This document shows positions 1 to 64,000 of a stretch of 64,000 nt of DNA, one piece after another. Positions within the stretch are counted from its first letter, which is position 1, and each line of letters opens with the position of its first letter. Source of the stretch: Candidatus Poribacteria bacterium. Its GTDB lineage: Bacteria > Poribacteria > WGA-4E > PCPOR2b. The notes below the pieces were generated by a model. That model was not told the DNA's origin, made no database searches, and saw only the letters and a list, made by a program, of their open reading frames with translations. A program made the translations under genes and the position numbers. Where the stretch lies: contig OZ242351.1 in NCBI GenBank assembly GCA_965208675.1, forward strand, positions 544,001-608,000, read 5' to 3'.

Positions 1-2270
1 GCAGACGAAAGGCCAGGTTGTAGGTCATCAGCTCGAATCAGCAAACGATGATCGCCCCCATCCAATCGTATCGTCCAGATTTCCCAATTCCCTCGGCTGC
101 CAGTGTTCATATGTGTTTCGCTAACGCCGATTTCGACGGCGTGCCGTGATTGAAAAATCAACCGTTCTGAATCGGGGTGCCACGCGGGATTCAGATCGAT
201 TGCTAAGTCGCGAGTCAGACGCCGCCGCGAGTTGTCCGTGAGACTGAGCAATCAAATGTCCGCTGCTCCTCCCTCGTTACTGGCGAAAGCAATCCTCTTT
301 CCATCGGGCGACCAGGCCGGTGTCCGAAAAGAAACCTCCGCGTTGAAATCGATTAATGGAATGGTGTTGCCGCTACCTGCTACGGGCAACGGCGGCGTAT
401 TATCAATGATGAGTGGGACAGTCGTCTTTGCACGATTGCCTGCCGCGTCGACCGCCGTAAGCGCAACGGTATAAACGCCATTGAGGTTTGAAGTGTCCCA
501 ATCGGCTAACCGCTCTCGCTCAAATTGGGTACGAATAGGGTGGCGCAGTTGCGTCCAAGTCTGCGGTGAAGTCGTTTTCCCAAACCGAAGGCGGCATTCT
601 AACAGATTGGAATCTACACAGGAAGCAATCACGGGGATGGACCGTGTGACCACCGCATCGGGTTTAGGGAGGTGAATTTTCACAAGCGGGGGATTTCGAT
701 CGACAAACACCGGAAGCGAAGGCTCAGACAATTCGCTCCGATTTCCGACTGAGTCGGAAGCCTGAATCGCAGCACGATACCAAATGTTATCATCGTTATC
801 AAACTCAAAGATGCTTTTATTGGTCGATCCGATTTCGGTGAAATCTCCCCCGTCTTTCGAAACAAAAACGTGGTACCGAAATACAATGGCATTCTGAATG
901 GCTAACTGTTCTAGTGATTCCCATGAAAAAGTGAGGCGCGAGTCATTATCAAACCCCGGATCAGCGTCAGTATCATGGTGGATGGGTTGGGAAGGGCGCG
1001 TCGGGGGAATGGTATCGCGACGACTATAAAAGATCGCCGAGGATATAGATTCACTCGGGGTCGTCGATAGAGAAGGCCTATATTCCCAAACTAGATGGAG
1101 TTGCTCGTTTGGTAAATGACCGGTCTTAGCGATCGATGGTTGTGTCAATTCTGCCTCGACATCGGTAAAATGTCCTGCAGCTGTCCATCCTTGCACCGTT
1201 TGGCGCGAGACACCAATCTCCCAATTGGCTGATTCCCCTACATCTTGCCAAACTAACCACGCATCATTTTGGCGTACCACAATTTGTGGTGCAATTGAAA
1301 GGGAAGAACTCGCCGTGGCTTGTTGAATTTCCGTCCATGCCTCCCCGGAATCTGCGCTCTTGGTGGAAAAGACATTTGCCGGTGCATATTCACTTGAATG
1401 ACACTCCCACGCGACGCACACATGCGATTCAAGCGCCGCAATTGATGGCCTGCGACAAATGCCACCCGAATTGAGGTGGACATCGCTGCCCGGCATCAAG
1501 CCATCCCAACGTTTAAAAAAAATGTTATGGCTTGCGTCCCGGAAATCTAGCCACGTGGCATAGACAGAATTTAAGCCGCCGGCAACGTTTGGTTCACCTG
1601 TTTCCCAATCGCCCGGTGTGATTGACTGAGGCGGTAACCACGTTCGACCACTGTCGGGGCTTAGTGTGATAAAGGCTGTTTTCCGTGCGCCTGGGGTCAA
1701 TGTACTGCTGGAATCAGGTCTGCCCGCTTGACCTTCCCACACAACAGCGATCCAATTACCAATGGTCGATATGGCGATTTTCGGTCGACGGATTGAAGCA
1801 CCATTATTCGATAGTGTCCGATGTGGAATCCAATTTCTCCCATCCCACGACGTATAGCGGCATTGAGTACCGACTGGGTTTGACTCCGACCATACGAAAT
1901 GAAGGCGCTGTTGATCGCAGGCGATTGCGGGTTGTACGGAATCTTTTCCGATGCTCGTAACTCGCTCCTCACGTTCCCACGTCACTCCGCCATCAAGGCT
2001 ATATCGAAAGAAAATTACCCACCTACCAAGTCGGTTGTCGCTCCAAGCAACAAAGATTTTACTTCCATCGGAACAAATCGCCGGATTTTTTGATATTCCA
2101 GAGCCAAGCGATAGGCGTGTGCCTGCGGTCCAGAATTCCGGGGTTGCGTAACATGGATAGATACAAGTCAATTCAAGGAGCCAACAAAATGAAATGTGCA
2201 TTAAAAACCGAGCGATTCTACGGATTGCACCGTGCGGCCCCTTCCCGTTTTCTAGTTTCGCGGTTTTCAC
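1..2270 (-). pseudogene. Large secreted protein (BNR/sialidase-like propeller, FN3/Ig-like domains, TolB/PD40 repeats) interrupted by an in-frame TGA at 252-254; runs off the window edge
   Basis: ORF 252..2270 has Asp-box motifs (SLDGGVTW, SPDSGRTW, SADSGEAW), Ig/FN3-like segments (DTIPP, DAAGN) and the start of a PD40 repeat (PAWSPDGKRIAFAS). Past the TGA the same frame stays open to base 1 with PD40 sequence (LLSLTDNSRRRLTRDLAIDLNPAWHPDSERLIFQS...NWEIWTIRLDG). A likely signal-peptide start is the ATG at 2201. Confidence 0.75.
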
Positions 2271-2273
2271 TTT

Positions 2274-2882
2274 TCACATTTGGCGGAAAAGCCCAACAAC
2301 CTTCCCTAAGACTTGAACCTCAGACACAACAATCGGATCCATATCGGGATTTTCAGGTTTCAAGCTAATTTTGTCGCCCTCATAGAAAAATCGCTTTACC
2401 GTAGCTTCATCGTCGAGCAAGGCAACTACAATGTCCCCTGGGTCTGCAACACTTTGTGATTTCACAACAACCAAATCTCCCTCCAGGATGCCGGCGTCAA
2501 TCATACTCGATCCATTTACCCGGAGGGCGAAGCAAGAATCGTCCTTAATCATATCCTTGGGAACGGGCAGACTTCCTTCTATGTTTTCAGAAGCCAAAAG
2601 AGGTACTCCAGCTGCCACACGCCCAACTATGGGAACTTCAACCGCTTGCGGTAGTCCCTTTTTTGATACATCGTCCAGGATTTCGATTGCCCGCGGTTTT
2701 CCGGTTGCGCGCTTGATGTACCCTTTCTTCTCAATAGCATTCAGATAATCGTGAGCAGCCTTTTCGGAAATTCCAAATGCTCTCCCAGTTTCGCGAACTG
2801 TCGGTGGATACCCGAAGTTCTGTAGGTGATACGAAATATATTCTAGGACTGTCTCCTGTTTTTTCGTCAACGGTTTACGCAT
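2274..2882 (-). CDS. lexA: SOS repressor LexA
   Basis: N-terminal wHTH (GYPPTVRE), Ala-Gly cleavage site (VAAG), Ser (GSSM) and Lys (TVKR) dyad; AGGAGG RBS upstream. Confidence 0.97.
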   Translation of the reverse strand: MRKPLTKKQETVLEYISYHLQNFGYPPTVRETGRAFGISEKAAHDYLNAIEKKGYIKRATGKPRAIEILDDVSKKGLPQAVEVPIVGRVAAGVPLLASENIEGSLPVPKDMIKDDSCFALRVNGSSMIDAGILEGDLVVVKSQSVADPGDIVVALLDDEATVKRFFYEGDKISLKPENPDMDPIVVSEVQVLGKVVGLFRQM

Positions 2883-2966
2883 TGTACTACCTCCTGCAGA
2901 TTAGAGAATAAGTGGCGTATAGAGCATACGCCTCGAATGTTGGAAACGATTTCTAGTCACCCTTTA

Positions 2967-2995
2967 ATTCAACTATACACAGGTTAAGATGTCAA
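2967..2995 (-). promoter_or_regulatory. Putative sigma-70 promoter of lexA
   Basis: Minus strand TTGACA-17 bp-TTGAAT. Confidence 0.5.
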
Positions 2996-3266
2996 GGAAA
3001 AACCGCATACAAGGCAGTGCGAAACGTTTAAACCCGATCAATTCGTGTGCGTCAGCCAATGGAATCGTTGAAAAAAATGGGTTGCATCGCCATTACAGAC
3101 GGCTGCAGGTAGAATTTGGCCAACCCGTAGACCTTGTGCGAATGTCCCTACATAAATTATGAAGCATTGGCATTATGATAGGACCATTGAATTTCATTGG
3201 TGAGGTGACCGAATGTCCACGTGTGAAGCCTCGCTGTTAGTACGATCCACGCAGTTCAGATATCAC

Positions 3267-6005
3267 TTATGCATGTCGGTGCTGCACGAAACTCATTGGA
3301 ATGAGAATCAATAGAGCGGGTATAATCACCCATTTCCATTCTGTAAAGAGCGGCTCTATCCCGAGGATTGGATGCGCTAAGGGGAGATAGACGATGAACA
3401 CGTGTAAACCCATACACGCCAGAATAGTAATTAACAAGGGCACATTCGCTATGATTCTTTTGAGAAGGGATTGCCAAGGATGTCGATGGCATTGAAAGGT
3501 TGCGGCAAGTTGTGTAAAGATTAATATGGAACATGCGACTGTTTGCGCCTGTACCTGTCCCGACGATTGCAAGGTCGCCACAAACCCTACAATTGTCATG
3601 AGTGCAATCCAAAGACTGCGGACCAGGATGTCAAAGCGATAGTCTCTTGAGAGGAAGGGTGAAATCCTGTGGCTTCGGTTGTGCTTCAGCTCGCCCTGTA
3701 TTCGATTTTGGCCGAGCGCAATTAGCGGAATTAAATTGACGATTAGATGGATCCAGATGATGTGATGCAGAGTAAGCGGCATTGGGAATTCGCGCCACAA
3801 CTGCAGCCCTGATCCGATTTGAAGGACGAGCCCAATCAATAGCGTGGTCATCTGTGATAGTGCACAGGTCAACAGCCATCGCATGGAATTTTTAAGGTTG
3901 CTGTGAGCTTCCCGTGCGTGAAGCAGCAGATCGCCAATGTAACGAAATCCGTCCTTGAATATCAAACAACCCGAGTTTTTTTGGATGACGGGAGACGCAC
4001 ATGAAGCGGATGCAATACTGACATCAGCGGCCTCCATTGCCCGTGTGTCAGTAGGCGCTTGTCCGCAAAAACCGACGGAATGATTGTTGTGTTTAAGTTT
4101 TTCTACTAACTTGAGTTTTTGATCTGCAGACGGGCTGCAATATACGAGTAACCGATTGGCAATCGAATCGTAATGTTCATCGCTAAATTTGTCTAGGTCT
4201 GAACGGGATACAACAGCATTTCCATCCTGGATAATACCAAATTCTCGCGCAACGTCTGTCGAATTTTCCTTGTCTTTCTCAGTTATCAGGACGACTTTAA
4301 CTCCTGCACCTAAGCAAAACTCAACGCTCTCTTTGGAACCTTCAAACTCCTGCTGGGTAAAAGCGACTAAACCCAAAAAAGTTAAGTTTCGGCCAATTTC
4401 GTCTTGCGGTGGAAGGGAATTCCGACTTCGATAGGCGACACCAAAAACTTGGGCTCTGTTATCCGACAAATATTGAGCAGCTAGACGAATCATCTGCTTT
4501 TGGTCAAAACTAATACGATCCATGGTTTCGCCGATTTGAATTCGTTGGGCGCCCTGTATTATCGCGTCGGGGTGGCCAAACATAACATTTAAAAACCTGT
4601 TTTCTTGCGTTTCCAAAACAACTGCATTAAAAGGCGGTCCTGCTGCTTCCGTTATTTCAGCGACTTTCGTTAAGGATGCGTCATAATGCTCTAAATCAAA
4701 TCCAATTTGGTCCGCTAGCTTAATCAGTGCTTCAGAAACAACATCTGCCGAAGGGTTTTGGCTGATTAACTCGCGGCTTTTTCCATGGGTCTTGCAAAGC
4801 GTCGCCAGTAAAATCAACAGTTGAAAACCTGGCGAGACTGAGGCATTTGGCGGTAGAGAACCCTCCAGAGCCTCATCAGTCTCTTGAGGAGAAGTCTCGG
4901 CATGTTTTAACCTATCCTCCCACGATTCTCTGTCGATGAGTTCTTCATCAATAAAAACACGAGACGCGGACATTTGCTCTTTCGTGAAATTACCAATTTC
5001 ATTGACGCATACGGCTGTGATGCTGCTGAGCCGCTCAAGGTTTACCGCATCGCGAATACCAATGCCCTTTTTAAACAACCTGTGAGCATTTCCTGCTAGC
5101 GTTGCCCGACACGTTGAAACAATCCCGTCAGGAATGGAAGCGATTACAAAGCCTAGTCCAAGAAAAAGTAGTGATTGCCAATTTTCCTCAAAGCTCTGGC
5201 GTTGAAAGTACCAAGTCGCCAAGACTGCAATCCCTCCTAAAATCAGACCAATAATCTTAAAACGATTATAAACCGAGTCCATCTGAATCTCTGCTTCCGA
5301 TTCCAAATTAAGCGCCGTAGGGACATTGCGATACGGCTGGTTGATTTCTAATTCTTCGCCTGTTCCGACGACAATGGCGCGCCCCTCGCCCTCTAAAACA
5401 AACGTGCCCGCAAAAACCATGTTGGCCTGTTTTTCAGGCGGTACGGTCCGATCGGGCAAGTCATCGATTGTTTTCTGCGTAGACATCGACATGCCGAATA
5501 GCGGAGTTTCATCAACAACCAGATCGTCCGCATCAACTATTCGTGCGTCAGCGGAAATGTAACTCCCTTCAGCTAGGACAAGCAAATCTCCCGGTACAAC
5601 CGATTCAGGTGTGACATTTTCAAGTCGTGCATCCCGAATGACTGAGACTGTAATTTTTAGACTGCGCTTAATTGATTGGTGATGCGAGCGGGATTTGCTA
5701 TCTTGGAAAAACCGCCAAAGCAGGTGGAGGCAGAGAACACCAAAAACAGCGATGGCCTCTAGAAGAGAGCGGTTGGGATAGATATGGATAATTCCAACGA
5801 TGACTAAGATAACAACCGTAACACTAGTCAGTTGCCGCGCGAAGAAGGAAAGGATAGGCCTTTCATGGGATGGTAGAATTGCGTTGTTGCCGTATTCAGC
5901 TCGCCGTGCACTTGCTTCATCACCGCTCAACCCACGCTCAAGATCAGTATTAAACTCATGTAGAATGTATGGAATCTTCTGGGTGTACCAATTAGATGTG
6001 TTCAT
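3267..6005 (-). CDS. P2A-type (Ca2+/cation) P-type ATPase homolog with degenerate catalytic motifs
   Basis: Cation-ATPase N-terminus (GLSGDEASARRAEYGNN), A domain (VPGDLLVL..G.YISADARI), P/N domains and a C-terminal TM bundle are all present. The phosphorylation motif reads NEIGNFT. Confidence 0.9.
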   Translation of the reverse strand: MNTSNWYTQKIPYILHEFNTDLERGLSGDEASARRAEYGNNAILPSHERPILSFFARQLTSVTVVILVIVGIIHIYPNRSLLEAIAVFGVLCLHLLWRFFQDSKSRSHHQSIKRSLKITVSVIRDARLENVTPESVVPGDLLVLAEGSYISADARIVDADDLVVDETPLFGMSMSTQKTIDDLPDRTVPPEKQANMVFAGTFVLEGEGRAIVVGTGEELEINQPYRNVPTALNLESEAEIQMDSVYNRFKIIGLILGGIAVLATWYFQRQSFEENWQSLLFLGLGFVIASIPDGIVSTCRATLAGNAHRLFKKGIGIRDAVNLERLSSITAVCVNEIGNFTKEQMSASRVFIDEELIDRESWEDRLKHAETSPQETDEALEGSLPPNASVSPGFQLLILLATLCKTHGKSRELISQNPSADVVSEALIKLADQIGFDLEHYDASLTKVAEITEAAGPPFNAVVLETQENRFLNVMFGHPDAIIQGAQRIQIGETMDRISFDQKQMIRLAAQYLSDNRAQVFGVAYRSRNSLPPQDEIGRNLTFLGLVAFTQQEFEGSKESVEFCLGAGVKVVLITEKDKENSTDVAREFGIIQDGNAVVSRSDLDKFSDEHYDSIANRLLVYCSPSADQKLKLVEKLKHNNHSVGFCGQAPTDTRAMEAADVSIASASCASPVIQKNSGCLIFKDGFRYIGDLLLHAREAHSNLKNSMRWLLTCALSQMTTLLIGLVLQIGSGLQLWREFPMPLTLHHIIWIHLIVNLIPLIALGQNRIQGELKHNRSHRISPFLSRDYRFDILVRSLWIALMTIVGFVATLQSSGQVQAQTVACSILIFTQLAATFQCHRHPWQSLLKRIIANVPLLITILACMGLHVFIVYLPLAHPILGIEPLFTEWKWVIIPALLILIPMSFVQHRHA

Positions 6006-6159
6006 TTTTTAGAAGAGGTTCGCACGGAGCGGTATAAAGAAAAGTACACGAATACACTGCCCAAAGTCAGAAACGTCCTATATCGAAATGATACGTGAAA
6101 TAAATGGAACCAAGCGAATTACATAAATACGCATTCGCTTATAGCTTCGTCTCAATCCA

Positions 6160-7092
6160 CTATTTTCCGCGCGAATTTGTATGTTCTCCTATATGCACGG
6201 CTGCGCCGGTAGAATCAATCGATAGAATCTTTACGTTGCATGACACTCCATGCATTGCAAAAGCTTGATTCATTTGATTAGCGATTTCTTGTTCTGCCTT
6301 AATACAAAAAGCAGCAACACTTGGTCCCGCTCCGCTGAGCGCAATCCCTATTGCGCCTGCTCTCATAGCGGCTTCAGCAACATCGTCAAATCCCGGTACC
6401 AGCGATTTTCGATATGGTTGATGCAACCGGTCACGCATTGCGAGCGGCAACAATTCAAGGTTTCCAGTTGCAAATGCAGCGACGAGTAAGGAGCTGCAAC
6501 TTACGTTGTGCACAGCGTCGCAGAAATTTACAGTGTCGGGCAAAACCCCGCGTGCCCGTTCTGTCGGCATCTGGAAATCTGGTATGGCTACGGCAACGGA
6601 AAGATTCGGTTCACAATCCAATTTGATGGTGTGAACTCGCCCGTCAAGTGTAAGTGATACAACCAACCCTCCAAGTAGAGAAGCGGCAACATTATCTGGA
6701 TGCCCCTCAAGTGCAGTTGCGAAATTGAGTAGTTCGTCCGGCGAAAATGGATCGCCGCAAAGCGCGTTAGCTGTTAACAAACCTCCGAGAATAGCCGTAC
6801 CGCTGCCACCCAAGCCTCGAATTGCCGGGATGCCATTCTCAATACGCAATCTGAGCCCTTTGGGTTGGTAGCAGGATTTCTCAAAAACCACATTTGCAGC
6901 GCGATAGGCAACATTATCGACACCATTGGTAATGATTTCTGAATCAACCCCGCTTACGAGAATTTCAATGCCGGAATCAATCTCTTCTAGTTCAACCGTG
7001 CTGTAAAGTTGGAGGGCCAATCCGAGCGCATCGAAGCCAGGCCCTAAATTCGTGGTGCTTGCCGGAATCCGGGCGATTGCTTTTCGCGGCAT
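6160..7092 (-). CDS. thrB: Homoserine kinase
   Basis: PASTTNLGPGFD, IPAIRGLGGSG (GHMP motif), EGHPDN, SGAGPS. Confidence 0.96.
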   Translation of the reverse strand: MPRKAIARIPASTTNLGPGFDALGLALQLYSTVELEEIDSGIEILVSGVDSEIITNGVDNVAYRAANVVFEKSCYQPKGLRLRIENGIPAIRGLGGSGTAILGGLLTANALCGDPFSPDELLNFATALEGHPDNVAASLLGGLVVSLTLDGRVHTIKLDCEPNLSVAVAIPDFQMPTERARGVLPDTVNFCDAVHNVSCSSLLVAAFATGNLELLPLAMRDRLHQPYRKSLVPGFDDVAEAAMRAGAIGIALSGAGPSVAAFCIKAEQEIANQMNQAFAMHGVSCNVKILSIDSTGAAVHIGEHTNSRGK

Positions 7093-7100
7093 AAATTTTC

Positions 7101-8270
7101 CTAGTTATTGATGCGTGAAATTGCCGCGTCCATGCGGGTTAATGCTTCGCTGATATTTTCTAAGGAATTTGCATACGACAACCTAATGTAACCGTCACCG
7201 GATTTGCCAAACCCGGTGCCAGACAATACGGCAACGCCCGCCTCTTCAAGCAGATAATCCTCCAACGCTTCGCACGACAGTGGAAGTTGCGTGACATTCG
7301 CCAAGACGTAGAATGCACCAAGCGGTGTAATACAACCGATACCATCAATGGAATTCAATCCTTCCACAATTAAATCACGCCGCTGCCTGAACTCGGTTAC
7401 CATTTGAAGGACGAAATCTTGCGGCCCCTTCAAGGCTTCAATTCCAGCTATCTGTGTGAACGAACAGGTACAGGAATTGGAGTTAATCATCAATTGTGTA
7501 ATTTTTTCCGCCATGGGTTTGGGCGAAATCCCGTATCCCAACCGCCATCCCGTCATCGCATAGGTTTTAGAATGACCTTCAATTAGAATTGTCCGCTCCT
7601 TCATACCGGGAAGGCTGATTATACTTTCATGGACACCTTCATATAAAATGCGCGAATAAACTTCATCTGTTAATACATAAAAATCGTGCTTAATCGCTAA
7701 TTCCGCGATGGCTTCGAGATCAGATTTTTCCAAAATACCGCCCGTTGGATTTTGAGGCGAATTGATGATTAGAAGCCGTGTCCGATCTGAGACTGCTGAG
7801 GCAAGATCTTCAATTCGGAAGCGGAAGTCAACGTCTTCACGCAGCGGAAGTGGAACCGGTGTACCTCCGACAAAGTTGATGACCGATTCGTAAACTGGAA
7901 AGCCGGGGTCGGGATAGATGATTTCACTTCCTGGGTCGGCGAGTGCGAAAATAGTAAAAAAGATAATGGGTTTGGCACCGGGAGTAACTGCGACTTCCTC
8001 AGGATGGACTATGACCCCTCTGGTTTCTGAGATATGCTCAGCCGCGACTTCACGAAATTCAACTAGTCCCGCGGAGGGACCGTATCCGGTGTATCCGTCC
8101 TTCATCGCCTTATACCCCGCTTCGCAGATGTTCATCGGAGTATTGAAATCCGGTTGTCCGATTTCGAGATGTATGATATTCCGGCCTTTTGCTTCTAGAT
8201 CTTTTGCTTTTGCCAGCACTTCGAAGGCGGATTCAGTTCCTAGCCGACTCATTCGCTGTGCAAATCTCAT
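7101..8270 (-). CDS. PLP-dependent class I/II (aspartate-type) aminotransferase
   Basis: GQPDF, NSPQNPTG, DEVY, SKTYAMTGWRLG (PLP Lys). Confidence 0.93.
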   Translation of the reverse strand: MRFAQRMSRLGTESAFEVLAKAKDLEAKGRNIIHLEIGQPDFNTPMNICEAGYKAMKDGYTGYGPSAGLVEFREVAAEHISETRGVIVHPEEVAVTPGAKPIIFFTIFALADPGSEIIYPDPGFPVYESVINFVGGTPVPLPLREDVDFRFRIEDLASAVSDRTRLLIINSPQNPTGGILEKSDLEAIAELAIKHDFYVLTDEVYSRILYEGVHESIISLPGMKERTILIEGHSKTYAMTGWRLGYGISPKPMAEKITQLMINSNSCTCSFTQIAGIEALKGPQDFVLQMVTEFRQRRDLIVEGLNSIDGIGCITPLGAFYVLANVTQLPLSCEALEDYLLEEAGVAVLSGTGFGKSGDGYIRLSYANSLENISEALTRMDAAISRINN

Positions 8271-8318
8271 TCAGATTACCTTTCACCTAATCCATCCAAT
8301 AAACTACGGCCTACGCGA

Positions 8319-9356
8319 TTATTCAGAATATTTCATTACGAAACCGTTGTTGCCGGTAATCCAAATATGGTTCGCATCCAGAATGAACAGGTCGTTGACC
8401 GGAACTTTACTAATGATTGTGCCTTCAATGCTCTGGTTTTCCCACGTTTTGCCGCCGTCGGTTGTATGAATGACGATGTTGATTCCCATATCGCCTCCAA
8501 CCGCCCACCCCACCTTCTTGTCGACAAACTGCACACTAGAGAGCGTTTCCTGCGTATTGCTCGATTGTATTTTCCATCTATCTCCACCATTTGTAGTGTG
8601 CAGCACGACGCCGCCTTCACCTACTGCCCATCCGGTTGACGCGTCAATGAAAAATATATCTTTGAGGGTATCTTCAACGTTAGTGGGTTGATCCGCCCAG
8701 GTTTTTCCACCGTCCGTGGTTTTCTTAACGATCCCGTTTTGAACGCCAGCTTGAGGATTCACAAAAACTCCCGCTATCCACCCGGTCGATTCGTCGATAA
8801 ATTGCACGCAGTTGAACAATCCCTCCGGTTCTTCTCCAATTCGAGTAGGGAGCACGCCGCCTTGTATGATATTCCATATTTTCCCGCCGTTCGTTGTTTG
8901 TAAGATGGTTTCTCCCATGCCCACCGCATAACCGATTTCTTTGTTTACAAAGTGAATATCATACAACCAGTTGTCGACTTTACTAGTTTGGATATCCCAT
9001 TGTTTGCCGCCGTTTGATGTGCCGACAATCATCCCATTCGCCCCAACAGCCCAACCGTGCTTCTTATCAAAGAAAAAGACATTCGAGAGAATTTGATTGA
9101 CGGCAACCTCCGCTTTCTCCCATGTTTTCCCGCCGTTCGTCGTATGACCGATATATCCCGGATTCTCCATTTCCAAAGCAGAAACCCCTGCGACCCATCC
9201 TTCTCTCGCACTCACAAATATAATCGCGTTATAATCTCGAATATCCTCATTATCCTGTTCCTGCAGGGCAAACCATAATCCGTCGCCGTAAAGCGCGGTT
9301 GTAAAGACCATGGATGCAAGTAAAAGCGTTGTCAGAAACACTGTCTTGGTGTACAT
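8319..9356 (-). CDS. Secreted YCF48-like BNR-repeat beta-propeller protein
   Basis: Signal peptide plus repeated F.D...GWAVG..G.I..T.[ND]GG.TW blades. Confidence 0.88.
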   Translation of the reverse strand: MYTKTVFLTTLLLASMVFTTALYGDGLWFALQEQDNEDIRDYNAIIFVSAREGWVAGVSALEMENPGYIGHTTNGGKTWEKAEVAVNQILSNVFFFDKKHGWAVGANGMIVGTSNGGKQWDIQTSKVDNWLYDIHFVNKEIGYAVGMGETILQTTNGGKIWNIIQGGVLPTRIGEEPEGLFNCVQFIDESTGWIAGVFVNPQAGVQNGIVKKTTDGGKTWADQPTNVEDTLKDIFFIDASTGWAVGEGGVVLHTTNGGDRWKIQSSNTQETLSSVQFVDKKVGWAVGGDMGINIVIHTTDGGKTWENQSIEGTIISKVPVNDLFILDANHIWITGNNGFVMKYSE

Positions 9357-9387
9357 TTTTTAGTTGACTCCTTTCAAAATTTTGCGT

Positions 9388-9416
9388 AGTATAGCACTCA
9401 TTGCGGATGCTGTCAA
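9388..9416 (-). promoter_or_regulatory. Sigma-70 promoter of the YCF48-like/aminotransferase/thrB unit
   Basis: Minus strand TTGACA-17-TATACT; a second TTGACA-16-TAAAAT lies at 9471-9498. Confidence 0.7.
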
Positions 9417-9680
9417 GCACAAACAAGCCTTGATTTATGTGAAGCGTATTTCACAAGGGAGCGTTGCGTAATTTTAGGCAAAACGCGAGTATTGTCAAGA
9501 AATTATCAATGTTGCGTTTTTGTTTACACTGGCTTATGCACCTCCATAATATCAGGTTTGGTTTGATGGCTGTGCTCGGCTATTCGCTTTATCGGATTTT
9601 GAGGTTTGATGTAGGGTAACCAGTGGTACGCGCGGATTATAATTGCGTGATACAATAACTGTCGTAAGGAGGCGGGTTAC

Positions 9681-10565
9681 ATGTTGAATCAAGTAGAGAT
9701 TGACTACTACCACTCAAACGGCTACATCGCAGTTGAAAATGTCCTATCGGTAGAAGAAATCGCTGACCTCCAACGTGTTACAGATGAATTTGTTGAAAAA
9801 TCGCGCGAAGTTGCTGCACATGACGATGTGTTTGATTTGGAACCGGGTCATAGTTCTCAAGCACCACGAGTTCGCCGCATCAAGAATGCAGCAATCCATC
9901 ATTCGGTATATGACCGGACGTTGCGTAACGATCGGATTCTCGACATTGTCGAACAACTTATTGGTCCTGGTGTGAGTCACAACGGCCACAAACTCAACAT
10001 GAAATACCCAAAGTTCGGGAGTCCAGTAGAGTGGCATCAGGATTGGGCGTTCTATCCACACACGAATGACCGCCTGCTAGCGGTCGGTGTAGCGATTGAC
10101 GATATGTTGTTTGAAAACGGCTGCCTGATGGTTATCCCTAAGTCACATAAGGGTCGAATTTTCAATCATCATCAGAACGGTGCCTTCGTTGGCGCAGTCA
10201 CAGATGCTAATTTTCAGCCGAATAATGCCGTTCCCATTGAAGTTAAATCCGGCGGTATATCGATTCATCATGTCCGTACACTGCACGGTTCCGCGCAAAA
10301 CGTCTCAGATAAACCTCGCCGCCTGTTACTCCTGCAGTATTGTGCCGTCGACGCTTGGCCGCTTGTCAAACCGCCAGATTGGCACAATTTTGCCTCGCTT
10401 GTTTTGCGAGGCAAAACCACAAATCAGCCGCATATGACCGCTGTACCCGTTCGGATGCCATTCCCGCAGGGGGCGCGGACCGGTACAATCTACGAAGTTC
10501 AGAGCCTGCTGGAACAGCGTATATTCCGTATGAATAAGCCTGGCGATGGAGGAGCAGCTGGTTGA
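9681..10565 (+). CDS. Phytanoyl-CoA dioxygenase (PhyH) family Fe/2OG oxygenase
   Basis: WHQD motif, ENGCL.VIPKSH, LHGS distal His, PRR. Confidence 0.92.
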   Translation: MLNQVEIDYYHSNGYIAVENVLSVEEIADLQRVTDEFVEKSREVAAHDDVFDLEPGHSSQAPRVRRIKNAAIHHSVYDRTLRNDRILDIVEQLIGPGVSHNGHKLNMKYPKFGSPVEWHQDWAFYPHTNDRLLAVGVAIDDMLFENGCLMVIPKSHKGRIFNHHQNGAFVGAVTDANFQPNNAVPIEVKSGGISIHHVRTLHGSAQNVSDKPRRLLLLQYCAVDAWPLVKPPDWHNFASLVLRGKTTNQPHMTAVPVRMPFPQGARTGTIYEVQSLLEQRIFRMNKPGDGGAAG

Positions 10566-10753
10566 ACGGTACGCAGCGCAATTGGTGTCTGGAAAGCGGT
10601 AATTTTCAGGATTGCGCCGCTCCATAACGGCAGCGAACGCAAAATATAGCCGGTAAATGTGCTTGATTTTGATTGCGTGGTAGGGTTGAGGTCTCAGAAA
10701 TCCGACCTACATTGATGGAGCGTGGAATAACACTATCCTTACTCAATTTTATT

Positions 10754-10810
10754 TTGTCATAATGGCATACACACAGAGCGAAGCGTTAGCGGGTTGTCAA
10801 CTTGGCAACC
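10754..10810 (+). promoter_or_regulatory. Two candidate enhancer-binding-protein (UAS) boxes, TGTCA-N3-TGGCA
   Basis: TTGTCATAATGGCAT (10754-10768) and the near-perfect palindrome GGTTGTCAACTTGGCAACC (10792-10810), 40 bp apart, upstream of a sigma-54 motif. Confidence 0.6.
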
Positions 10811-10940
10811 CAAAGGTCGCAGCGGTATCGGCGAAGGTGGAATACCGGCATTTTCAATCCAACGGAATACGAGCCGTCGGAGCGGGTGCCTGCTCGCATT
10901 TGAATAGAATTTCCTCTAATTTTTGATGGATTTTAAGTTT

Positions 10941-10956
10941 TGGCATGCAACTTGCT
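10941..10956 (+). promoter_or_regulatory. Sigma-54 (-24/-12) promoter of hsp20
   Basis: TGGCATGCAACTTGCT matches TGGCAC-N5-TTGCW with exact GG-N10-GC spacing. Confidence 0.75.
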
Positions 10957-11030
10957 AAATCTTAGGTCGTCTGATGAAAATGGCATCAGCAACCTAAAAA
11001 CGCTAAACCACAAATTAGGAAGAAAATAAA

Positions 11031-11474
11031 ATGACTAACTTTTCGCGCAGAAACATTTCAAGCATGTACAATAGGATGGACAGAATCTTTGACGACTTCT
11101 TTGGTGGACGGCCCGCATTCCTTCGGTCGGAATCTGGCGATTGGGATTGGAGTCCGCCGGTGGATATCACTGAATCAGATGATTCCCTAGAAATCCGGGC
11201 TGAGGTTCCAGGTCTAACAAAGAACGATGTAAGCGTTGAAGTAAATGAAAACGTCCTGACCGTTAGAGGTGAGAGAAAGCAGGAAAACGGGGACAAGAAT
11301 GAGGCTGTGCATCGTATTGAACGTGCCTATGGCCGATTCCAACGAACTTTCACGTTATCAAAAAGCGTTCGTTCTAAGGACGCGAAGGCATCGTTCAAGG
11401 ACGGAGTGTTGACGCTTTCCATTCCTAAGATTGAACAGCCCAAACCGACAGCGATTCCAATCAGTGTTGAATAA
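11031..11474 (+). CDS. Hsp20/alpha-crystallin small heat-shock protein
   Basis: PPVDI.E, ERAYGRFQRTF, A.FKDGVL.L.IPK, C-terminal IxI-type motif (IPISVE). Confidence 0.96.
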   Translation: MTNFSRRNISSMYNRMDRIFDDFFGGRPAFLRSESGDWDWSPPVDITESDDSLEIRAEVPGLTKNDVSVEVNENVLTVRGERKQENGDKNEAVHRIERAYGRFQRTFTLSKSVRSKDAKASFKDGVLTLSIPKIEQPKPTAIPISVE

Positions 11475-11496
11475 TTACACTGGGTTGGGTTATCAT

Positions 11497-11533
11497 AAAG
11501 GCGTCCCGAACGGAAATACGGGGCGCCTTTTTT
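11497..11533 (+). terminator. Rho-independent terminator after hsp20
   Basis: AAAGGCGTCCCG-loop-CGGGGCGCCTTT followed by a T run. Confidence 0.85.
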
Positions 11534-11658
11534 CAATTTTAATATTGGTACCTAATGTATAATGAAAATTGAAACTTTCCCTAACGCGTTGGTGTGACTG
11601 GAACAGACAAAACAAAATAAAAAAATACTCACCGAAAATTGGTTAGGAGGACAATAAA

Positions 11659-13197
11659 ATGCTTCGAATCTTTTCAACCAAATTGGGAATTGCACTGATT
11701 TTTTGCGTGATTGTTGCAGTAGCAATCTCAACCAAAGTAGATTTCTTCGCAACTAATACGGCAGTCGGTCAGGCTACAGATGACGATTTCGCCTATTTAG
11801 AACGGGCAAACCGTGCTTTTATTGAAGTGATAAACGCTGCGAAACCCTCAGTCGTGCAGATTACGACAACAAAACAGGTGTCGGGCAGGGGCCCGCAACG
11901 TCAATTCGATTTTTTTGATGATGAATTATTCCGATATTGGTTCGGTGAACCCCGTAATCGCCGAAATCCGAATGAACCCCAAGAGGAACGAGAGGTGGAG
12001 GGACTCGGATCAGGGGTAATAGTCACTAAAGACGGATACATCTTGACCAACAATCACGTAATTGATCGCGCGGAGGACATTAAAGTTACCCTTTCGGATG
12101 GGCTAGAATTTGAGGCTGAAGTGGTCGGAAAAGATCCGGGTAAGGACGGAACAGATGTCGCGGTACTGAAGATAGACGGCAGTAATTTGCCCGCCTTGGA
12201 GTTTGGCGACTCGGACGACCTCCAGGTAGGAGAATGGGTTGTTGCGATTGGGTCCCCATTTTCATTAGCACAGACGGTGACACGAGGCGTGGTCAGCGCG
12301 AAAGGTCGTTCAGAGAATGAAATCAAAGTGGTGAGCTATGGAGACTTCATTCAGACCGATGCACCAATTAATCGGGGAAATAGTGGTGGCGCTCTTATAA
12401 ATATACGCGGTCAGTTAGTGGGGATTAATACAGCCATAGTAACGAGCGGAGGTTTTTCTCTGGGTAATGTCGGTGTAGGTTTAGCGATTCCAATCAACCT
12501 CGCGGACCGAATCATGAGGTCGTTAATTGAGAAGGGCGAAGTTGAACGAGGATGGCTGGGAGTTAGCTTACAGGAGATTAATCAGGGTAACGCAGCACAA
12601 TTTGCACTTGCTGAACCCCGCGGTGTTCTAGTTAATAAGGTTGGTAGAAGTTCGCCTGCGGACGAGGCAGGAATGCAGAAAGGTGATGTGATTGTTGAAT
12701 TCAACAACGTTACAATTCGCGATCCAAAACACCTTCGCGATACCGTTGCCATAACAGATGTCGGTAAAACCGTTGACGTGAAAATTATACGACGGGGTAA
12801 AGAGAAATCCTTGAAGGTACGACTTGGCAAACGGACTGGTGAAGCCCTCGCATCTATGGGTGGTTCGTCACCCTATAATCCCGGCGGACAAGACGCAGAA
12901 GCCTTTGCAGGGTTAAGGGTTAGCGAACTCACTGATCGGCTCGCCGCGGAATACCGTCATCAGGGTGAAAAAGGGGTGATTGTCCTAAACGTTGAAAGAA
13001 GGAGTCCTGCTGCGCGAGCAGGTATCCGCAGGGGAGATCTTATTCAAGAAATCCATTGGGAAAAGGTAACTACTATCGCGGATTATCGTGAACGGATTAA
13101 GGCACTATCAGATGAATCCGAGGTCGTATTTTATGTTAGACACAGAAACGGATTACCGGAATATGTCGTACTGAAGAACATCGAATCGCAGAAATGA
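11659..13197 (+). CDS. DegP/DegQ (HtrA, Do family) serine protease with two PDZ domains
   Basis: LTNNHV, TDVAVLKI, INRGNSGGAL triad motifs; RGWLGV leading into PDZ1 and PDZ2. Confidence 0.96.
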   Translation: MLRIFSTKLGIALIFCVIVAVAISTKVDFFATNTAVGQATDDDFAYLERANRAFIEVINAAKPSVVQITTTKQVSGRGPQRQFDFFDDELFRYWFGEPRNRRNPNEPQEEREVEGLGSGVIVTKDGYILTNNHVIDRAEDIKVTLSDGLEFEAEVVGKDPGKDGTDVAVLKIDGSNLPALEFGDSDDLQVGEWVVAIGSPFSLAQTVTRGVVSAKGRSENEIKVVSYGDFIQTDAPINRGNSGGALINIRGQLVGINTAIVTSGGFSLGNVGVGLAIPINLADRIMRSLIEKGEVERGWLGVSLQEINQGNAAQFALAEPRGVLVNKVGRSSPADEAGMQKGDVIVEFNNVTIRDPKHLRDTVAITDVGKTVDVKIIRRGKEKSLKVRLGKRTGEALASMGGSSPYNPGGQDAEAFAGLRVSELTDRLAAEYRHQGEKGVIVLNVERRSPAARAGIRRGDLIQEIHWEKVTTIADYRERIKALSDESEVVFYVRHRNGLPEYVVLKNIESQK

Positions 13198-13275
13198 CCG
13201 TATATGATTCGCCCGAGGATAACATTTCAGCCGGACGTCTCTAACCAGGTCGTGCTGCCACCATTAAACGTATAA

Positions 13276-13522
13276 TAGACATCTTTCCAAAATAATTCCA
13301 CCGCCCGATAGCCCCAGACGGGATCTTCAATCGTCAAATCGAAGATAGTTTTTTCAGACAAATAGAAATCACTGTTACACATCAACATCTAGCCCCAGCG
13401 GGACGGCAGGTGTAAAGCGGCTGCCCTCACATTGGGCTAATACGCTGTAGGGGCAACCCTTGTGGTTGCCCTTAACGCTTCGGTTTTGTCAACTACATTG
13501 AGTTAATTAGGAAAGATGTATA
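13276..13522. mobile_element. Putative ~245-bp MITE with imperfect terminal inverted repeats and TA flanks
   Basis: ACATCTTTCCAAAATAATTC (13279-13298) versus the reverse complement of 13500-13519, ACATCTTTCCTAATTAACTC (17/20 identical). TA dinucleotides at 13276-77 and 13521-22; no internal ORF. Confidence 0.5.
13447..13471 (+). repeat. GTAG-type REP hairpin
   Basis: GTAG + GGGCAACC-CTTGT-GGTTGCCC, a perfect 8-bp stem. Confidence 0.65.
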
Positions 13523-13525
13523 ATG

Positions 13526-13574
13526 AAAAGACCGTTAAGCGAGAATTAAGATGTCTACATTCCGCTTAACGGCC
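13526..13574 (-). terminator. Probable terminator of the secreted metalloprotease gene
   Basis: CCGTTAAGCG/CGCTTAACGG inverted repeat directly after the stop, followed by TTTT on the minus strand; the loop is long. Confidence 0.5.
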
Positions 13575-16500
13575 TCACTTTAAGAGCACCATATTCCCAG
13601 TGAATTCTTGGCTTTCACCGTTTGACTCGGTGATGCGCAAGAAATAGACATAGAGTCCACTCGCAACTATAACTCCCGCTTCGTTGCGTCCCGTCCAATG
13701 CCCCGCGCTATCACGTCGATGGTAACGCCCCGCAGGCTTAATTCCGAGGTTTTGGCGCCACACCAATAACCCCGACGCCGAATAGATTTCGATCTGTACA
13801 TCTGAAGGTACTGCAAGTTCATAGGGTATCCACACTTCCGGATTAAATGGGTTTGGATAAACCGGCAGTATGCCCGTTTTCTTAACTATGGGCAACTCAA
13901 AATTCGGACGGGACCGCTGTTTCGCCGATTCCACCCAGTACATTAACGCTTCTATCGCTTTCCGAGCATTGGGTGCGAGCCGCGGTTCGCGGCGTAACGC
14001 CGCTAACGCTTTTTCCAATTGGTCAAAATCTATCGCGGTGTACGAAGAATGGTTTGCGCTGGATGTCGCGGGCGGGTTTGTGTCAAAATTACTGCCATTT
14101 GTATTGTGCATCACGCGCATCAATTCTGGGGCTGTACTGGCGCCCTCTTCAAAATGTATCGCCACAAGCACCAAGTCGTCAACGTCAACAACCGCATCCC
14201 CATTGACATCCACGAAAGGAACGGTAATCTGGTCGCTGGCTTTCCCGAAGTGCCTGGCAACCAAAACTAAATCGAATATGTCTATAGTGGCATCTCGGTT
14301 AACATCCCAAGCGGAAGTGTTATTCAACATAACGCCAGGCGTGATACTACTCCAGTCTCGGCTTGCCAAATTGGCCTGGTTCTCTGCCTTGATTCTCGCG
14401 TAGTATGTTGTGTCAAATTCTCCCGTAAAGGTGCGCCGAGTTTTCCCGCTATCTACCGTCTCATCGAAAAGCATACCGGATTGAAAATCTCTAGAATCTA
14501 CATCGATCTGTAGGTGGTAAGCGCTAATACCGCTTGTGTCGTCAACGGCGTCCCATTCAAGTGTGATTTCGCGCGCGTTTGCCGTCTCATTCAACAACCA
14601 GTTGAGATTTGACACTACCGGCGGCGGCGTGCTATCGATTTTGAACCCATAATGACTTGCGTCGGTCCAATAACCTAACGCATCGCGGGCGCGAACATGC
14701 ACCCACCAAACACCGTCGCTCAACCCCGTGAATACTAACGCATTACTTCTGACAAGCGCCTCCGGATGTGTGTCGGGAACCGTTGCAGGTTCCCGATTTA
14801 AGATGAAGCTGTATTGTTGCCTAGCGTCCATCGTCGGTGAGGTCAGCAACTCCATTTGTGGCGAGTTGCTTGCATACCAACGATTGAAGTCTGGATGGGT
14901 GTTTGAGGTAACGATAGGGGGCAAAAGTGGCGTATGGTCAACGACAACGACTCCGTCGCTGTATACGTCGGTTGGCGGATTCTGCGAATCCGAAACAATT
15001 GCACGAAGGTAGTAACTGCCCTCCACAAGAGATTCGGTTTGCCAAGTGAACACTGATCGGTCTTGTGTCAAACCGGATTGAATCAATGTCGAACCGCCCT
15101 GTACGTTGTTACGGTCATAGAACAGCGCGACTGTGAAATTGTCGTCGTCGGAGTCAGATGCTTCCCAAGTAATTTGAAAGGAATCATCTGAGACAGCGCC
15201 TTCAACATTTGGAGCCGTGAATTGAAAGGACGGGGCGGTGTTAGGACGTAAAACCGCGTGGTGGGCGATGTATATTTCCTCAAGCGCCGCCAGCATGGGG
15301 AATTCACGTTTACGCCAAGCAACGGCAATGTCTGTAACGCTCTGGGGTAAGTCGTTGACTAGAATCTCCCAGAGCAAATCGGTTGCGTCGGAGACTCCGT
15401 CGTCATCAACCGCTGGTTGGTGGTCGATAGAATCAGCTGTATCAAAGATATCCCATAAAATGCTTGCTACTGTTCCCTCGACATTTTCCCCTTTAGTGTT
15501 CGATCCCATTCCTTCAACGTGCCCAGTCCACCACTGATTGGATTCGATATTCGGCACGATTTGATTGACGTAACCCTTAACGTTCAACGCGCGGTTATCA
15601 ACAGCTGCTTCCATAAATGCCGCCCAGCCTTCGTTGAAAGCGAAACCAGCATCCGATACTGTTTCAAGTCGGTGAGAGCCATGATACCTGCCTTTCGGCA
15701 CAGAGTTGTAATTGTAACCGTAAGCCGCGGTCATAACCGCGTGTCCATATTCATGGAACATTACTACACGCGTCCACTGATCGCCGTGGGCGATATTGAT
15801 TGTTTCGCTTGATACATGGCCTTCAATTGCTTCAGGAGCGTAGTAGGAGACGTTCTCAGTGCTAGGCCAAATGACGCGCACGGGACGGTCACGTTCCCAA
15901 CCTAGGCGGTTGAGCAAAAAGCCGTGTGCAAGTTGTACGGTGTTAAAAATATAACCAACGGCGCGGTTTGAATTTTGGGAACTCAAGGATAAATGAATTG
16001 TCGTGACGCCATCGGAGACATTACGAACAGTTTCTGAAGCAAACTCATATGCCTCCCCACTAGGACTTCCAATAGACAATACGCGGTTGTCAAATCGCAC
16101 CACGACATAAAGATTACGGGAGGAACTTCTGTTGAAATCCGAGTGCGAAACATTTTCAAATATGAATTCTCCACGGTCGTCAGCGACTGTTTCGTCAATT
16201 TTGATATCGCCGCCATCGGGCAAATCGTGGTAGAGCGCAACTTGGGGGCGGCGTACTGGAAGTTCCGTCCCCTCATTGTCGTTGAAATATACCACCGTAC
16301 CGCGAACCGCCATGTCACTCGCCCAGTTCGGGAAAGCTCGCGCCTGCACATGGGTTTCTAAATTTAGGTCGTCGACTGTTTGGTTAAATGGAACATCGCT
16401 AATTTGAGCGTACCCTGATGCCGCCCAAAGGTATACGTAGAAATGCTCAATTATGGTTTGACCATTTGAAAGCGCCGCGTAGATTGACGCTTGTAGGGGA

Positions 16501-16862
16501 TACACCCCCGGTTGCCCGACATTGATTAATACGCTAAAATTCTGATCCGGGGCATATTGAGAAAAGTAGACTCGATCAAAATGAACGGGCGAACTGGATG
16601 AAATCCCTTCAGGGAGGCGAAACTGAATGCGGGCGTAGCTAGTCACATGCAAGTTGGATCGAATTGTAAAAATGAGCGTGGCATCTTTACCAACTCGCGG
16701 TGCTCGCGTAAGCCGGAGTTTACCATTAAACGCCTGTGGACGGTGAGGTTGATGGGCGAATGCGGAGGAGAGTGTTTCAGCACAGAATATGGAAATTGAA
16801 AGCCATAAAACCAAAAATACGAGCCGCTCAAAACTAACAACGCGAGTTGCCAAGTGTAGCAT
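13575..16862 (-). CDS. Secreted zincin-like (HExxH) metalloprotease with Ig/FN3 domains, dockerin-like repeats and a FlgD-Ig/T9SS-like C-terminal domain
   Basis: HEYGH plus downstream FNEGWA; DVNRDATIDIFDLVLVARHFG and DVNGDAVVDVDDLV dockerin repeats; YPNPFNPEVWIPY...ASGLYVY...MVLLK tail. The start is probably near 16862, not 17090. Confidence 0.85.
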   Translation of the reverse strand: MLHLATRVVSFERLVFLVLWLSISIFCAETLSSAFAHQPHRPQAFNGKLRLTRAPRVGKDATLIFTIRSNLHVTSYARIQFRLPEGISSSSPVHFDRVYFSQYAPDQNFSVLINVGQPGVYPLQASIYAALSNGQTIIEHFYVYLWAASGYAQISDVPFNQTVDDLNLETHVQARAFPNWASDMAVRGTVVYFNDNEGTELPVRRPQVALYHDLPDGGDIKIDETVADDRGEFIFENVSHSDFNRSSSRNLYVVVRFDNRVLSIGSPSGEAYEFASETVRNVSDGVTTIHLSLSSQNSNRAVGYIFNTVQLAHGFLLNRLGWERDRPVRVIWPSTENVSYYAPEAIEGHVSSETINIAHGDQWTRVVMFHEYGHAVMTAAYGYNYNSVPKGRYHGSHRLETVSDAGFAFNEGWAAFMEAAVDNRALNVKGYVNQIVPNIESNQWWTGHVEGMGSNTKGENVEGTVASILWDIFDTADSIDHQPAVDDDGVSDATDLLWEILVNDLPQSVTDIAVAWRKREFPMLAALEEIYIAHHAVLRPNTAPSFQFTAPNVEGAVSDDSFQITWEASDSDDDNFTVALFYDRNNVQGGSTLIQSGLTQDRSVFTWQTESLVEGSYYLRAIVSDSQNPPTDVYSDGVVVVDHTPLLPPIVTSNTHPDFNRWYASNSPQMELLTSPTMDARQQYSFILNREPATVPDTHPEALVRSNALVFTGLSDGVWWVHVRARDALGYWTDASHYGFKIDSTPPPVVSNLNWLLNETANAREITLEWDAVDDTSGISAYHLQIDVDSRDFQSGMLFDETVDSGKTRRTFTGEFDTTYYARIKAENQANLASRDWSSITPGVMLNNTSAWDVNRDATIDIFDLVLVARHFGKASDQITVPFVDVNGDAVVDVDDLVLVAIHFEEGASTAPELMRVMHNTNGSNFDTNPPATSSANHSSYTAIDFDQLEKALAALRREPRLAPNARKAIEALMYWVESAKQRSRPNFELPIVKKTGILPVYPNPFNPEVWIPYELAVPSDVQIEIYSASGLLVWRQNLGIKPAGRYHRRDSAGHWTGRNEAGVIVASGLYVYFLRITESNGESQEFTGNMVLLK

Positions 16863-17002
16863 GTAAAACGAATACCTGCTTGCATTCATAGAACATGTGC
16901 TGGTGAAAGTCGTTTTCCCGTCTTCGTCAATCCGATGGTCCGAAACTATCCATGTGCGAAAACAAAATGAAGGTCGCAGTTTTCCTGTTTTCGCGGCTCG
17001 CA

Positions 17003-17653
17003 TTATTGATTTGCGAACCACATACCTAACATCATTCCTATAGCCATTAAGACGATTATTGTCCCGATAACACCCAGCACAAGCTTCCATGTCATCATTG
17101 CCGATTTTCCTTCTTCCTTTGATTCGCCCCTAGAATTTGGCTCGGCCTTTTCAACTTTTCGCGGCCGATTTTGAGGGCAAGCTCGAATTGAGGCTTGTTC
17201 TTCCCGCATTTCCCTCCGTTGCATTCGAATCTTTTCCACCAATCGCACCGTTTCAGACGCTGGTTCATTGGCTGCACGTGAATTCTGTTCAACCGTATTT
17301 GATTCACGTGAGCCCGCGCCATCGGTATCTGACTTTTGTGAAATGGATTGACTTGAAGATTTATAGGGAAGAATTGCATCATCGGCAAATTCCGAGTCCG
17401 CGCTTAAATGGGCATTTGAACGTGTGTCGTACTCAGGTTCAGCGGGTATCGTAGATTTCACTGCATGGGCTTTTTGATATTGATGGTCAATAGCATCACG
17501 ATTTGGGTTGTCAGTTTCAACCTCGGACTGCGCTAATTCGTCCGCCGCAGATTTATCCGATGTGCCCGATGGACGTTTACCCGCCCACATCGCGCGCCGT
17601 TGTTGTTTATATTTCTCCTTCAGTGCTTGCTTTTCTTCTTCGCTCAACTGCAT
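17003..17653 (-). CDS. Hypothetical protein with a low-complexity body and a C-terminal TM anchor
   Basis: AGGAG RBS; two similar charged motifs (KYKQQRRAMW, KIRMQRREMR); hydrophobic C-terminus. Confidence 0.7.
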   Translation of the reverse strand: MQLSEEEKQALKEKYKQQRRAMWAGKRPSGTSDKSAADELAQSEVETDNPNRDAIDHQYQKAHAVKSTIPAEPEYDTRSNAHLSADSEFADDAILPYKSSSQSISQKSDTDGAGSRESNTVEQNSRAANEPASETVRLVEKIRMQRREMREEQASIRACPQNRPRKVEKAEPNSRGESKEEGKSAMMTWKLVLGVIGTIIVLMAIGMMLGMWFANQ

Positions 17654-17738
17654 GGGTTTTATCTCCTGACACGTGCATTGACCGGTGAACGAGGATTAAT
17701 GCGCGGAACTTTACCATTTTTTCAATTTTCGATGTTCT

Positions 17739-18119
17739 TTATTCAAATAGTTGTTCGATTCTGACCGTGGTTCCACTCTTGACCTGTTTGAACGCTTTCG
17801 CGTCTCCTGTGAGTTTACCGATTACATTGACTGCACTCGCAGGTCGAATTTCATTCACATGGCTTATTGGTGTTGGGCCAAAAAAGATGCATAACGCGGT
17901 ACCGGGCGGCCAATAGCCGAGATCACCTAGTTCGACAACTTCTTGAGGATTTTCAGCGTCTGCATTTAGTGGGATTGAAAAGTAGATTTCATCACCCCAT
18001 GTACTCGCTTGTGCCTCAATAGGCAGCAAATCCCACAGCATCTGCGCCGTTTTGGAGTCATTTAGTTCAGCTTCCATAGCGACAGGATTAGCAGAAATTT
18101 TAATCTTATTGGCGATCAT
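17739..18119 (-). CDS. Cyclophilin-like fold protein (TM1367-like)
   Basis: WGDEIYF, GDLGYWPPG.ALCIFFGPTP, RPAS.VNVIG. Confidence 0.9.
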   Translation of the reverse strand: MIANKIKISANPVAMEAELNDSKTAQMLWDLLPIEAQASTWGDEIYFSIPLNADAENPQEVVELGDLGYWPPGTALCIFFGPTPISHVNEIRPASAVNVIGKLTGDAKAFKQVKSGTTVRIEQLFE

Positions 18120-18360
18120 GACAATTCTTCATTGAAATTCCGGCGGTTGTGATTTGGCGTTGACCTGAATCCTACTTTCTACGATAATAGTAGCTGGATA
18201 TTCGGTATTCTAACATAACCCACTCTATATCCTCAACACAAAAACGTTGAATCCACTCTCGGTGGTGAATGCACAAATACAAGTTGACGTATACGATTCA
18301 TGGTGAATACACGCCAGTCTTCATCAACGACTAGAATTAGGTCAGAATAGGGAGGTTAAA

Positions 18361-19092
18361 ATGCGGCTAAAGAATCGCGTGGCAATTGTTACGGGCGGCG
18401 GACAGGGGATTGGGCGGGCGATTTGCCTCAAGTTTGCCAAAGAGGGTGCAAATATTACAATCGCTGAACAAAATCTGGAAACTGCTGAAGCTGTTGCAAA
18501 GCAGGCTCGCGTACTTGGCATACGTGCGCTCCCAATCTTCACCGATGTTACCGATAGCGATGCTGTTAGTGCAATGGTTTCCCAAACGCTCCATTCCTTT
18601 CAGCGAATTGATATTCTCGTCAATAACGCCGGGATTTTTAGCCATACGCCAATCGAGGAATGTACGGAAGAAGAATGGGATCGTATAATGGCCGTAAATC
18701 TCAAGGGACCTTTTCTCTGTTCGCAGGCGGTAATCGAGGTTATGAAAACGCAGGGGTACGGCAGGATTATTAATCTGGGTTCTGTTGCGGGTAGAGTGGG
18801 AGGTTTGTTTGCCTCAGCGCCTTACGCTTCGTCTAAAGCTGGAGTGATGTGCTTGACAAAATCCTTTGCGCGCCGGCTGGGCAAATACGGAATCACTATC
18901 AACGCTATTGCTCCAGGCGTGGCTGAAACTGAAATGACGAAGGATCACCCTGAAATGACACGGCAAATTCCGCTGGGGCGTGTCGCTGATCCGATGGAGG
19001 TAGCGAACGCCGCACTGTTTCTTGCGTCAGATGAAGGGTCATACCTGACAGGCGTGATTTTAGACGTAAACGGCGGGTTACTGATGCCATGA
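18361..19092 (+). CDS. Short-chain dehydrogenase/reductase (FabG-like)
   Basis: TGGGQGIG, NNAG, YASSK catalytic motif. Confidence 0.94.
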   Translation: MRLKNRVAIVTGGGQGIGRAICLKFAKEGANITIAEQNLETAEAVAKQARVLGIRALPIFTDVTDSDAVSAMVSQTLHSFQRIDILVNNAGIFSHTPIEECTEEEWDRIMAVNLKGPFLCSQAVIEVMKTQGYGRIINLGSVAGRVGGLFASAPYASSKAGVMCLTKSFARRLGKYGITINAIAPGVAETEMTKDHPEMTRQIPLGRVADPMEVANAALFLASDEGSYLTGVILDVNGGLLMP

Positions 19093-19119
19093 CCCAGAAA
19101 AACGGACGAATTGACTCGG

Positions 19120-19135
19120 CGGTTAACGTTAACCG
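19120..19135. terminator. Perfect 16-bp palindrome between the convergent SDR and mrp genes (possible bidirectional terminator)
   Basis: CGGTTAACGTTAACCG overlapping the mrp stop codon; no U-tract. Confidence 0.35.
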
Positions 19136-20076
19136 AGAATCTCCAATTCACTCTCTGCCCCATGTTCGCGCAGTTCCGCTTCAAGCAGATTCGATGCATG
19201 GCGAAAGGCTTCGGATTGTGACGATTCCGGATGCGATGCGACAATGGGCACGCCAAGGTCACCGCCAGTACAGATTTCCGGATCGATCGGAATCGCCCCC
19301 AAAAATGGGATTCCCAACTTTTCGCTGATTCTCTTCCCACCGTCAGATCTGAAGATGTCTGTACGTGTGTCACAGTGGTCGCAAATGAAATAGCTCATGT
19401 TTTCAACGACACCCAAGATTGGTACGTTAAGCTTCTCAAACATGGCGACGCCTCGCCGAACGTCGGCAAGTGCAACATCTTGGGGTGTAGTTACAATCAC
19501 TGCACCGGTCAGGGGTATGGCTTGAGTTAAGGAGAGGGCGGCGTCTCCGGTGCCTGGCGGCAAATCGATAATCAGATAATCGAGCGAACCCCAGTTGACA
19601 TCGCTTAAGAACTGGCGAATCGCGCTATGCAGCATAGGGCCACGCCAAATCATCGCTTGTTCTTCAGATACCATAAAACCAATCGACATAAGTTTAATAT
19701 TGTGACTAGCGAGCGGAATTAGTTTCCTATCCTGCCCGACCTCTGGCTGTTTGTTTATCCCCATCATGGTCGGGATGCTTGGTCCATAGGCGTCTGCATC
19801 CATTAACCCAACTTTCGCCGCTCCATGCGCCAAAGCGAGTGCTATATTGGTTGCAATTGTCGATTTCCCAACACCGCCTTTGCCGCTCGCAATGGCTATC
19901 TTATATTGAACATCCTGGAGCATCACGTTTTGTTGAGGTATATTTGCCTGTGGCGCGGATGGTTTGGATGCTGCCGAGTTGCCAACCATCTGGAGATCCG
20001 GATGGTGCTTTCCACCTTGTGGCGAGGTCACCTGTTCCTTTGTCACACCACCTTTGTCTTTCTTGAAAAGGTTCAT
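19129..20076 (-). CDS. mrp: Mrp/ApbC/NBP35 Fe-S cluster carrier ATPase
   Basis: ASGKGGVGKST, DADAYGPS, IWRGPM, DLPPGTGD, ENMS..CDHC. Start taken at the ATG at 20076 after a GAGGGG RBS. Confidence 0.94.
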   Translation of the reverse strand: MNLFKKDKGGVTKEQVTSPQGGKHHPDLQMVGNSAASKPSAPQANIPQQNVMLQDVQYKIAIASGKGGVGKSTIATNIALALAHGAAKVGLMDADAYGPSIPTMMGINKQPEVGQDRKLIPLASHNIKLMSIGFMVSEEQAMIWRGPMLHSAIRQFLSDVNWGSLDYLIIDLPPGTGDAALSLTQAIPLTGAVIVTTPQDVALADVRRGVAMFEKLNVPILGVVENMSYFICDHCDTRTDIFRSDGGKRISEKLGIPFLGAIPIDPEICTGGDLGVPIVASHPESSQSEAFRHASNLLEAELREHGAESELEILG

Positions 20077-20339
20077 CTCTATTCCCCTCGTGCGGCCAAA
20101 TTGCCCCGATACACTGTTTTGGACAAAAGGTAGTAGGCGTACGCCATGCGCCATACCACTTTACGGCGCACTGGGCGTGCCTACTAATTTGCTTTACACT
20201 CCAACTGCGTAAGTCCTAGAATCTTTGATAATTTTACCGAACTCCCCAGTTAAAGTCAAGTCATACTGACATTTCCCAAACACCTAATTCTTTTCATGTG
20301 CAGGAATGCAACGGGCTTGCACGCAGGTTGGTAATGATG

Positions 20340-22823
20340 TTACAAAACACTTATTGGATCGATATCGACGATTACATCTACATTTTTCGTCGTAACTGCA
20401 TGCGGAATCGCTCCAACGGCGCGTTTGGCGAAATCTCGGAGTGTTTCAACTTGTGCACTTCGCAGCAGGAAATGCCAGCGGAACTTCCCCATAATTTTTG
20501 AAAGCGGCGCAGCGACCGGACCACGAATTATAACGTCTGAGAATTCCTCTGTTTGCAACTTTTCTAAGCAGTGAAGTAGTCGCGATGCTACATGAATCAC
20601 TTCCTTTTCAACCGAGCCGCGGAGTAAAATAGTTGCCGCATGACTAAAAGGCGGGTAAAGGAGCTCCTCTCGATAACCGATTTCCTCTCGGTAAAAACGG
20701 TGGTAGTCGTGTTCCCGTGAGGCTTGAATACTGTAATGCTCGGGCATGTAAGTTTGAATAATGACCTCACCGCCTGCATGACTGCGCCCGGATCGACCGG
20801 CGACCTGTGCTAGCAAATTGAACGCTCGCTCGCCAGCACGGAAATCAGGCAGGTTGAGGGCGGTATCCGCGGAGATTACGCCAACAAGAGTTACATCGGG
20901 AAAATCTAAACCCTTCGCAATCATCTGCGTTCCTACAAGAATGTCAATTTCACCTGATCTGAAGGCGCCTAAGATTTTACGGTGCGCGTCTTTGTGCTTT
21001 GTCGAATCAGTGTCCATACGTTTGACGCTCGCCTGCGGAAACGCCTTAATAGCCTGCTCCTCGACTTGTTGGGTGCCAAGTCCAAAATACCGAAAGTAAA
21101 TGCTGCCGCATTGCGGGCAAACTTCAGGCGTTGGCTTTTCGTATCCGCAGTGATGGCATACCAACCGTTTGGAATGAAAATGAAATGTCAGCGAGATTGA
21201 ACAGTCCTTACACCGTTCGACGTGCCCGCAAGTTCGGCAAAAAACATGGGTTGAGTAACCGCGGCGATTCAGGAACAGTATCACCTGTTTCTGTTGCATG
21301 AGGCGTTTTTCAATTCCCGCCCAAAGATGAACTGAAAATATTGAGCGGTTGCCTTTTTCTAATTCTTCGCGCATGTCGACAATTTGGACGGACGGCATTT
21401 TAATATTCGAGACACGCGAAGGAAGGCTGAGCAGATGAAAATCACCCGCCTTTGCCCGATGGAAACACTCCAACGAGGGCGTGGCAGTACCCAAGATTAC
21501 AGGGCAATCTGCCAATTCTGATCTCTTTAGGGCAACATCGCGAGCGTGATACCGCGGCGCGGCGTCTGTCTGTTTGTAGGAGGTTTCGTGCTCTTCATCG
21601 ACAACAATCAGACCGAGATTGGGCATCGGAGCGAAAACTGCCGACCGCGGGCCCACTACAATGTCCGCATCCCCGGCTTTAATCCGCTGCCACTGATCGA
21701 ATCGTTCTCCGTCTGATAGGTTGCTATGCAGCACCGCTACTCGCTGCCCAAATCGCCCGACAATCCTAGAAACCGTTTGTGGCGTCAAGGCAATTTCTGG
21801 CACTAAGACAATCGTACCTTTTCTCCGCTTCAGGGCGACCGCAATCGATCGCATGTAAATTTCTGTCTTACCACTTCCAGTGACACCGTGTAGGAGAAAT
21901 GCCGTTTTACGATTTTGATTGATTGCCGTCTGGATCTCGCCGAACGCAATGGCTTGATCGGTGTTGAGCGTAATGACTTGCGTCGAGGGCAGCGCCTTTA
22001 AGCTGAGCGGATTTCGTACAGCTTTAACTCTTGTAATTCCAATTAGCCCTTTCCGTTCAAGCGCTCGCAAAGTCGGCAGGCTTGTATGAGTAAGTTTGAT
22101 GAGATCCGTTGCAGTCCAGTTCAAATTCTGCGAGTTGTGCCCTAGGGTAAGTATTAACTCCAATAGTTGAGCTTGTTTTGGCGCACGCTTAATTAATGCT
22201 GAAATCTGAGTCTCAATCTCGGCTATCGGCTTGGTTAATGTAATGACGAGTGTCGTCCGCGGTTTAGATTTAGCTTGAAAATCCGATTTGAGTTCAATCA
22301 ACCCCTTTTCGCGCAACTTGGAAATAACAGGTCTCAATTTTGCATATTCACGTCCAAGTCGGCGAGAGAGTTGGGTTGGAGACATTTCCCCATCCTGCCG
22401 TAAAATTGACAGGATTCGGCTTTGCAGCGGCATCCGCTTCTTCATCACGTCAATTTGTTCGTCAGTCGCTTGCAGATGAATGACGCGGCGTTGCTGTGTC
22501 CGTACTGCCGCCGGAATTGCAATCTTCAATGCCTCTCCCCATGACGACATGTAGTAATCGGCTATCCATTTTGTCAACGACAACAGTTCTTGCGAAAACG
22601 TCGGTGAGTCATCAAGGCAGTCAAGAAGGGGCTTGATTGCAATGGATGGATCGGGGAGAGCCGGTTGGTCAATCAACTCGATAACGACGCCTTCGCGAAC
22701 GCTGCGGCCTAACGCAGCAAGCACACGAGTTCCAGGCTGCACGACTCGAGTGAGGTGATTTGGGATAGCGTAGGAAAACCAGAGATCTTCTGGCAGCGGG
22801 AAAGCCACTTTAGCATATTTCAT
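20340..22823 (-). CDS. priA: Primosomal protein N'
   Basis: GVTGSGKTE, LVPEIALT, DEEH, Cys-rich zinc region, GTQMIAKGLDF, QVAGRSGR, DIDP end. Confidence 0.97.
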   Translation of the reverse strand: MKYAKVAFPLPEDLWFSYAIPNHLTRVVQPGTRVLAALGRSVREGVVIELIDQPALPDPSIAIKPLLDCLDDSPTFSQELLSLTKWIADYYMSSWGEALKIAIPAAVRTQQRRVIHLQATDEQIDVMKKRMPLQSRILSILRQDGEMSPTQLSRRLGREYAKLRPVISKLREKGLIELKSDFQAKSKPRTTLVITLTKPIAEIETQISALIKRAPKQAQLLELILTLGHNSQNLNWTATDLIKLTHTSLPTLRALERKGLIGITRVKAVRNPLSLKALPSTQVITLNTDQAIAFGEIQTAINQNRKTAFLLHGVTGSGKTEIYMRSIAVALKRRKGTIVLVPEIALTPQTVSRIVGRFGQRVAVLHSNLSDGERFDQWQRIKAGDADIVVGPRSAVFAPMPNLGLIVVDEEHETSYKQTDAAPRYHARDVALKRSELADCPVILGTATPSLECFHRAKAGDFHLLSLPSRVSNIKMPSVQIVDMREELEKGNRSIFSVHLWAGIEKRLMQQKQVILFLNRRGYSTHVFCRTCGHVERCKDCSISLTFHFHSKRLVCHHCGYEKPTPEVCPQCGSIYFRYFGLGTQQVEEQAIKAFPQASVKRMDTDSTKHKDAHRKILGAFRSGEIDILVGTQMIAKGLDFPDVTLVGVISADTALNLPDFRAGERAFNLLAQVAGRSGRSHAGGEVIIQTYMPEHYSIQASREHDYHRFYREEIGYREELLYPPFSHAATILLRGSVEKEVIHVASRLLHCLEKLQTEEFSDVIIRGPVAAPLSKIMGKFRWHFLLRSAQVETLRDFAKRAVGAIPHAVTTKNVDVIVDIDPISVL

Positions 22824-23131
22824 AATGGTGGAATGTGGATTTTACGGCTAAACGCGTAGGGAGTTGAACTTTGGTAATTGCTTCCACACGCCATGTACGA
22901 TCATAGGGTAGCATGGTCAGCAATTCGCCCTGAAACGCAAAGAATATGGGGCTTTCGTGTAAAATGTTTTCGTCCTGCCGTTCCGCTATTACACATGCAC
23001 TCTACCATACTTCGAGGTGGAGAGCAACCTCAAATTAAACGAACTATGCCTGAGCGACGGTATCATTTTGCGTGCTAAGTCTGCTATATGAAGCACTGCC
23101 ACCGGTTACATCCTTCCCAACTGACAATCAA

Positions 23132-23160
23132 TTGACGGTCAAGACAGATCATGGTAAAAT
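23132..23160 (+). promoter_or_regulatory. Sigma-70 promoter of comEC
   Basis: TTGACG-17-TAAAAT. Confidence 0.6.
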
Positions 23161-23256
23161 ACGCCGAAATTGTTTGAAATAGAACCGATCAGCATTGGAA
23201 AAATCCAGACGGCTAACCGGAATCAATTTTCCTCGTAATTGCATCAACTACATTAG

Positions 23257-25668
23257 ATGCGCCGCCCCGCTCTTACCACAGTCATTCCATACTCATTAGG
23301 CATCCTTGCCGGCGAAATTCTGCCAATCCCAAGATTTTGGACTTGGCTGATAGTCCTGACATTTCTCATCGCTAGTTTCATCCTACATCAGCGGCTCAAG
23401 AATGCCTTTCGTATTGAAAGTTTAGATAGCACACGCCTTCAGCAAACCCTTCTTCTGTTCGCAATATTTGCCTGCGGCATACTTCGTGTGGGGATTGCTC
23501 TAACCTCTCCCTGTCCTTCGGAACTATACGATAAACCGGTGCGGTTTTCTGGACACCTGTCATATCAGCCTTACCGCGGTGACTTGTGGGACGCTGGCTA
23601 TGCAATCGGAACTATCCAATCTCTGTCCGATGCGGATTTAATGGCTAAGATGAAAATTTTAGTTCGATTTCATGAACCGGTAGCGTTGTGGTACGGCGAT
23701 CACGTTGAAGTTGAAGGCGTGTTGCGCCAACCAAAAGGAAGGCGAAATCCGGGCGGATTCGATTATCGGGCCTATCTCGCGCGTCGGCAAGTCTTTGGGA
23801 TTTTTTTTCCAAATCGCGGTCAAGAAATTTTGCCGACCCACCAAACCGGATTTCCTCCGCTGCGTTGGGCAGAACGCTTGCGTCGACATGTGGAAATTAC
23901 GATCAATCGGTTATATCGCGAGCAACCCGATCATATTCACATTCTCAAGGGAATGCTTTTGGGGAAGCGAGGCGAACTTCCCGCCTCTACATATGATGTT
24001 TTTCGTAACAGTGGTAGCCTACATATTCTTGCTGTGTCGGGGTTGCACGTTGGGTTGATAACCGCTCTCTGTTTTTTAGGTTTTTCTCTCTTCCAATTTC
24101 CCCGTAAAACAGTCTGCATTCTCACCATTGTCTCTATCATAATTTACGCCTGCTTGGTAGGATTTCGCCCGTCAGTGTTGCGAGCGTCATTTATGGCGAT
24201 TCTATTCCTCATCGCGCAGATTGTTGATCGAGATGCCGATCTCGCCAATTTGCTCGCGTTTGCCGCATTATTTCTGTTAATCATTAACCCTGCCCAATTG
24301 TGGAATATCGGTTTCCAACTTTCATTCGCTGCCGTGGCATGCATCATTTATCTCTTGCCCAAGTGGACCGCCTTTATTGCCCGTCATTTTACTGATGGAA
24401 ATAACCATGTTGAGCCTTCCATCTCAAAACTTGAAATAGCTTGGGGAAGCGGTTGGAAGCGAGCCGTTAAATGGTTGGTACTTGCGTTTGGTGTAACTCT
24501 GTCAGCCCAATTAGGTACATTTCTAATCATTGCACGGAGTTTTTGCCGTGCATATCCGCATGGATTGATTGCAGGGCCTTTCGTGGTTGGGCTTACCGCA
24601 CCAATCGTTACCATAACCGCAATTTCAATTATTCTCGGAATGCTGTGGCTTCCGCTTGCAACACCGTTCGTTTATGCCAACCACCTCATCCTCTTTATCT
24701 TCCTTAATATTGTCGAAATCTTCGGCCAACCTTGGGCGGGCGTTAAGATATCACCGCCCGGTTTGGGCTGGATTAGTGTCTACATTGTAGGATGCCTCGC
24801 AATAATACACTGGCGCAGCGTGCGAGAGCATTCAGAAAAAGCGCTGATAATTGGCGCTTCCGTGCTAGCTATCTGGATTTGGGATGCCGCGTTGAAAGAA
24901 GACGGAAACCTTTTAGAAATTACGTTTCTGGACGTCGGTCAGGGCGACGCCGCATTAATTCGATTCCCTGACGGCAAAACTATGCTAATTGATGGTGGCG
25001 CCAATCGGCGCGGTTTTGACAATGGTGAACGCGTCCTCGATCCGTTTTTGTGCCGCGAAGGTGCCTTCAGCCTGGATCTGCTCGTGTTGAGCCATCCGGA
25101 TAACGATCACGGCGGCGGACTAGTTCACATCCTGCGAAATTTCGATGTTAAACGTGTACTGGGTGTGCCGCATCGAGTGCTGCCGCCGCTGACTCACCGG
25201 TATCTGCATCAAATTGTCGATCAAAAAGGCATCCCGCATGATTTCGGTAATGCAGGGAAAATTCAACTGACATCGACCGGGCAGGTTGAGATATTGCATC
25301 CACGGGATGAAGCGTCAGTAAATCTCACGGATTCGGAAATCAACAACGATTCGCTCGTGCTTAAGATTACCTATGGGAATGTACGGACGCTTTTTACAGG
25401 CGACATAAAACAGGAAATTGAATTCGATTTAATCTCGGATGGTTACGATTTACGTGCGGATTTTTTCAAGGCGCCTCACCACGGCAGCGCATCGTCCAGC
25501 AGTTCCGAATTCCTCGCAGCCGCACGCCCACGGGCAGCCATTTTTTCGGTCGGCACCCGAAATCGATACGGATTTCCATCTGAAAAAGTTGTCAAGCGCT
25601 ATCAAGAATTGGGCTGCCGCATATTGCGCACAGATCAGCTCGGTGCAATCAACTTAAGAACCGATTGA
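23257..25668 (+). CDS. comEC: DNA uptake competence protein ComEC/Rec2
   Basis: RNPGGFDY (OB domain), HILAVSGLHVG, GFQLSF, MBL domain (DVGQGD, SHPDNDHGGG, PHHGS, RTDQLGAI). Confidence 0.96.
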   Translation: MRRPALTTVIPYSLGILAGEILPIPRFWTWLIVLTFLIASFILHQRLKNAFRIESLDSTRLQQTLLLFAIFACGILRVGIALTSPCPSELYDKPVRFSGHLSYQPYRGDLWDAGYAIGTIQSLSDADLMAKMKILVRFHEPVALWYGDHVEVEGVLRQPKGRRNPGGFDYRAYLARRQVFGIFFPNRGQEILPTHQTGFPPLRWAERLRRHVEITINRLYREQPDHIHILKGMLLGKRGELPASTYDVFRNSGSLHILAVSGLHVGLITALCFLGFSLFQFPRKTVCILTIVSIIIYACLVGFRPSVLRASFMAILFLIAQIVDRDADLANLLAFAALFLLIINPAQLWNIGFQLSFAAVACIIYLLPKWTAFIARHFTDGNNHVEPSISKLEIAWGSGWKRAVKWLVLAFGVTLSAQLGTFLIIARSFCRAYPHGLIAGPFVVGLTAPIVTITAISIILGMLWLPLATPFVYANHLILFIFLNIVEIFGQPWAGVKISPPGLGWISVYIVGCLAIIHWRSVREHSEKALIIGASVLAIWIWDAALKEDGNLLEITFLDVGQGDAALIRFPDGKTMLIDGGANRRGFDNGERVLDPFLCREGAFSLDLLVLSHPDNDHGGGLVHILRNFDVKRVLGVPHRVLPPLTHRYLHQIVDQKGIPHDFGNAGKIQLTSTGQVEILHPRDEASVNLTDSEINNDSLVLKITYGNVRTLFTGDIKQEIEFDLISDGYDLRADFFKAPHHGSASSSSSEFLAAARPRAAIFSVGTRNRYGFPSEKVVKRYQELGCRILRTDQLGAINLRTD

Positions 25669-25810
25669 CGTCGGTGCTGGATTAGGCATTACGCAGAATG
25701 ATAGCCGATTTCAGGTAAATGGTTTAGCCTAGATTGCTCAATCATCCGATGGGATTCAACCGCCTTCTGTCTGATGGAAATGTGCAAGATTGGTACTTCA
25801 CTTTTTCCTT

Positions 25811-25839
25811 TTGACATAAAAACCCAGCAGTGATACACT
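25811..25839 (+). promoter_or_regulatory. Sigma-70 promoter of nnr
   Basis: TTGACA-17-TACACT. Confidence 0.6.
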
Positions 25840-25965
25840 CTATCTTGAGAATAGCTGAGAGAAAAAGCGTAGATTCCACTGATTGTTCACCAAACCCGAT
25901 GACAATCTCTGGATAACGCTCTATACTACAACGGCCGTGGTTGACGATATCGGTTGAGAGTGAAC

Positions 25966-27531
25966 ATGAAAGTCGTTACCGCAAACGAGATGCGTCAGAT
26001 TGACGAACAGACGATTCACGGTATCGGGATTCCCGGTATTGTGCTCATGGAAAATGCCGGCGGAGCGGTCGTCGCCGCAATTCAAAAGCACTTCTCAGAA
26101 TGTCGGCGTGTCGCCGTTGTGGTAGGAAAGGGAAATAATGGCGGAGATGGGTTGGTTGTTGCCAGAAAACTTGCGCTTACGGGTCTGTCCGTTCAGGTTA
26201 TTCTCGTTTCTCCATCCAATGAATTCACGGGCGATGCCTTAATCAATTTACAAATTGCCCAGAATCTCAATCTCCCCATTTCGCAAGTGCTTTCTCAACC
26301 TGAACTCGATCTATTGCAACCCCAGATATCGGAGTACGATTTAATAGTCGATGCAATTCTTGGTACGGGACTGCGGGGCGCGGTTCGTGGATTTGTTGCT
26401 AGCGTCATTACGTGTATTAACGAAAGCGGTGCTCCGATTGTCGCCATCGATCTCCCCTCTGGTCTACAAGCGGATACAGGTGCAATAGAGGGCGCGTGTA
26501 TCGAAGCTTCCTATACCGTCACAATTGGACTGCCCAAGCGTGGCTTGCTGATTCATCCGGGCGCGGACACGACCGGAAAACTGGAAATCGCCGATATAGG
26601 GTTCCCACGAAACGTTGTCGAATCGTTAAAGGTTCGGGTGAATTTTACTCAGTCGGACGATGCCTCTAAATTAATTCCGCCTCGCTACTGCCATTCACAC
26701 AAAGGCACGTATGGGCGTGTTTTTGTGGCGGCAGGATCTGCCGGCATGACCGGTGCCGCAACTTTAACCAGCCAAGCTGCATACCGTGTTGGTGCTGGCT
26801 TGGTAACTGTCGGCATCCCCAAAAGCCTCAACCCGATTTTAGAAGCTAAACTGACCGAGGTGATGACGCTGCCGTTGTGCGAGGCGGATGCGCAAACCTT
26901 GGCGCTAGATGCAGGTTCGAAAATTCTCGAATTTGTCGAAAGGACGGAATCTATTCTAGCGATTGGTCCTGGACTCTCACAACATCCAGAAACAGTTGCC
27001 CTCGTTCACAACCTAATCCGCGAATGCGAACGTCCAATCGTCATTGACGCCGACGCGTTGAATGCACTCGCAAAATCGACGAAGCTACTCTCATATTTAC
27101 CGCCCCAAACCGTGCTGACCCCGCATCCCGGTGAAATGGCACGGCTCATTGGCGGGACAGTCTTCGAAGTTGAAGGAGATCGAATCGGCATTGCACAGCG
27201 GTTTGCGCGGGAACATGATGTCACACTTGTTCTTAAAGGAGCTCCCACGGTCGTTGCAAGCGGCAACGGCCGTGTGTGGATTAACTCAACGGGCAATTCT
27301 GGTATGGCGACTGGGGGTATGGGTGACGTACTGACGGGAGTAATTGCTGGATTCATGGCTCAGAAATCATCAAGTCTTGATGCTGCAATACTAGGTGTAT
27401 ACCTCCACGGACTAGCAGCGGACATCACCGCGGAAACAATTGGAGTGCATGGATTGATGGCGGGAGATGTGTTGGACGCACTTCCTAATGCAATTCATTC
27501 GTGCGGTGGTAGTAGATTGGGCATGCCGTGA
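25966..27531 (+). CDS. nnr: Bifunctional NAD(P)HX epimerase/dehydratase (NnrE-NnrD)
   Basis: LMENAG, GKGNNGGDG, DLPSG, HKGTYG, DADAL, TPHPGEM, ATGGMGDVL. Confidence 0.96.
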   Translation: MKVVTANEMRQIDEQTIHGIGIPGIVLMENAGGAVVAAIQKHFSECRRVAVVVGKGNNGGDGLVVARKLALTGLSVQVILVSPSNEFTGDALINLQIAQNLNLPISQVLSQPELDLLQPQISEYDLIVDAILGTGLRGAVRGFVASVITCINESGAPIVAIDLPSGLQADTGAIEGACIEASYTVTIGLPKRGLLIHPGADTTGKLEIADIGFPRNVVESLKVRVNFTQSDDASKLIPPRYCHSHKGTYGRVFVAAGSAGMTGAATLTSQAAYRVGAGLVTVGIPKSLNPILEAKLTEVMTLPLCEADAQTLALDAGSKILEFVERTESILAIGPGLSQHPETVALVHNLIRECERPIVIDADALNALAKSTKLLSYLPPQTVLTPHPGEMARLIGGTVFEVEGDRIGIAQRFAREHDVTLVLKGAPTVVASGNGRVWINSTGNSGMATGGMGDVLTGVIAGFMAQKSSSLDAAILGVYLHGLAADITAETIGVHGLMAGDVLDALPNAIHSCGGSRLGMP

Positions 27532-27642
27532 AGACACTCATTCAACCTGCCAGCATTTCAATTACATCAGCTAATCCATGGATAAATTGAAACTCAAACA
27601 CTCAATTTGACGTGCTGTTTATTAAAGTGTTGGGTTTCACTG

Positions 27643-27693
27643 GCATTACGAAATTTCCAAGTAGAAATAAACCTTGAGTTTCCGTTGTAATGC
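27643..27693. repeat. Imperfect intergenic hairpin (GCATTAC...GTAATGC)
   Basis: 7-bp perfect outer inverted repeat with further internal pairing (CAAG/CTTG). Confidence 0.35.
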
Positions 27694-27762
27694 TGAGCGT
27701 CTTTGATTTGTTATGTCAACTCCGCCTATTGAACTTTTTGAACAAGATATTAGGAGAATCAG

Positions 27763-28545
27763 ATGCATCTCAAGTTAACCGGAAAAGTTGCTGTCATCAC
27801 GGGTGGCAGTGAAGGTACAGGATACGCCATTGCGATGCGGCTTTCTGAGTGCGGCGCAAAAGTTGCAATCTGTGCACGGCGCGAAGCTGTCCTGAAGCAG
27901 GCAGCACAGGACATTCAAGCTAAGACTGGGAACGATGTGCTCGCCATTTCCGCCGATGTGACAATACCGGAAGCGCTGGAGGGATTTGTTCAAGGCATCG
28001 TTGACAACTTCGGGCGAATCGATATTCTAATCAACAACGCCGGACGGGCGACGGGAGCACCCTTTGAAAAGGTTACAGATGAGGATTGGTACGAAGATTT
28101 AAATCTTAAGCTGATGGCGGCTGTGCGTTGCTCTCGGCTGGTTATCCCTCATTTGAGAGCCGCTGGCGGCGGTCGCATAATTAACATTACACACCCCGGC
28201 GGAAAACAGCCCGGCGCTGGCACCTGTCCGACCTCGGTCAGCCGTGCAGCGGGAATCGCTTTGACTAAAGCCCTCTCTAAGGATTTACTGCGTGACAAAA
28301 TTCTGGTCAATACGGTCTGTTTGACCTCCATTAAGACAGCGCAAGGTGTTCGCGGCTGGCGAGCGCAAGGATCGCCGGGCACCCTTGAGGAATACTGGAG
28401 TCAGCAGGGAAAGAATCATCCGCTTGGGCGTCTCGGAGAAGCCGCTGAGGTTGCGGATTTGGTCGCCTTCCTCGTTTCGGATAGCGCGGAATTCATTACC
28501 GGAACGGCAATCAACATTGATGGCGGCCTATCGGCGGTAGTCTGA
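27763..28545 (+). CDS. SDR family oxidoreductase (atypical active site)
   Basis: TGGSEGTG, NNAG, IDGG end; the YxxxK position reads TSVSR. Confidence 0.9.
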   Translation: MHLKLTGKVAVITGGSEGTGYAIAMRLSECGAKVAICARREAVLKQAAQDIQAKTGNDVLAISADVTIPEALEGFVQGIVDNFGRIDILINNAGRATGAPFEKVTDEDWYEDLNLKLMAAVRCSRLVIPHLRAAGGGRIINITHPGGKQPGAGTCPTSVSRAAGIALTKALSKDLLRDKILVNTVCLTSIKTAQGVRGWRAQGSPGTLEEYWSQQGKNHPLGRLGEAAEVADLVAFLVSDSAEFITGTAINIDGGLSAVV

Positions 28546-28754
28546 TAGCGGTTTGACCAAAACTGTGCTGTTAAAATTATCACAATACTCTCATTTTTGT
28601 TGAATGGAATAATGCCAATACCGATGATCCGGCAATCCGAGTCAGGTCATCGTTGCTCTGCAAACATGACCTTCAATCATTCGTTGAAGATTCCTAAAAC
28701 GCGCGGACGTGAATAGTCCCAAATCTAAACCTGGCTTTAGAAGGGGGTGAGTAA

Positions 28755-29297
28755 ATGACTTTAGGGGAGGTTTTTGATTTATCTCAGGATATTGAATTGA
28801 GGCACGCGAAATTATATGCGTCGCTCTCTCTTATGCTGGGCGATGTCGATGAGCGTGTCGCACGATTTTGGCAAAATATGAGCGCGGAGGAGTGGCAACA
28901 CTATATTCTCATTGATTTCGGGCGATCATTGTGTGCCCGCGCGTTTGGACTAGATGCGCCGGCGACAGGATTGCCTGAGACCTCTATCCAAAAAATCGTT
29001 CAGGCGTTAGATGAGCACGAGCGTCGAGTGAACGAAAAGCCCATTACCCTCAATGAAGCGTTTGAAATTGCCATCGCAATTGAAGGAAGTGAAGCGGACA
29101 CAATTTATATGGATCTGCTGGATACGATAAAAAGAGCAATCTATAAGGGAAATCAAACCTACCTTCTAAGCCGAGTCACACAAATTGAAAAAGATGTGCT
29201 GGCTCACGTCGATCGTCTGATTGATGCAACCAAAAGTTTCGCGAAAGATCCTGATCTCGTTCGGAAAGCACACATCCTGAAAGATCGCCATCATTGA
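28755..29297 (+). CDS. Ferritin-like/rubrerythrin-family protein
   Basis: E..H..LY, EEWQH, AIAIE.SE, E....H helical-bundle motifs. Confidence 0.7.
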   Translation: MTLGEVFDLSQDIELRHAKLYASLSLMLGDVDERVARFWQNMSAEEWQHYILIDFGRSLCARAFGLDAPATGLPETSIQKIVQALDEHERRVNEKPITLNEAFEIAIAIEGSEADTIYMDLLDTIKRAIYKGNQTYLLSRVTQIEKDVLAHVDRLIDATKSFAKDPDLVRKAHILKDRHH

Positions 29298-29359
29298 TGC
29301 GTAGGAACGACGCGGTGTCGACTTAGTAACGCTGATACGGTTATTTTGAGTGCAATGAC

Positions 29360-31885
29360 TTGATCACACCCGACATTTATACCACGATAACGAGTGACTC
29401 GGTCGAACAATTGGCGCTTATACTTGCTAGCCGCGAGTTTACCGCAATCGAGCGGTTGGAACCTATCGCCGATTTTGAAGAAATAATTTCATTCACAACG
29501 GAAAATCCGACGCCAGTTGGACACTCTAATCGAAATCCGGTCTGGCGTCTAGAATCTGTTGCAGCAAGAATTATTGAGGCGGTTGCGGTTTCAGTGCATG
29601 AACCGGTGATACGGGATGCCGGCTGGAGAGTTCTTGCGCAGATTATCCTTGAGCACACAGAGTATCTCTACACCTACCACCATTCCCACAACCCACGCGA
29701 ACGACTCCAAGCGGGTGCAGCGCTGGCGCTTGTCAGCAGTCTTTGCCCGATGCTTTCGCAGAGCACCGCTTGGCGGCTCGCCGGGTTTGCGCGGATTGCG
29801 GAATCAATTCCCAAAATTGACGATGTCCCATCTTACGTGATTGAACACATAGATGCGGCGTTTGAGTTGGCGCGTGACCTTGATCTCCCTATATTAGGCG
29901 AGGCGATTGATCGCTACGGCACAACCATGAATCGAGATTTTTCTTGGGATAAGCGATTGCACTTTGAGCTCAGTGATGCCGAATTGTTCACTCATCTGAA
30001 TCTGTGTCATCCCGGTTTTGAGGAGGTTAAATCCGAATGGGAAAACGGGAATCTTCAAGAGGCAAAACTGGCTCATACGTCAGTGAAACAATCATTCCTC
30101 AATTGCAAAAACTGGGCTGACCTTTGGACATTGCCATATAGCCGCAGGGTTGCAGATTTACTGGAACTTGGGTCTGACGAGTTTCCCGATTCCGACGTTT
30201 TTCACCAAGAACGGCCGGCGGAGATGCGTCGTCGGTTTGTGAATGAATGCTCAAAGTTTTTTTCCGGCGGGCAGACCTACGCTGAAAGTCCCGCCGCCAT
30301 GTCCTTCGATATGGCAAAATCCTACCTTGAGCTCGCCCGATACTTTTCAGCCTATCAAGGACTTGACAATACAGATTTCCATTTGGAAACGAGCGCGATT
30401 GGAATTGCCGCGCTAATCTTCCCGGAATGGAGAGACCAAGAACAGTTTCTCAAACTCGCACTGCGGCGTTATAAATGGTTTCACGACGAGTGCGTCCTCC
30501 CGGACGGTCTCCAATGTGGCAGTATGAACACCGCCCACCATTTCGCAATTATTTGCCTTCTCAATTTTAATCAACTTGCACGCCGCTGCGGCATTCCTCT
30601 GCCTAAACAATTCAACCGGCGTTGTGAAATGATGATCGAGGCACTCATGTATCTCAGCCTACCGGATGCGAGTCGCCGTCCTTTAATTCAATCCGGCTCA
30701 GTGGATATGAATGTGAGCAAACTCTGTGATGTCGCCCACGCAGTCTTCCATCGAGAAGATTTTTTGTACATAGGGTCCGGCGGAGCGGCGGGACAGGCGC
30801 CTCACGAGACGTCCCATGCCTTTCCTTACACAGGCTATTATGTCATGCGAGACTATTGGAAGGCAGACGGTCAGTACCTAGTCTTTAATAGCGGCGATCC
30901 AACCTCTAAATGTCAACGCGGGGATAAACTCAACTTCTTTCTTTACGCTTACGGGCGGTCGCTGATTGTCGATTCAGGAGGCCTGCTTGTGGAGGATTGT
31001 CATTCAATCCGTAAGCACAACACCGTGACTATTGACGGTAAACGACAATGTCGTCCTTGGTTAAATAGTGCAGCACGGGTTCCAAACCCTGATAACAAGT
31101 GGCTATCGACACCATTATTCGATTTTGTCGAGGGTTGGCACAAAGACGGTTATGTACCTGGAGACGCGATCAACCGCAATCCACTTCTCCATCACAAACG
31201 ATCGATATTTTACGTTAAAGAAAAGGCACAATCTCGGTGCACAGTTCCAGCGGGGGGCGGATATTTTATCCTTCACGATTTAATCCTCGGCGATGGTGAG
31301 CATAATCTAGAACAGATTTTTCACCTCGCGTCCGTGAGTTGCAATCACATAAAGATGTATGACAACAACACCGTGCGCACAGTCGAATCAAATGTAAGCA
31401 ACTTGGTGGTCGCACCGGTTAGCGGCGGGCAACATCTGGATGTTCGATTGCACTGCAGACAAACTGAAACCGCCGGTTGCCCAACAGTAACTGAATTACC
31501 GCCTAGTGAGTTGACTTACATCGCAAAACGGTCCCTCCCGACAGTCATGAACACCGTTTTGTTGCCGCTTCGTCCGGGCGTGGAGACGGTTCCAGAGCTC
31601 CATAAGAATGAAGTGTCAACCGATCCGGATGTGCTTGCAACAGGATTCACGGTAGAACACGGCAGAACTACCGATTTCGTCCTCATTTCAGACGACGGGT
31701 ATACTGTCATGTCGACTGAGGATGTGGAGTTTGTTGGCGAATATCTATTCCTACGGCTTTGTGATAACGGGAAACTTCAGCGGGTAATGATTATCAACGG
31801 ACAGTTTCTGAAGTGGAGAGGGGATGTGGTGGTAGACCTTGCGGCACCGCGAACACATTATGAATCGAGTGCCTACGGAGAATAA
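29360..31885 (+). CDS. Heparinase II/III-like (polysaccharide lyase fold) protein with a degenerate active site
   Basis: FPYTGYYVMRD.W, D.L.F.LYAYGRSLIVDSG, HNTVTIDG, H.RSIFY, FILHD.ILGDGEH. Confidence 0.8.
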   Translation: MITPDIYTTITSDSVEQLALILASREFTAIERLEPIADFEEIISFTTENPTPVGHSNRNPVWRLESVAARIIEAVAVSVHEPVIRDAGWRVLAQIILEHTEYLYTYHHSHNPRERLQAGAALALVSSLCPMLSQSTAWRLAGFARIAESIPKIDDVPSYVIEHIDAAFELARDLDLPILGEAIDRYGTTMNRDFSWDKRLHFELSDAELFTHLNLCHPGFEEVKSEWENGNLQEAKLAHTSVKQSFLNCKNWADLWTLPYSRRVADLLELGSDEFPDSDVFHQERPAEMRRRFVNECSKFFSGGQTYAESPAAMSFDMAKSYLELARYFSAYQGLDNTDFHLETSAIGIAALIFPEWRDQEQFLKLALRRYKWFHDECVLPDGLQCGSMNTAHHFAIICLLNFNQLARRCGIPLPKQFNRRCEMMIEALMYLSLPDASRRPLIQSGSVDMNVSKLCDVAHAVFHREDFLYIGSGGAAGQAPHETSHAFPYTGYYVMRDYWKADGQYLVFNSGDPTSKCQRGDKLNFFLYAYGRSLIVDSGGLLVEDCHSIRKHNTVTIDGKRQCRPWLNSAARVPNPDNKWLSTPLFDFVEGWHKDGYVPGDAINRNPLLHHKRSIFYVKEKAQSRCTVPAGGGYFILHDLILGDGEHNLEQIFHLASVSCNHIKMYDNNTVRTVESNVSNLVVAPVSGGQHLDVRLHCRQTETAGCPTVTELPPSELTYIAKRSLPTVMNTVLLPLRPGVETVPELHKNEVSTDPDVLATGFTVEHGRTTDFVLISDDGYTVMSTEDVEFVGEYLFLRLCDNGKLQRVMIINGQFLKWRGDVVVDLAAPRTHYESSAYGE

Positions 31886-31898
31886 CATGGAACGATTA

Positions 31899-33833
31899 TC
31901 AACTCAACACGGGGTGCCAGCCCATGTTGTACACCGTTATTTTGAACACCGCGTTAATTATACTCCAGATGCAGCCAAGTGAATAATCCCCTAACATCAA
32001 GCCTGCGAAGAACGGTAGCGCACGACGATACGCCCGCAGTCCGCCATACCTGAGAATAGCGAATTTCAGACACCAGCTTATCAACACGGGCACCCAAATA
32101 TAAACCATTTCTGCCGGACTAACTCCCAACACGTATCCGACCGGATGGAATGGCCACCAGAGAAACCGCATTTTCATCGCCAACAAAAATCCCGTGATTG
32201 CAACCCCTGCACCCATGAAGCCCGTGGTCACATAATCGGGTCCTGTTGGGAAAGTCAACCACTGTTGCAGACGCCTGGAAAAACTTTCGCTCCCGATGTA
32301 AACGAGCCATGGTGCCATGTTATCCGCGCCATGCTTGTACAAGATAGTAAGAAATATCAAAAACGTCACCGGTATGGCGAGAATCAGCGTGATTAACATT
32401 GCCCACACGAGTTTTCTTGTATTAATGTTGGATTGCTCACCGATTCGAAAGACTTCAAATTGATTCGGCATTGGATGGGCGGCTTGGTCTCGATTCAAGA
32501 AATAAAGGAAACTGAGAATCGTCAGGTTACGTGGACCGTAGGCACGTGATCCCACCGATGTTACCATCGTCCGTGCTGGGTCTACCCACAACAGTTCGTG
32601 CACAGGCAATCCAAGCCCGCTCCGCATCTTGGTCACGCCAATGGCGCTGCAACAGAACAAACCCAAAAAGAGTAGAAGTACCCAGGCAGAGAATCCGGCT
32701 TTGTAAGCGAACCACAGAAGGAAAAGTACGCCCGCGGCGATGCCCAAAATCGCTGTGCGGTACGACATCGGTTCCTTCGACTCATCAATGCTGCCCTTTC
32801 CCTTGAACGCCTGCACAAATACGCGCTTGAAATGTCTGCGTCCAACCCATAGCGCCAAGGCGCCCAAAGCAATCCACGCCCCTTGCGCCTGCTCGTCAAA
32901 ATAGAGGTTTCGCCAACCCATGGTGACTCCCAATGACAGTTGCGTCAACTTCTTCAGAAAGTAGAAGAACCACGCGGAAAAGGCGAGGTCTAGCGGCATG
33001 AAATAGGCGAGCCCAATGACGAACGGTTGAAACGAGACACGTGTGTAGACCATGTAACTCCACGGCTTCTCGTCGAAGGTGAACCGTGTCCAGCCGACGG
33101 GAATGTTTGGAAAGAATGGGAATTGAAAACTCAAGCCGTTCAGCAAATTAATTGCCGCAGCAATGCCGAATCCTATCCACATCAATCGATTTCGCAAAAA
33201 ACCGACTGGGTCACGGCCCAATTCAAGCGGCATCCAAGTAATTGGATAAGTGAGACGTTCGTGCTCCGTTAACTGCTTGCGAATGATTGCATTGATGCAG
33301 ATAAGCACAAAAAAAAGTACGATAAGGAAGGCGGACCAATAGAGCACAGGGCCCAGCCAAGCCATGAGATTGACACGCGTGAAGAAGGATGTTTCTCCGA
33401 GGAAAAATCCGCTCAAGGCAGTTTCGTCCCTGACAGTGAACCATTCCGGGATATATCGCCAAAACAGATTGCGCCAATCGTTCTCCGGTGTCGCGAACCA
33501 AAACGGCTGCACTAGCATAGAAAGTACACGGTTCATCCGGTGCCCCGCAACCGTAGATGCCGTGACGATCATAATATAGATGACCAGAATATCAGGGTTC
33601 CTCAATGTGAATCTTGGGACATACCGTTTAAAAAGCAGATTCAGCAAAATCAGCACGAAGAGCGTAAATACGGCATTGCTGAACAATGACATATAGGTGT
33701 GCGTCACTGCTTTCTGGAGGTCATTGACGGATATCCAGTAAGCGTTAGCAAGCGCCAAGATGAGCCCGATGCCGAACACTCTCAAACGGATCCCATCGGG
33801 CTGGTTGCCTTTTAGTGTAGAAATTTTTTCCAC
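31899..33833 (-). CDS. DUF6785/DUF6784 polytopic membrane protein (OPT-like putative transporter)
   Basis: WFATPENDW, W.GP...W, ERLTYPI, FMPLDLAFS.WFFY, WWPFHPVGY, LRYGG...YRRALPFF.GL.LG. Confidence 0.85.
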   Translation of the reverse strand: MEKISTLKGNQPDGIRLRVFGIGLILALANAYWISVNDLQKAVTHTYMSLFSNAVFTLFVLILLNLLFKRYVPRFTLRNPDILVIYIMIVTASTVAGHRMNRVLSMLVQPFWFATPENDWRNLFWRYIPEWFTVRDETALSGFFLGETSFFTRVNLMAWLGPVLYWSAFLIVLFFVLICINAIIRKQLTEHERLTYPITWMPLELGRDPVGFLRNRLMWIGFGIAAAINLLNGLSFQFPFFPNIPVGWTRFTFDEKPWSYMVYTRVSFQPFVIGLAYFMPLDLAFSAWFFYFLKKLTQLSLGVTMGWRNLYFDEQAQGAWIALGALALWVGRRHFKRVFVQAFKGKGSIDESKEPMSYRTAILGIAAGVLFLLWFAYKAGFSAWVLLLFLGLFCCSAIGVTKMRSGLGLPVHELLWVDPARTMVTSVGSRAYGPRNLTILSFLYFLNRDQAAHPMPNQFEVFRIGEQSNINTRKLVWAMLITLILAIPVTFLIFLTILYKHGADNMAPWLVYIGSESFSRRLQQWLTFPTGPDYVTTGFMGAGVAITGFLLAMKMRFLWWPFHPVGYVLGVSPAEMVYIWVPVLISWCLKFAILRYGGLRAYRRALPFFAGLMLGDYSLGCIWSIINAVFKITVYNMGWHPVLS

Positions 33834-33935
33834 TCTTTACCTCATCTTGCGGGAAAATGATACTTAACGGGGCGTGCACTGCAATAATTTAATGGGCGGG
33901 ACGTTTTCAGAATTGCCTAGCGATTTAATCGCGCA

Positions 33936-33964
33936 AGTGTAGCAGTATTTCCAACCTACGTCAA
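33936..33964 (-). promoter_or_regulatory. Sigma-70 promoter of the DUF6785 gene
   Basis: Minus strand TTGACG-17-TACACT. Confidence 0.55.
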
Positions 33965-34141
33965 CCGTAAAGTCCGCTGTTACCCAATGCGTAACTTCAT
34001 TCACCTTGTTGAAACTATCCGATCTAAACGTTGTATGTGGTAATTATTTCCTTGGCTTTGCTAACCGGCGCGTTGTGGTATAATTGACAAGCGCACGCTG
34101 CGCGATTTTCGCTGAAAGGTTGCAATTGTCGGAGGTACAAC

Positions 34142-34963
34142 GTGAAGATTATCCTGAGCCGAAAAGGGTTTGACAGTAGAAATGGAGGGTATCCGAGTCC
34201 AGTTTTACCAGACGGGAAAATGCTAAGTCTCCCAATCCCGATTGAAGGAGAAAGTTTGTCATATGACGCAATAAGCGCTCCCGAGGAGAAATCCTATGCC
34301 AAAATTATTGAGGAATTAGGAGCGGGCGTCAACGTCGGAAATAGAGGAGCGCACCTAGATCCAGATTTAATGGCGAATGTGCGAGGACGGATGGCGGGCT
34401 GGCGTCCGGCGTTCGGACAGTGTGGAGCTGCCGGAAGCCATCTTGATAATTGCGGCGTTTCTGAAGGTGATGTGTTTCTTTTTTTCGGTTGGTTTCAACA
34501 TACCGAAACCGTTGCCGGGCGCTTGTCGTATTGCAGTGGCATAAACGGTTTCCATGTTATATTCGGCTATATGGAGATAGGCGCAATCGTTCGTTCAAAT
34601 GCGGAAGGCAAGGAAAAAGTGTGGTTACTCAATCATCCTCATGCCAAACTGGAATGAGCAAACGATAGGATTTATGTTGCGGCGCCGAACCTAAGTTTTC
34701 ACCCAGCATTACCCGGCGGCGGTGTCTTTGAATTTGACGAGCGGCTCCGCTTAACAAAGAAAGAGGAGTCCAGGCGAAGTCGCTGGAATCTCGATCCAAG
34801 AGTATTCCGCAACGTAGAAATATCATACCATTCTCAGGCATCATGGAAGGATGGACATTTTCAGTCTGCGGGTCGGGGACAAGAATTTGTCATCAATGCT
34901 AATGAGGGCGTTATTCAGTGGGCATCTGATCTCATCAAAAACTCTTGCCTTTGGTCAAATTGA
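34142..34963 (+). pseudogene. Nucleotide modification associated domain 3 (Nmad3) protein with an in-frame TGA at 34655-34657
   Basis: MKIILSRKGFDS..GG.PSP.LPDG..LSLPIP, HLDPDL, FGQ.GAA..HL, GD.FLFFGWF, HPH. After the TGA the frame continues (RIYVA...GGGVF.FDERLRLT...SRW...ISYH...W....FQSAGRGQEFV) to a stop at 34963. Confidence 0.85.
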
Positions 34964-35247
34964 TTAATCAGGTCCTCTCGGTTATCAAGGTGAGAGGGCG
35001 TTGAGCCATCAGGGCAACGGCGAGGGTTGTGCCTACAGGAATTGGCTTTGCGTAGAGGCAGGTGTCCAATGCCTGCCCACAACATTTTGTCAACCGAAGC
35101 AAACTGTGTTATAATTTGTGTACTTGATGGTGTCGACCGGGTATGTCCTCCTTTGCAGTTACTGATTCCCACCGCGGCGTTGCGCTGAAGGCGTTCATCA
35201 CTTATATCTTAGGAAAACCGGCAGTCATTAAGCGCGCAGAAACCGTA

Positions 35248-36015
35248 ATGACACAATCCGATTTCAAGTTTCTCGGCTTTCACCACATCATAGTTTTAAT
35301 GTTAACGGTTGTAATTCCCCTTGCGCTTTCCGCGTTGGTCCGGCGGGTAAATTCGCACAATCTCACGCGAACTGTCCGCTATACACTGGGGGTTATTTTA
35401 CTCGGAAATGACATCGTGCATTTGGGTTATCGATTCATCAGGGGTGAGTTTAACCTGTTTCTGCGATACTTCCTCCCGCTCCACGTCTGTGGGCTTGCAA
35501 CATTCGCAACCGCCGCTACGCTCGTTTTTCAAATTCAGACGCTCTACGAGTTCGCCTATTTTTGGGGTCTGGTGGGCACATTCAACGCTGTACTCACGCC
35601 CCAACTTGAAGTCGGTTTCCCAAAATATCGGGCATTTCAGTATTTTATAGCGCACAGCGGCATCGTTATCGGCGTTCTGTTTTCAACGCTGGGGCTTCAA
35701 ATGCGGCCAACGCTCAGGTCCTTATTCCGTTCATTTGCAGTCATAAACCTTCTTGCACTCGTTATCGGCGGCTTTAATTATTTGGCGTCAGCTAACTACA
35801 TGTTCCTTTGCGAACCGCCAAAGACGAAATTTCCGGTGTTTAATCCGGAATCTCCGCTCTTTATACCTTGGCCGTTGTACATTCCGATATTGGATGGTCT
35901 CGCCCTGATACTATTCTTCGTAGTGTACTCGCCCTTCCTGATCAGAGATTGGCGGAGGCGTACCGCGGGAAACGCAGGTTTCGGCGATAGCACCAGGAAT
36001 TGCAGCAATCACTAG
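35248..36015 (+). CDS. YwaF/TIGR02206-type integral membrane protein
   Basis: LPLHVCG, YFWGL.G...A.LTP, YFIAH, ANYMFL..PP, PWP.YI. Confidence 0.85.
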   Translation: MTQSDFKFLGFHHIIVLMLTVVIPLALSALVRRVNSHNLTRTVRYTLGVILLGNDIVHLGYRFIRGEFNLFLRYFLPLHVCGLATFATAATLVFQIQTLYEFAYFWGLVGTFNAVLTPQLEVGFPKYRAFQYFIAHSGIVIGVLFSTLGLQMRPTLRSLFRSFAVINLLALVIGGFNYLASANYMFLCEPPKTKFPVFNPESPLFIPWPLYIPILDGLALILFFVVYSPFLIRDWRRRTAGNAGFGDSTRNCSNH

Positions 36016-36142
36016 AGCGAATTGCGAAGGTACAAGGCAACAAACATTGAGTACGGTAGTCTTCAATAGTTTTGTAGGTCGAGGACGATTTTCTGGCGCA
36101 TATTTGCGTAAATTTAGCTGTTATTGACTACTGAACAACGCT

Positions 36143-37513
36143 ATGGTTAAGAACGACAAAAAGACTATATTCGGCTGGTGCATGTACGACTGGGCGAATT
36201 CCGCCTATGTTACCACAGTAGTCGCGGCGCTTTTACCAAATTACTTCGCGCGCGTTATCGTCGGCGAAAAGGGCGTCCAAATCGGAAACACAACGGTCAG
36301 CGCCACTGCTTTGTGGGGCGCGATGGCAAGCGTCGCCGCGTTCTTTGTATTTCTGTGCGCCCCCGTATTAGGCGCGATATCGGACTTTTCTTCCGCGAAG
36401 AAAAAGTTCCTGATATCCTTCGCATACACAGGTAGCGTCGCCGCGATTTTTCTTTATTTCTGTGGGTCCGGAGATGTCTGGATGACCGTGCTTTTCTTTC
36501 TAATCTCGCGCATTGGGTTTGTGGGGGCTAACGTGTTCTATGATGGATTCTTGCCCCAAATTGCTTCTGAAGATAAGATGGATTGGGTATCGGGCAAAGG
36601 GTTTTCTTACGGGTACGTCGGCGGAGGACTCCAATTCGCAATGGCGCTGGGGCTAGTCGCTGGCCATGGCGCGATCGGCATCAGTACATCTCTTGCTGCC
36701 CGTATCGGAATCGCTATGGCAGGGGTTTGGTGGGCGGGTTTCACTCTGCTAACGTTGAAGCATTTGAATGAGAGCGGCGCCTCAGAGGAGATTCCGAAAC
36801 AGTATCAATCCACGTCTAAGTTTTTTGCCTATGCCTGTATCGGCGTCACCAGAATCCAGAGGACGTTGAGAAAAGTTCGGCGGTTCAAGCATCTGTTGCT
36901 ATTCTTGATAGCCTTCATGATTTATAACGACGGCATCCAGACGGTCATTAGCATGGCGACGATTTACGGAACCGAGGAGTTGGGCTTGTCAGCGACCGTT
37001 TTGATGTTGACCCTGTTGGTAACCCAAATTATCGCCGCAGGAGGCGCATTGTTATTTGGCAGATTGGCTGATAAAATTGGGACAAAGAACGCCGTAATGC
37101 TGTCCCTAGTTTTCTGGAGTTGTGCGGTAACTTACGGTTACTTTTTACGCACAGCATCAGAATATTTTATCCTCGGCGCATCGGCAGGAATCTTTATGGG
37201 TGGTTCCCAAGCACTCAGCCGTTCGCTTTACGGTTCAATGATTCCAGAGCATTCTAGCGCCGAGTTTTATGGCTTCTACTCCGTGTTTAGTAAATTCTCC
37301 GCAATTTGGGGACCTTTGGCATTTAGCGCCATTCGGCAATTTACCGGAACAGCGAGATTATCTATCCTTTCATTGATGGTTTTCTTTATTGTCGGTCTGA
37401 TTCTGCTCTGGTTCGTCGATGTGGAAAAAGCCCAAGCAGCGCGACGTACAAAAGAACTTAGCGGCGCAATCAATTTGGTGAAATCGCCGTTAGTTAAGAA
37501 AGCTGGAAATTAA
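36143..37513 (+). CDS. MFS transporter, Atg22/UMF1-like
   Basis: W.MYDWANSAY, FYDGFLP, IYNDGIQT, GGSQALSRS, AEFYGFY. Confidence 0.92.
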   Translation: MVKNDKKTIFGWCMYDWANSAYVTTVVAALLPNYFARVIVGEKGVQIGNTTVSATALWGAMASVAAFFVFLCAPVLGAISDFSSAKKKFLISFAYTGSVAAIFLYFCGSGDVWMTVLFFLISRIGFVGANVFYDGFLPQIASEDKMDWVSGKGFSYGYVGGGLQFAMALGLVAGHGAIGISTSLAARIGIAMAGVWWAGFTLLTLKHLNESGASEEIPKQYQSTSKFFAYACIGVTRIQRTLRKVRRFKHLLLFLIAFMIYNDGIQTVISMATIYGTEELGLSATVLMLTLLVTQIIAAGGALLFGRLADKIGTKNAVMLSLVFWSCAVTYGYFLRTASEYFILGASAGIFMGGSQALSRSLYGSMIPEHSSAEFYGFYSVFSKFSAIWGPLAFSAIRQFTGTARLSILSLMVFFIVGLILLWFVDVEKAQAARRTKELSGAINLVKSPLVKKAGN

Positions 37514-37651
37514 CACAGTGCAAACCGACTCACAAATTCGAACGCGTTCCAGGATTCGGCTAAACTTAGGACAATGAGACACCGCTGTGAGCAAGGTAAG
37601 ATTAAACGGTCAAATAAACAGTTTTGCACGTTAATCTAATTAAAATTTACT

Positions 37652-37690
37652 GTAAAATATGTTAAATTTTGTAAACTTTTGTAAACTTCA
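37652..37690 (+). promoter_or_regulatory. Tandem ~10-bp-phased GTAAA repeats (OmpR/CpxR-type operator-like)
   Basis: GTAAA at 37652, GTTAAA at 37661, GTAAAC at 37671 and 37681. Confidence 0.4.
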
Positions 37691-37872
37691 GAATAATTTT
37701 GTCGACCTGAACAATAGGGAGCGTACTGATCCAAGAGTTCAAATCTGCGGCGTGAAATCTCGTTTCAATACTTCTAGTAGTTGCTAGAATTGGACAAATA
37801 GCTAGGAATATGAGTTCAAAGCAACAATCTCATCTAAAATTAAGTGCGGCAACTGAGTTCGTAAGGGGAATT

Positions 37873-38820
37873 ATGAAATATTCTAATGGAAAATTATTGG
37901 CGGTTGGGACAATGTGTCTTGCATGGTTATGGATGGGCTGTCAGGGAGCAACGCTTAATATTCCAGATGTTGGCACTAGTGAAAATCCGCTAAAAAAATC
38001 AGGGCAGTTGTCCAAGAGCGAAGTCTGGGCGGGCAAAATCTTGATTACTGGTGATGTTGTCGTTCCTGAAGGAACGACGTTAACGATTCAACCCAATTCG
38101 ATCGTCGGTTTCGACCCCGCTAACGGCGTCCACCAATTGATTGTGTACGGTACGCTGTTTGCTGAGGGTGAGCCGGAGCGTTTCATTACCTTTGGTTCAC
38201 TTGGCACGGCTGAAAATCCCCCAACTGCGGGGGACTGGTTTGGCATCTTTCTGGGAGAAACGAGCGTTAATTCACGTTTGGTGAACTGCCGAATTCGACA
38301 CGCGGATACCGGCGTTGCCTGCCGATCCGATTCATCGCAGGTCGAAAATTGTCTGATGACCGATAACGAAGTGGCAATTCTTTGCGACGATACAATGCCA
38401 TTGATTTCCCATAACGAGATTAACAAAAACGGTACCGCCATAAAGTGTGTTAACGATGCGGCCCCGGAAATCAACAGGAACACAATTCAAGCCAATGAGT
38501 ACGGTATTGTTTGCGATGACGATTCCAGAGCAACCATTAATAACAACGAACTTTCCAGCAACTATCAGCATGCCATCGTCTGTTTCGCGTTGTCCTCGCC
38601 CGAAATTGTCTCAAACAATATTTTCCTAAACGGCGGTTGGGCAGTGTACGATGGCGGTCGATTGCGTGACAATTTCATTCGAGGAAATAATGAACGAGGT
38701 TCGGACGTCATTGAACACGGCACCGGACGAGACGGCGGACAATTCTACGGCGTGGACGAAGTCTTAGACCCCCGTGTATCGCCCGTTGTTGACGCAGGGG
38801 TGCAGCGGGAACGGTTCTAA
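37873..38820 (+). CDS. Lipoprotein with right-handed parallel beta-helix (NosD/pectin-lyase-like) repeats
   Basis: Lipobox WMGC; ITGDVVVPEGTTLTI.P, L.AEG....FITF.S, GDWFGI; repeated I.C....P.I..N.I..N units. Confidence 0.85.
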   Translation: MKYSNGKLLAVGTMCLAWLWMGCQGATLNIPDVGTSENPLKKSGQLSKSEVWAGKILITGDVVVPEGTTLTIQPNSIVGFDPANGVHQLIVYGTLFAEGEPERFITFGSLGTAENPPTAGDWFGIFLGETSVNSRLVNCRIRHADTGVACRSDSSQVENCLMTDNEVAILCDDTMPLISHNEINKNGTAIKCVNDAAPEINRNTIQANEYGIVCDDDSRATINNNELSSNYQHAIVCFALSSPEIVSNNIFLNGGWAVYDGGRLRDNFIRGNNERGSDVIEHGTGRDGGQFYGVDEVLDPRVSPVVDAGVQRERF

Positions 38821-38903
38821 CGGGAATAGGCATGAACAAATGGCGCGGTTAACTTATGCCGGTCTATGTTTAACTAGTTAAAAACGCAAGAACATGAGGG
38901 AAA

Positions 38904-39683
38904 ATGAAACCCAGAGTTCTCATTCTTCGCACGGCAGGCACAAACTGCGATTATGAAACAAACTACGCTTTTCAGCTAGCAGGCGCAAAAACAGACTTGA
39001 TCCACATCGACAAACTTATTGCTGGTCAAACAGAGATTATGAACTACCAAATTTTGGCAATCCCTGGTGGATTTTCTTATGGCGACGACATTGCGGCAGG
39101 CATTTTACTCGCAAACCAAATCAAGTACAAACTCGCGGATCAACTAGTAGAATTCGTCGAGTCAGGCAGGTTAATACTCGGCATCTGCAACGGGTTTCAG
39201 GTGCTCATAAAAGCCGGATTGTTGCCGCGCCTTGACAGGGGAATCCGGCAACAGGCAACGCTAGCGATGAATGGCTCTGCAAAATTTGAGTGCCGTTGGG
39301 TACATCTGCAGGTTCAAAAAAGTCCATGTGTCTTTACGAAAGGCCTAAATCCCCAGATTTATCTTCCAGTAGCTCACGCAGAAGGTCGTTTCACCGCACC
39401 CAACGCTATACTCAATCAGATTGAATCAAATCAGCAGATAGTCTTTCTTTACATGTCACCCTACGGAAGTGCGCCGGAATATCCCGCTAATCCAAATGGT
39501 GCCGACCGTCATATCGCTGGGATTTGCGACTCAACGGGCAGAATCTTAGGTATGATGCCTCATCCCGAACGCTTCCTCACCCGGTTCAATCATCCGCGAT
39601 GGACACGAGAGAGATTACCTAAAGACGGAGACGGACTGGCAGTCTTTCGGAACGCAGTGGATTATGCGAAGGCGAACTTGTGA
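38904..39683 (+). CDS. purQ: Phosphoribosylformylglycinamidine synthase I
   Basis: GTNCD, PGGFSYGD, GICNGFQ, AHAEG, NPNG, MPHPER. Confidence 0.97.
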   Translation: MKPRVLILRTAGTNCDYETNYAFQLAGAKTDLIHIDKLIAGQTEIMNYQILAIPGGFSYGDDIAAGILLANQIKYKLADQLVEFVESGRLILGICNGFQVLIKAGLLPRLDRGIRQQATLAMNGSAKFECRWVHLQVQKSPCVFTKGLNPQIYLPVAHAEGRFTAPNAILNQIESNQQIVFLYMSPYGSAPEYPANPNGADRHIAGICDSTGRILGMMPHPERFLTRFNHPRWTRERLPKDGDGLAVFRNAVDYAKANL

Positions 39684-39788
39684 ATACAGGTATTGCGGAT
39701 GACCTTCTTTTTTCCCATCGAGTTTTCTCTTGGATTTACAATGAATCAATCGCAAATTTTAATTAGAAAAATAAAGCGAGTACAATGA

Positions 39789-40865
39789 ATGAATATTCGT
39801 CAATTCCTAAGGCCGGATCTCTCTAATCTAAATCCCTATCACGTCGAACAGCCGCCCCACCGAATCAAGCTCGATGCAAATGAGTCCCCCTTTGACCTAC
39901 CACCAGAACTTCGAGCAGCTATTGCAAACGAGATGAAAAATCTCCAATTTCAACGCTACCCGGATCCGAATTCAGATGAATTGAGAACAAAACTTTCTGA
40001 ATTTTTGGGTGTTGATAAAGGGCACATTGTTGTAGGCAATGGATCCGACGAACTAATCGGTTATTTCGTACTTGCCTTTGGGCGGACAGATGCTTGTGTC
40101 TCCTTCCCAACCCCGACGTTCGCAATGTATCACATCTTAGCTCGAATTGCAGGGTTAAAGGCGGTTGGATTGCCGCTGGACGAACACTTTACTCTAAATG
40201 ATGACGCGTGGCAAGCACATTTGGATGCCAACAGACTGAATTTAGCATTTATCTCATACCCGAACAACCCTACGAGCAACACTTTTTCCGCTGAAGTTAT
40301 CCGCAAGACGCTCGCCCGGTCCGATGCACTTGTTGTTCTCGATGAGGCGTACTATGAGTTTTCCGGGAAGACATTTTTCGGCGTATTAAATCGGCACCCC
40401 AATTTGGTTATTGCACGCACTTTTTCAAAGGCCTACGGACTTGCTGGGTTGCGCATCGGTTACTTGATTGCTCACCCGGAGATTATCAATGAAATCAACA
40501 AAGTTCGGCTGCCCTACAATCTAAACCGCTTTTCGCAATTGGCTGCGATGCTTTTATTGAAACAACACGTACGGCAGGCGCAGAAATCTCAATTTTCATC
40601 ACAAATCCAATCGATTATCAAGGAGCGCGATCGCGTTTATGCGGCGTTGCAAGTTTTGGATGGCATTTATCCGTTCCCCACGGATGCTAACTTTATTCTC
40701 TTTCGGACGGAATCGGACGCCGATAAATGGTTCCAGCACCTGCTGGATTGCGGAATTCTCGTCCGCAACCTCAGTCGTCCGGGGCCGCTTCAAAACTGTT
40801 TACGCGTTACAATCGGCACACCCGCGGCGAACACCCAGTTTCTGGACGCATTGGCTTCCTATTGA
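39789..40865 (+). CDS. hisC: Histidinol-phosphate aminotransferase
   Basis: LDANE.P, RYPD, GNGSDE, PNNPT, DEAYYEF, RTFSKAYGLAGLRIG, LRVTIG. Confidence 0.96.
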   Translation: MNIRQFLRPDLSNLNPYHVEQPPHRIKLDANESPFDLPPELRAAIANEMKNLQFQRYPDPNSDELRTKLSEFLGVDKGHIVVGNGSDELIGYFVLAFGRTDACVSFPTPTFAMYHILARIAGLKAVGLPLDEHFTLNDDAWQAHLDANRLNLAFISYPNNPTSNTFSAEVIRKTLARSDALVVLDEAYYEFSGKTFFGVLNRHPNLVIARTFSKAYGLAGLRIGYLIAHPEIINEINKVRLPYNLNRFSQLAAMLLLKQHVRQAQKSQFSSQIQSIIKERDRVYAALQVLDGIYPFPTDANFILFRTESDADKWFQHLLDCGILVRNLSRPGPLQNCLRVTIGTPAANTQFLDALASY

Positions 40866-40878
40866 AAGGCGGTTTCTC

Positions 40879-41349
40879 GTGAAAATAAACCTCAGAAATG
40901 AGTCGGAACATTCCAATGAAAAGATTCATCGGAGACTGTTGCCCTTCTATATGAGACCAACCGTCTTGGTTGTATTTGTGTTAATTTCCGTGGTTGGACA
41001 GGTTCTGTGGATAGCTGGCATCACGATTGTCGGCGAAGTCCATTTGTGGGGGTGCAGTTTCGCGTTCGCATTTGGAATTATCCTCGGCTATATCCACGGG
41101 AAATGGATGGCACGGATGTGGGCTCGCGATTATTTGCGTGTGATAAATCGAGAGATTTCGTTTTGGCAGGCGAAAGGCGGAAAGGGAACTTCTATATTTG
41201 TGGTGCTTGCGCTAGGCATTCCCATTTTATGTGTGGCATTCACACGGCTGTCGTTCGACGCATTGGCTGCGGTACAATCATACATTTTCGGTTTTATCGG
41301 CGGGACGAATTTCGCGGTTTGTTCGTGGGTGCGAACCTTGCCGAAATAG
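40879..41349 (+). CDS. Hypothetical four-TM membrane protein
   Basis: GTG start just after hisC; four hydrophobic segments. Confidence 0.65.
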   Translation: MKINLRNESEHSNEKIHRRLLPFYMRPTVLVVFVLISVVGQVLWIAGITIVGEVHLWGCSFAFAFGIILGYIHGKWMARMWARDYLRVINREISFWQAKGGKGTSIFVVLALGIPILCVAFTRLSFDALAAVQSYIFGFIGGTNFAVCSWVRTLPK

Positions 41350-41561
41350 GATTGGTGAATTAAGTGATTTCACGCCGCAATTGTTGTTCGCACTCTGAAA
41401 ATTGGACTTAAGCAGTTGATGGATTGGGTGTCGAAATTCGAAACTCCGTCACGGATGCGGTGCAAGATAACCCGTCCAAAATGGGCGCAAAGTCTGACAA
41501 TGCCCTTCGACGAATTATGAATCGGGCAACTTCAATCTAAAGGGCGAAAGACTTGATTATG

Positions 41562-43118
41562 TTAAGAATCTGACGGTCGGCGGCATTGCCTTTCCGCTAT
41601 CCATAACGTCACGAATGAGAGAAGCGTCGAGATCAAAACCAAGCGATACGCGCTTGCCTCCCAACCGATTGTAAAATAGTTGAATATCGCCAAGGACAAG
41701 GTCTGCGTTTTTCCTGGAATGTTCCCGGCTACCATCATAGTCGCACCGAACTCGCCGAGACTCTTAGAAAAAGCGAGTATTCCGCCACCCACAATACCGC
41801 GATAGGACAAAGGTAGAGTCACGGTGAAAAACACTTTCAATGGGTGCGCACCGAGAGTCCGCGCAGCGCTTTCTAACTTCGGACTCACTCCTTCCATAGC
41901 CGTCACAGCACTTCGGACAAATAGTGGAAATGAAATCACGGAAATCGCGAGTACAACCGCGGCCCACGAGAAGACAACCTCTTTGCCCAATAGTCGGTAT
42001 AAAATGCTTCCAACCGGTCCCGCCCTGCTAAATAGCATCAATAGAAAATACCCGCTTACTACCGGCGGCAGTATTAGGGGCAACATCACAATCGTATTGA
42101 GGAGCGATTTTCCTCGAAACGAGTTTTTCGCCAAAACCCAACTGACGAAAAGTCCGGGCGGGAGAATGAAAATGAGACTGATAATAGCTACTTTGACCGA
42201 TAGAATCAAGGCCTCAACTTCAGCTCTTTTAACGGTCAATAGAAGGTCGGAAGTGCTTACCTCTACGCCTTTATGCACACCATTCGGTACACGCTGGACA
42301 GATTGCGCGATTGAAAAACCATACCTTTCAAATATTTCAGTGGCTTCTGATGTATTTAAGTATGCTAGGAATACCTGCGCCAGTGCTTTATGGTTGGTAG
42401 TTTTCATGATTGCGGCGGGATACACAATTGGACTGTGGCTCGAACTGGGAAATTGATAAATCTCCTTGACCAATTCGCTGATCGCTGCCTCGGTCTTATA
42501 GACTATCCCCAAATCTACTTCACCAGATTCTACATACGCCAATGTAGACCGAACATCTGTACCGATAATTAACTTGGTCTGAACAGATTCCCAAATTCCT
42601 AAACGCGACAAAGCTTCTCTGCCATATATGCCTGCAGGCACCGAATGCGGTTCGCCTATAGCAATACGTTCAATTGGCGGTGCAGCAAGCATCCGTGCAT
42701 CGGAGGCGGAAGTCATGCCGTTCAAAGGGGCAATCAATACAAGACTATTGGTCAAGAGATTTCGGCGTGTATCCTCGTGAACGCGCTTTTCTGTTTGAAG
42801 GGAATCCATTTGCTTGGGGCTGGCGCAAATAAAAATATCTGTGTATGCGCCTTTTTCAATCTGCTGCTGCAAGGTCGATGAACCCGCGAAACTGCAATAT
42901 ATTCGAATTCCAGTCTCCGATTGAAAGCGCTTACTGATTTCAGATAGCGCATCTGTCAAGCTAATTGCTGCAAATACGACTAACTCTCCTTGCCGGGTTG
43001 GCTTTTGTGCCGCCCCACTATCATGTTCGAATTCAAAATGGCTATCGGCTCTGCAACCGGGCGGGAAAAGCCAAAGAAGATTAAGAATTATGAAGACTAC
43101 AACGAGGCGCGAATTCAT
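41562..43118 (-). CDS. modAB: Fused molybdate ABC transporter substrate-binding protein (ModA) and permease (ModB)
   Basis: ModA motifs (VFAAISL, FAGSSTL, N.LVLI, P.SVPAG.Y, VY.T.A, I.YP) run in frame into ModB motifs (LPLILPPVVSG, LE.AARTLGA, F..SLGEFGAT.MVAGNIPG.TQT). Confidence 0.93.
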   Translation of the reverse strand: MNSRLVVVFIILNLLWLFPPGCRADSHFEFEHDSGAAQKPTRQGELVVFAAISLTDALSEISKRFQSETGIRIYCSFAGSSTLQQQIEKGAYTDIFICASPKQMDSLQTEKRVHEDTRRNLLTNSLVLIAPLNGMTSASDARMLAAPPIERIAIGEPHSVPAGIYGREALSRLGIWESVQTKLIIGTDVRSTLAYVESGEVDLGIVYKTEAAISELVKEIYQFPSSSHSPIVYPAAIMKTTNHKALAQVFLAYLNTSEATEIFERYGFSIAQSVQRVPNGVHKGVEVSTSDLLLTVKRAEVEALILSVKVAIISLIFILPPGLFVSWVLAKNSFRGKSLLNTIVMLPLILPPVVSGYFLLMLFSRAGPVGSILYRLLGKEVVFSWAAVVLAISVISFPLFVRSAVTAMEGVSPKLESAARTLGAHPLKVFFTVTLPLSYRGIVGGGILAFSKSLGEFGATMMVAGNIPGKTQTLSLAIFNYFTIGWEASAYRLVLISTLLSFVTLWIAERQCRRPSDS

Positions 43119-43195
43119 AGTGTTTTGTCCGCTTGCAGGATACTAGTAGTAACCACCTAGTTAGCTTTTTATGCCTAAAAACTGGCATGTTTCAG

Positions 43196-43224
43196 AGCAT
43201 ACAAAAAAAATAGCGCCCTGTCAA
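43196..43224 (-). promoter_or_regulatory. Sigma-70 promoter of modAB with a T8 tract in the spacer
   Basis: Minus strand TTGACA-GGGCGCTA-T8-G-TATGCT (17-bp spacer). Confidence 0.65.
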
Positions 43225-43426
43225 TTTAGAAAAATTCATGATTGCATGAGTTGCAAGCGTATTACATGATTTTTACATCGCAATTTAAAGTCGGGCAGGG
43301 GAGTGCTGATTCTATTTTGCTTGCAACCTACCTCGTGCTCTGCTAAACTTGCTTTATCCGTTGACGAGAGTAACAAGAAGGTGTGCCAATCACCAATTAA
43401 ATCAGTACTGATATAATGCAGATGCA

Positions 43427-45100
43427 ATGAAACAGATAATCTTATCCACTGCACTTATCCTTGAGTTTATAATTTTTGACGCCTCGTCATTGCGAGCGCA
43501 ACCTAGGGACACTTCGGCGTGGTGGCTGGTCGTCAGTCCCACTACCGACTATCGTACTCAAAGTTACCTTGATGCACTCGTGGACTTGCTGAAGGAACGG
43601 GGTAAAGTGCCGACCGGACAGGTTTCCCGCCTCGAAGGAGAAAAATGTACGCGCGGAGGCGTGCGGACAGCAATTGCAAATATGGCCAGAAAAATGCAAA
43701 AAGGAGACCGTCTAATTTTTTTATATCGGGGATTTGTTACAAAACCGCACCGATTAAATGCAATCTACTTTTTGACACATGGAGCGACATCCGATAATTA
43801 CAAAAGTGGATTTGAAATTCGGCAATTGAATGATTGGATGCACAAATTGACGGACGCCTCAATGTTAGTCATTATTGACGGTTTTACCAACGATCGAAAC
43901 TTGATGGCGTTTTACGCCAACCGCGAGGCACCTGGAGATGCAGCTTACGTGTCGATTCAGCCGGCAGCGAAAAACGCTGCTCACGAATTTACGAAATATT
44001 TGCTGGTATTCCTTCAAAATGACACAGCGGACCTGGATGAGAATCGGCGAATCTCAATTGGAGAACTCCACGAATATATCACAACCCACGCGCCGCCTCA
44101 ACCAGGAATCCTGGCGCCAACAGGAAACATTGAGGCAACCATCTTGAAATTGAGTCCTATGCTCAGCATCGTTACTATCCCTGACGGCGCGTCAATCCTT
44201 CTCAACGGAATACAATCTGGACCAACGCCTTATCACCTTGTTGACAACCTCAAGGGTGGAATCTATGAAGTCGAAGTACGGAAAGCGGGTTATATAATCC
44301 CTCCTCCTCAATCTACCGAAGTTAAATTGGTTCAAGGTCAGGCAACTCGTCTGTCGTGGGATTTTGAATCAATCGCAGTTTTTGGCGATGTCAAGGCTTC
44401 TGACGGCACTGCCCTTGAGGAAATTAGCGTGTGGATTGACGAGACAGAATACGAGCGAAAGAAGCAAATTATCGGAGAGAATCAACGTTACCGGCTATTT
44501 GCAAACGTCACCAATGTGTCTAGTGATAAGCGGGTTGACACGCAAATACTGGAACCGAACCGGACATATTCCTTGCGTGCCGAGAGTGGTAGTTTCTACC
44601 ACGTAGAAAAGGCCTTCACGCTACCAAGGTATGAATCCACTCGGCAAGATTTAACTCTAGAAAAAATGACTTGGTTTGAGGTTGCCCAGATGCGGTTTAA
44701 TCGTGAGGAATTTGAGGAGTCCGTCGCTGCGTTTCAAAACGGTGTTGAGGAAACAACTGAATTTCCAGCAATTACCCCGGCGTTCACACAGATGCTTTTT
44801 GAATGGTTCTCGTCAGCGGTTGACAGACAAACTGATGAAATTAACGCCGCACACGTACTTGCGGCGGCAAAGTTGGCGGATCGACTTAACCTCCGCGAAC
44901 ATTCCAAGATTTACTGGACGCACGTAAAGTCAATCACCGTGAAAGGAAGCCAGGATTACATTCGTGCAACCGAGCGATTAAGAAATCTGAATATGTCGCG
45001 GTATCTGATTAATATTAGCATCATATTTGTGTTGCTCGTTGTTTTGATATCCGGGGTTTTTACGTTTAGTAGGCATCGCCGTAAAGCCCGTAATGGATAA
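43427..45100 (+). CDS. Signal peptide, caspase-like (peptidase C14-fold) domain lacking His/Cys, PEGA domain, helical region and C-terminal TM anchor
   Basis: L.GEKCTR..V..AI...GDRLIFLYRGF, LVIIDGF, F...LL..L...ADLDENRRISIGEL.EYI. PEGA: T.PDGA.I.LNG...G.TP..L..L..G.Y.VEV.K.GY. Ends in a TM followed by RHRRK. Confidence 0.75.
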   Translation: MKQIILSTALILEFIIFDASSLRAQPRDTSAWWLVVSPTTDYRTQSYLDALVDLLKERGKVPTGQVSRLEGEKCTRGGVRTAIANMARKMQKGDRLIFLYRGFVTKPHRLNAIYFLTHGATSDNYKSGFEIRQLNDWMHKLTDASMLVIIDGFTNDRNLMAFYANREAPGDAAYVSIQPAAKNAAHEFTKYLLVFLQNDTADLDENRRISIGELHEYITTHAPPQPGILAPTGNIEATILKLSPMLSIVTIPDGASILLNGIQSGPTPYHLVDNLKGGIYEVEVRKAGYIIPPPQSTEVKLVQGQATRLSWDFESIAVFGDVKASDGTALEEISVWIDETEYERKKQIIGENQRYRLFANVTNVSSDKRVDTQILEPNRTYSLRAESGSFYHVEKAFTLPRYESTRQDLTLEKMTWFEVAQMRFNREEFEESVAAFQNGVEETTEFPAITPAFTQMLFEWFSSAVDRQTDEINAAHVLAAAKLADRLNLREHSKIYWTHVKSITVKGSQDYIRATERLRNLNMSRYLINISIIFVLLVVLISGVFTFSRHRRKARNG

Positions 45101-45203
45101 TGTTGTTTATGTTCAAATTCTCTTCCTACTCCCTGTTTCCCATGGTCAGGCCATGCCTCTCATTCCTTTACCGGTAGTACGTCGCGGGGGTACCAAATAA
45201 TGC

Positions 45204-45232
45204 TTGAAAACAGTATGAGGCAATGATATAAT
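45204..45232 (+). promoter_or_regulatory. Sigma-70 promoter of the TPR/beta-barrel unit
   Basis: TTGAAA-17-TATAAT. Confidence 0.65.
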
Positions 45233-45262
45233 AGCCTCTGTATTAAGACTGCGGGCTCATGT

Positions 45263-48200
45263 TTGGGGAGCAAAAGAATTGTGTGTTGGTTTAGTAAATT
45301 CCTCACGATTGCCTTTATATTCACGTGGATAGTTTTCCCCGCGAACGCCGGAGAACGCGAGGAATATTCTTTCGCTTACAGTTTCTTTGAAAAGCAGGCT
45401 TACGGCATTGCAAAAGATCGGTTCAAATCCTTCCTTCGGGAATATCCAAATAGTGAAAACGCCGACCATGCTCGCTTTCTAATGGCTGAATGCGCGCTGC
45501 AGCTCAAGGGATATGACGAAGCGATCCAATATTATAAACAGCTTCAAATTGACCATCCGGCTAGTCCACTGCGTATAGATGCAGCGTTTGGCGTAGCGAC
45601 TGCTTGGTTTCGGCAAGGCAAATTTGAAGAAGCCATTAAAGCCTTCGAAAAAGTTATCGAAGAATCACCTGATGAACAACAGATTTCCCAATGTCTTTAT
45701 CTCATTGGAGAGGCTTACGATAATTTAGGTCTTTACCAGAAAGCGGGTGAATTTTACAACCGTATCCTTACAAAATTTCCTAAGTCGTCAAAAGTCAAAG
45801 ATGCACTTTATTCAATGGCCTGGAGTCTTTACCGCCTTAAGAAATATCAAGCCGCCTATGACGTGTTTACACGTTTCATCAACACTTATTCCAATCACTA
45901 CGCTGTTGTAGAGGCCACCTACCGCGCTGCGGAATCGCTTTTCAATTTGGGAGTTTGGGCAGATGCCCAAACCGCATACCAGGATTTTCTCAACACCTAC
46001 GGTAAAGATGACCAACACCGGCAATTCACTATAATTGCTAGGTTTAAGTTGGGTGAGTGCTACTTTCAACAACAGTTGATGAACGAAGCCAAGGAGACGT
46101 TTCAACTTCTTCTACAGGAGCATGGAACATCGCCCATTGCCGTAGAAGCGCAATACTGGATCGCAGAAATACTGTTGGAGCGGGAAAAGTACGCTGAAGC
46201 CATTTATGAATATGGGAAAATTATCAACCTTCATCCTAAGAGCCATGTTGTTGACGACGCCCAGTTTGGGATTGCCATGGCCCATTTTCGCCAAGGGGAC
46301 TATGTCAAAGCGCGGACGCAGTTTAAGGTTGTCGCAGATAATCTACGATCCGATCTCGCGGATGCCGCGCGGTTTCGAATCGGGGAGTGCTTCCGGTTAC
46401 AGCGTGAATTTAATTCTGCAATCCTCAACTATAAGAAAGTGCGCCCCGGATCGTCATATACGCCGGATGCACTTTACGCATTAGGCACAAGCGCGTTTGA
46501 ACTGCGGGATTATTCACAAGCCGCCCTTACTTTCGATGAACTGCTTCAATCTTATGATGCTAACCCGCTTAAACCGTACGCGCTTTACCACTTGGGTTTT
46601 ACCTATTTTTATCAGGAGGAATACCAGCAAAGTGTAGTAGCTTTCGATCGTTTTTTCGGGGAGGCAGGCAGCGTTGAGTTCGAAACTGCCCCACATGATG
46701 AAGCGCTATTCTGGAAAGCCCGAGCACAATATGAACTTGGGAACTATTCGGAAGCAACTCAAACCTTTGAACGGTTGCTTCAAGAGTTTCCAAACTCACG
46801 ACAATCTGAAGCAGAACTTTATATCGCCGAAAGCATCTTTTGGAATCAGCAAAACCAAAGCGGTTTTCAATCTGCACGGGAAAAATACCAGAACCTTCTA
46901 GATAAACACCCGGAGGAGCAATGGGCGGAGAAAAGTCAATATGGAATTGGATGGACCCATTTCTCTCAAGCAACCCTGTCAGTGGAAGAAGCAACGGCTG
47001 CAAAACATTACCATTCAGCTATTGATGCATGGGAGAAAGTTGTCAAAAATCACCCGACCGGTCAATTCGCCGACCAAGCGCAGTACCATATCGGGGTTGC
47101 CCATATTAATCTTAAGCAATACAATGACGCAATTGACGCCTTCCATCTGCTCATTGCGGATTATCCAGGAAGCAACTGGCGCGATGATGCTCGCTATCAC
47201 ACCGGGCAATCGCTGTATAAACAAGAAAAATACGAAAACGCTATCATCGCTTTTGAAAAAATGCTCGAAAGGCATTCAGGATCTCAGTTCGTTCCTAAAG
47301 CGGTTTTTGGTATCGCCAATTCCTATTTTAAGCAGGGGATATTTACGAAAGCTATCGAAAATTACGAACGGGTCGTCAATGAATTTCCAAATCCCATTCC
47401 TGAGCCAGGTACGGAGCAAATAATCGATCTCCGTCCCGAAGCACAATACTACATCGCGGAAAGCTATCTGAGCCTTCGGGATAACTCGGAGGCGATAAAC
47501 GCATACGGTAAGGTGATTCAGCATTTTCCAGGGAGCGAGTGGGCAGATGATGCACAATATGGGGTCGCGTTGGCATTCGAAAACCTAGGGCAGAAAGAGA
47601 AAGCCATACAAGCTTATCGGACACTCATAAAGAGGTACGCAAGCGGCGATCTTGCTCCGGACGCACAAATTAAAATTGCCGGCTTCTACTACCAAGATAA
47701 AGATTATACCCGCGCCATAGCCGAGTATCAAGAAGCAATAAACCGGTATCCGAATACACAAGAATCATGGCTGGCTCAATACAACATTGGAAAATCATAC
47801 ATCGCACTATCGTCTTATCGACAGGCTATAAAGGCTTTTGAACGAGTAGATCCTAGAAGTGATATTGCTGCTACGGCAGCGTACGAAATTGGCTTCGCCT
47901 GGTATGACAAAAAGAACCCAGGGAGGAACCTTGGAAATGCTGCCAATGCGCTGCGCAAGGTTGCTCAAGAATTTCCTAACAACCCTGACGCGCCGCGCGC
48001 TCTATCACTCGCCGGTAAGTGTTATCAGGAGATAGCGGAATGGGACAAGGCGGTTAGCGTGTTTCAGCAGATTATAGACATCTATCCACGTTCGGAGGAT
48101 GCGAATCGGGCACAACTTGAATTAGGAAATACCTATTTCACGCAGGGGAAATACCAAAACGCAGTTGCAGCGTATGATGTTATCCGCAAGAAGGGGACGG

Positions 48201-48547
48201 ACGAATTCCCGATTGATATCGTCATCGACGCTGTGTTGAGACTAGCGGAATCGCAGTTAAGCCTGGGCAATCATAAGGATGGTGCAATTACTTATCTTCG
48301 TATCTCTTTGCTGTACAAGCATTACGATCCCCTCATTACGCTAAATGCAACTGTTCGTGCAGCTAACGCTTTTACGGCTGCCGGCGAGGATTATGTGGCC
48401 AAGGACACCTATGAAGATGCCATTAAATTTTATGAGGCGAATGCTTCAACGATACAGGACTCCAAAACTAGGGACGATTGGGAAAAGTTATACGACACTG
48501 CAATGAAAAAACTAGACCAAATTATCCGTCAAATTGAGCAAGAATGA
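45263..48547 (+). CDS. Large periplasmic TPR protein (CpoB/BamD-like TPR repeats, more than 20 units)
   Basis: Signal peptide followed by continuous A.Y..G..YY....Y..A...F..L...YP.S repeats. Confidence 0.93.
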   Translation: MGSKRIVCWFSKFLTIAFIFTWIVFPANAGEREEYSFAYSFFEKQAYGIAKDRFKSFLREYPNSENADHARFLMAECALQLKGYDEAIQYYKQLQIDHPASPLRIDAAFGVATAWFRQGKFEEAIKAFEKVIEESPDEQQISQCLYLIGEAYDNLGLYQKAGEFYNRILTKFPKSSKVKDALYSMAWSLYRLKKYQAAYDVFTRFINTYSNHYAVVEATYRAAESLFNLGVWADAQTAYQDFLNTYGKDDQHRQFTIIARFKLGECYFQQQLMNEAKETFQLLLQEHGTSPIAVEAQYWIAEILLEREKYAEAIYEYGKIINLHPKSHVVDDAQFGIAMAHFRQGDYVKARTQFKVVADNLRSDLADAARFRIGECFRLQREFNSAILNYKKVRPGSSYTPDALYALGTSAFELRDYSQAALTFDELLQSYDANPLKPYALYHLGFTYFYQEEYQQSVVAFDRFFGEAGSVEFETAPHDEALFWKARAQYELGNYSEATQTFERLLQEFPNSRQSEAELYIAESIFWNQQNQSGFQSAREKYQNLLDKHPEEQWAEKSQYGIGWTHFSQATLSVEEATAAKHYHSAIDAWEKVVKNHPTGQFADQAQYHIGVAHINLKQYNDAIDAFHLLIADYPGSNWRDDARYHTGQSLYKQEKYENAIIAFEKMLERHSGSQFVPKAVFGIANSYFKQGIFTKAIENYERVVNEFPNPIPEPGTEQIIDLRPEAQYYIAESYLSLRDNSEAINAYGKVIQHFPGSEWADDAQYGVALAFENLGQKEKAIQAYRTLIKRYASGDLAPDAQIKIAGFYYQDKDYTRAIAEYQEAINRYPNTQESWLAQYNIGKSYIALSSYRQAIKAFERVDPRSDIAATAAYEIGFAWYDKKNPGRNLGNAANALRKVAQEFPNNPDAPRALSLAGKCYQEIAEWDKAVSVFQQIIDIYPRSEDANRAQLELGNTYFTQGKYQNAVAAYDVIRKKGTDEFPIDIVIDAVLRLAESQLSLGNHKDGAITYLRISLLYKHYDPLITLNATVRAANAFTAAGEDYVAKDTYEDAIKFYEANASTIQDSKTRDDWEKLYDTAMKKLDQIIRQIEQE

Positions 48548-48591
48548 GTAAAAACCGCGATCCCAAGACCAAGTCGATATGAGACAAACCT

Positions 48592-50310
48592 ATGCCCCGA
48601 TTGTTATTCACAATATTCTGGGTTAGCCTGTTCGTGGTCGGGATATCGTTTCTTTACGCTGAGGAGCCGGAAAAAAACCAAGACGTGGATGTGGACGCGA
48701 CGGAAGATCAATTGGAAGCAGATTTGCCAGAGGTCATTCGTGCGAAAATGATTGACACGACACGCATCCTACTTGAGCCGCGCAGTCGCTTTAGCGACCC
48801 TTTAAAGCCGAAATTAATTAGCGCTAAGGGAATATACGCGAAGGAACGCCTATGGAATTTATCTCCGACTTCGATACCGCAAAAAGCAGTTGCTCCGCAG
48901 GCCGCACAACCAAAAACCCACGTAGTAAATTTCACGGCGTATCCAAGTTTACCTGATTCGCTCTATTACCATGCACTTTTTGGAGCACACAACAACCGAT
49001 CGCGGGGATTCCTTTACCTAGATGGTAAACAGCTTGGTGACAAGCGTACAAAGCAAAAGGGGGACTATAACTTCAATAGTGTTCGAGGCGAGTTGAGTTA
49101 TCAGCATCAAGATTGGCGCGAAATTTCTCTTGATGTTGGTCTCGACCTCAAAGGCCTGAATTGGCTACCAGCACCTAACTCTCAAGAACAAGAAAAATTG
49201 CGGAAGGATTTTAGATTACTTAGATCCGCGATAAACTGGAAACAACAGATTGCAGCATCGGCATGGACGACGCTTACGCTTGGCGCAGAATCAATGAGTC
49301 TGACGCATGACGCATCAGATCAACAGGGTGAGGGCACCGATCTTCGTTTCAATTTCGACGCAACGGTTCTGCTGCCTTTTCAGAATCCGTTTCATGCAGG
49401 TGACACGGTAGATGTGAATCCAATTCACGTTGGAAGCGGCATTGAATACTATTCCATAAATGACAGCGGGAAACCCGATTACTGGGCGGCAATCATACGT
49501 TTATATGTGCGGGATGAGTTTACGCTTTTTGGACCGTTAGCGTTAAGCATGGGAGCGGAGGGGGTCAATTTTCGTGAACGGAATGAAAGTGGTGAAGATC
49601 TGACGAGATTACAATTTAATCCGAACCTTGCAGTTACGACCAAACTAGGTAGACGGTGGATTTTTCGTATGCATGGTATGCGGACGACACACCAACCCAA
49701 ATTGTCGTCACTTTATTTCGAAACGGATTATATCAGCTTTAATCCTTTCCTCGGGCCGGAAGAGACTTGGGACGGACGAGTGCTGTTGAAATACCATCAA
49801 GGCAGAATGTTAGAAATCAATCTTACAGGTTTTGCAAAGCACATTGATGATTTAGTTGTTTTTGAAAAAGAAACTGATAACCCGAACGCGCTAACGTGGA
49901 TGCCGACGAACATTGACGCACGAATTTATGGCGGACAACTCGATTTCTCAGCGCAAGTCACCAATCAGCTCGAGCTACAGTTGCAATACATCCATGAATT
50001 TCACCGCCCAAAGCAAGCAGAAAACATAAATTACAGACCCGAAGATTTAGTGAATTTAGGGGTTGATTTTTATTTTTCAGGCGATTTTCGATTTGAACTA
50101 GATGGAGTATTTAGTGGTCCTCGTTATGCAAAAACAGATGAAACTTTGGAACGCTATTTCCGGTTCAAGCCAAGGCTGAGCAAAACCATAGGGACATACA
50201 TAGATGCGTTCATCGGCTGCACATTCGCCATTGGTGAGTATGCCGTGCTTCATCAAGACCTTACATTTTCACAGAACAACTTTGATTTTGGCGTAGAATT
50301 AAGATTCTAA
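48592..50310 (+). CDS. Outer-membrane beta-barrel protein (TonB-dependent-receptor-like barrel, no recognisable plug)
   Basis: Signal peptide; amphipathic beta-strands; NPFL.PE motif typical of TBDR barrels; C-terminal FGVELRF beta-signal. Confidence 0.75.
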   Translation: MPRLLFTIFWVSLFVVGISFLYAEEPEKNQDVDVDATEDQLEADLPEVIRAKMIDTTRILLEPRSRFSDPLKPKLISAKGIYAKERLWNLSPTSIPQKAVAPQAAQPKTHVVNFTAYPSLPDSLYYHALFGAHNNRSRGFLYLDGKQLGDKRTKQKGDYNFNSVRGELSYQHQDWREISLDVGLDLKGLNWLPAPNSQEQEKLRKDFRLLRSAINWKQQIAASAWTTLTLGAESMSLTHDASDQQGEGTDLRFNFDATVLLPFQNPFHAGDTVDVNPIHVGSGIEYYSINDSGKPDYWAAIIRLYVRDEFTLFGPLALSMGAEGVNFRERNESGEDLTRLQFNPNLAVTTKLGRRWIFRMHGMRTTHQPKLSSLYFETDYISFNPFLGPEETWDGRVLLKYHQGRMLEINLTGFAKHIDDLVVFEKETDNPNALTWMPTNIDARIYGGQLDFSAQVTNQLELQLQYIHEFHRPKQAENINYRPEDLVNLGVDFYFSGDFRFELDGVFSGPRYAKTDETLERYFRFKPRLSKTIGTYIDAFIGCTFAIGEYAVLHQDLTFSQNNFDFGVELRF

Positions 50311-50616
50311 CGAGTAATGTGATTATTGCCGCGAGAGCCTCCACGGTTTATTTGAAAACAGATGGAATTGGGCCGATAAGGTAGATTATAATTCGGGCGT
50401 TATTCCGCAATATGATTTGCTCATGATAAAGTGGGGTGCAGATTAATTGATTTATCATAAAAGCGGAACTTTAACAGCTGTGAAGGGATGTAAGATGGCA
50501 GAAATTTTTGTATGAAACGGAAGACGTGACTGTTCACGCAGTTGGGTTTTTGGTTTTCACAGAAATTACGTGAACCGTCGCCGCGCCGTATTTCATTTAA
50601 TCGCTTCAATTTGTCT

Positions 50617-51300
50617 ATGGGTCAGCTTGTTCATATTATTCTTTCGGGGTTAGGGCAATTAAGCGAAGGGGGCCTAATTTTAATTCCACTAGTTGCCTTT
50701 TCGCTTTGTTCGCACACAATTATTTTGGAGCGCGCGTATCACCTTCGTCGCAGACGGATAATTCCTTCACACTTTGTAACGCGCAGCATTTACAACGAGT
50801 TAGTCCAAGGCAATCCAAAAATAGCCGTTAAGATGTGTGAGAAAAAACCGGGGCCCTTGACAAACATTCTTCGAGCAGGTATTGAACATCGGGATTCAGG
50901 GGAAGATACAATTAAACGGGCAATTCGAATCGCAATAAATACGGAAAAGCGTATTTTAACAAGATACCTTAACTTTTTGGGTCTGCTGGCTTCGGTGTCT
51001 CTTTATACTGGTTTACTTGGCACGGTCGTCGGCATGATACACTCGTTCGGCGCATTATACGTTGGGAAACCAACTGATATTGCTGTTGGTATTTCACAAG
51101 CTCTACTAACCACCGCAGCAGGGCTGATTGTCGCATTGCCCGCTTATGTGGCGAATGATTATTTTCGAAGCAAGTCCCAAAACTTCGTGATAGCGCTCGA
51201 AAGGCACGGGATGTCGCTGGTTCGATTTCTTACTACCGAGGAACACAAAATATTCCAGGGCGAGTTTGAAGACATTCGAGTAATCAAGGAGAATGGTTGA
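50617..51300 (+). CDS. MotA/TolQ/ExbB proton channel family protein
   Basis: GLLGTVVGMI.SF, GISQALLTTAAGL.VA.PA. Confidence 0.93.
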   Translation: MGQLVHIILSGLGQLSEGGLILIPLVAFSLCSHTIILERAYHLRRRRIIPSHFVTRSIYNELVQGNPKIAVKMCEKKPGPLTNILRAGIEHRDSGEDTIKRAIRIAINTEKRILTRYLNFLGLLASVSLYTGLLGTVVGMIHSFGALYVGKPTDIAVGISQALLTTAAGLIVALPAYVANDYFRSKSQNFVIALERHGMSLVRFLTTEEHKIFQGEFEDIRVIKENG

Positions 51301-52199
51301 TGACCAAGAGGCGAAGCGAAGTTCGGATGGCAGTATTTTTGGCGATTGCCATTGTTGAGCATGTGATATTTATTCTTGTTTTGGCGACAGTAGTTTATAC
51401 TGAACCAGTGCCAAAACCTGATCGCCCAATAACAGTGGACATTGTGCCCAATGTGCTACCGCAGGAAAAGCGAATTTTGGATGATAAACCCGTTGCATCC
51501 ATGCCCGTGCAACCTCTGGTGCAAGATGATTTACCCCCGCTTCGCTTTACACATAACCGCCAAGAGTATCTAATTCCTTCGGACCTCAATGATAGGTTGC
51601 CGGAAACGCACCAAAAACGGTTAGCCAATCCGAAATCCGATCGATTTTCTTTGGAGATTGCACGCCCTCAAGGCAACAAGCGAGATTTAGTTGATAATTC
51701 TCCAAACACTATTGTTCGAGCGAAGCCGCTTGTTAAAACGCCCGGATTTCATGGACCGGAACCCCGAAAACTACCAAAAGCAGATGGGGGGAAATTCACA
51801 CGAGGAGCAAGAGAACAAAATTCCATAGGGAGACTCCCAGCAAAGAGTTCGATAGACACCCGAATCAGTCGGATCGAGGGCAGCGGAGGAGACGGAAATA
51901 TCCGTATCTCTGGCGAAGTAGGCGGGAGAAAGTATCGACTGCCGTCCGCTATTCAAACAGAAGGCAAACAAGGTGGAAGTATTCAACTCAGTTTCAAGGT
52001 GAAGCCCGATGGAACTGTTGATAACAACAGCGTACGAATCGAATTCGGTCCGAAAACGACAGTCGGAGAAGTCCGCTTAAAAAGAAAAGCAATACGATAT
52101 CTCGTAGGAATTCGATTTGCAGCCCTTCCCAAAAACGTAGCGCAAGTTAATCAATCTGGTGAGATATTCATCGAATTTTCAACACAATCAAGCCAATAG
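51300..52199 (+). CDS. TonB/TolA-like energy transducer
   Basis: N-terminal TM with His (AIVEHV), Pro-rich linker, C-terminal TonB_C-like domain (G.I.L.FKVKPDG.V...A......F..LP....Q..Q.G.I.I.F); start overlaps the exbB stop (TGATG). Confidence 0.75.
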   Translation: MTKRRSEVRMAVFLAIAIVEHVIFILVLATVVYTEPVPKPDRPITVDIVPNVLPQEKRILDDKPVASMPVQPLVQDDLPPLRFTHNRQEYLIPSDLNDRLPETHQKRLANPKSDRFSLEIARPQGNKRDLVDNSPNTIVRAKPLVKTPGFHGPEPRKLPKADGGKFTRGAREQNSIGRLPAKSSIDTRISRIEGSGGDGNIRISGEVGGRKYRLPSAIQTEGKQGGSIQLSFKVKPDGTVDNNSVRIEFGPKTTVGEVRLKRKAIRYLVGIRFAALPKNVAQVNQSGEIFIEFSTQSSQ

Positions 52200-52676
52200 G
52201 ATTCTCGGTAAGTCATGTCATTCCCAGAGTTGGCGGGAGATTGACAGCGCTTTATTACGAAAATTTTGAATCGTTGCGCGTGCTGACGGGCTTTTTGACA
52301 ATTTGTGTACGTTTTGAATGGCACATTAATGTTACAATCTACATTCCGATGCACGGTTCAAACCATCTTAATCGAATTTGTTAATCAATCGGGGTAATTT
52401 CGCATTATAAACCTACGAAGAATGGGAGATTGTCCTATACAATCCTGACCCATTGGATTGTCATTTACAAGTTGAAAAACCATGCCGCAATTTTTTCAAT
52501 GAAATACCCTGCCTCAACACTTTTTTAAATGATGAAGATCGAGCAAGAGTTTAGCGAGTGCGAATATTTTTCGTCTTTGGAACGCCTTCGCCTTCGTTAT
52601 TCACTCTGTTGATTGCAAAGCGTCTAGAGTCTTAATTCCTCAATTTGTCAACTTTACAATAAAAAGGAGAAACAAA

Positions 52677-54059
52677 ATGAATCGCTTGAAATCCCTTTGC
52701 CCATACCTTGCACTCGCTAGCTTGGCTGCAATCGTTGTTGGGTGCGCCGGCGGAATGAGCGGTATTGTACCCCTGAGTGCGAAAATACAAAACGCCGACC
52801 GCAAACTTGCGGAGGCGGAGCAAGTTCAAATTAAAGGTGACACCAAAGAAGAAAAAGCAATAATTGAAGCAGAAAAGAACGAGCTCTACGATGATGCGCT
52901 TCGGCGATACTTGGAAATTATCGAGGCAGCGCCTCAAGGAAAATATGCACAGCGAGCGCATTTCCAAGTGGCTGAAATTTACAAAAAACGTTATGATTGG
53001 GATAGTTCAGTACAGCATTTTCAAGCAATCGTAGATCTGTCCCCAACGGGTTATTATGCTAGCCGGGCGAAGAGTGGGATTGCTGACATTCGCAAGAACC
53101 GTCGAATCATTCAAGAAAAACGGCGAATCTATCAAAACCGCCGCCTTCTCGAAGACGACGAAAGCCAGACTTTAGCTGCGAAAGCACTGTATGATGTCGC
53201 GAAGGCTTATGAAACGATTGGCAACTATCCGGAGGCGGTCGACAATTATGAGAAACTAATCGCTGAATTCCCAGGATATAAGTTGACGCCGCAAGTGCAG
53301 TTCCAAATTGGCAACATCTATTTTTATAGGCTGCACGATTATTCAAACTCTGGAGGTTGGGGCGCATTTGTGAACGTTATCGAAGCCTATCCCGAGTCAT
53401 TCGAGGCGCGTGAAGCAGAGACTCTTTTGAAGAAGTCTAGCCGAACCCTTACCCAGATAGCCCAAGAAATGGAGCTCATCGAATCCTATAAAAATAAGAA
53501 GGCGTTTGACTATCGTGACACAGGCCGATATGTACCATCTACTGAATTATGGAAGATGGGTTACTCCGACCATGCTGTCCAGGCGTATCAGGAAGTCGCC
53601 CGCGGCTGGGAAAAAATGAGGAACTATACATTTGCAATCGCCGCTTACGACAAACTGGTAGAGTATATATCTCACAGAAAGTTTGCGGTCGCTGATGCAT
53701 TATTTCAAACGGGGGTTTTGTACCAGAAAAACGGAGAACTCGAACGGGCAATTGATGCATACCACCGGTTATTTGAAAAAGCACCGGAATCAACCTGGCG
53801 TGCTGAAGCGGTATATAACCAAGCCGTCTGTTTTCAGTCCATCCGTGAGTTCAACGAAGCGTATAGGGGGTTCAAGGCTTACATGAGCCTCGGCGATGAT
53901 GGTAAGTATTACCGTGAAGCGGAACAGCGAGTTCGTCAGTTTGAACTTGATCAGGATGGCGATGGATATAAGTTTTACAAAGAGCAGGAAGCTGGAACAT
54001 CCGATCAAAACGCGGACGATTTTCCTGGGGCACAGCAGCCCGCGGCGAGCGGCATGTAA
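52677..54059 (+). CDS. TPR lipoprotein with a C-terminal TSP3-like Ca-binding motif
   Basis: Lipobox IVVGC; TPR repeats; DQDGDGY....E..AGT......D.PG tail; AGGAG RBS. Confidence 0.85.
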   Translation: MNRLKSLCPYLALASLAAIVVGCAGGMSGIVPLSAKIQNADRKLAEAEQVQIKGDTKEEKAIIEAEKNELYDDALRRYLEIIEAAPQGKYAQRAHFQVAEIYKKRYDWDSSVQHFQAIVDLSPTGYYASRAKSGIADIRKNRRIIQEKRRIYQNRRLLEDDESQTLAAKALYDVAKAYETIGNYPEAVDNYEKLIAEFPGYKLTPQVQFQIGNIYFYRLHDYSNSGGWGAFVNVIEAYPESFEAREAETLLKKSSRTLTQIAQEMELIESYKNKKAFDYRDTGRYVPSTELWKMGYSDHAVQAYQEVARGWEKMRNYTFAIAAYDKLVEYISHRKFAVADALFQTGVLYQKNGELERAIDAYHRLFEKAPESTWRAEAVYNQAVCFQSIREFNEAYRGFKAYMSLGDDGKYYREAEQRVRQFELDQDGDGYKFYKEQEAGTSDQNADDFPGAQQPAASGM

Positions 54060-54163
54060 CGCACATATTTACATTCTCACCTCGAACAACATGGTAGAGC
54101 GGGACGGTTCGACGCCGCTTAATCTAACGCCTTCCTTAGAATTGCAGCATCAATGAAAGCATT

Positions 54164-54985
54164 TCAGATTAATAAATGCACCCGTGACCGATTCGCGGGT
54201 TGCAATTCCGCATTGATCAGCTTTCGGACGTGTTCTGAGGTATAACGCCTCGAAAAATGTGTCAAGATAATGTGTTCACTTTCAATTGACTGTAACAATT
54301 TAGGCAAGGAGTCGAGATGAAAGTGCATTGTTTTCTTTGCATGTTCTCGATGTTCTGGCATCAGAAAGGTACATTCACAGATTAAAACTGGACACCGGCG
54401 AAGCAGGGGGTGGGAGGCATGTGGAATGCTTTGTGTATCCCCCAAGTAAGCGACTAGAGGTAATTCAATCCTATTCGAAACCTCTATGCCTGCTCTGCGC
54501 AACCGAGCAATCTCAATTCCCGGTAAACTTATAAATTCTGGCTTCAGCTTCTGTCGTGTTTCACAAATCAGGTACCCTACGGCTGGAACGCCGTGATCTG
54601 CCGGCAAGACATGAGCCACTAGGTTTCGGCGAAAAGGAATTATATCACCAACCTGCACCGCGGTAAGATGATAATCCCATTCCATTCCACAATCTAACAC
54701 AGCAATCTCATCTAAAATTCGCCTAAGCTGATCAATTCCCTCCGTCGGGACACAAATCTTGCCGGGCGGAATGCCGGCTAACCACCGTTGGCTGACGTAT
54801 ATGGGCAGACCGAAATAGTGGTCAAGATGAAAATGTGAAATAAATACATGACCGGTACCGATAAAATTCATCGGGCAGCGTCCCAGGTCAAAGATTAAAT
54901 CTAGCTCTCGTATTCGGAGATAAGTTGCGATAGCCGAACTTGATTCGCCTTCAATCGTAATATTCCCGCACCGCAATAATGCCAT
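54164..54985 (-). CDS. MBL-fold hydrolase, short RNase Z-like
   Basis: FDLG.CP, SHFHLDH, H.VPAVGY, KLKPEF..LPG.EI..L exosite, YLGDT, ECTF, HFSRRY. Confidence 0.85.
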   Translation of the reverse strand: MALLRCGNITIEGESSSAIATYLRIRELDLIFDLGRCPMNFIGTGHVFISHFHLDHYFGLPIYVSQRWLAGIPPGKICVPTEGIDQLRRILDEIAVLDCGMEWDYHLTAVQVGDIIPFRRNLVAHVLPADHGVPAVGYLICETRQKLKPEFISLPGIEIARLRRAGIEVSNRIELPLVAYLGDTQSIPHASHPLLRRCPVLICECTFLMPEHREHAKKTMHFHLDSLPKLLQSIESEHIILTHFSRRYTSEHVRKLINAELQPANRSRVHLLI

Positions 54986-55046
54986 CCGATGAAAATTTTC
55001 CTTGACTGTTTGTTATCCATTCAAACGGACAAAATTCTACGTAGCC

Positions 55047-56000
55047 TCAAGCTAAGGCACCGCCGCACGACGATCCAGAACCGGCCGTGCATCCGAAACA
55101 GTGTGACCCGGTCATAATTCTCCGGTGAGCGAATAGTGAAGGTTTAAAATCGCTAATATTTTGGGGGTAAACTCTCTCTACTGGAAGTTTTAGCGCTAAG
55201 TTAAAATCACAATCGTATAATCGCCCATCCCAGCCAATACTAATCTGCCGCCGACACATTAGTCCGTCTATGGTAGCCAAGTTGATGCTATCTCGCAGCA
55301 GTTGATTGTAAGCTTCAATCTTATTTTCCCGTGTCAAATCGCTGCGAAAGCGGCCTATTGGCATGTTAGCTATTGTCAGTAGGTTGGAAAATTCAATCCC
55401 ATATTCTGATTTCAAATGCTGTTTATAATCAAATTCTAGTTCAGATTGCTGCGGCGGAAGCGTCGGACCTACCGGGTTATAGACAAGATTCAAAGTTAGG
55501 TGCGATTCCACCCCGTAACCTAACTTATTGAGGAGTTGTAGCGCTTGGATACTGTCATCAAAAACACCAGTCCCCCGCTGCTGATCGACGTTTTCTTCTA
55601 TGTAACAAGGTAAAGACGCGCAAAGTTGCACCTCGTGCTCTCGAAAAAAGTCTGGCACCGTCTCAAAACCGGGCTGAAGCAAAATCGTGAGGTTCGTTCG
55701 CACCAATACGGGAAACCCTTTTCCCCGCAATTCCTTCACAAATCGGCGAAAGTGCGGGTGCATCTCTGGCGCCCCGCCAGTGATATCCACGAGTTTTGCG
55801 TGCGATTCCTCTGCAGCAGTTATCACGCATTTCATCGTCTCCCAATTCATCATCTCTTTCCGGCGTGGTGAAGACACTACGTGACAGTGCGCGCATTCCA
55901 GATTGCACTTGAGTCCAATATTCACCTGTATAGTCTCGACACACAAACTTGTCAGTCCGTCTCCATTGTAGCTCGAGATTGCCTTGTCAAACGTATTCAT
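55047..56000 (-). CDS. ArsS-like radical SAM/Cys-rich (DUF3641) protein
   Basis: QVNIG..CNLECAHCHV, DITGGAPE, SLPCY, LVYNP, LMCR, YDCDFN, HCFGCTAG.GSSCGG end. Confidence 0.9.
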   Translation of the reverse strand: MNTFDKAISSYNGDGLTSLCVETIQVNIGLKCNLECAHCHVVSSPRRKEMMNWETMKCVITAAEESHAKLVDITGGAPEMHPHFRRFVKELRGKGFPVLVRTNLTILLQPGFETVPDFFREHEVQLCASLPCYIEENVDQQRGTGVFDDSIQALQLLNKLGYGVESHLTLNLVYNPVGPTLPPQQSELEFDYKQHLKSEYGIEFSNLLTIANMPIGRFRSDLTRENKIEAYNQLLRDSINLATIDGLMCRRQISIGWDGRLYDCDFNLALKLPVERVYPQNISDFKPSLFAHRRIMTGSHCFGCTAGSGSSCGGALA

Positions 56001-56250
56001 CGTTTTTTCCTTCCCGATAATTTGAAATCCATTTGATAATACGTTAACGATTTGTTAGAATACTCTCCCCGCCACGGCAAGCATTTAAATTTTTTTTCAA
56101 GTGGCTGGCATTCTTGCCTGCAAAGAACATAAAGCAAACTTGGGAAATCAATCGAATCACATGATATACTTAATACCGTTTACATTCCTCATGATTAGTG
56201 CCATCGAATAATTCCAAACTGAATCAAGGCTTCATAAAATTGGAGGGCTC

Positions 56251-57114
56251 ATGAACGTTAAAATTGGAATAATTGGCGGTTCAGGATTTTATCAGATGGA
56301 GGGTTTAACAGGCATTGAAAAAATTGACGTGGATACACCATTTGGACAACCCAGCGATGTGTTGACCGTGGGCGAAATTGAAGGAAAACGCGTCGTTTTT
56401 CTGCCCCGTCACGGTGTGGGACATCGGCTTCTCCCATCCGAGATAAATGTACGCGCAAACATCTACGCTTTAAAGAGTTTAGGAGTGGAGTGGATTATCT
56501 CGGTGAGCGCAGTAGGTAGCCTCAAGGCTGAAATTGAGCCACGCCACTTTGTTATTCCTGACCAACTTTATGATCACACAAAAAATCGAGTTAACACCTT
56601 CTTTGGTGAAGGTATTTCCGCCCACGTCAGTCTTGCCCAACCATTTTGCGACATCTGCAGCGAAATCCTGTACCAGAGCGCAACAGAAATCAATGCAACT
56701 GTTCACATGGGCGGCACGTATATCTGCATGGAAGGGCCAGCCTTTTCGACACTGGCCGAATCGAATGTCTATAGACGTCTTGGATTCGACGTAATCGGTA
56801 TGACGGCGGCTCCTGAAGCCAAACTTGCCCGCGAAGCAGAAATTTGTTATGCACTTCTTGCTTGTTCAACTGACTACGACTGTTGGCACACAGAACACGA
56901 ATTCGTCACCGCAGATATGATCTTTGAGAATCTAGCCGCGAATGTAGAGGTTGCGAAGCGCGTTGTCAAAACCATAATCCCCAAGATTCCAAACAAACGC
57001 GAAGAGTGTACTTGCTCAAACGCTATTGAAAAATCGATTGCGACGAACCCATCAGTTATGCCGGAAGCAACCAAGCGGAAACTCCGCCTGCTGGTCGGCA
57101 AATATCTGAAGTGA
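56251..57114 (+). CDS. mtnP: S-methyl-5'-thioadenosine phosphorylase
   Basis: IGIIGGSG, RHG.GH, SAVGSL, EGPAFST.AES, GMT..PEAKLAREAE, TDYDCW. Confidence 0.95.
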   Translation: MNVKIGIIGGSGFYQMEGLTGIEKIDVDTPFGQPSDVLTVGEIEGKRVVFLPRHGVGHRLLPSEINVRANIYALKSLGVEWIISVSAVGSLKAEIEPRHFVIPDQLYDHTKNRVNTFFGEGISAHVSLAQPFCDICSEILYQSATEINATVHMGGTYICMEGPAFSTLAESNVYRRLGFDVIGMTAAPEAKLAREAEICYALLACSTDYDCWHTEHEFVTADMIFENLAANVEVAKRVVKTIIPKIPNKREECTCSNAIEKSIATNPSVMPEATKRKLRLLVGKYLK

Positions 57115-57286
57115 TATGCTTCCAATTTGCAAGATTAAATGTTACAAGGGAGCAACCAAACTACATGTACTTCAAACGGCAAATTTTTTCCCCTCTTGCC
57201 AACATATACCGCATTTTGAAATGGACAACTCTATTTCCAAGTCCCCGTCTAGAAATTCGTTCAAATGCGTGTTGCGCCTTCTATTC

Positions 57287-58966
57287 CTACTCCCGAGTCA
57301 AAATAATCGTATCAATCCGACGGTTTTTGTCTCTGCCAGCTTTATTTTCGTTGCTCTGAATTGGAAATTCTTCGCCTAAACCAATAGATGTTATTCGTTC
57401 ACTAGGCACCCCACCATCTTCCGATAGATATTTGGCAAAGGTTTTCGCTCGGTTCTCCGTCAACCTGAGATTGGTGTCGGTTTTTCCAACGTCGTCGCTG
57501 TGTGCTTCTACATGGACAGGGAACTGGGCAAATGTATGAAGAATCTCAGCCAGTTTAAGAAGCATTGGGAAATATTTTGGATTAATTTCCGTGCTTCCCA
57601 TCTCGAAGATATTCCCGCTTAAACGCACAAGCACACCTTTTTCCGTTTTTTGGGAATCTGCCGCGGAAATTTCATTTGTTGCGTTAAGAATGTTTGTTTC
57701 AACGGCTTCAATCTGCTTGGCTTTTTCGATGGCATTGGTTAACGTCTCTAGGCTTTGATTTCCTAAGGAAATGGCGCGTACATAATTAGCGTTAGACAAA
57801 GCGGATTTGGCTTGTGCAATCAGTTCAATCGCCTTCTCGTACGATTCGGATGCAAGGTTTGGAGTCTCCGTTACCCTTGTTTGGTTAATGCTTTCCTCCG
57901 CCTTAAATATTGTGTCTTTGGCTTTGGCAATTTTTTCTTCCATCGCTTCTTTAGCAGATTGCGCGCGATCTATAGCTTCGGCGGCAGTATACGCTTCATG
58001 CCCAACACTTTCAGCCTGTGCAGCCAACTGCAACGCCGCCTTATACTCTTCCGTTTTCAATGCTAGATTCGCTCGTTCAAGCGTTGTTTTCGCTCGATTA
58101 AAAAGCGTCTGAGCGTGTGCAAACGCATTGACACTTTCTGCCCTATCTATCTCAATTTGTGCACGAGTTATAGCGACTTTTGCGTCTGCGTAATCTTCAA
58201 GCTTCATTAATCCTGCGGCCTGTGCTCCCACGCGCGCAGCAGTTCGAGAATCTTTTGCATGCTCCTCTGCTTTTACAGCCGCTGCTTTGGCTTCATCGAA
58301 CTTCTCTTGTACCAACAAGGAATGTGCTTGTTTGATGAGGTTCTCAGCCGCTTGAAAACTATCACCATCAAAGTTAAGCGCTCCTTCAGTCCTAGCGGCA
58401 TCAATAACAAGCTGTGCTTTTCCAATCGCCAATTGCGTTTGTGCGTTGAGTCGGGCGTTCTTCGCGTCCCGCCTCGCTGTGCCGGCTTCAGCTTGGGCGA
58501 TTGCCATGCGTTGTTCGGCATTCTCCGCTCTGGATAAGGCACGCCTCTCACGTCCTTCCGCCATTGTCCGCAGAGTTTGTGCCGTCTGAACTTTGTACTC
58601 CAATTCTTGAGCTAATGCCTTCAACATATCCTCGCGAACCTGACTTATTCGCTTTTGCGCAATTTTCTGGCGTGTTACCGCGCCAGCTACCCGCGCTTCT
58701 GTCTGAGCTTGAAATGCTAATTCTAAACTTTGTACACTGTTGCCTTCCTGCCGAGCCTGCTTCGAATCCTCAAATAATTTTACCGCATTAGCAAACTTTT
58801 CGCGTGCATATTCTTCAGCTCCCAAATGTCGCGTGTTAGAAATGAAACTCTGCGCATCATTTAAACTCATGTCTAGCAGGGCCGGATCGATTTTTTCCGC
58901 ACAGCCGATTCCGCCTCCAAAAATTGTGATAAAACTGTGCAACCATAATATTCCTTTCGATTGCAT
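57287..58966 (-). CDS. Lipoprotein with several DUF4398-like helical repeats and a C-terminal OmpA/Pal-like peptidoglycan-binding domain
   Basis: Lipobox GIGC; repeated A..YA...F..A...L..A units; HSD..G....N..L...RA and P...N....GR..NRR.D motifs. Confidence 0.88.
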   Translation of the reverse strand: MQSKGILWLHSFITIFGGGIGCAEKIDPALLDMSLNDAQSFISNTRHLGAEEYAREKFANAVKLFEDSKQARQEGNSVQSLELAFQAQTEARVAGAVTRQKIAQKRISQVREDMLKALAQELEYKVQTAQTLRTMAEGRERRALSRAENAEQRMAIAQAEAGTARRDAKNARLNAQTQLAIGKAQLVIDAARTEGALNFDGDSFQAAENLIKQAHSLLVQEKFDEAKAAAVKAEEHAKDSRTAARVGAQAAGLMKLEDYADAKVAITRAQIEIDRAESVNAFAHAQTLFNRAKTTLERANLALKTEEYKAALQLAAQAESVGHEAYTAAEAIDRAQSAKEAMEEKIAKAKDTIFKAEESINQTRVTETPNLASESYEKAIELIAQAKSALSNANYVRAISLGNQSLETLTNAIEKAKQIEAVETNILNATNEISAADSQKTEKGVLVRLSGNIFEMGSTEINPKYFPMLLKLAEILHTFAQFPVHVEAHSDDVGKTDTNLRLTENRAKTFAKYLSEDGGVPSERITSIGLGEEFPIQSNENKAGRDKNRRIDTIILTRE

Positions 58967-59038
58967 GTATACTACGCCTCCAAAATCAGGATTCCTAAGC
59001 TCAAGAGTGCGCGGATTTCACCCTTACATTTTCGTGTT

Positions 59039-59464
59039 TCAATTTTCAGGTGTTGTATTAAAGCGTTCTAGTTCCATATTCGCCTGCTCTAACTCGCGCT
59101 TTGCCTTTTCCGTAGCCTGTATATTCAATTCCAATCTTTTTTCCATATTACGGGCTTTCTCTTCGATCGTTTGTGCTATGGATATTGATTCCGCTAATTT
59201 GCCTGTGAGATGTGCACGCCTTCCTAACCTATATGCTTCTTCCGTGTTTCCGTTGTGCAATGCCGATTCTGCTTCAGTGAGCATCTGAGCGGCTTTTCCG
59301 TACGTTTCCGCAGCTAGATTTTGTGCATCAGTTGCTTGTGCAGCGAGAATCTGCGCTTTTGCATCCTGAATAACGCTCTCCGCGTAGCCGCTCGCCATAC
59401 CGCACCCAACACTCACCACAATGACAACCCAACTGAAACCTGCCATTGCTAACCGCTGAATCAT
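59039..59464 (-). CDS. DUF4398-like lipoprotein
   Basis: Lipobox SVGC; A...I.AA....A...A...Y..A...L..AE. Start probably the ATG at 59464. Confidence 0.8.
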   Translation of the reverse strand: MIQRLAMAGFSWVVIVVSVGCGMASGYAESVIQDAKAQILAAQATDAQNLAAETYGKAAQMLTEAESALHNGNTEEAYRLGRRAHLTGKLAESISIAQTIEEKARNMEKRLELNIQATEKAKRELEQANMELERFNTTPEN

Positions 59465-59580
59465 ATAATTTCGCGCCGTGACAATTAAGTGCATTATGTT
59501 TTTACGAAGCATGCCCATTAAGTGTAGTAGTTGTATGGCAAGCGCGCCGTACAAATTATTTGATACTAGACCGTAACTAT

Positions 59581-59934
59581 TCAATTTCGCCCATTCAGCC
59601 ATTTCCTTGAGTGCTCGCTGAATAACTTCTCAAGATGGTACATATTTTTCTTGAAAAGAATTGTTTCTTCCCAACCAATAATGACCGGCACCCAAGCTAT
59701 TCCTACGGAGATAACGAGCATCAATCCGGCGGGCAAGAATATGAAATGTGTTCAGAACGGTAACCCGATATACGTCATTTTTTGGTAAACGGTATGGCTC
59801 TAGCCGACTAAGAAAATCGTTGTGCTGACACTACTTGCATCTGTCACGGCATTAGCTATCTCAAAGCATCTAATTTGTATTTTGCCTAAACTGCGCGATT
59901 GAATTAGATTGTCGGTGATGAGTATGGAATACAT
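59581..59934 (-). pseudogene. Possible decayed isoprenylcysteine carboxyl methyltransferase (ICMT/PEMT)-family gene
   Basis: Fragments across frames with stops: LV..., PYR, MTYIG, a hydrophobic stretch, IIGWEETIL, RKWL. Confidence 0.3.
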
Positions 59935-60263
59935 TCGCGCCACGTTGTATTATAGCATGCCGATCAAAAACAGATCAAGCGGGAAAACTAAACTATCGCT
60001 ATGGCTTATCCGGTTGCTTTTCGATTGACACCTGTTCTCTTTTTTGATAATCTGGCAAGACCAGAAATACAAATTTCAGAGCAAATTTAATATCTAGTAT
60101 GCGATACTGGACGGCAAATAAATGAGATACAACTCCATGACTCTATCCTCCAATCACGAAGTACATTTCGAGGTCAATATCATGTGCCATGTCAGGCGGG
60201 AATATCTTTATCGCCCGGCCAATCAATGTGAATAGACCCTTTCAAAATCTTGGGAGTTTCATT

Positions 60264-61049
60264 ATGTCTGACTTCAAACTCACGCAGCAGCAACTGAATT
60301 TTATGGAAACCTTTGGATATCTGTGCTTTCCCAGCCTGCTCAACGACCGAATTGACCAGATTATCGAAGCTTTTGAACAGGTTTGGGTGGACTTGAATGT
60401 AGAACACCCTGAAACACAGCGTACTTACATTGTACCGTTTATCGGACAAAGCGAATATCTCAGTTCACTGCTTGACGACGATCGCATTGATGGAATTTTC
60501 AGCAGCCTTTTGGGAGAAGATTACGTTTACTTGGGTAGCGACGGCAATTTCTACAGCGGCGATTCCGGCTGGCACTCAGATGGCGGTTGGCCGCGCCGAA
60601 TTCGTCACTGCAAGATGGCGTTCTACCTCGACCCGTTGACCGAAAAAACAGGCGCTTTGCGATTCATCCCCGGCAGCCACAGATATGGGGAAGCGTATGC
60701 CGAGACCATACAGCAAGGCGTTGCGACGTTGGGGGAGACCTATGGAATTGACGCTACCGATGTGCCGGCCGCGGTAATGGAGACACAACCCGGTGACGTT
60801 GTGGTTTTTAACCAAGGCTTGAAACACGGTTCATGGGGCGGTAGCACGCAACGCCGTATGTTTACGATTAACTGTAGTTATCGGTATAAAGAAGATCAGA
60901 TGGATCTTCTCCAGAAGGAAGTAGGGATGACAATAGGTCATGAAGGCAAAATTTACGGAGAAAAAATGCTTGCGACAGCGGGGCCGCGCAGACTCGTGCA
61001 TCTTGAACAGCCGTTATCAATTGCTCCGGGTGGCGTGCCTTTGAAATAG
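60264..61049 (+). CDS. Phytanoyl-CoA dioxygenase (PhyH) family protein
   Basis: WHSD, K.AFYLDPL....GALR.IPGSH, PGDVVVF...L.HGS.GG...RRMF. Confidence 0.88.
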   Translation: MSDFKLTQQQLNFMETFGYLCFPSLLNDRIDQIIEAFEQVWVDLNVEHPETQRTYIVPFIGQSEYLSSLLDDDRIDGIFSSLLGEDYVYLGSDGNFYSGDSGWHSDGGWPRRIRHCKMAFYLDPLTEKTGALRFIPGSHRYGEAYAETIQQGVATLGETYGIDATDVPAAVMETQPGDVVVFNQGLKHGSWGGSTQRRMFTINCSYRYKEDQMDLLQKEVGMTIGHEGKIYGEKMLATAGPRRLVHLEQPLSIAPGGVPLK

Positions 61050-61292
61050 AGCAGTTCAACCTTTCCACGGCCTTCAACGATTACATTAAGAATTGCGAAC
61101 GATTGGGCGTCCTGCCAACGATAACTGAGGTTGATACATCAAAAAATCAATAATTGGGCGTTACAGATTACTAATTTTTCCGCCAATGTCTTTCTCGCTT
61201 AGTTCAAACCCGTCAAGAATTTTATTGAATGACTCTTGCTGTTAATGTAGGCGTAATTGAATTCCATATGGTAGAAGGAAGGTTGGAATGAA

Positions 61293-62435
61293 TTGAAAAG
61301 CACATTCTTAAAAGACATGGCATTCCGCAAAGCCCGCATTGCAATGACTGCAATCGCTATCACTGTATTGATTGCACTAATTCTGATGTTGGGCGGAATT
61401 ATGAACGGCATGCGTATACAAGCACAGCAGTACGTCAAATCTACGGGGGCGGATATTTGGATTTCCGCGGAAGGCTCCGGTGGCGCGTTCGTTGGCTTTT
61501 CAATGCTCAACCCGGAGTATCTTGCCTATCTCAATAATGCCAAAGATCTGAAACCCGAATCTACATCACAACTCGTTTTTGCACAAGCGCGGCCTGTAAT
61601 CAGAGGTAAGACCGGCAAAGCCATTGTCGTAGGATATCAAAACGGAAAACTCGGCGGGCCCGTACGTTTAGTTGAAGGACGTTTGTTCACGCCGAGTCAA
61701 TACGAGGATTATCGGCCGGAAGATATCCCGTCACCAGAGGTTGTCATTGATGAAAAAATGGACCTCGAAATAGGCGAACGCCTATCGATCGGCGGCAGCA
61801 AACTTAAAGTCGTCGGCAAAGCCAAAAGCCTGATGTTTGTACTTGACACCCCGCTGTTATTTATGGATATCCGCACCGCGCAAAATGTGATGCTAGACAA
61901 CATACTGTATGTCAATATGATCATTTCAAAAGCCGCGGTTGGACGTCCGTCCGACGAAGTTGTGGGAGCCTTAAATCGATCGGATGCAGAATCGAAAATG
62001 ATTGAAGTTTATACGCTTAAGCAGACTATCGGGGACATACTTGAGACCTACGTAGATGAACCAATGAAGGCGGTTCAGTTCTTGCGCGCAATGCTGTGGT
62101 TAGCCACCGGAATTATCGTTGCCATGATAACTTACGTCACGACACTTGAAAAGACGCAGGAGTTTGGTACATTGAAAGCCATCGGCGCGTCAAATTCCTA
62201 TGTGATATCCCTGATTCTAAAGCAAGTCGCTTTAACTTCGCTGATTGGGATAATTTTTGGGCTTCTCTTATCGTTTATCTTTGCTGCTGCGGCTCCAATC
62301 TTTGTTTCAATCAACCCAGTCGAAGCGGTTATCGTGACGATTATCAGCTTCATTGTCTGCTGTAGCGGCGGTTACCTCGCTGGGCGAAAAGCAATTACTG
62401 TCGATCCGATGGTCGCATTCAGAGGAGAGGTTTAA
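61293..62435 (+). CDS. MacB/FtsX-type ABC transporter permease
   Basis: N-terminal TM, periplasmic domain, EK..EFGTLKAIGA, VDP...F end. Confidence 0.9.
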   Translation: MKSTFLKDMAFRKARIAMTAIAITVLIALILMLGGIMNGMRIQAQQYVKSTGADIWISAEGSGGAFVGFSMLNPEYLAYLNNAKDLKPESTSQLVFAQARPVIRGKTGKAIVVGYQNGKLGGPVRLVEGRLFTPSQYEDYRPEDIPSPEVVIDEKMDLEIGERLSIGGSKLKVVGKAKSLMFVLDTPLLFMDIRTAQNVMLDNILYVNMIISKAAVGRPSDEVVGALNRSDAESKMIEVYTLKQTIGDILETYVDEPMKAVQFLRAMLWLATGIIVAMITYVTTLEKTQEFGTLKAIGASNSYVISLILKQVALTSLIGIIFGLLLSFIFAAAAPIFVSINPVEAVIVTIISFIVCCSGGYLAGRKAITVDPMVAFRGEV

Positions 62436-63109
62436 TGGGAACAATTGTAGAGGGGAAAGGTTTAACGAAACACTTTGGGGAAGGCGATGCAACTGTCGTC
62501 GCTGTTGACCAAGTTGATATAGCCATTGAGACGGGTGAGTTGGTCATGATTATGGGTGATAGCGGTTGTGGCAAAACGACGTTAATCAGCCTTCTCGGCT
62601 GCATTCTCACACCCAGCGAAGGGGACATCCGCATAGATGGGAAGCCAATTGAATATGAACATCAAAATCTTTCTGTCATTCGTCGCGAGAGAATTGGTTT
62701 TGTGTTCCAGTTGTTTAATCTGATCCCTTACCTGACCGCAATTGAAAATGTAATCGTCGCCATGAACATCGCCGGAGTCAAAGGCTACAGCGCTGAGACA
62801 CGGGCGAGGGAGTTGCTCACTCGAGTCGGGTTGGAACAGCGCTTATTTCATCGTCCAGCACAGCTTTCGGGGGGTGAAAAACAGCGCGTTTCCTTTGCAC
62901 GGGCACTTGCCAACAGCCCCAAAATCATCTTTGCTGATGAACCTACAGCGAACCTTGATAGCCGTCAGAGTACAAATTTAATGAATCTTATCCGCGAACT
63001 ACGTCAAGAACACCAAACAACGATTGCGATTGTGACTCATCATGAAGGGCTGAAGCAGGATGCAGACCGTGTCATCCAGATGAAGGATGGACGAGTCGTA
63101 TCGAGTTAA
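62435..63109 (+). CDS. ABC transporter ATP-binding protein (LolD/MacB-type)
   Basis: GDSGCGKTT, GFVFQ.FNL, LSGGEKQR, ADEPTANLD, VTH. Confidence 0.95.
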   Translation: MGTIVEGKGLTKHFGEGDATVVAVDQVDIAIETGELVMIMGDSGCGKTTLISLLGCILTPSEGDIRIDGKPIEYEHQNLSVIRRERIGFVFQLFNLIPYLTAIENVIVAMNIAGVKGYSAETRARELLTRVGLEQRLFHRPAQLSGGEKQRVSFARALANSPKIIFADEPTANLDSRQSTNLMNLIRELRQEHQTTIAIVTHHEGLKQDADRVIQMKDGRVVSS

Positions 63110-63193
63110 AAAAATCGTGCGCCGAGTGAATTTGCTTACCGTGTAGGGATTCGGTTAGATTAGTCGATGCGATTTCAGGCATGAGCATAAGTT

Positions 63194-64000
63194 ATGAGTC
63201 GAAACGACTTTATCGTGTTTTGGGTCGTTAATTTGCTACTTCCTTGTACCATTCAGGTTTTTGGGCAAGTAGGGTCAAGCGAAGTCCCGCAAGCCGAGAA
63301 TGAGTCCGCATTATACGAGTCGCCGCCAGGATTGGAAGAGGCAACCCTCCAGCAAACTAACCTTTCCGGAGTTGGATTAACCGTCATCAACGAAGATCCG
63401 TTCTTCCGAATGCAGTTGCAACCGGAGGTCAACCTTGGCAAAATTGGGTTTGGGTTGGGTATCGTGGTTTTGTACAATCCAAGCGCAGAAAAGGACGAGG
63501 ATAAAGTCTTTACTGAGGATGCTGAGAACTGGGACAATCCCAGTTCCTATCTGCGAACCGTCCGGTATGTGCGCTATGGACACCTCGGCGATTCGTTCTA
63601 CACCCGATTCGGTGAATTGGACTACGTCACTATTGCGTATGGATTCATCATGTCCGGATATTCCAACCACGATCGGCGTGGATTGCGCCTGAACCTAAGC
63701 AATGACACTAAGAAATACGGTGTAGAGACTGTCATAAACAACGTCCAAAATCCGACAGTGTTCGGTGGGAGGACATACATTCGTCCACTGCAGAAAGAGC
63801 ATGAGTCGGCAATCCTCAACCGTCTGGAATTCGGGGGTACTTATCTGACTGATATTGACCCATCATGGGGCAATCAGAATGAAGATCCGCTCGTGGCGTT
63901 AGGTGTGGATGTCGGACTCCCGATAATTCACAACAGGCTGATGCGGGTAAACTTGTACGATGAAGTTGCCTTCCTCAATACGAAACCGACTTCAGATTCA
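63194..64000 (+). CDS. Secreted or outer-membrane beta-rich protein, truncated by the window end (absent from the ORF track)
   Basis: ATG at 63194 with a signal-like N-terminus; the frame continues toward the window end with amphipathic strands (RMQLQPEVNLGKIGFGLG, VRYVRYG...FYTRFGELD..TI.YG.IM.GYSN). Confidence 0.7.
   Translation, partial: MSRNDFIVFWVVNLLLPCTIQVFGQVGSSEVPQAENESALYESPPGLEEATLQQTNLSGVGLTVINEDPFFRMQLQPEVNLGKIGFGLGIVVLYNPSAEKDEDKVFTEDAENWDNPSSYLRTVRYVRYGHLGDSFYTRFGELDYVTIAYGFIMSGYSNHDRRGLRLNLSNDTKKYGVETVINNVQNPTVFGGRTYIRPLQKEHESAILNRLEFGGTYLTDIDPSWGNQNEDPLVALGVDVGLPIIHNRLMRVNLYDEVAFLNTKPTSDS

Follow-up and report, generated by a model that had tools for sequence, protein, structure and literature searches.

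What does a complete P-type ATPase do when the residues that drive its ATP cycle are gone? One reading frame in the window (the whole 64,000-nt stretch of Candidatus Poribacteria DNA analysed here) raises this question. Aspartyl-phosphate chemistry at the DKTGT motif defines P-type ATPases, and classification schemes take the motif as their entry criterion, so homologues without it are either filtered out or labelled 'Ca2+-transporting ATPase', the label carried at JGI by the Poribacteria proteins described below. The original prediction was of an intact 912-aa frame at 3267-6005 that keeps all domains and transmembrane (TM) helices of a pump, with its catalytic and ion-binding residues replaced. 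We refer to its product as the pseudo-pump.

Domain architecture and motif replacements

The reading frame, its domains and the replaced motifs are located as follows.

3267..6005, minus strand: pseudo-P-type ATPase ORF (protein P0001), ATG start, 912 aa plus stop, uninterrupted
5298..5660, minus strand: A (actuator) domain, aa 116-236, structural core retained
5487..5498, minus strand: FGMS replacing the TGES dephosphorylation loop, aa 170-173 (alignment)
5121..5132, minus strand: TM4 PDGI replacing PEGL, aa 292-295 (alignment)
4983..5003, minus strand: NEIGNFT replacing the DKTGTLT phosphorylation motif, aa 335-341 (alignment)
4386..4970, minus strand: N (nucleotide-binding) domain homologue, aa 346-540 (predicted fold)
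4566..4580, minus strand: FGHPD replacing KGAPE, aa 476-480 (alignment)
4344..4355, minus strand: QQEF replacing DPPR, aa 551-554 (alignment; variable within the clade)
4275..4289, minus strand: LITEK replacing MITGD, aa 573-577 (T/S retained; G and D lost)
4047..4064, minus strand: GQAPTD replacing GDGVND, aa 648-653 (alignment)
3270..3947, minus strand: S5 stalk and TM5-TM10, aa 687-912 (AF2 model, conservation)
3852..3866, minus strand: TM5 CALSQ replacing xNxxE, aa 714-718 (alignment)
3735..3749, minus strand: TM6 HLIVN replacing NLxTD, aa 753-757 (alignment)

The frame is open, ATG-started and on the minus strand, as predicted, and encodes a P2A-like P-type ATPase homologue. Three Pfam models (E1-E2_ATPase, Cation_ATPase_N and Cation_ATPase_C) passed their cut-offs; 'Hydrolase', the HAD model, fell just under its own (24.7 vs 26.4 bits) and is missing from the precomputed Pfam domains of the majority of more distant pseudo-pump members. 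All NCBIfam P2/P3 equivalog models remained far under their cut-offs, with scores of less than one third of the required values (for the PMR1-type model, 225 vs 798 bits). The best solved relatives found with HMMER were SPCA1 and Listeria LMCA1 (E ~1e-55), and the nearest ESM Atlas clusters were ordinary bacterial Ca2+-ATPase clusters (score 0.97), which gave no functional lead. The AF2 model (pLDDT 79.9, pTM 0.69) retains the full fold and shows 10 long helices where the TM segments lie, in agreement with the predicted preservation of domains and helices. A Foldseek search with this model returned P2-type ATPases only (E ~1e-43), the best TM-score being 0.71 to hSPCA1 in the CaE1 state; scores were 0.66-0.71 to cytoplasm-open E1 states vs 0.47-0.56 to E2 states.

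We compared the protein with the P2A Ca2+/Mn2+-ATPases Listeria LMCA1 (PDB 6zhf/6zhh) and human SPCA1 (8iww/8iwp) and with the PMR1-type TIGR01522 and SERCA-type TIGR01116 families. Cation_ATPase_N, the A domain, ten TM helices, the P and N domains and Cation_ATPase_C are common to all and follow the same order, so the overall A/P/N and 10-TM architecture of a functional P2A pump is in place. The A-domain core, the TM4 Pro, the Gly of DKTG, the S5 Arg/Asn and the last Asp of GDGVND are retained as well. In contrast to these pumps, to which its identity is ~20-25%, the pseudo-pump is without the phospho-Asp motif, the Glu of TGES, the Lys of the KGAPE nucleotide site, TGD, the first Asp of GDGVND, and the ligands of TM4, TM5 and TM6, those of TM5/TM6 being the acidic and amide residues that coordinate Ca2+. 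It shows what is expected of a pseudoenzyme: a homologous fold, absence of essential catalytic residues, and purifying selection across species.

Motif columns were placed by HMMER alignment to human SPCA1 and by MAFFT alignment with 56 canonical homologues. DKTG, TGE and GDG[VI]ND are present in 56/56 canonical matches, and the motif columns kept in all of these are all replaced in 65/65 clusters of the pseudo-pump clade. Every motif substitution listed in the original prediction falls in the homologous column of both alignments, and the coordinates given there for NEIGNFT are exact. Of the columns that canonical pumps conserve to at least 90%, the clade has lost 70 and kept 46, so the loss is more than chance. 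The A domain has 21 positions in common with canonical pumps. The N domain has lost the canonical nucleotide-contact columns, canonical positions at aa 421-424, 453 and 519 being gone, and has 13 clade-specific conserved positions. Judged from these residues, canonical ATP binding, formation and hydrolysis of the aspartyl-phosphate, and Ca2+ coordination have been lost.

Variation of the motif columns across Poribacteria

The same columns were compared in 81 species genomes, that is, the window genome and the 80 others listed. DKTG occurs at the pseudo-pump locus in 0/81 genomes; relatives with a canonical DKTGT, which the original prediction had named as evidence against itself, were thus not encountered among them. 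Fixation of the same substitutions in orthologues, a check proposed alongside it, was found for some columns. None of the 81 genomes has the Lys of DKTG, Glu standing in its place in 80, and the Thr of TGES has become Phe in 80/81, but the phospho-site residue itself varies (Asp in 50 genomes, Asn in 27, Ser in two, Gln and His in one each) and differs even between near-identical congeners (Asn in P0029/P0030 vs Asp in P0022-P0027). The Gly of DKTG is retained in the clade and the Thr following the Lys of DKTGT is lost. The Glu of TGES is absent in 81/81 genomes, its column holding Thr in 45, Ser in 25, Gly in eight, Met in two and Arg in one, and the Lys of KGAPE is replaced by Phe in 70/81. 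The first, Mg2+-binding Asp of GDGVND is likewise absent in 81/81 (Gln in 42, Lys in 21, Arg in 13, Glu in four, His in one); the last Asp is retained in 81/81, and a canonical Lys column (aa 630) stays Lys or Arg. A residual phosphate-binding pocket is possible, given the Asp found at the phospho-site in over half of the genomes, the last Asp of GDGVND and the Lys/Arg at aa 630.

In the membrane part, the TM4 Pro is retained in 80/81 genomes, with Glu, His, Tyr, Gln or Asp at the ligand position. The canonical Asn and Glu ligands of TM5 are replaced by A/T/S and Q/L, and the Asn and Asp of TM6 by H/Q and N/T/S. TM5-6 is the least variable segment, with the lowest entropy. On the helix faces homologous to the canonical ion site, polar residues persist in three groups (S713, C714, T715, Q718, T721; T745, Q748, H/Q753, N/T757; T822, C825, T826, T827, Q832). 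Altogether, 62 positions spread over all domains are at least 90% conserved in the clade yet unlike canonical pumps; TM8 and TM7-10 hold 13 clade-specific invariants, and those in aa 687-912 include E699, W710, D792, R796, C825, Q838, W844, R850, H868 and P903.

Orthology, selection and gene order

The pseudo-pump is present as an intact single orthologue in 40 of the 41 genomes of the order, the 41st having a fragment at a contig end. At the phylum level, 170/176 Poribacteria genomes contain a match (E<=1e-60), and five genomes inspected outside the order each have one degenerate orthologue of ~900-960 aa, with shared pseudo-pump synteny in two of the five. The 80 genome matches listed are all from Poribacteria or uncultured MAGs; their frames (873-970 aa) are open without exception and persist across sequences that are 32-35% identical. 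An LG+G4 tree (fast, without site mixtures) places 24 degenerate rows together on a single branch (SH-aLRT 99), a grouping of long-branch sequences that could be partly due to long-branch attraction; synteny backs orthology independently for some lineages only. Sequence comparison indicates that the catalytic loss is ancient, reaching back to the base of Poribacteria or close to it, and that the pseudo-pump descends from a bacterial P2A (Ca2+-ATPase-like) pump. Proteins of 1597-4560 aa were searched for fused or longer forms at E<=1e-80 without a match, which is weak evidence. Two further proteins, P0252 and P0263, hint that P-type ATPase homologues with partial degeneration exist elsewhere.

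dN/dS values were computed on six pairs and ranged from 0.10 to 0.25 for the pseudo-pump vs 0.06 to 0.19 for the adjoining thrB, with bootstrap 95% intervals (0.08-0.13, 0.20-0.30, 0.08-0.13) well below 1, as the check proposed with the original prediction had anticipated for orthologues. Within the protein, constraint is strongest in the P domain (0.06-0.18), compared with 0.08-0.21 for the A domain and 0.07-0.26 for the N domain. Purifying selection since the loss has kept the protein as a single-copy orthologue. One could nevertheless imagine a neutrally decaying relic, a young pseudogene still without stop codons, and free variation within the clade of DPPR and of the x positions of GDGVND would fit such a history. 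We give this reading almost no credence: it is refuted by the frames that stay open in all 80 other listed genomes despite the low identity, by dN/dS values whose upper bootstrap bounds are at most 0.33, and by the 62 newly fixed positions. The phylum-wide single-copy orthologue, the low dN/dS and the absence of DKTG in all 81 genomes instead support what had been proposed, namely that selection has maintained the gene in a non-pumping role and that it is not decaying.

The genes around the pseudo-pump are arranged as follows.

8319..9356, minus strand: Ycf48-like BNR beta-propeller protein, first array gene (orthologue from L036 scanned)
7101..8270, minus strand: class I/II aminotransferase of the conserved array, co-directional
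6160..7092, minus strand: thrB-like GHMP kinase, directly upstream of the pseudo-pump, co-directional, 154-nt gap
2274..2882, minus strand: lexA, downstream of the pseudo-pump, co-oriented, 384 nt away
9498-9471 and 9416-9388: promoter-like hexamers upstream of the Ycf48-like gene

The conserved order of the array is Ycf48-like, aminotransferase, thrB, pseudo-pump, and the pseudo-pump is probably co-expressed with these housekeeping genes. The promoter and terminator scan performed at background level (12 found vs 11.6 expected), so it gives no more than a hint that the closest strong promoter-like sites are those upstream of the Ycf48-like gene. Rfam gave no family at gathering score across the window, hence no known riboswitch or leader in the 154-nt gap between thrB and the ATPase or in the 384-nt gap before lexA. 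The sequencing runs that hold the pseudo-pump sequence are of DNA type only and come from 2 studies; no RNA run is listed, and they are uninformative on expression.

The position upstream of and co-oriented with lexA was described correctly in the original prediction. When synteny was compared over 21 loci, thrB was found to adjoin the pseudo-pump in 17 and lexA in only 2 (the window and one congener). Conservation of the neighbourhood thus holds for thrB, but adjacency to lexA is genus-specific and was rejected as a functional clue.

Candidate roles of the pseudo-pump

A classic role of pseudoenzymes is to modulate an active relative, and the original prediction had offered partnership with an active P2A paralogue as one possibility. 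This appears unlikely here. No other P2-type gene was found in the window genome, in which the only other P-type gene encodes a CopA-like P1B ATPase, canonical in its motifs (DKTGTLT, TGES, CPC, GDGINDAP), and the relative G028, 99% complete, has the pseudo-pump as its sole PF00122 match. A broader version, in which the pseudo-pump is a regulatory or assembly partner of the CopA-like ATPase or of another transporter, could draw on that gene and on the strongly scoring second PF00122 match (at least one each) found in 40/41 genomes of the order. We nevertheless regard it as improbable: the two genes lie ~2 Mb apart in the window genome and belong to different subfamilies (P1B vs P2), G028 manages without such a match, and the conserved neighbours include no transporter apart from a DUF6785/DUF6784 membrane protein, restricted to one family.

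It is more improbable still that the protein remains an active pump or phosphatase through relocated or non-canonical catalytic residues. Pseudoenzyme reviews warn, in the accessible part of one of them, that catalytic residues can migrate (PMC10211241), and an Asp stands at the phospho-site in 50/81 genomes, next to an invariant Glu, with T/S in the TGD column, K/R at aa 630 and the last Asp of GDGVND all retained. However, Asn, Ser, Gln or His freely takes the place of this Asp, and this happens inside a single genus too. GDGVND has lost its first Asp, DKTGT the Thr after its Lys, TGES its Glu and KGAPE its Lys, all together with the other conserved N-domain columns. The HAD model is under its cut-off here and absent from the Pfam domains of the majority of more distant members. 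A passive conduit fares better, although we consider it unlikely too; here the membrane domain would let a small cation, a proton or a neutral solute through as a channel or uniporter independent of ATP, with the headpiece as gate or plug. The strong conservation of TM5-6, the polar residues on faces homologous to the canonical ion site, the 13 invariants of TM8 and TM7-10 and the greater similarity of the model to cytoplasm-open E1 than to E2 states would all be compatible with a pore. Against it, the acidic ligands that could confer cation selectivity are gone, and the most constrained part of the protein is the cytosolic P domain rather than the membrane part, a feature needless for a simple pore. 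Moreover, the outer gate of known P-type pumps opens only in phosphorylated E2P states.

The pseudo-pump probably has a different job from ion pumping. We consider it likely to be a stand-alone pseudo-P-type ATPase that is present phylum-wide under purifying selection and serves as a membrane binding or scaffolding module free of the ATP cycle; the mechanism outlined here is inferred from conservation patterns only. The A/P/N headpiece and the ten-helix membrane architecture are kept whole without the ATP cycle, and the protein would bind or scaffold from within the membrane. Uncharged polar residues that are conserved along TM5, TM6 and TM8 (S/C/T/Q, H/Q, N/T) may line a cavity that accommodates a small ligand or ion. 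The headpiece would serve as a rigid docking or signal-relay surface and not as an engine; its putative rewiring consists of newly fixed residues, namely Phe where TGES has Thr and where KGAPE has Lys, Glu where DKTGT has Lys, and an Arg that follows the last Asp of GDGVND, itself retained. A 900-residue pump fold kept throughout a phylum after the loss of its chemistry means that this fold can do something other than pump, and the protein is a natural test case for the capabilities of the A/P/N headpiece and of the TM4-6-8 cavity when ATP plays no part. For Poribacteria, which are uncultured and prominent sponge symbionts, the gene is no ground for crediting a genome with a Ca2+ or Mg2+ P-type pump, which corrects their transporter inventories.

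A search of the accessible literature found no paper on a bacterial P-type ATPase homologue without catalytic motifs, nor one that treats such ATPases in Poribacteria; a review from 2023, 'P-type ATPases: many more enigmas left to solve', yielded no relevant passage in its accessible part. In Plasmodium, the guanylate cyclase GCbeta contains a degenerate P4-ATPase-like domain, the clearest precedent found for a non-catalytic P-type ATPase module. It differs in being eukaryotic, in its P4 (flippase) descent and in its fusion to cyclase domains with a known activity; the Poribacteria protein is a stand-alone bacterial one that descends from P2A pumps. Among bacterial HAD-superfamily proteins, PcrP of Pseudomonas aeruginosa (PA2803 subfamily) is reported as non-catalytic in the available part of its source (PMC12632274). 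Its likeness to the pseudo-pump P domain, also bacterial HAD, is at the superfamily level only, PcrP being a small soluble protein without A, N or TM domains. The TCDB 'FUPA' families and CtpH/CtpI of M. tuberculosis are described, in the accessible parts of two sources, as substrate-unknown P-type ATPase homologues outside the classical subfamilies (PMC10654040, PMC3573892). To that extent they resemble the pseudo-pump. The source paper of the FUPA families is reportedly that of Chan et al. 2010.

A more specific version of the ATP-independent role can be put forward tentatively. The pseudo-pump may be a stand-alone membrane device, either a ligand/ion sensor or a gated passive conduit, near-universal in the phylum, with a function set by the 62 fixed residues, and as such possibly the first neofunctionalised prokaryotic pseudo-P-type ATPase family. 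The residues named for such a device are F170, E336, F476, R655, D792/R796, C825, Q838, W844, R850 and H868, among others.

Replacement of the catalytic motifs in an intact frame

The window gene under study encodes a P2A-like P-type ATPase homologue (protein P0001), hereafter the pseudo-pump:
3267..6005 (-), ORF of the pseudo-pump, 912 codons

The frame starts with ATG and, as originally predicted, runs without interruption. The protein scores above the Pfam cut-offs for E1-E2_ATPase (102 bits), Cation_ATPase_C (74 bits) and Cation_ATPase_N (56 bits), while the HAD 'Hydrolase' model, which represents the catalytic P domain, stays narrowly below its own (24.7 vs 26.4 bits). The generic TIGR01494 is the sole NCBIfam model passed; the top equivalogs are PMR1-type (225 bits, cut-off 798) and SERCA-type Ca2+-ATPase (191 bits, cut-off 703). 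Among solved structures, human SPCA1 and Listeria LMCA1 come closest by sequence (E ~1e-55, full-length). Motif columns were placed by HMMER alignment to SPCA1 and by a MAFFT alignment with 56 canonical homologues, and every substitution listed in the original prediction was found in the homologous column.

Motif replacements in the pseudo-pump, all in homologous columns
TGES to FGMS, aa 170-173
PEGL to PDGI, aa 292-295
DKTGTLT to NEIGNFT, aa 335-341 (nt 4983-5003)
KGAPE to FGHPD, aa 476-480
DPPR to QQEF, aa 551-554
MITGD to LITEK, aa 573-577
GDGVND to GQAPTD, aa 648-653
TM5 xNxxE to CALSQ, aa 714-718
TM6 NLxTD to HLIVN, aa 753-757

The acidic Ca2+ ligands of canonical pumps are replaced by neutral polar residues. 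Among columns at least 90% conserved in the 56 canonical sequences, 70 are lost and 46 kept in the clade formed by the pseudo-pump and its close degenerate homologues; those kept are mostly structural (A-domain core VPGD/ADxR, TM4 Pro, the Gly of DKTG, S5 Arg/Asn, the last Asp of GDGVND). Five of the six sequence-testable features that define functional P2A pumps fail and the architecture alone is retained; by these tests the protein would be a descendant of P2A pumps and not a functional member.

Residue states were compared across 81 genomes, comprising that of the window and the 80 best listed relatives of a species-wide scan. The frames of all 80 relatives are intact (873-970 aa, the 873-aa frame being cut at a contig end).

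Residues at former catalytic positions in 81 genomes
Phospho-site: D 50, N 27, S 2, Q 1, H 1
Lys of DKTG: E 80, Q 1
Thr of TGES: F 80, Y 1
Glu of TGES: Glu in none (T 45, S 25, G 8, M 2, R 1)
Lys of KGAPE: F in 70
First Asp of GDGVND: Asp in none (Q 42, K 21, R 13, E 4, H 1)
Last Asp of GDGVND: D 81

None of the 81 genomes carries DKTGT at this locus, so the prediction of a non-pumping protein is not refuted by this check. The Lys-to-Glu and Thr-to-Phe changes are fixed (80/81 each), while the phospho-site varies. Near-identical congeners even differ there, with Asn in P0029 and P0030 vs Asp in P0022-P0027; the phospho-site carboxylate is therefore not under selection, which would be hard to reconcile with any phosphorylation chemistry. 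In SERCA, the Lys and Thr of DKTGT hold the gamma-phosphate and Mg2+, the GDGVND Asp binds Mg2+ and the TGES Glu activates water. Judged by sequence, a Post-Albers cycle would be impossible for the pseudo-pump, because the nucleophile is dispensable and the phosphate/Mg2+ Lys and Thr, the Mg2+ Asp, the water-activating Glu and the conserved N-domain columns are all lost.

An AlphaFold2 model built with the 65-sequence clade alignment (mean pLDDT 79.9, pTM 0.69) shows an A-domain beta-barrel, a Rossmann-like P domain, an N domain and ten long helices in the membrane regions. Foldseek against the PDB returned P2-type pumps only (E down to 8e-44). TM-scores were higher to E1-type structures (hSPCA1 CaE1 0.71, SERCA E1-sarcolipin 0.69, Na,K-ATPase E1.3Na+ 0.67) than to E2/E2P states (0.47-0.56), a weak hint that the predicted conformation may be E1-like.

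Distribution, ancestry and paralogues

A word-indexed search of 5.8 billion proteins yielded 64 further clusters with identities from 98% to 32% (E 0 to 1e-141), followed by a sharp gap, ordinary P-type ATPases appearing only at ~25% identity (E 1e-77 and worse). All 65 clade members have degenerate motifs, and all 56 canonical matches listed below the gap have DKTG, TGE and GDG[VI]ND. A profile search of 1.84 billion representatives gave four in-clade representatives and a few intermediate, also degenerate ones (P0124-P0128, P0151, P0179, P0193, P0248), beyond which lie canonical DKTGT pumps. A few otherwise canonical representatives (P0252, P0263) keep DKTG but have TGES, GDGVND or TM6 changed (e.g. 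TSDT / GDGIRD / KILID); other lineages may hold P2-type proteins that are degenerate in part.

Exactly one uninterrupted copy is present in 40 of the 41 genomes of the order (4 families, 13/14 genera); the remaining assembly (G008, 910 contigs) holds a fragment of 257 aa where a contig ends. Across the phylum, 170/176 genomes match at E<=1e-60, and completeness of the six non-matching genomes is 64-91%. Each of the five genomes inspected outside the order (G041, G045, G051, G054, G056) has one P2-like ORF of 899-952 aa with differently degenerate motifs (phospho-motifs NKKGIMT, EREWGIT, DPRGVMT, DPKGVLT and DPQGVIT), and these weaker matches are not canonical pumps. In family f9 the orthologue is P0124, the same protein as that of G057 (G057:C73:5576-8308, L041). 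It has EHTGGFT with Glu at the phospho-site, keeps the TGES Thr (TGRA) and carries His where GDGVND ends in an otherwise invariant Asp; the 'new' residues conserved within the main clade are therefore not shared by the whole phylum.

Scanning prokaryotes at one genome per species gave 377 stretches confirmed as relatives by tblastn. The best 80 of these loci belong to 77 'Candidatus/uncultured Poribacteria' and 3 'uncultured bacterium' MAGs. The pseudo-pump is near-universal in Poribacteria and apparently specific to them. Members are named 'cation transporting ATPase C-terminal domain-containing protein [Candidatus Poribacteria bacterium]' at NCBI and 'Ca2+-transporting ATPase' at JGI.

In an LG+G4 'quick' tree of 61 rows (13 clade, 13 other degenerate, 34 canonical drawn at random from ~190, and the own-genome CopA as outgroup), 24 of the 26 degenerate rows share a single branch (SH-aLRT 99) that emerges among bacterial P2A-like pumps; the P0179/L058 pair, from a further class of the phylum, has no resolved position at the base. 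This single branch may stem partly from long-branch attraction. Orthology is independently supported by synteny with the upstream genes, which in the window are:
8319..9356 (-), Ycf48-like BNR protein
7101..8270 (-), class I/II aminotransferase
6160..7092 (-), thrB

The complete order Ycf48-like > aminotransferase > thrB > degenerate ATPase is kept in G056, of a different order; G057 keeps aminotransferase > thrB > ATPase, and in G045 the Ycf48-like gene directly adjoins the ATPase, the two metabolic genes being absent between them.

The window genome (4.89 Mb, single contig, 96% complete) has only two E1-E2_ATPase matches, the other being a 772-aa CopA-like P1B pump with CxxC, CPC, TGES, DKTGTLT and GDGINDAP. 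Cation_ATPase_C occurs in the pseudo-pump alone and TIGR01494 in both proteins. One strong CopA-like match plus the pseudo-pump, at times with a Kdp-sized third match, is the usual pattern in the 41 order genomes. In G028 (99% complete) the pseudo-pump is the sole match, and the E1-E2_ATPase search found no active P-type ATPase. That the protein regulates an active P2 paralogue, one of the roles originally suggested, is not supported, since the window genome has only the CopA-like P1B pump besides and in G028 the pseudo-pump stands alone.

Selection and possible role

Pairwise Nei-Gojobori dN/dS over eight orthologue pairs was 0.10-0.25 for the pseudo-pump; its neighbours gave 0.06-0.19 (thrB) and 0.02-0.11 (aminotransferase). 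Codon-bootstrap 95% intervals for three pseudo-pump pairs (0.077-0.132, 0.195-0.301 and 0.084-0.131) do not exceed 0.301 and so lie well below 1. Every domain is constrained, most tightly the P domain, where the chemistry was lost (0.06-0.18; N domain 0.07-0.26), and column entropy is lowest in TM5-6 (1.25 bits). We also found 62 positions at least 90% conserved in the clade where canonical pumps carry another residue (A 6, P 14, N 13, TM3-4 6, S5/TM5-6 8, TM7-10 13, TM1-2 1, L6-7 1), among them F170, E336, F476, D584, R655, Q675, E699, W710, D792, R796, C825, Q838, W844, R850, H868 and P903. These comparisons show selection on the full length of the protein, its headpiece as well, with new residues fixed at former catalytic hot spots, the signature of a re-purposed protein and not of a relic. 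They bear out the original view of selection for a non-pumping role over decay; its core, an intact, selected non-pump, is supported by motif loss, distribution and dN/dS together. We regard a selected, non-catalytic protein as very probable, and the pseudo-pump as, to all appearances, a pseudoenzyme derivative of a P2-type ATPase.

The fold may now serve as an ATP-independent membrane module with a binding, scaffold or sensor role, in which a polar TM5/6/8 cavity would hold a small ligand and the re-wired headpiece would provide a docking or relay surface. The main rival is a passive conduit. A binding, scaffold or sensor role is favoured because constraint peaks in the cytosolic P domain and the tips of both 'catalytic' loops now carry conserved Phe, yet this mechanism in particular is held tentatively, at slightly less than an even chance.

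The nearest documented precedent for a non-catalytic P-type module comes from Plasmodium GCbeta, whose degenerate P4-ATPase-like domain (PMC6592433) is eukaryotic and fused to cyclase domains, whereas the pseudo-pump is bacterial and stand-alone. PcrP of Pseudomonas, a soluble HAD protein, is reported as non-catalytic (PMC12632274). No description of a bacterial stand-alone pseudo-P-type ATPase was found in full-text literature searches or in term searches of the 2023 Palmgren review; an earlier mention may exist in supplements or in the 2010 survey that defined the uncharacterised 'FUPA' families. A 900-residue dead pump kept across a phylum would surprise pump specialists, and it makes the question of what else the P-type fold can do directly testable.

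Genomic neighbourhood

Across 21 loci spanning the order, thrB lies directly upstream of and co-directional with the pseudo-pump in 17 (gaps 7-239 nt), and the full array is present in 16, one with an additional small ORF. The array is seen across families (window 6160..9356 (-), loci L023-L042, L061, L062), and in many it reaches further upstream (SppA, PCMT, PorP/SprF-like protein, Fn3/FlgD_ig protein). The synteny originally pointed to holds for thrB but not for lexA, which comes next in only 2/21 loci, the window and one congener. No transporter partner or signalling enzyme was found in the neighbourhood in the 21 loci, and no Rfam element in the 64-kb window. A consensus promoter scan stayed at background, with the best sites upstream of the Ycf48-like gene and none in the thrB-ATPase gap, compatible with co-transcription of the array with the pseudo-pump. 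The Ycf48-like protein looks secreted and may conceivably be linked in function to the pseudo-pump.

In family f2 loci, a DUF6785/DUF6784 membrane protein of 650 aa is encoded downstream of the pseudo-pump in convergent orientation; it is absent near the pseudo-pump of the window. The loci concerned are L035-L040 and L042 (families f2/f4), and a fragment lies ~8 kb away in L058.

Other features near the pseudo-pump in the window are:
2883..3266, 384-nt non-coding gap from the pseudo-pump stop to the lexA start, with terminator-like hairpins at 3018-3002 and 2932-2914 (-)
252..2270 (-), 672-aa protein with BNR-like and PD40 repeats and an Ig-like domain
9681..13197 (+), 294-aa PhyH-like dioxygenase candidate, 147-aa Hsp20-like protein and 512-aa HtrA/DegP-like protease (read by eye)
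13575..17090 (-), 1171-aa large secreted-type protein (read by eye)

The two hairpins suggest that lexA is transcribed separately. Directly downstream of lexA, and overlapping-adjacent to it at 2270/2274, the 672-aa protein continues into another open frame where the window begins. The PhyH-like, Hsp20-like and HtrA/DegP-like genes, divergent from the array, are syntenic within the genus (clusters 8, 11 and 12).

Follow-up and report, generated by a model that had tools for sequence, protein, structure and literature searches.

The window analysed here, by which we mean the whole stretch of 64,000 nt from Candidatus Poribacteria bacterium (GCA_965208675.1, OZ242351.1 positions 544,001-608,000, forward strand), carries six + strand open reading frames between 43427 and 54059 at exactly the positions given in a preliminary description, so that the gene set is real. 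The first (43427..45100, +; 557 aa, PEGA family match) encodes a pseudo-caspase. It is followed by a sigma-70-type promoter-like site (45204..45232, +; 11/12 consensus, extended -10), where the core unit starts, and then by genes for a giant TPR protein (45263..48547, +; 1094 aa, TPR family match), a barrel (48592..50310, +; 572 aa, TBDT barrel PF00593 with E 1e-13), an ExbB/TolQ-family protein (ORF 50542-51300, +, likely start ATG 50617; MotA_ExbB E 1e-27), a TonB-like protein (ORF 51297-52199, +, ATG 51300; TonB_C E 0.002) and a TPR lipoprotein (52677..54059, +; 460 aa, TPR family match). The overlap described between the ExbB and TonB-like genes was found again, the ATG at 51300 sharing one base with the ExbB stop, and the gaps given as about 300 and 480 bp proved to be 306 bp, counted from the barrel gene to ATG 50617, and 477 bp.

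Gene order and the extent of the core

Conservation was followed in 33 loci found via one barrel motif; because of this selection by a single motif and because many are close relatives, the loci are not independent. The preliminary description had proposed a synteny check across relatives, and the order of the five genes from the giant TPR to the lipoprotein holds down to 27% barrel identity, with varying flanks. The giant TPR gene adjoins the barrel gene in 31/31 testable loci, the barrel gene adjoins exbB in 32/32, exbB adjoins the TonB-like gene in 31/32, and the latter adjoins the lipoprotein gene in 31/31. In 22 of 32 loci no more than 35 bp lie between barrel and exbB, and in 30 of 32 the exbB and TonB-like reading frames overlap. 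A near-consensus sigma-70-like promoter of constitutive look, scoring 11/12, lies upstream of the giant TPR gene in 24/30 loci, a score of 11 being reached by none of 150 coding windows used as a control, and the same scan of the loci showed no promoter-like site of equal strength upstream of exbB. The lipoprotein gene is tightly linked to the core, yet a 12/12 promoter-like site of its own lies upstream in many relatives (17/31 loci); the scan listed none in the 477-bp gap of the window. A terminator scan gave sites that were rarer than in shuffled sequence.

Of 30 testable loci, 25 carry the pseudo-caspase gene and 5 do not, and in only 3 of the 25 does it directly adjoin the giant TPR gene. 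Since a promoter-like site separates the two, the pseudo-caspase lies outside the core, and we regard it as an associated gene; of the six-gene system originally proposed, five genes stand as the conserved core while the pseudo-caspase, rarely adjacent and beyond the conserved promoter, does not. Its product has an exported caspase-fold domain, after which come PEGA, Ig-like and TPR-like parts, with a membrane helix at the C-terminus. Foldseek matched the fold to MALT1 (E 1.5e-9), legumain and metacaspase; Pfam gave a caspase match in 0/16 members, and an hhalign comparison with a single caspase stayed below significance (prob 3). The fold is common to active caspases and metacaspases (clan CD), from which the protein differs in missing the His-Cys dyad: judged from motifs without superposition, the dyad positions lack His in 25 of 26 parsed members, with Phe, Gln or Arg instead, and Cys in all 26, with Tyr, Phe, Ile or another residue instead.

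As reported before, the cluster contains no ExbD/TolR, TolB or Pal gene, and none was found among the conserved neighbours; an OmpA-like gene lies nearby in only 4/33 loci. Among the neighbours in the 33 loci, no gene conserved next to the core is of a substrate-binding, SusD-like or catabolic kind. A comparison of the window barrel with a plasmid collection gave no match.

The barrel, the giant TPR protein and their Bacteroidales counterparts

The AlphaFold2 model of the barrel (pLDDT 83) has 22 strands, as counted from DSSP elements, and aligns with the BtuB structure with Z 22.7 and rmsd 3.3 over 392 aligned residues, the match beginning only at BtuB residue 135. In Pfam the window barrel matches PF00593 without a plug match, and the Plug family (PF07715) was detected in 0/26 relatives versus 9/9 controls. 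An ordinary plugged receptor had been considered as the alternative outcome of modelling; the model shows no plug, although at least 9 plugged TBDTs stood among the 107 aligned rows. As modelled, the barrel is a complete 22-strand BtuB-like TBDT barrel without a canonical plug, and it descends from BtuB/Cir-like importers.

In place of the plug lies a conserved N-terminal segment of about 66 residues (residues 44-109; 48721..48918, +), 64-67 aa long in 20/20 relatives. The N-terminus is Pro-rich as described (10% Pro in residues 24-109 versus 4% in the barrel). The segment begins with a strand that is conserved in the alignments and putatively TonB-box-like, a likeness judged by eye with no tool match, followed by two conserved motifs with column conservation of 0.60 and 0.76 versus 0.46 in the barrel, and its pLDDT in the AlphaFold2 model is 40-55. 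We regard it as a candidate mini-plug or handle. A complex prediction for the barrel (24-572) with the C-terminal domain of the TonB-like protein (196-300) scored 0.00 in two runs without folded controls, and this score is not counted as evidence either way.

The giant TPR protein is periplasmic and has a single N-terminal hydrophobic segment. No SprA translocon, PorV or PorKLMN was found in the cluster, where the PorW/SprE model reached 142 bits against a cut-off of 250.

The preliminary description had mentioned a large-TPR and atypical-barrel pair in Bacteroidota, and such a counterpart does exist in Bacteroidales, where a TPR protein of ~1000 aa and a short 'TonB-dependent receptor' are encoded in the same order and with similar sizes. 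The barrel of this pair has no plug and has 68-70 residues from the box to the first strand, and the TPR protein is colinear with the giant TPR over 761 alignment columns. The pair differs from that of Poribacteria in that no motor genes or TPR lipoprotein adjoin it in 3/3 records and in that barrel identity is about 12%; the N-terminal segments failed to align. The Bacteroidales barrels scored 37-53 bits on a plugged-TBDT profile versus 20-31 bits on a plug-less one, and a search against the PDB found no relative of them. A profile search with the plug-less barrels returned nearly only the same close relatives, and one with distant barrels returned 3 close matches and 22 others, 21 of them plugged. 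In the barrel tree, where the labels 'pori' and 'other' were assigned in this analysis, the split between plugged and plug-less barrels has support of 93/89 and is not starred. A common origin of the Bacteroidales and Poribacteria barrels is only moderately supported.

In B. thetaiotaomicron, BT2816 (TPR) and BT2817 would be the orthologues of the giant TPR and the barrel; BT0900/BT0901 was also considered as the counterpart pair and rejected, its TPR protein having only ~400 aa. BT2816 (signal peptidase I) and BT2817 co-fractionate and are enriched in the outer membrane, with log LFQ values of 10.5 and 10.6 there and 9.3 and 9.2 in the inner membrane (PMC6222051). Their cofitness is 0.80, which may be a polar effect, and they have common defects of -1.2 to -1.7 in 350 mM NaCl, on heparin and on arabinogalactan (PMC8121099). 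A candidate motor trio, BT3919-BT3921, is missing from the cofitness table with BT2816/BT2817, and for BT3919 itself the phenotype differs (doxycycline, -3.7) (PMC8121099). Given the profile scores, the unstarred split and the unalignable N-termini, the Bacteroides data may not transfer to Poribacteria. In the accessible part of the literature, PG1651 appears only in a vesicle listing.

The motor subunit, its transducer and the lipoprotein

The ExbB protein reads SLYTGLLGT as described, and the Pro before GLLGT, the TM2 Pro (Pro141 position), is absent in 33/33 sequences. The conserved TM1 Trp (E. coli Trp38 position) is replaced by His in all 33; the pore threonines and the TM3 Pro are kept in all 33, and the TM1 Ser (Ser29) is kept as well. 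The Asn to which the ExbD N-terminus binds in E. coli survives in only 1/33. The best NCBIfam score is with TolQ, at 92 bits against a cut-off of 221. The transmembrane helix of the TonB-like protein carries A-x2-E-H (codons 51357-51362), with Glu-His in 33/33; the Ser of the E. coli Ser-x3-His is Ala in all 33, and the His is kept. The residues by which the E. coli motor contacts TonB or TolA, taken from the accessible sections of PMC12215075, map to the kept Ser and His and to the Trp-to-His change. The alignment thus indicates that the canonical contact of the TM1 Ser/Trp with the TonB Ser-x3-His is altered in a conserved way.

After the transmembrane helix the TonB-like protein has a D-box (51429-51446), a linker and a TonB-type C-terminal domain. 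The D-box pattern, as defined in the available part of PMC10907165, falls at His+23 to +25 in 31/33 sequences versus 17/162 other linker windows. Of 5 relatives scanned, 3 matched TonB_C above its cut-off and 1 gave a weak TonB_2 match, and the top 10 matches in a PDB profile search were all TonB, though weak. Six-frame translations of the window and the 33 loci contained no ExbD-like ORF (best E 0.22), and Pfam found no ExbD among 81 neighbour proteins. Because the D-box for ExbD binding is retained, an ExbD encoded away from the cluster is likely. The TPR lipoprotein has Cys23 and, in the alignment, an invariant acidic C-terminal motif.

Possible roles of the five-gene core

The proposal of a distinct, conserved trans-envelope set is borne out by comparison with known systems. 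The core shares with the Ton system the 22-strand barrel, the TonB-type C-terminal domain, the transmembrane His, the D-box, the ExbB pore threonines and the TM3 Pro, but it has the ~66-residue segment instead of a canonical plug, His at the Trp38 position and no Pro at the Pro141 position of ExbB, a Glu before the TonB-like His, no linked exbD, and the giant TPR and TPR lipoprotein as fixed partners. With Tol-Pal it has in common a TolQ-like motor, CpoB/YbgF-like TPRs, a housekeeping look and, in the inferred Bacteroides orthologues, envelope-type phenotypes, whereas tolR, tolB and pal are missing, the transducer domain is TonB-like and the outer-membrane partner is a barrel. Our literature search, with subscription papers and bioRxiv supplements largely outside its coverage, met no description of the five-gene system.

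We tentatively favour, with somewhat less than even confidence, an undescribed Ton-derived, pmf-driven machine for outer-membrane upkeep rather than for the import of a single small nutrient. In the arrangement that we infer, down to its contacts, substrate and direction, the motor would be a pentamer of the variant ExbB, joined probably by an ExbD from elsewhere in the genome, and the TonB-like helix would bind the ExbB side through ExbB Ser29/His33 and its own Glu21/His22. The TonB-like C-terminal domain would grip the box at the N-terminus of the plug-reduced barrel and pull on the ~66-residue segment, which at other times would close the barrel or tether it, with the giant TPR docked beneath the barrel as a scaffold or conduit and the lipoprotein as an accessory; the task might be to move or release some large component of the envelope there, or to put tension between the membranes.

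A plug is generally regarded as necessary for TBDT barrels, and a fixed Ser/Trp-Ser/His contact as the rule for ExbB/TolQ motors; the Poribacteria set deviates on both counts, and the deviations are conserved. The uncharacterised BT2816/BT2817 pair, annotated as an ordinary receptor, would thereby be tied to a motor, and this link opens the question to experiment in a tractable commensal. Bacteroidota are without canonical Tol-Pal (PMC12204202), and Poribacteria, in the portion of PMC3909097 available, have sorting-domain cargo without a known exporter; the machine might fill either gap.

An atypical importer is unlikely. In this reading a large nutrient, a polysaccharide or polypeptide, would enter through the barrel, the short segment would suffice as a gate, and the polymer would pass to the giant TPR. 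The BtuB/Cir-like ancestry of the barrel, the TonB-type transducer domain and the impaired growth of the B. theta mutants on heparin and arabinogalactan (PMC8121099) speak for it, but those defects are mild and span two unrelated polysaccharides, salt stress and aspartate (PMC8121099), the core lacks a conserved neighbour of substrate-binding, SusD-like or catabolic type, and the promoter looks constitutive. Among the points against the upkeep reading are that an importer would equally account for the two common B. theta defects seen with polysaccharides, and that the Bacteroidales pair stands without motor genes alongside. The absence of motor genes there, the top NCBIfam score of ExbB and a Poribacteria-labelled MAG with tolA in a split operon and 'TolQR assumed elsewhere' (PMC12204202 supplement) would also suit two unrelated modules under one promoter: ExbB as TolQ in a split Tol-Pal, or as a general motor, and a TPR-barrel pair that works independently. 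We find this rather improbable, as translation couples ExbB to a transducer of its own, with a domain that by eye is unlike the TolA sequences of that supplement, the interface residues of the two proteins change jointly, and barrel and exbB adjoin in 32/32 loci. Gliding, a further suggestion of the preliminary description, is scarcely plausible. The Agl-Glt machine likewise combines a motor with a TonB-C protein, a large TPR and a TPR lipoprotein (AglR, GltG, GltD of 1191 aa and GltE of 471 aa, in the accessible part of PMC3169522), but the GltC and GltE models reached only 64 and 28 bits on the giant TPR against cut-offs of 450 and 225, neither was among the lipoprotein's 13 matched families, AglQ/S and an FHA domain are missing, and the barrel is TBDT-like, not OmpA-like.

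That the motor needs no ExbD, the invariant TonB-like Glu21 carrying the proton itself inside the ExbB pore, is very doubtful. The Glu-His pair in 33/33, the flanks without ExbD, the kept pore threonines, the lost TM2 Pro and the rarely kept ExbD-binding Asn would fit, and there is a precedent in the trans-pore vWA transducers proposed for lone tolQ genes (PMC12204202, section 8), where a linked exbD is likewise missing and the partner helix likewise bears an acidic residue. Those transducers are, however, said to be without SHLS residues (PMC12204202), and the Poribacteria transducer is TonB-type rather than vWA, is a single gene and keeps the His motif and the D-box, the latter in 31/33; the His with a small residue four earlier fits the side-binding motif, Ser29 is kept, and the new ExbB His33 is a possible side-site partner for the Glu. 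Export of T9SS-like C-terminal sorting-domain proteins, threaded along the TPR and out via the barrel, is also quite improbable. A TPR, an open barrel and a motor fit such a route anatomically, and Slam, AlgK/AlgE and PgaA are TPR and barrel exporters; TonB-type domains, though, are known for an inward pull, and a similar pair is present in Bacteroides, which for the most part are not known to have T9SS cargo. Poribacterial single-cell genomes have many TIGR04183-like domains and no Por secretion genes in the available part of PMC3909097, although these genomes are partial. A broader version, decidedly unlikely, would make the plug-reduced barrel and the ~1000-residue TPR conduit a widespread, as yet undescribed, pmf-driven class for energised protein export or surface assembly, serving T9SS-like cargo in Poribacteria through a rewired, possibly ExbD-less motor with the Glu-His helix as proton carrier. 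The window itself encodes a cargo-like protein (13575-17090) with a dockerin and a C-terminal domain resembling a sorting domain.

The core unit and its surroundings

The six co-oriented open reading frames of the preliminary description were found in the window (43427-54059), and in gene order their products match the Pfam models PEGA, TPR, TBDT barrel without plug, MotA_ExbB, TonB_C (weakly) and TPR. They encode a pseudo-caspase, a giant TPR protein (1094 aa), a barrel (572 aa; closest named relative at 78% identity, in Ca. Poribacteria), ExbB, a TonB-like transducer and a TPR lipoprotein. ATG 50617 is the probable start of ExbB, whose stop codon shares one base with the start ATG of the TonB-like gene. 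When GTDB genomes were scanned once with a barrel motif, 44 stretches matched and 33 loci were confirmed (29 titled Poribacteria, 4 "uncultured bacterium"); the motif is biased to Poribacteria-type barrels and close relatives are numerous in this sample. The proposed linkage held up, core gene order being kept at barrel identities as low as 27%: the giant TPR adjoins the barrel in 31/31 testable loci, the barrel adjoins ExbB in 32/32, and the TonB-like gene adjoins the lipoprotein gene in 31/31. ExbB adjoins the TonB-like gene in 31 of 32 loci, the sole break being an inserted DUF4058 gene (L025:2632-3432, in a locus from the genome scan). As a unit, the cluster is real and conserved.

A sigma-70-type site scoring 11 of 12 lies ahead of the giant TPR, both in the window and in 24/30 loci; 0/150 coding control windows reach this score. 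In 32 loci no such site upstream of ExbB scores above 10; the lipoprotein is preceded by a 12-of-12 site in 17/31. All of these are matches to consensus, not mapped transcripts. Adjacency counts and the distribution of promoter-like sites together indicate that giant TPR, barrel, ExbB and TonB-like gene form the core unit, with the lipoprotein linked but often apparently under its own promoter. The lipoprotein cysteine is invariant, as is its Asp/Glu-rich tail (residues 425-443, window 53949-54005), which surpasses most of the TPR body in conservation. The tail resembles a calcium-binding TSP3 repeat and is a possible calcium site.

The pseudo-caspase (43427-45100, +), previously counted as a member of the system, did not hold that place. 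It lies upstream in 25 loci, with 5 lacking it and 3 untestable, and it directly adjoins the giant TPR in only 3 of the 25; in the other 22 (L004-L007, L009-L023, L030-L032; e.g. L016:5107-6105) a gene for a 310-350-aa protein that weakly matches DisA/DAC (diadenylate cyclase-like), missing from the window's lineage, sits between them. The pseudo-caspase itself has the fold of clan CD, with a membrane helix at its C-terminus, and a motif-based search found no dyad residues in it. Unlike the core adjacencies, the outer flanks differ among loci; a divergent TolC/HlyD efflux pair upstream in 15-18 loci (e.g. L019:1345-2673, L032:15147-17228) and NAD synthetase downstream in 7 are lineage-specific neighbours. 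Elsewhere in the window, 41562-43118 (-) encodes a ModA-ModB-like fusion of a molybdate-type binding protein with its own ABC permease, and two DUF4398 genes lie at 57287-59602 (-), in one of which the DUF4398 part is joined to a long helical stretch and an OmpA-like peptidoglycan-binding domain; such genes are close to the cluster in only 4/33 loci. An open-ended ORF at 63194-64000 (+) weakly matches Leptospira ImpL63 (E 0.0014).

The plug-less barrel and its look-alikes

The absence of a plug was borne out: the AlphaFold2 model has 22 strands across residues 110-571 (mean pLDDT 83) and lacks a folded plug, residues 22-105 being mostly below pLDDT 50, from an alignment that held at least nine plugged TBDTs, and the Plug model matches 0/26 short relatives against 9/9 controls. 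Foldseek and VIA-align of this model retrieved TBDTs, the best being BtuB (Z 22.7), whose alignment begins only at BtuB residue 135. The segment in place of the plug (residues 44-109) is 64-67 aa long in 20/20 relatives and contains two motifs more conserved than the barrel, so that it is no decayed remnant. Conserved Arg/Lys in the segment, together with conserved acidic residues for which a lumen-facing position is predicted, would be in keeping with a small plug; the low pLDDT of the segment may come from a shallow alignment.

The complete set of 50%-identity representatives was scanned and gave 58 hits, including short plug-less barrels and ordinary plugged TBDTs. Atlas look-alikes, which serve as leads only, were unnamed 479-596-aa clusters from Spirochaetota, Bacteroidota and Rhodothermota for the barrel and TonB-family clusters of Bacteroidota for the transducer. 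The giant TPR matched 3 of 72,556 plasmid records at E <=1e-10, each from Bacteroidales, and every one has a plug-less "TonB-dependent receptor" of 540-594 aa directly after the TPR gene, in agreement with the similar pair described for Bacteroidota; the flanks of the Bacteroidales pair contain no motor genes. The PLSDB plasmid entries with loci L034, L035 and L039 (TSDC17.2 strains) contain topA, argS and recG and resemble pieces of a chromosome. Profile comparison of Poribacteria with Bacteroidales gave a probability of 95.8 for the barrels, covering the barrel part only, and a colinear match of 761 columns for the TPRs, whose repeats align easily. In a 47-barrel tree, the 27 plug-less rows fell on one side (support 93/89, not starred). 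The Bacteroidales barrels score higher with the plugged than with the plug-less profile, which speaks against common ancestry.

The motor

In E. coli, TonB Ser16/His20 touch ExbB Ser34/Trp38 and TolA His22 touches TolQ Ser28/Trp32 (PMC12215075). Window ExbB Ser29 and His33 align with TolQ Ser28 and Trp32, and Ser and His occupy these positions in 33/33 sequences, in all of which the two pore threonines and the Pro of TM3 are retained and the Pro of TM2 is missing. A-x-x-E-H is the pattern of the transducer helix in 33/33 sequences; in the simplest reading of this pattern, the Glu-His pair would lie at the usual side site and confer partner specificity. The transducer also keeps, at His+23 to +25, the ExbD-binding D-box pattern (PMC10907165), in 31/33 sequences against 17/162 control windows, and an ExbD is therefore to be expected. 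No ExbD was found in the neighbourhood of the cluster. A motor working without ExbD, in which the transducer Glu acts across the pore, has a precedent proposed in section 8 of PMC12204202 and is compatible with any functional reading; we give it a slim chance. Apart from the Bacteroidales pair, an exbB-exbD-"tolA" trio gave the strongest of the 4 weak hits with the transducer profile (E 0.055).

Phenotypes and possible function

We take BT2816 (TPR) and BT2817 (barrel) as the presumed B. thetaiotaomicron orthologues by annotation, adjacency, a primer start and gene order. On fractionation both are enriched with the outer membrane, BT2816 although its signal is type I (PMC6222051). Their cofitness is 0.80, which polarity could explain, and neither is in the essential-gene table; mutants of both are impaired on arabinogalactan, on heparin and in 350 mM NaCl, with an additional aspartate defect for BT2817 (PMC8121099). 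The candidate motor trio BT3919-BT3921 does not appear in the cofitness table of that source, and a TonB deletion study (10.1101/2023.07.07.548152) omitted BT3921.

In its parts the cluster works like a Ton system, but its barrel falls outside the TBDT family because it has no plug, and the cluster as a whole belongs neither to Tol-Pal nor to Agl-Glt (PMC3169522). We tentatively rank a machine for outer-membrane upkeep as the most likely reading, at somewhat under an even chance. An atypical importer is unlikely, and two co-regulated modules are distinctly so. That the cluster exports cargo (compare PMC3909097) is improbable. In the literature searched, no account of such a system was found. 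The window also encodes, at 13575-17090 (-), a 1171-aa protein with a dockerin and a C-terminal domain resembling the T9SS-type sorting domain described in Poribacteria.
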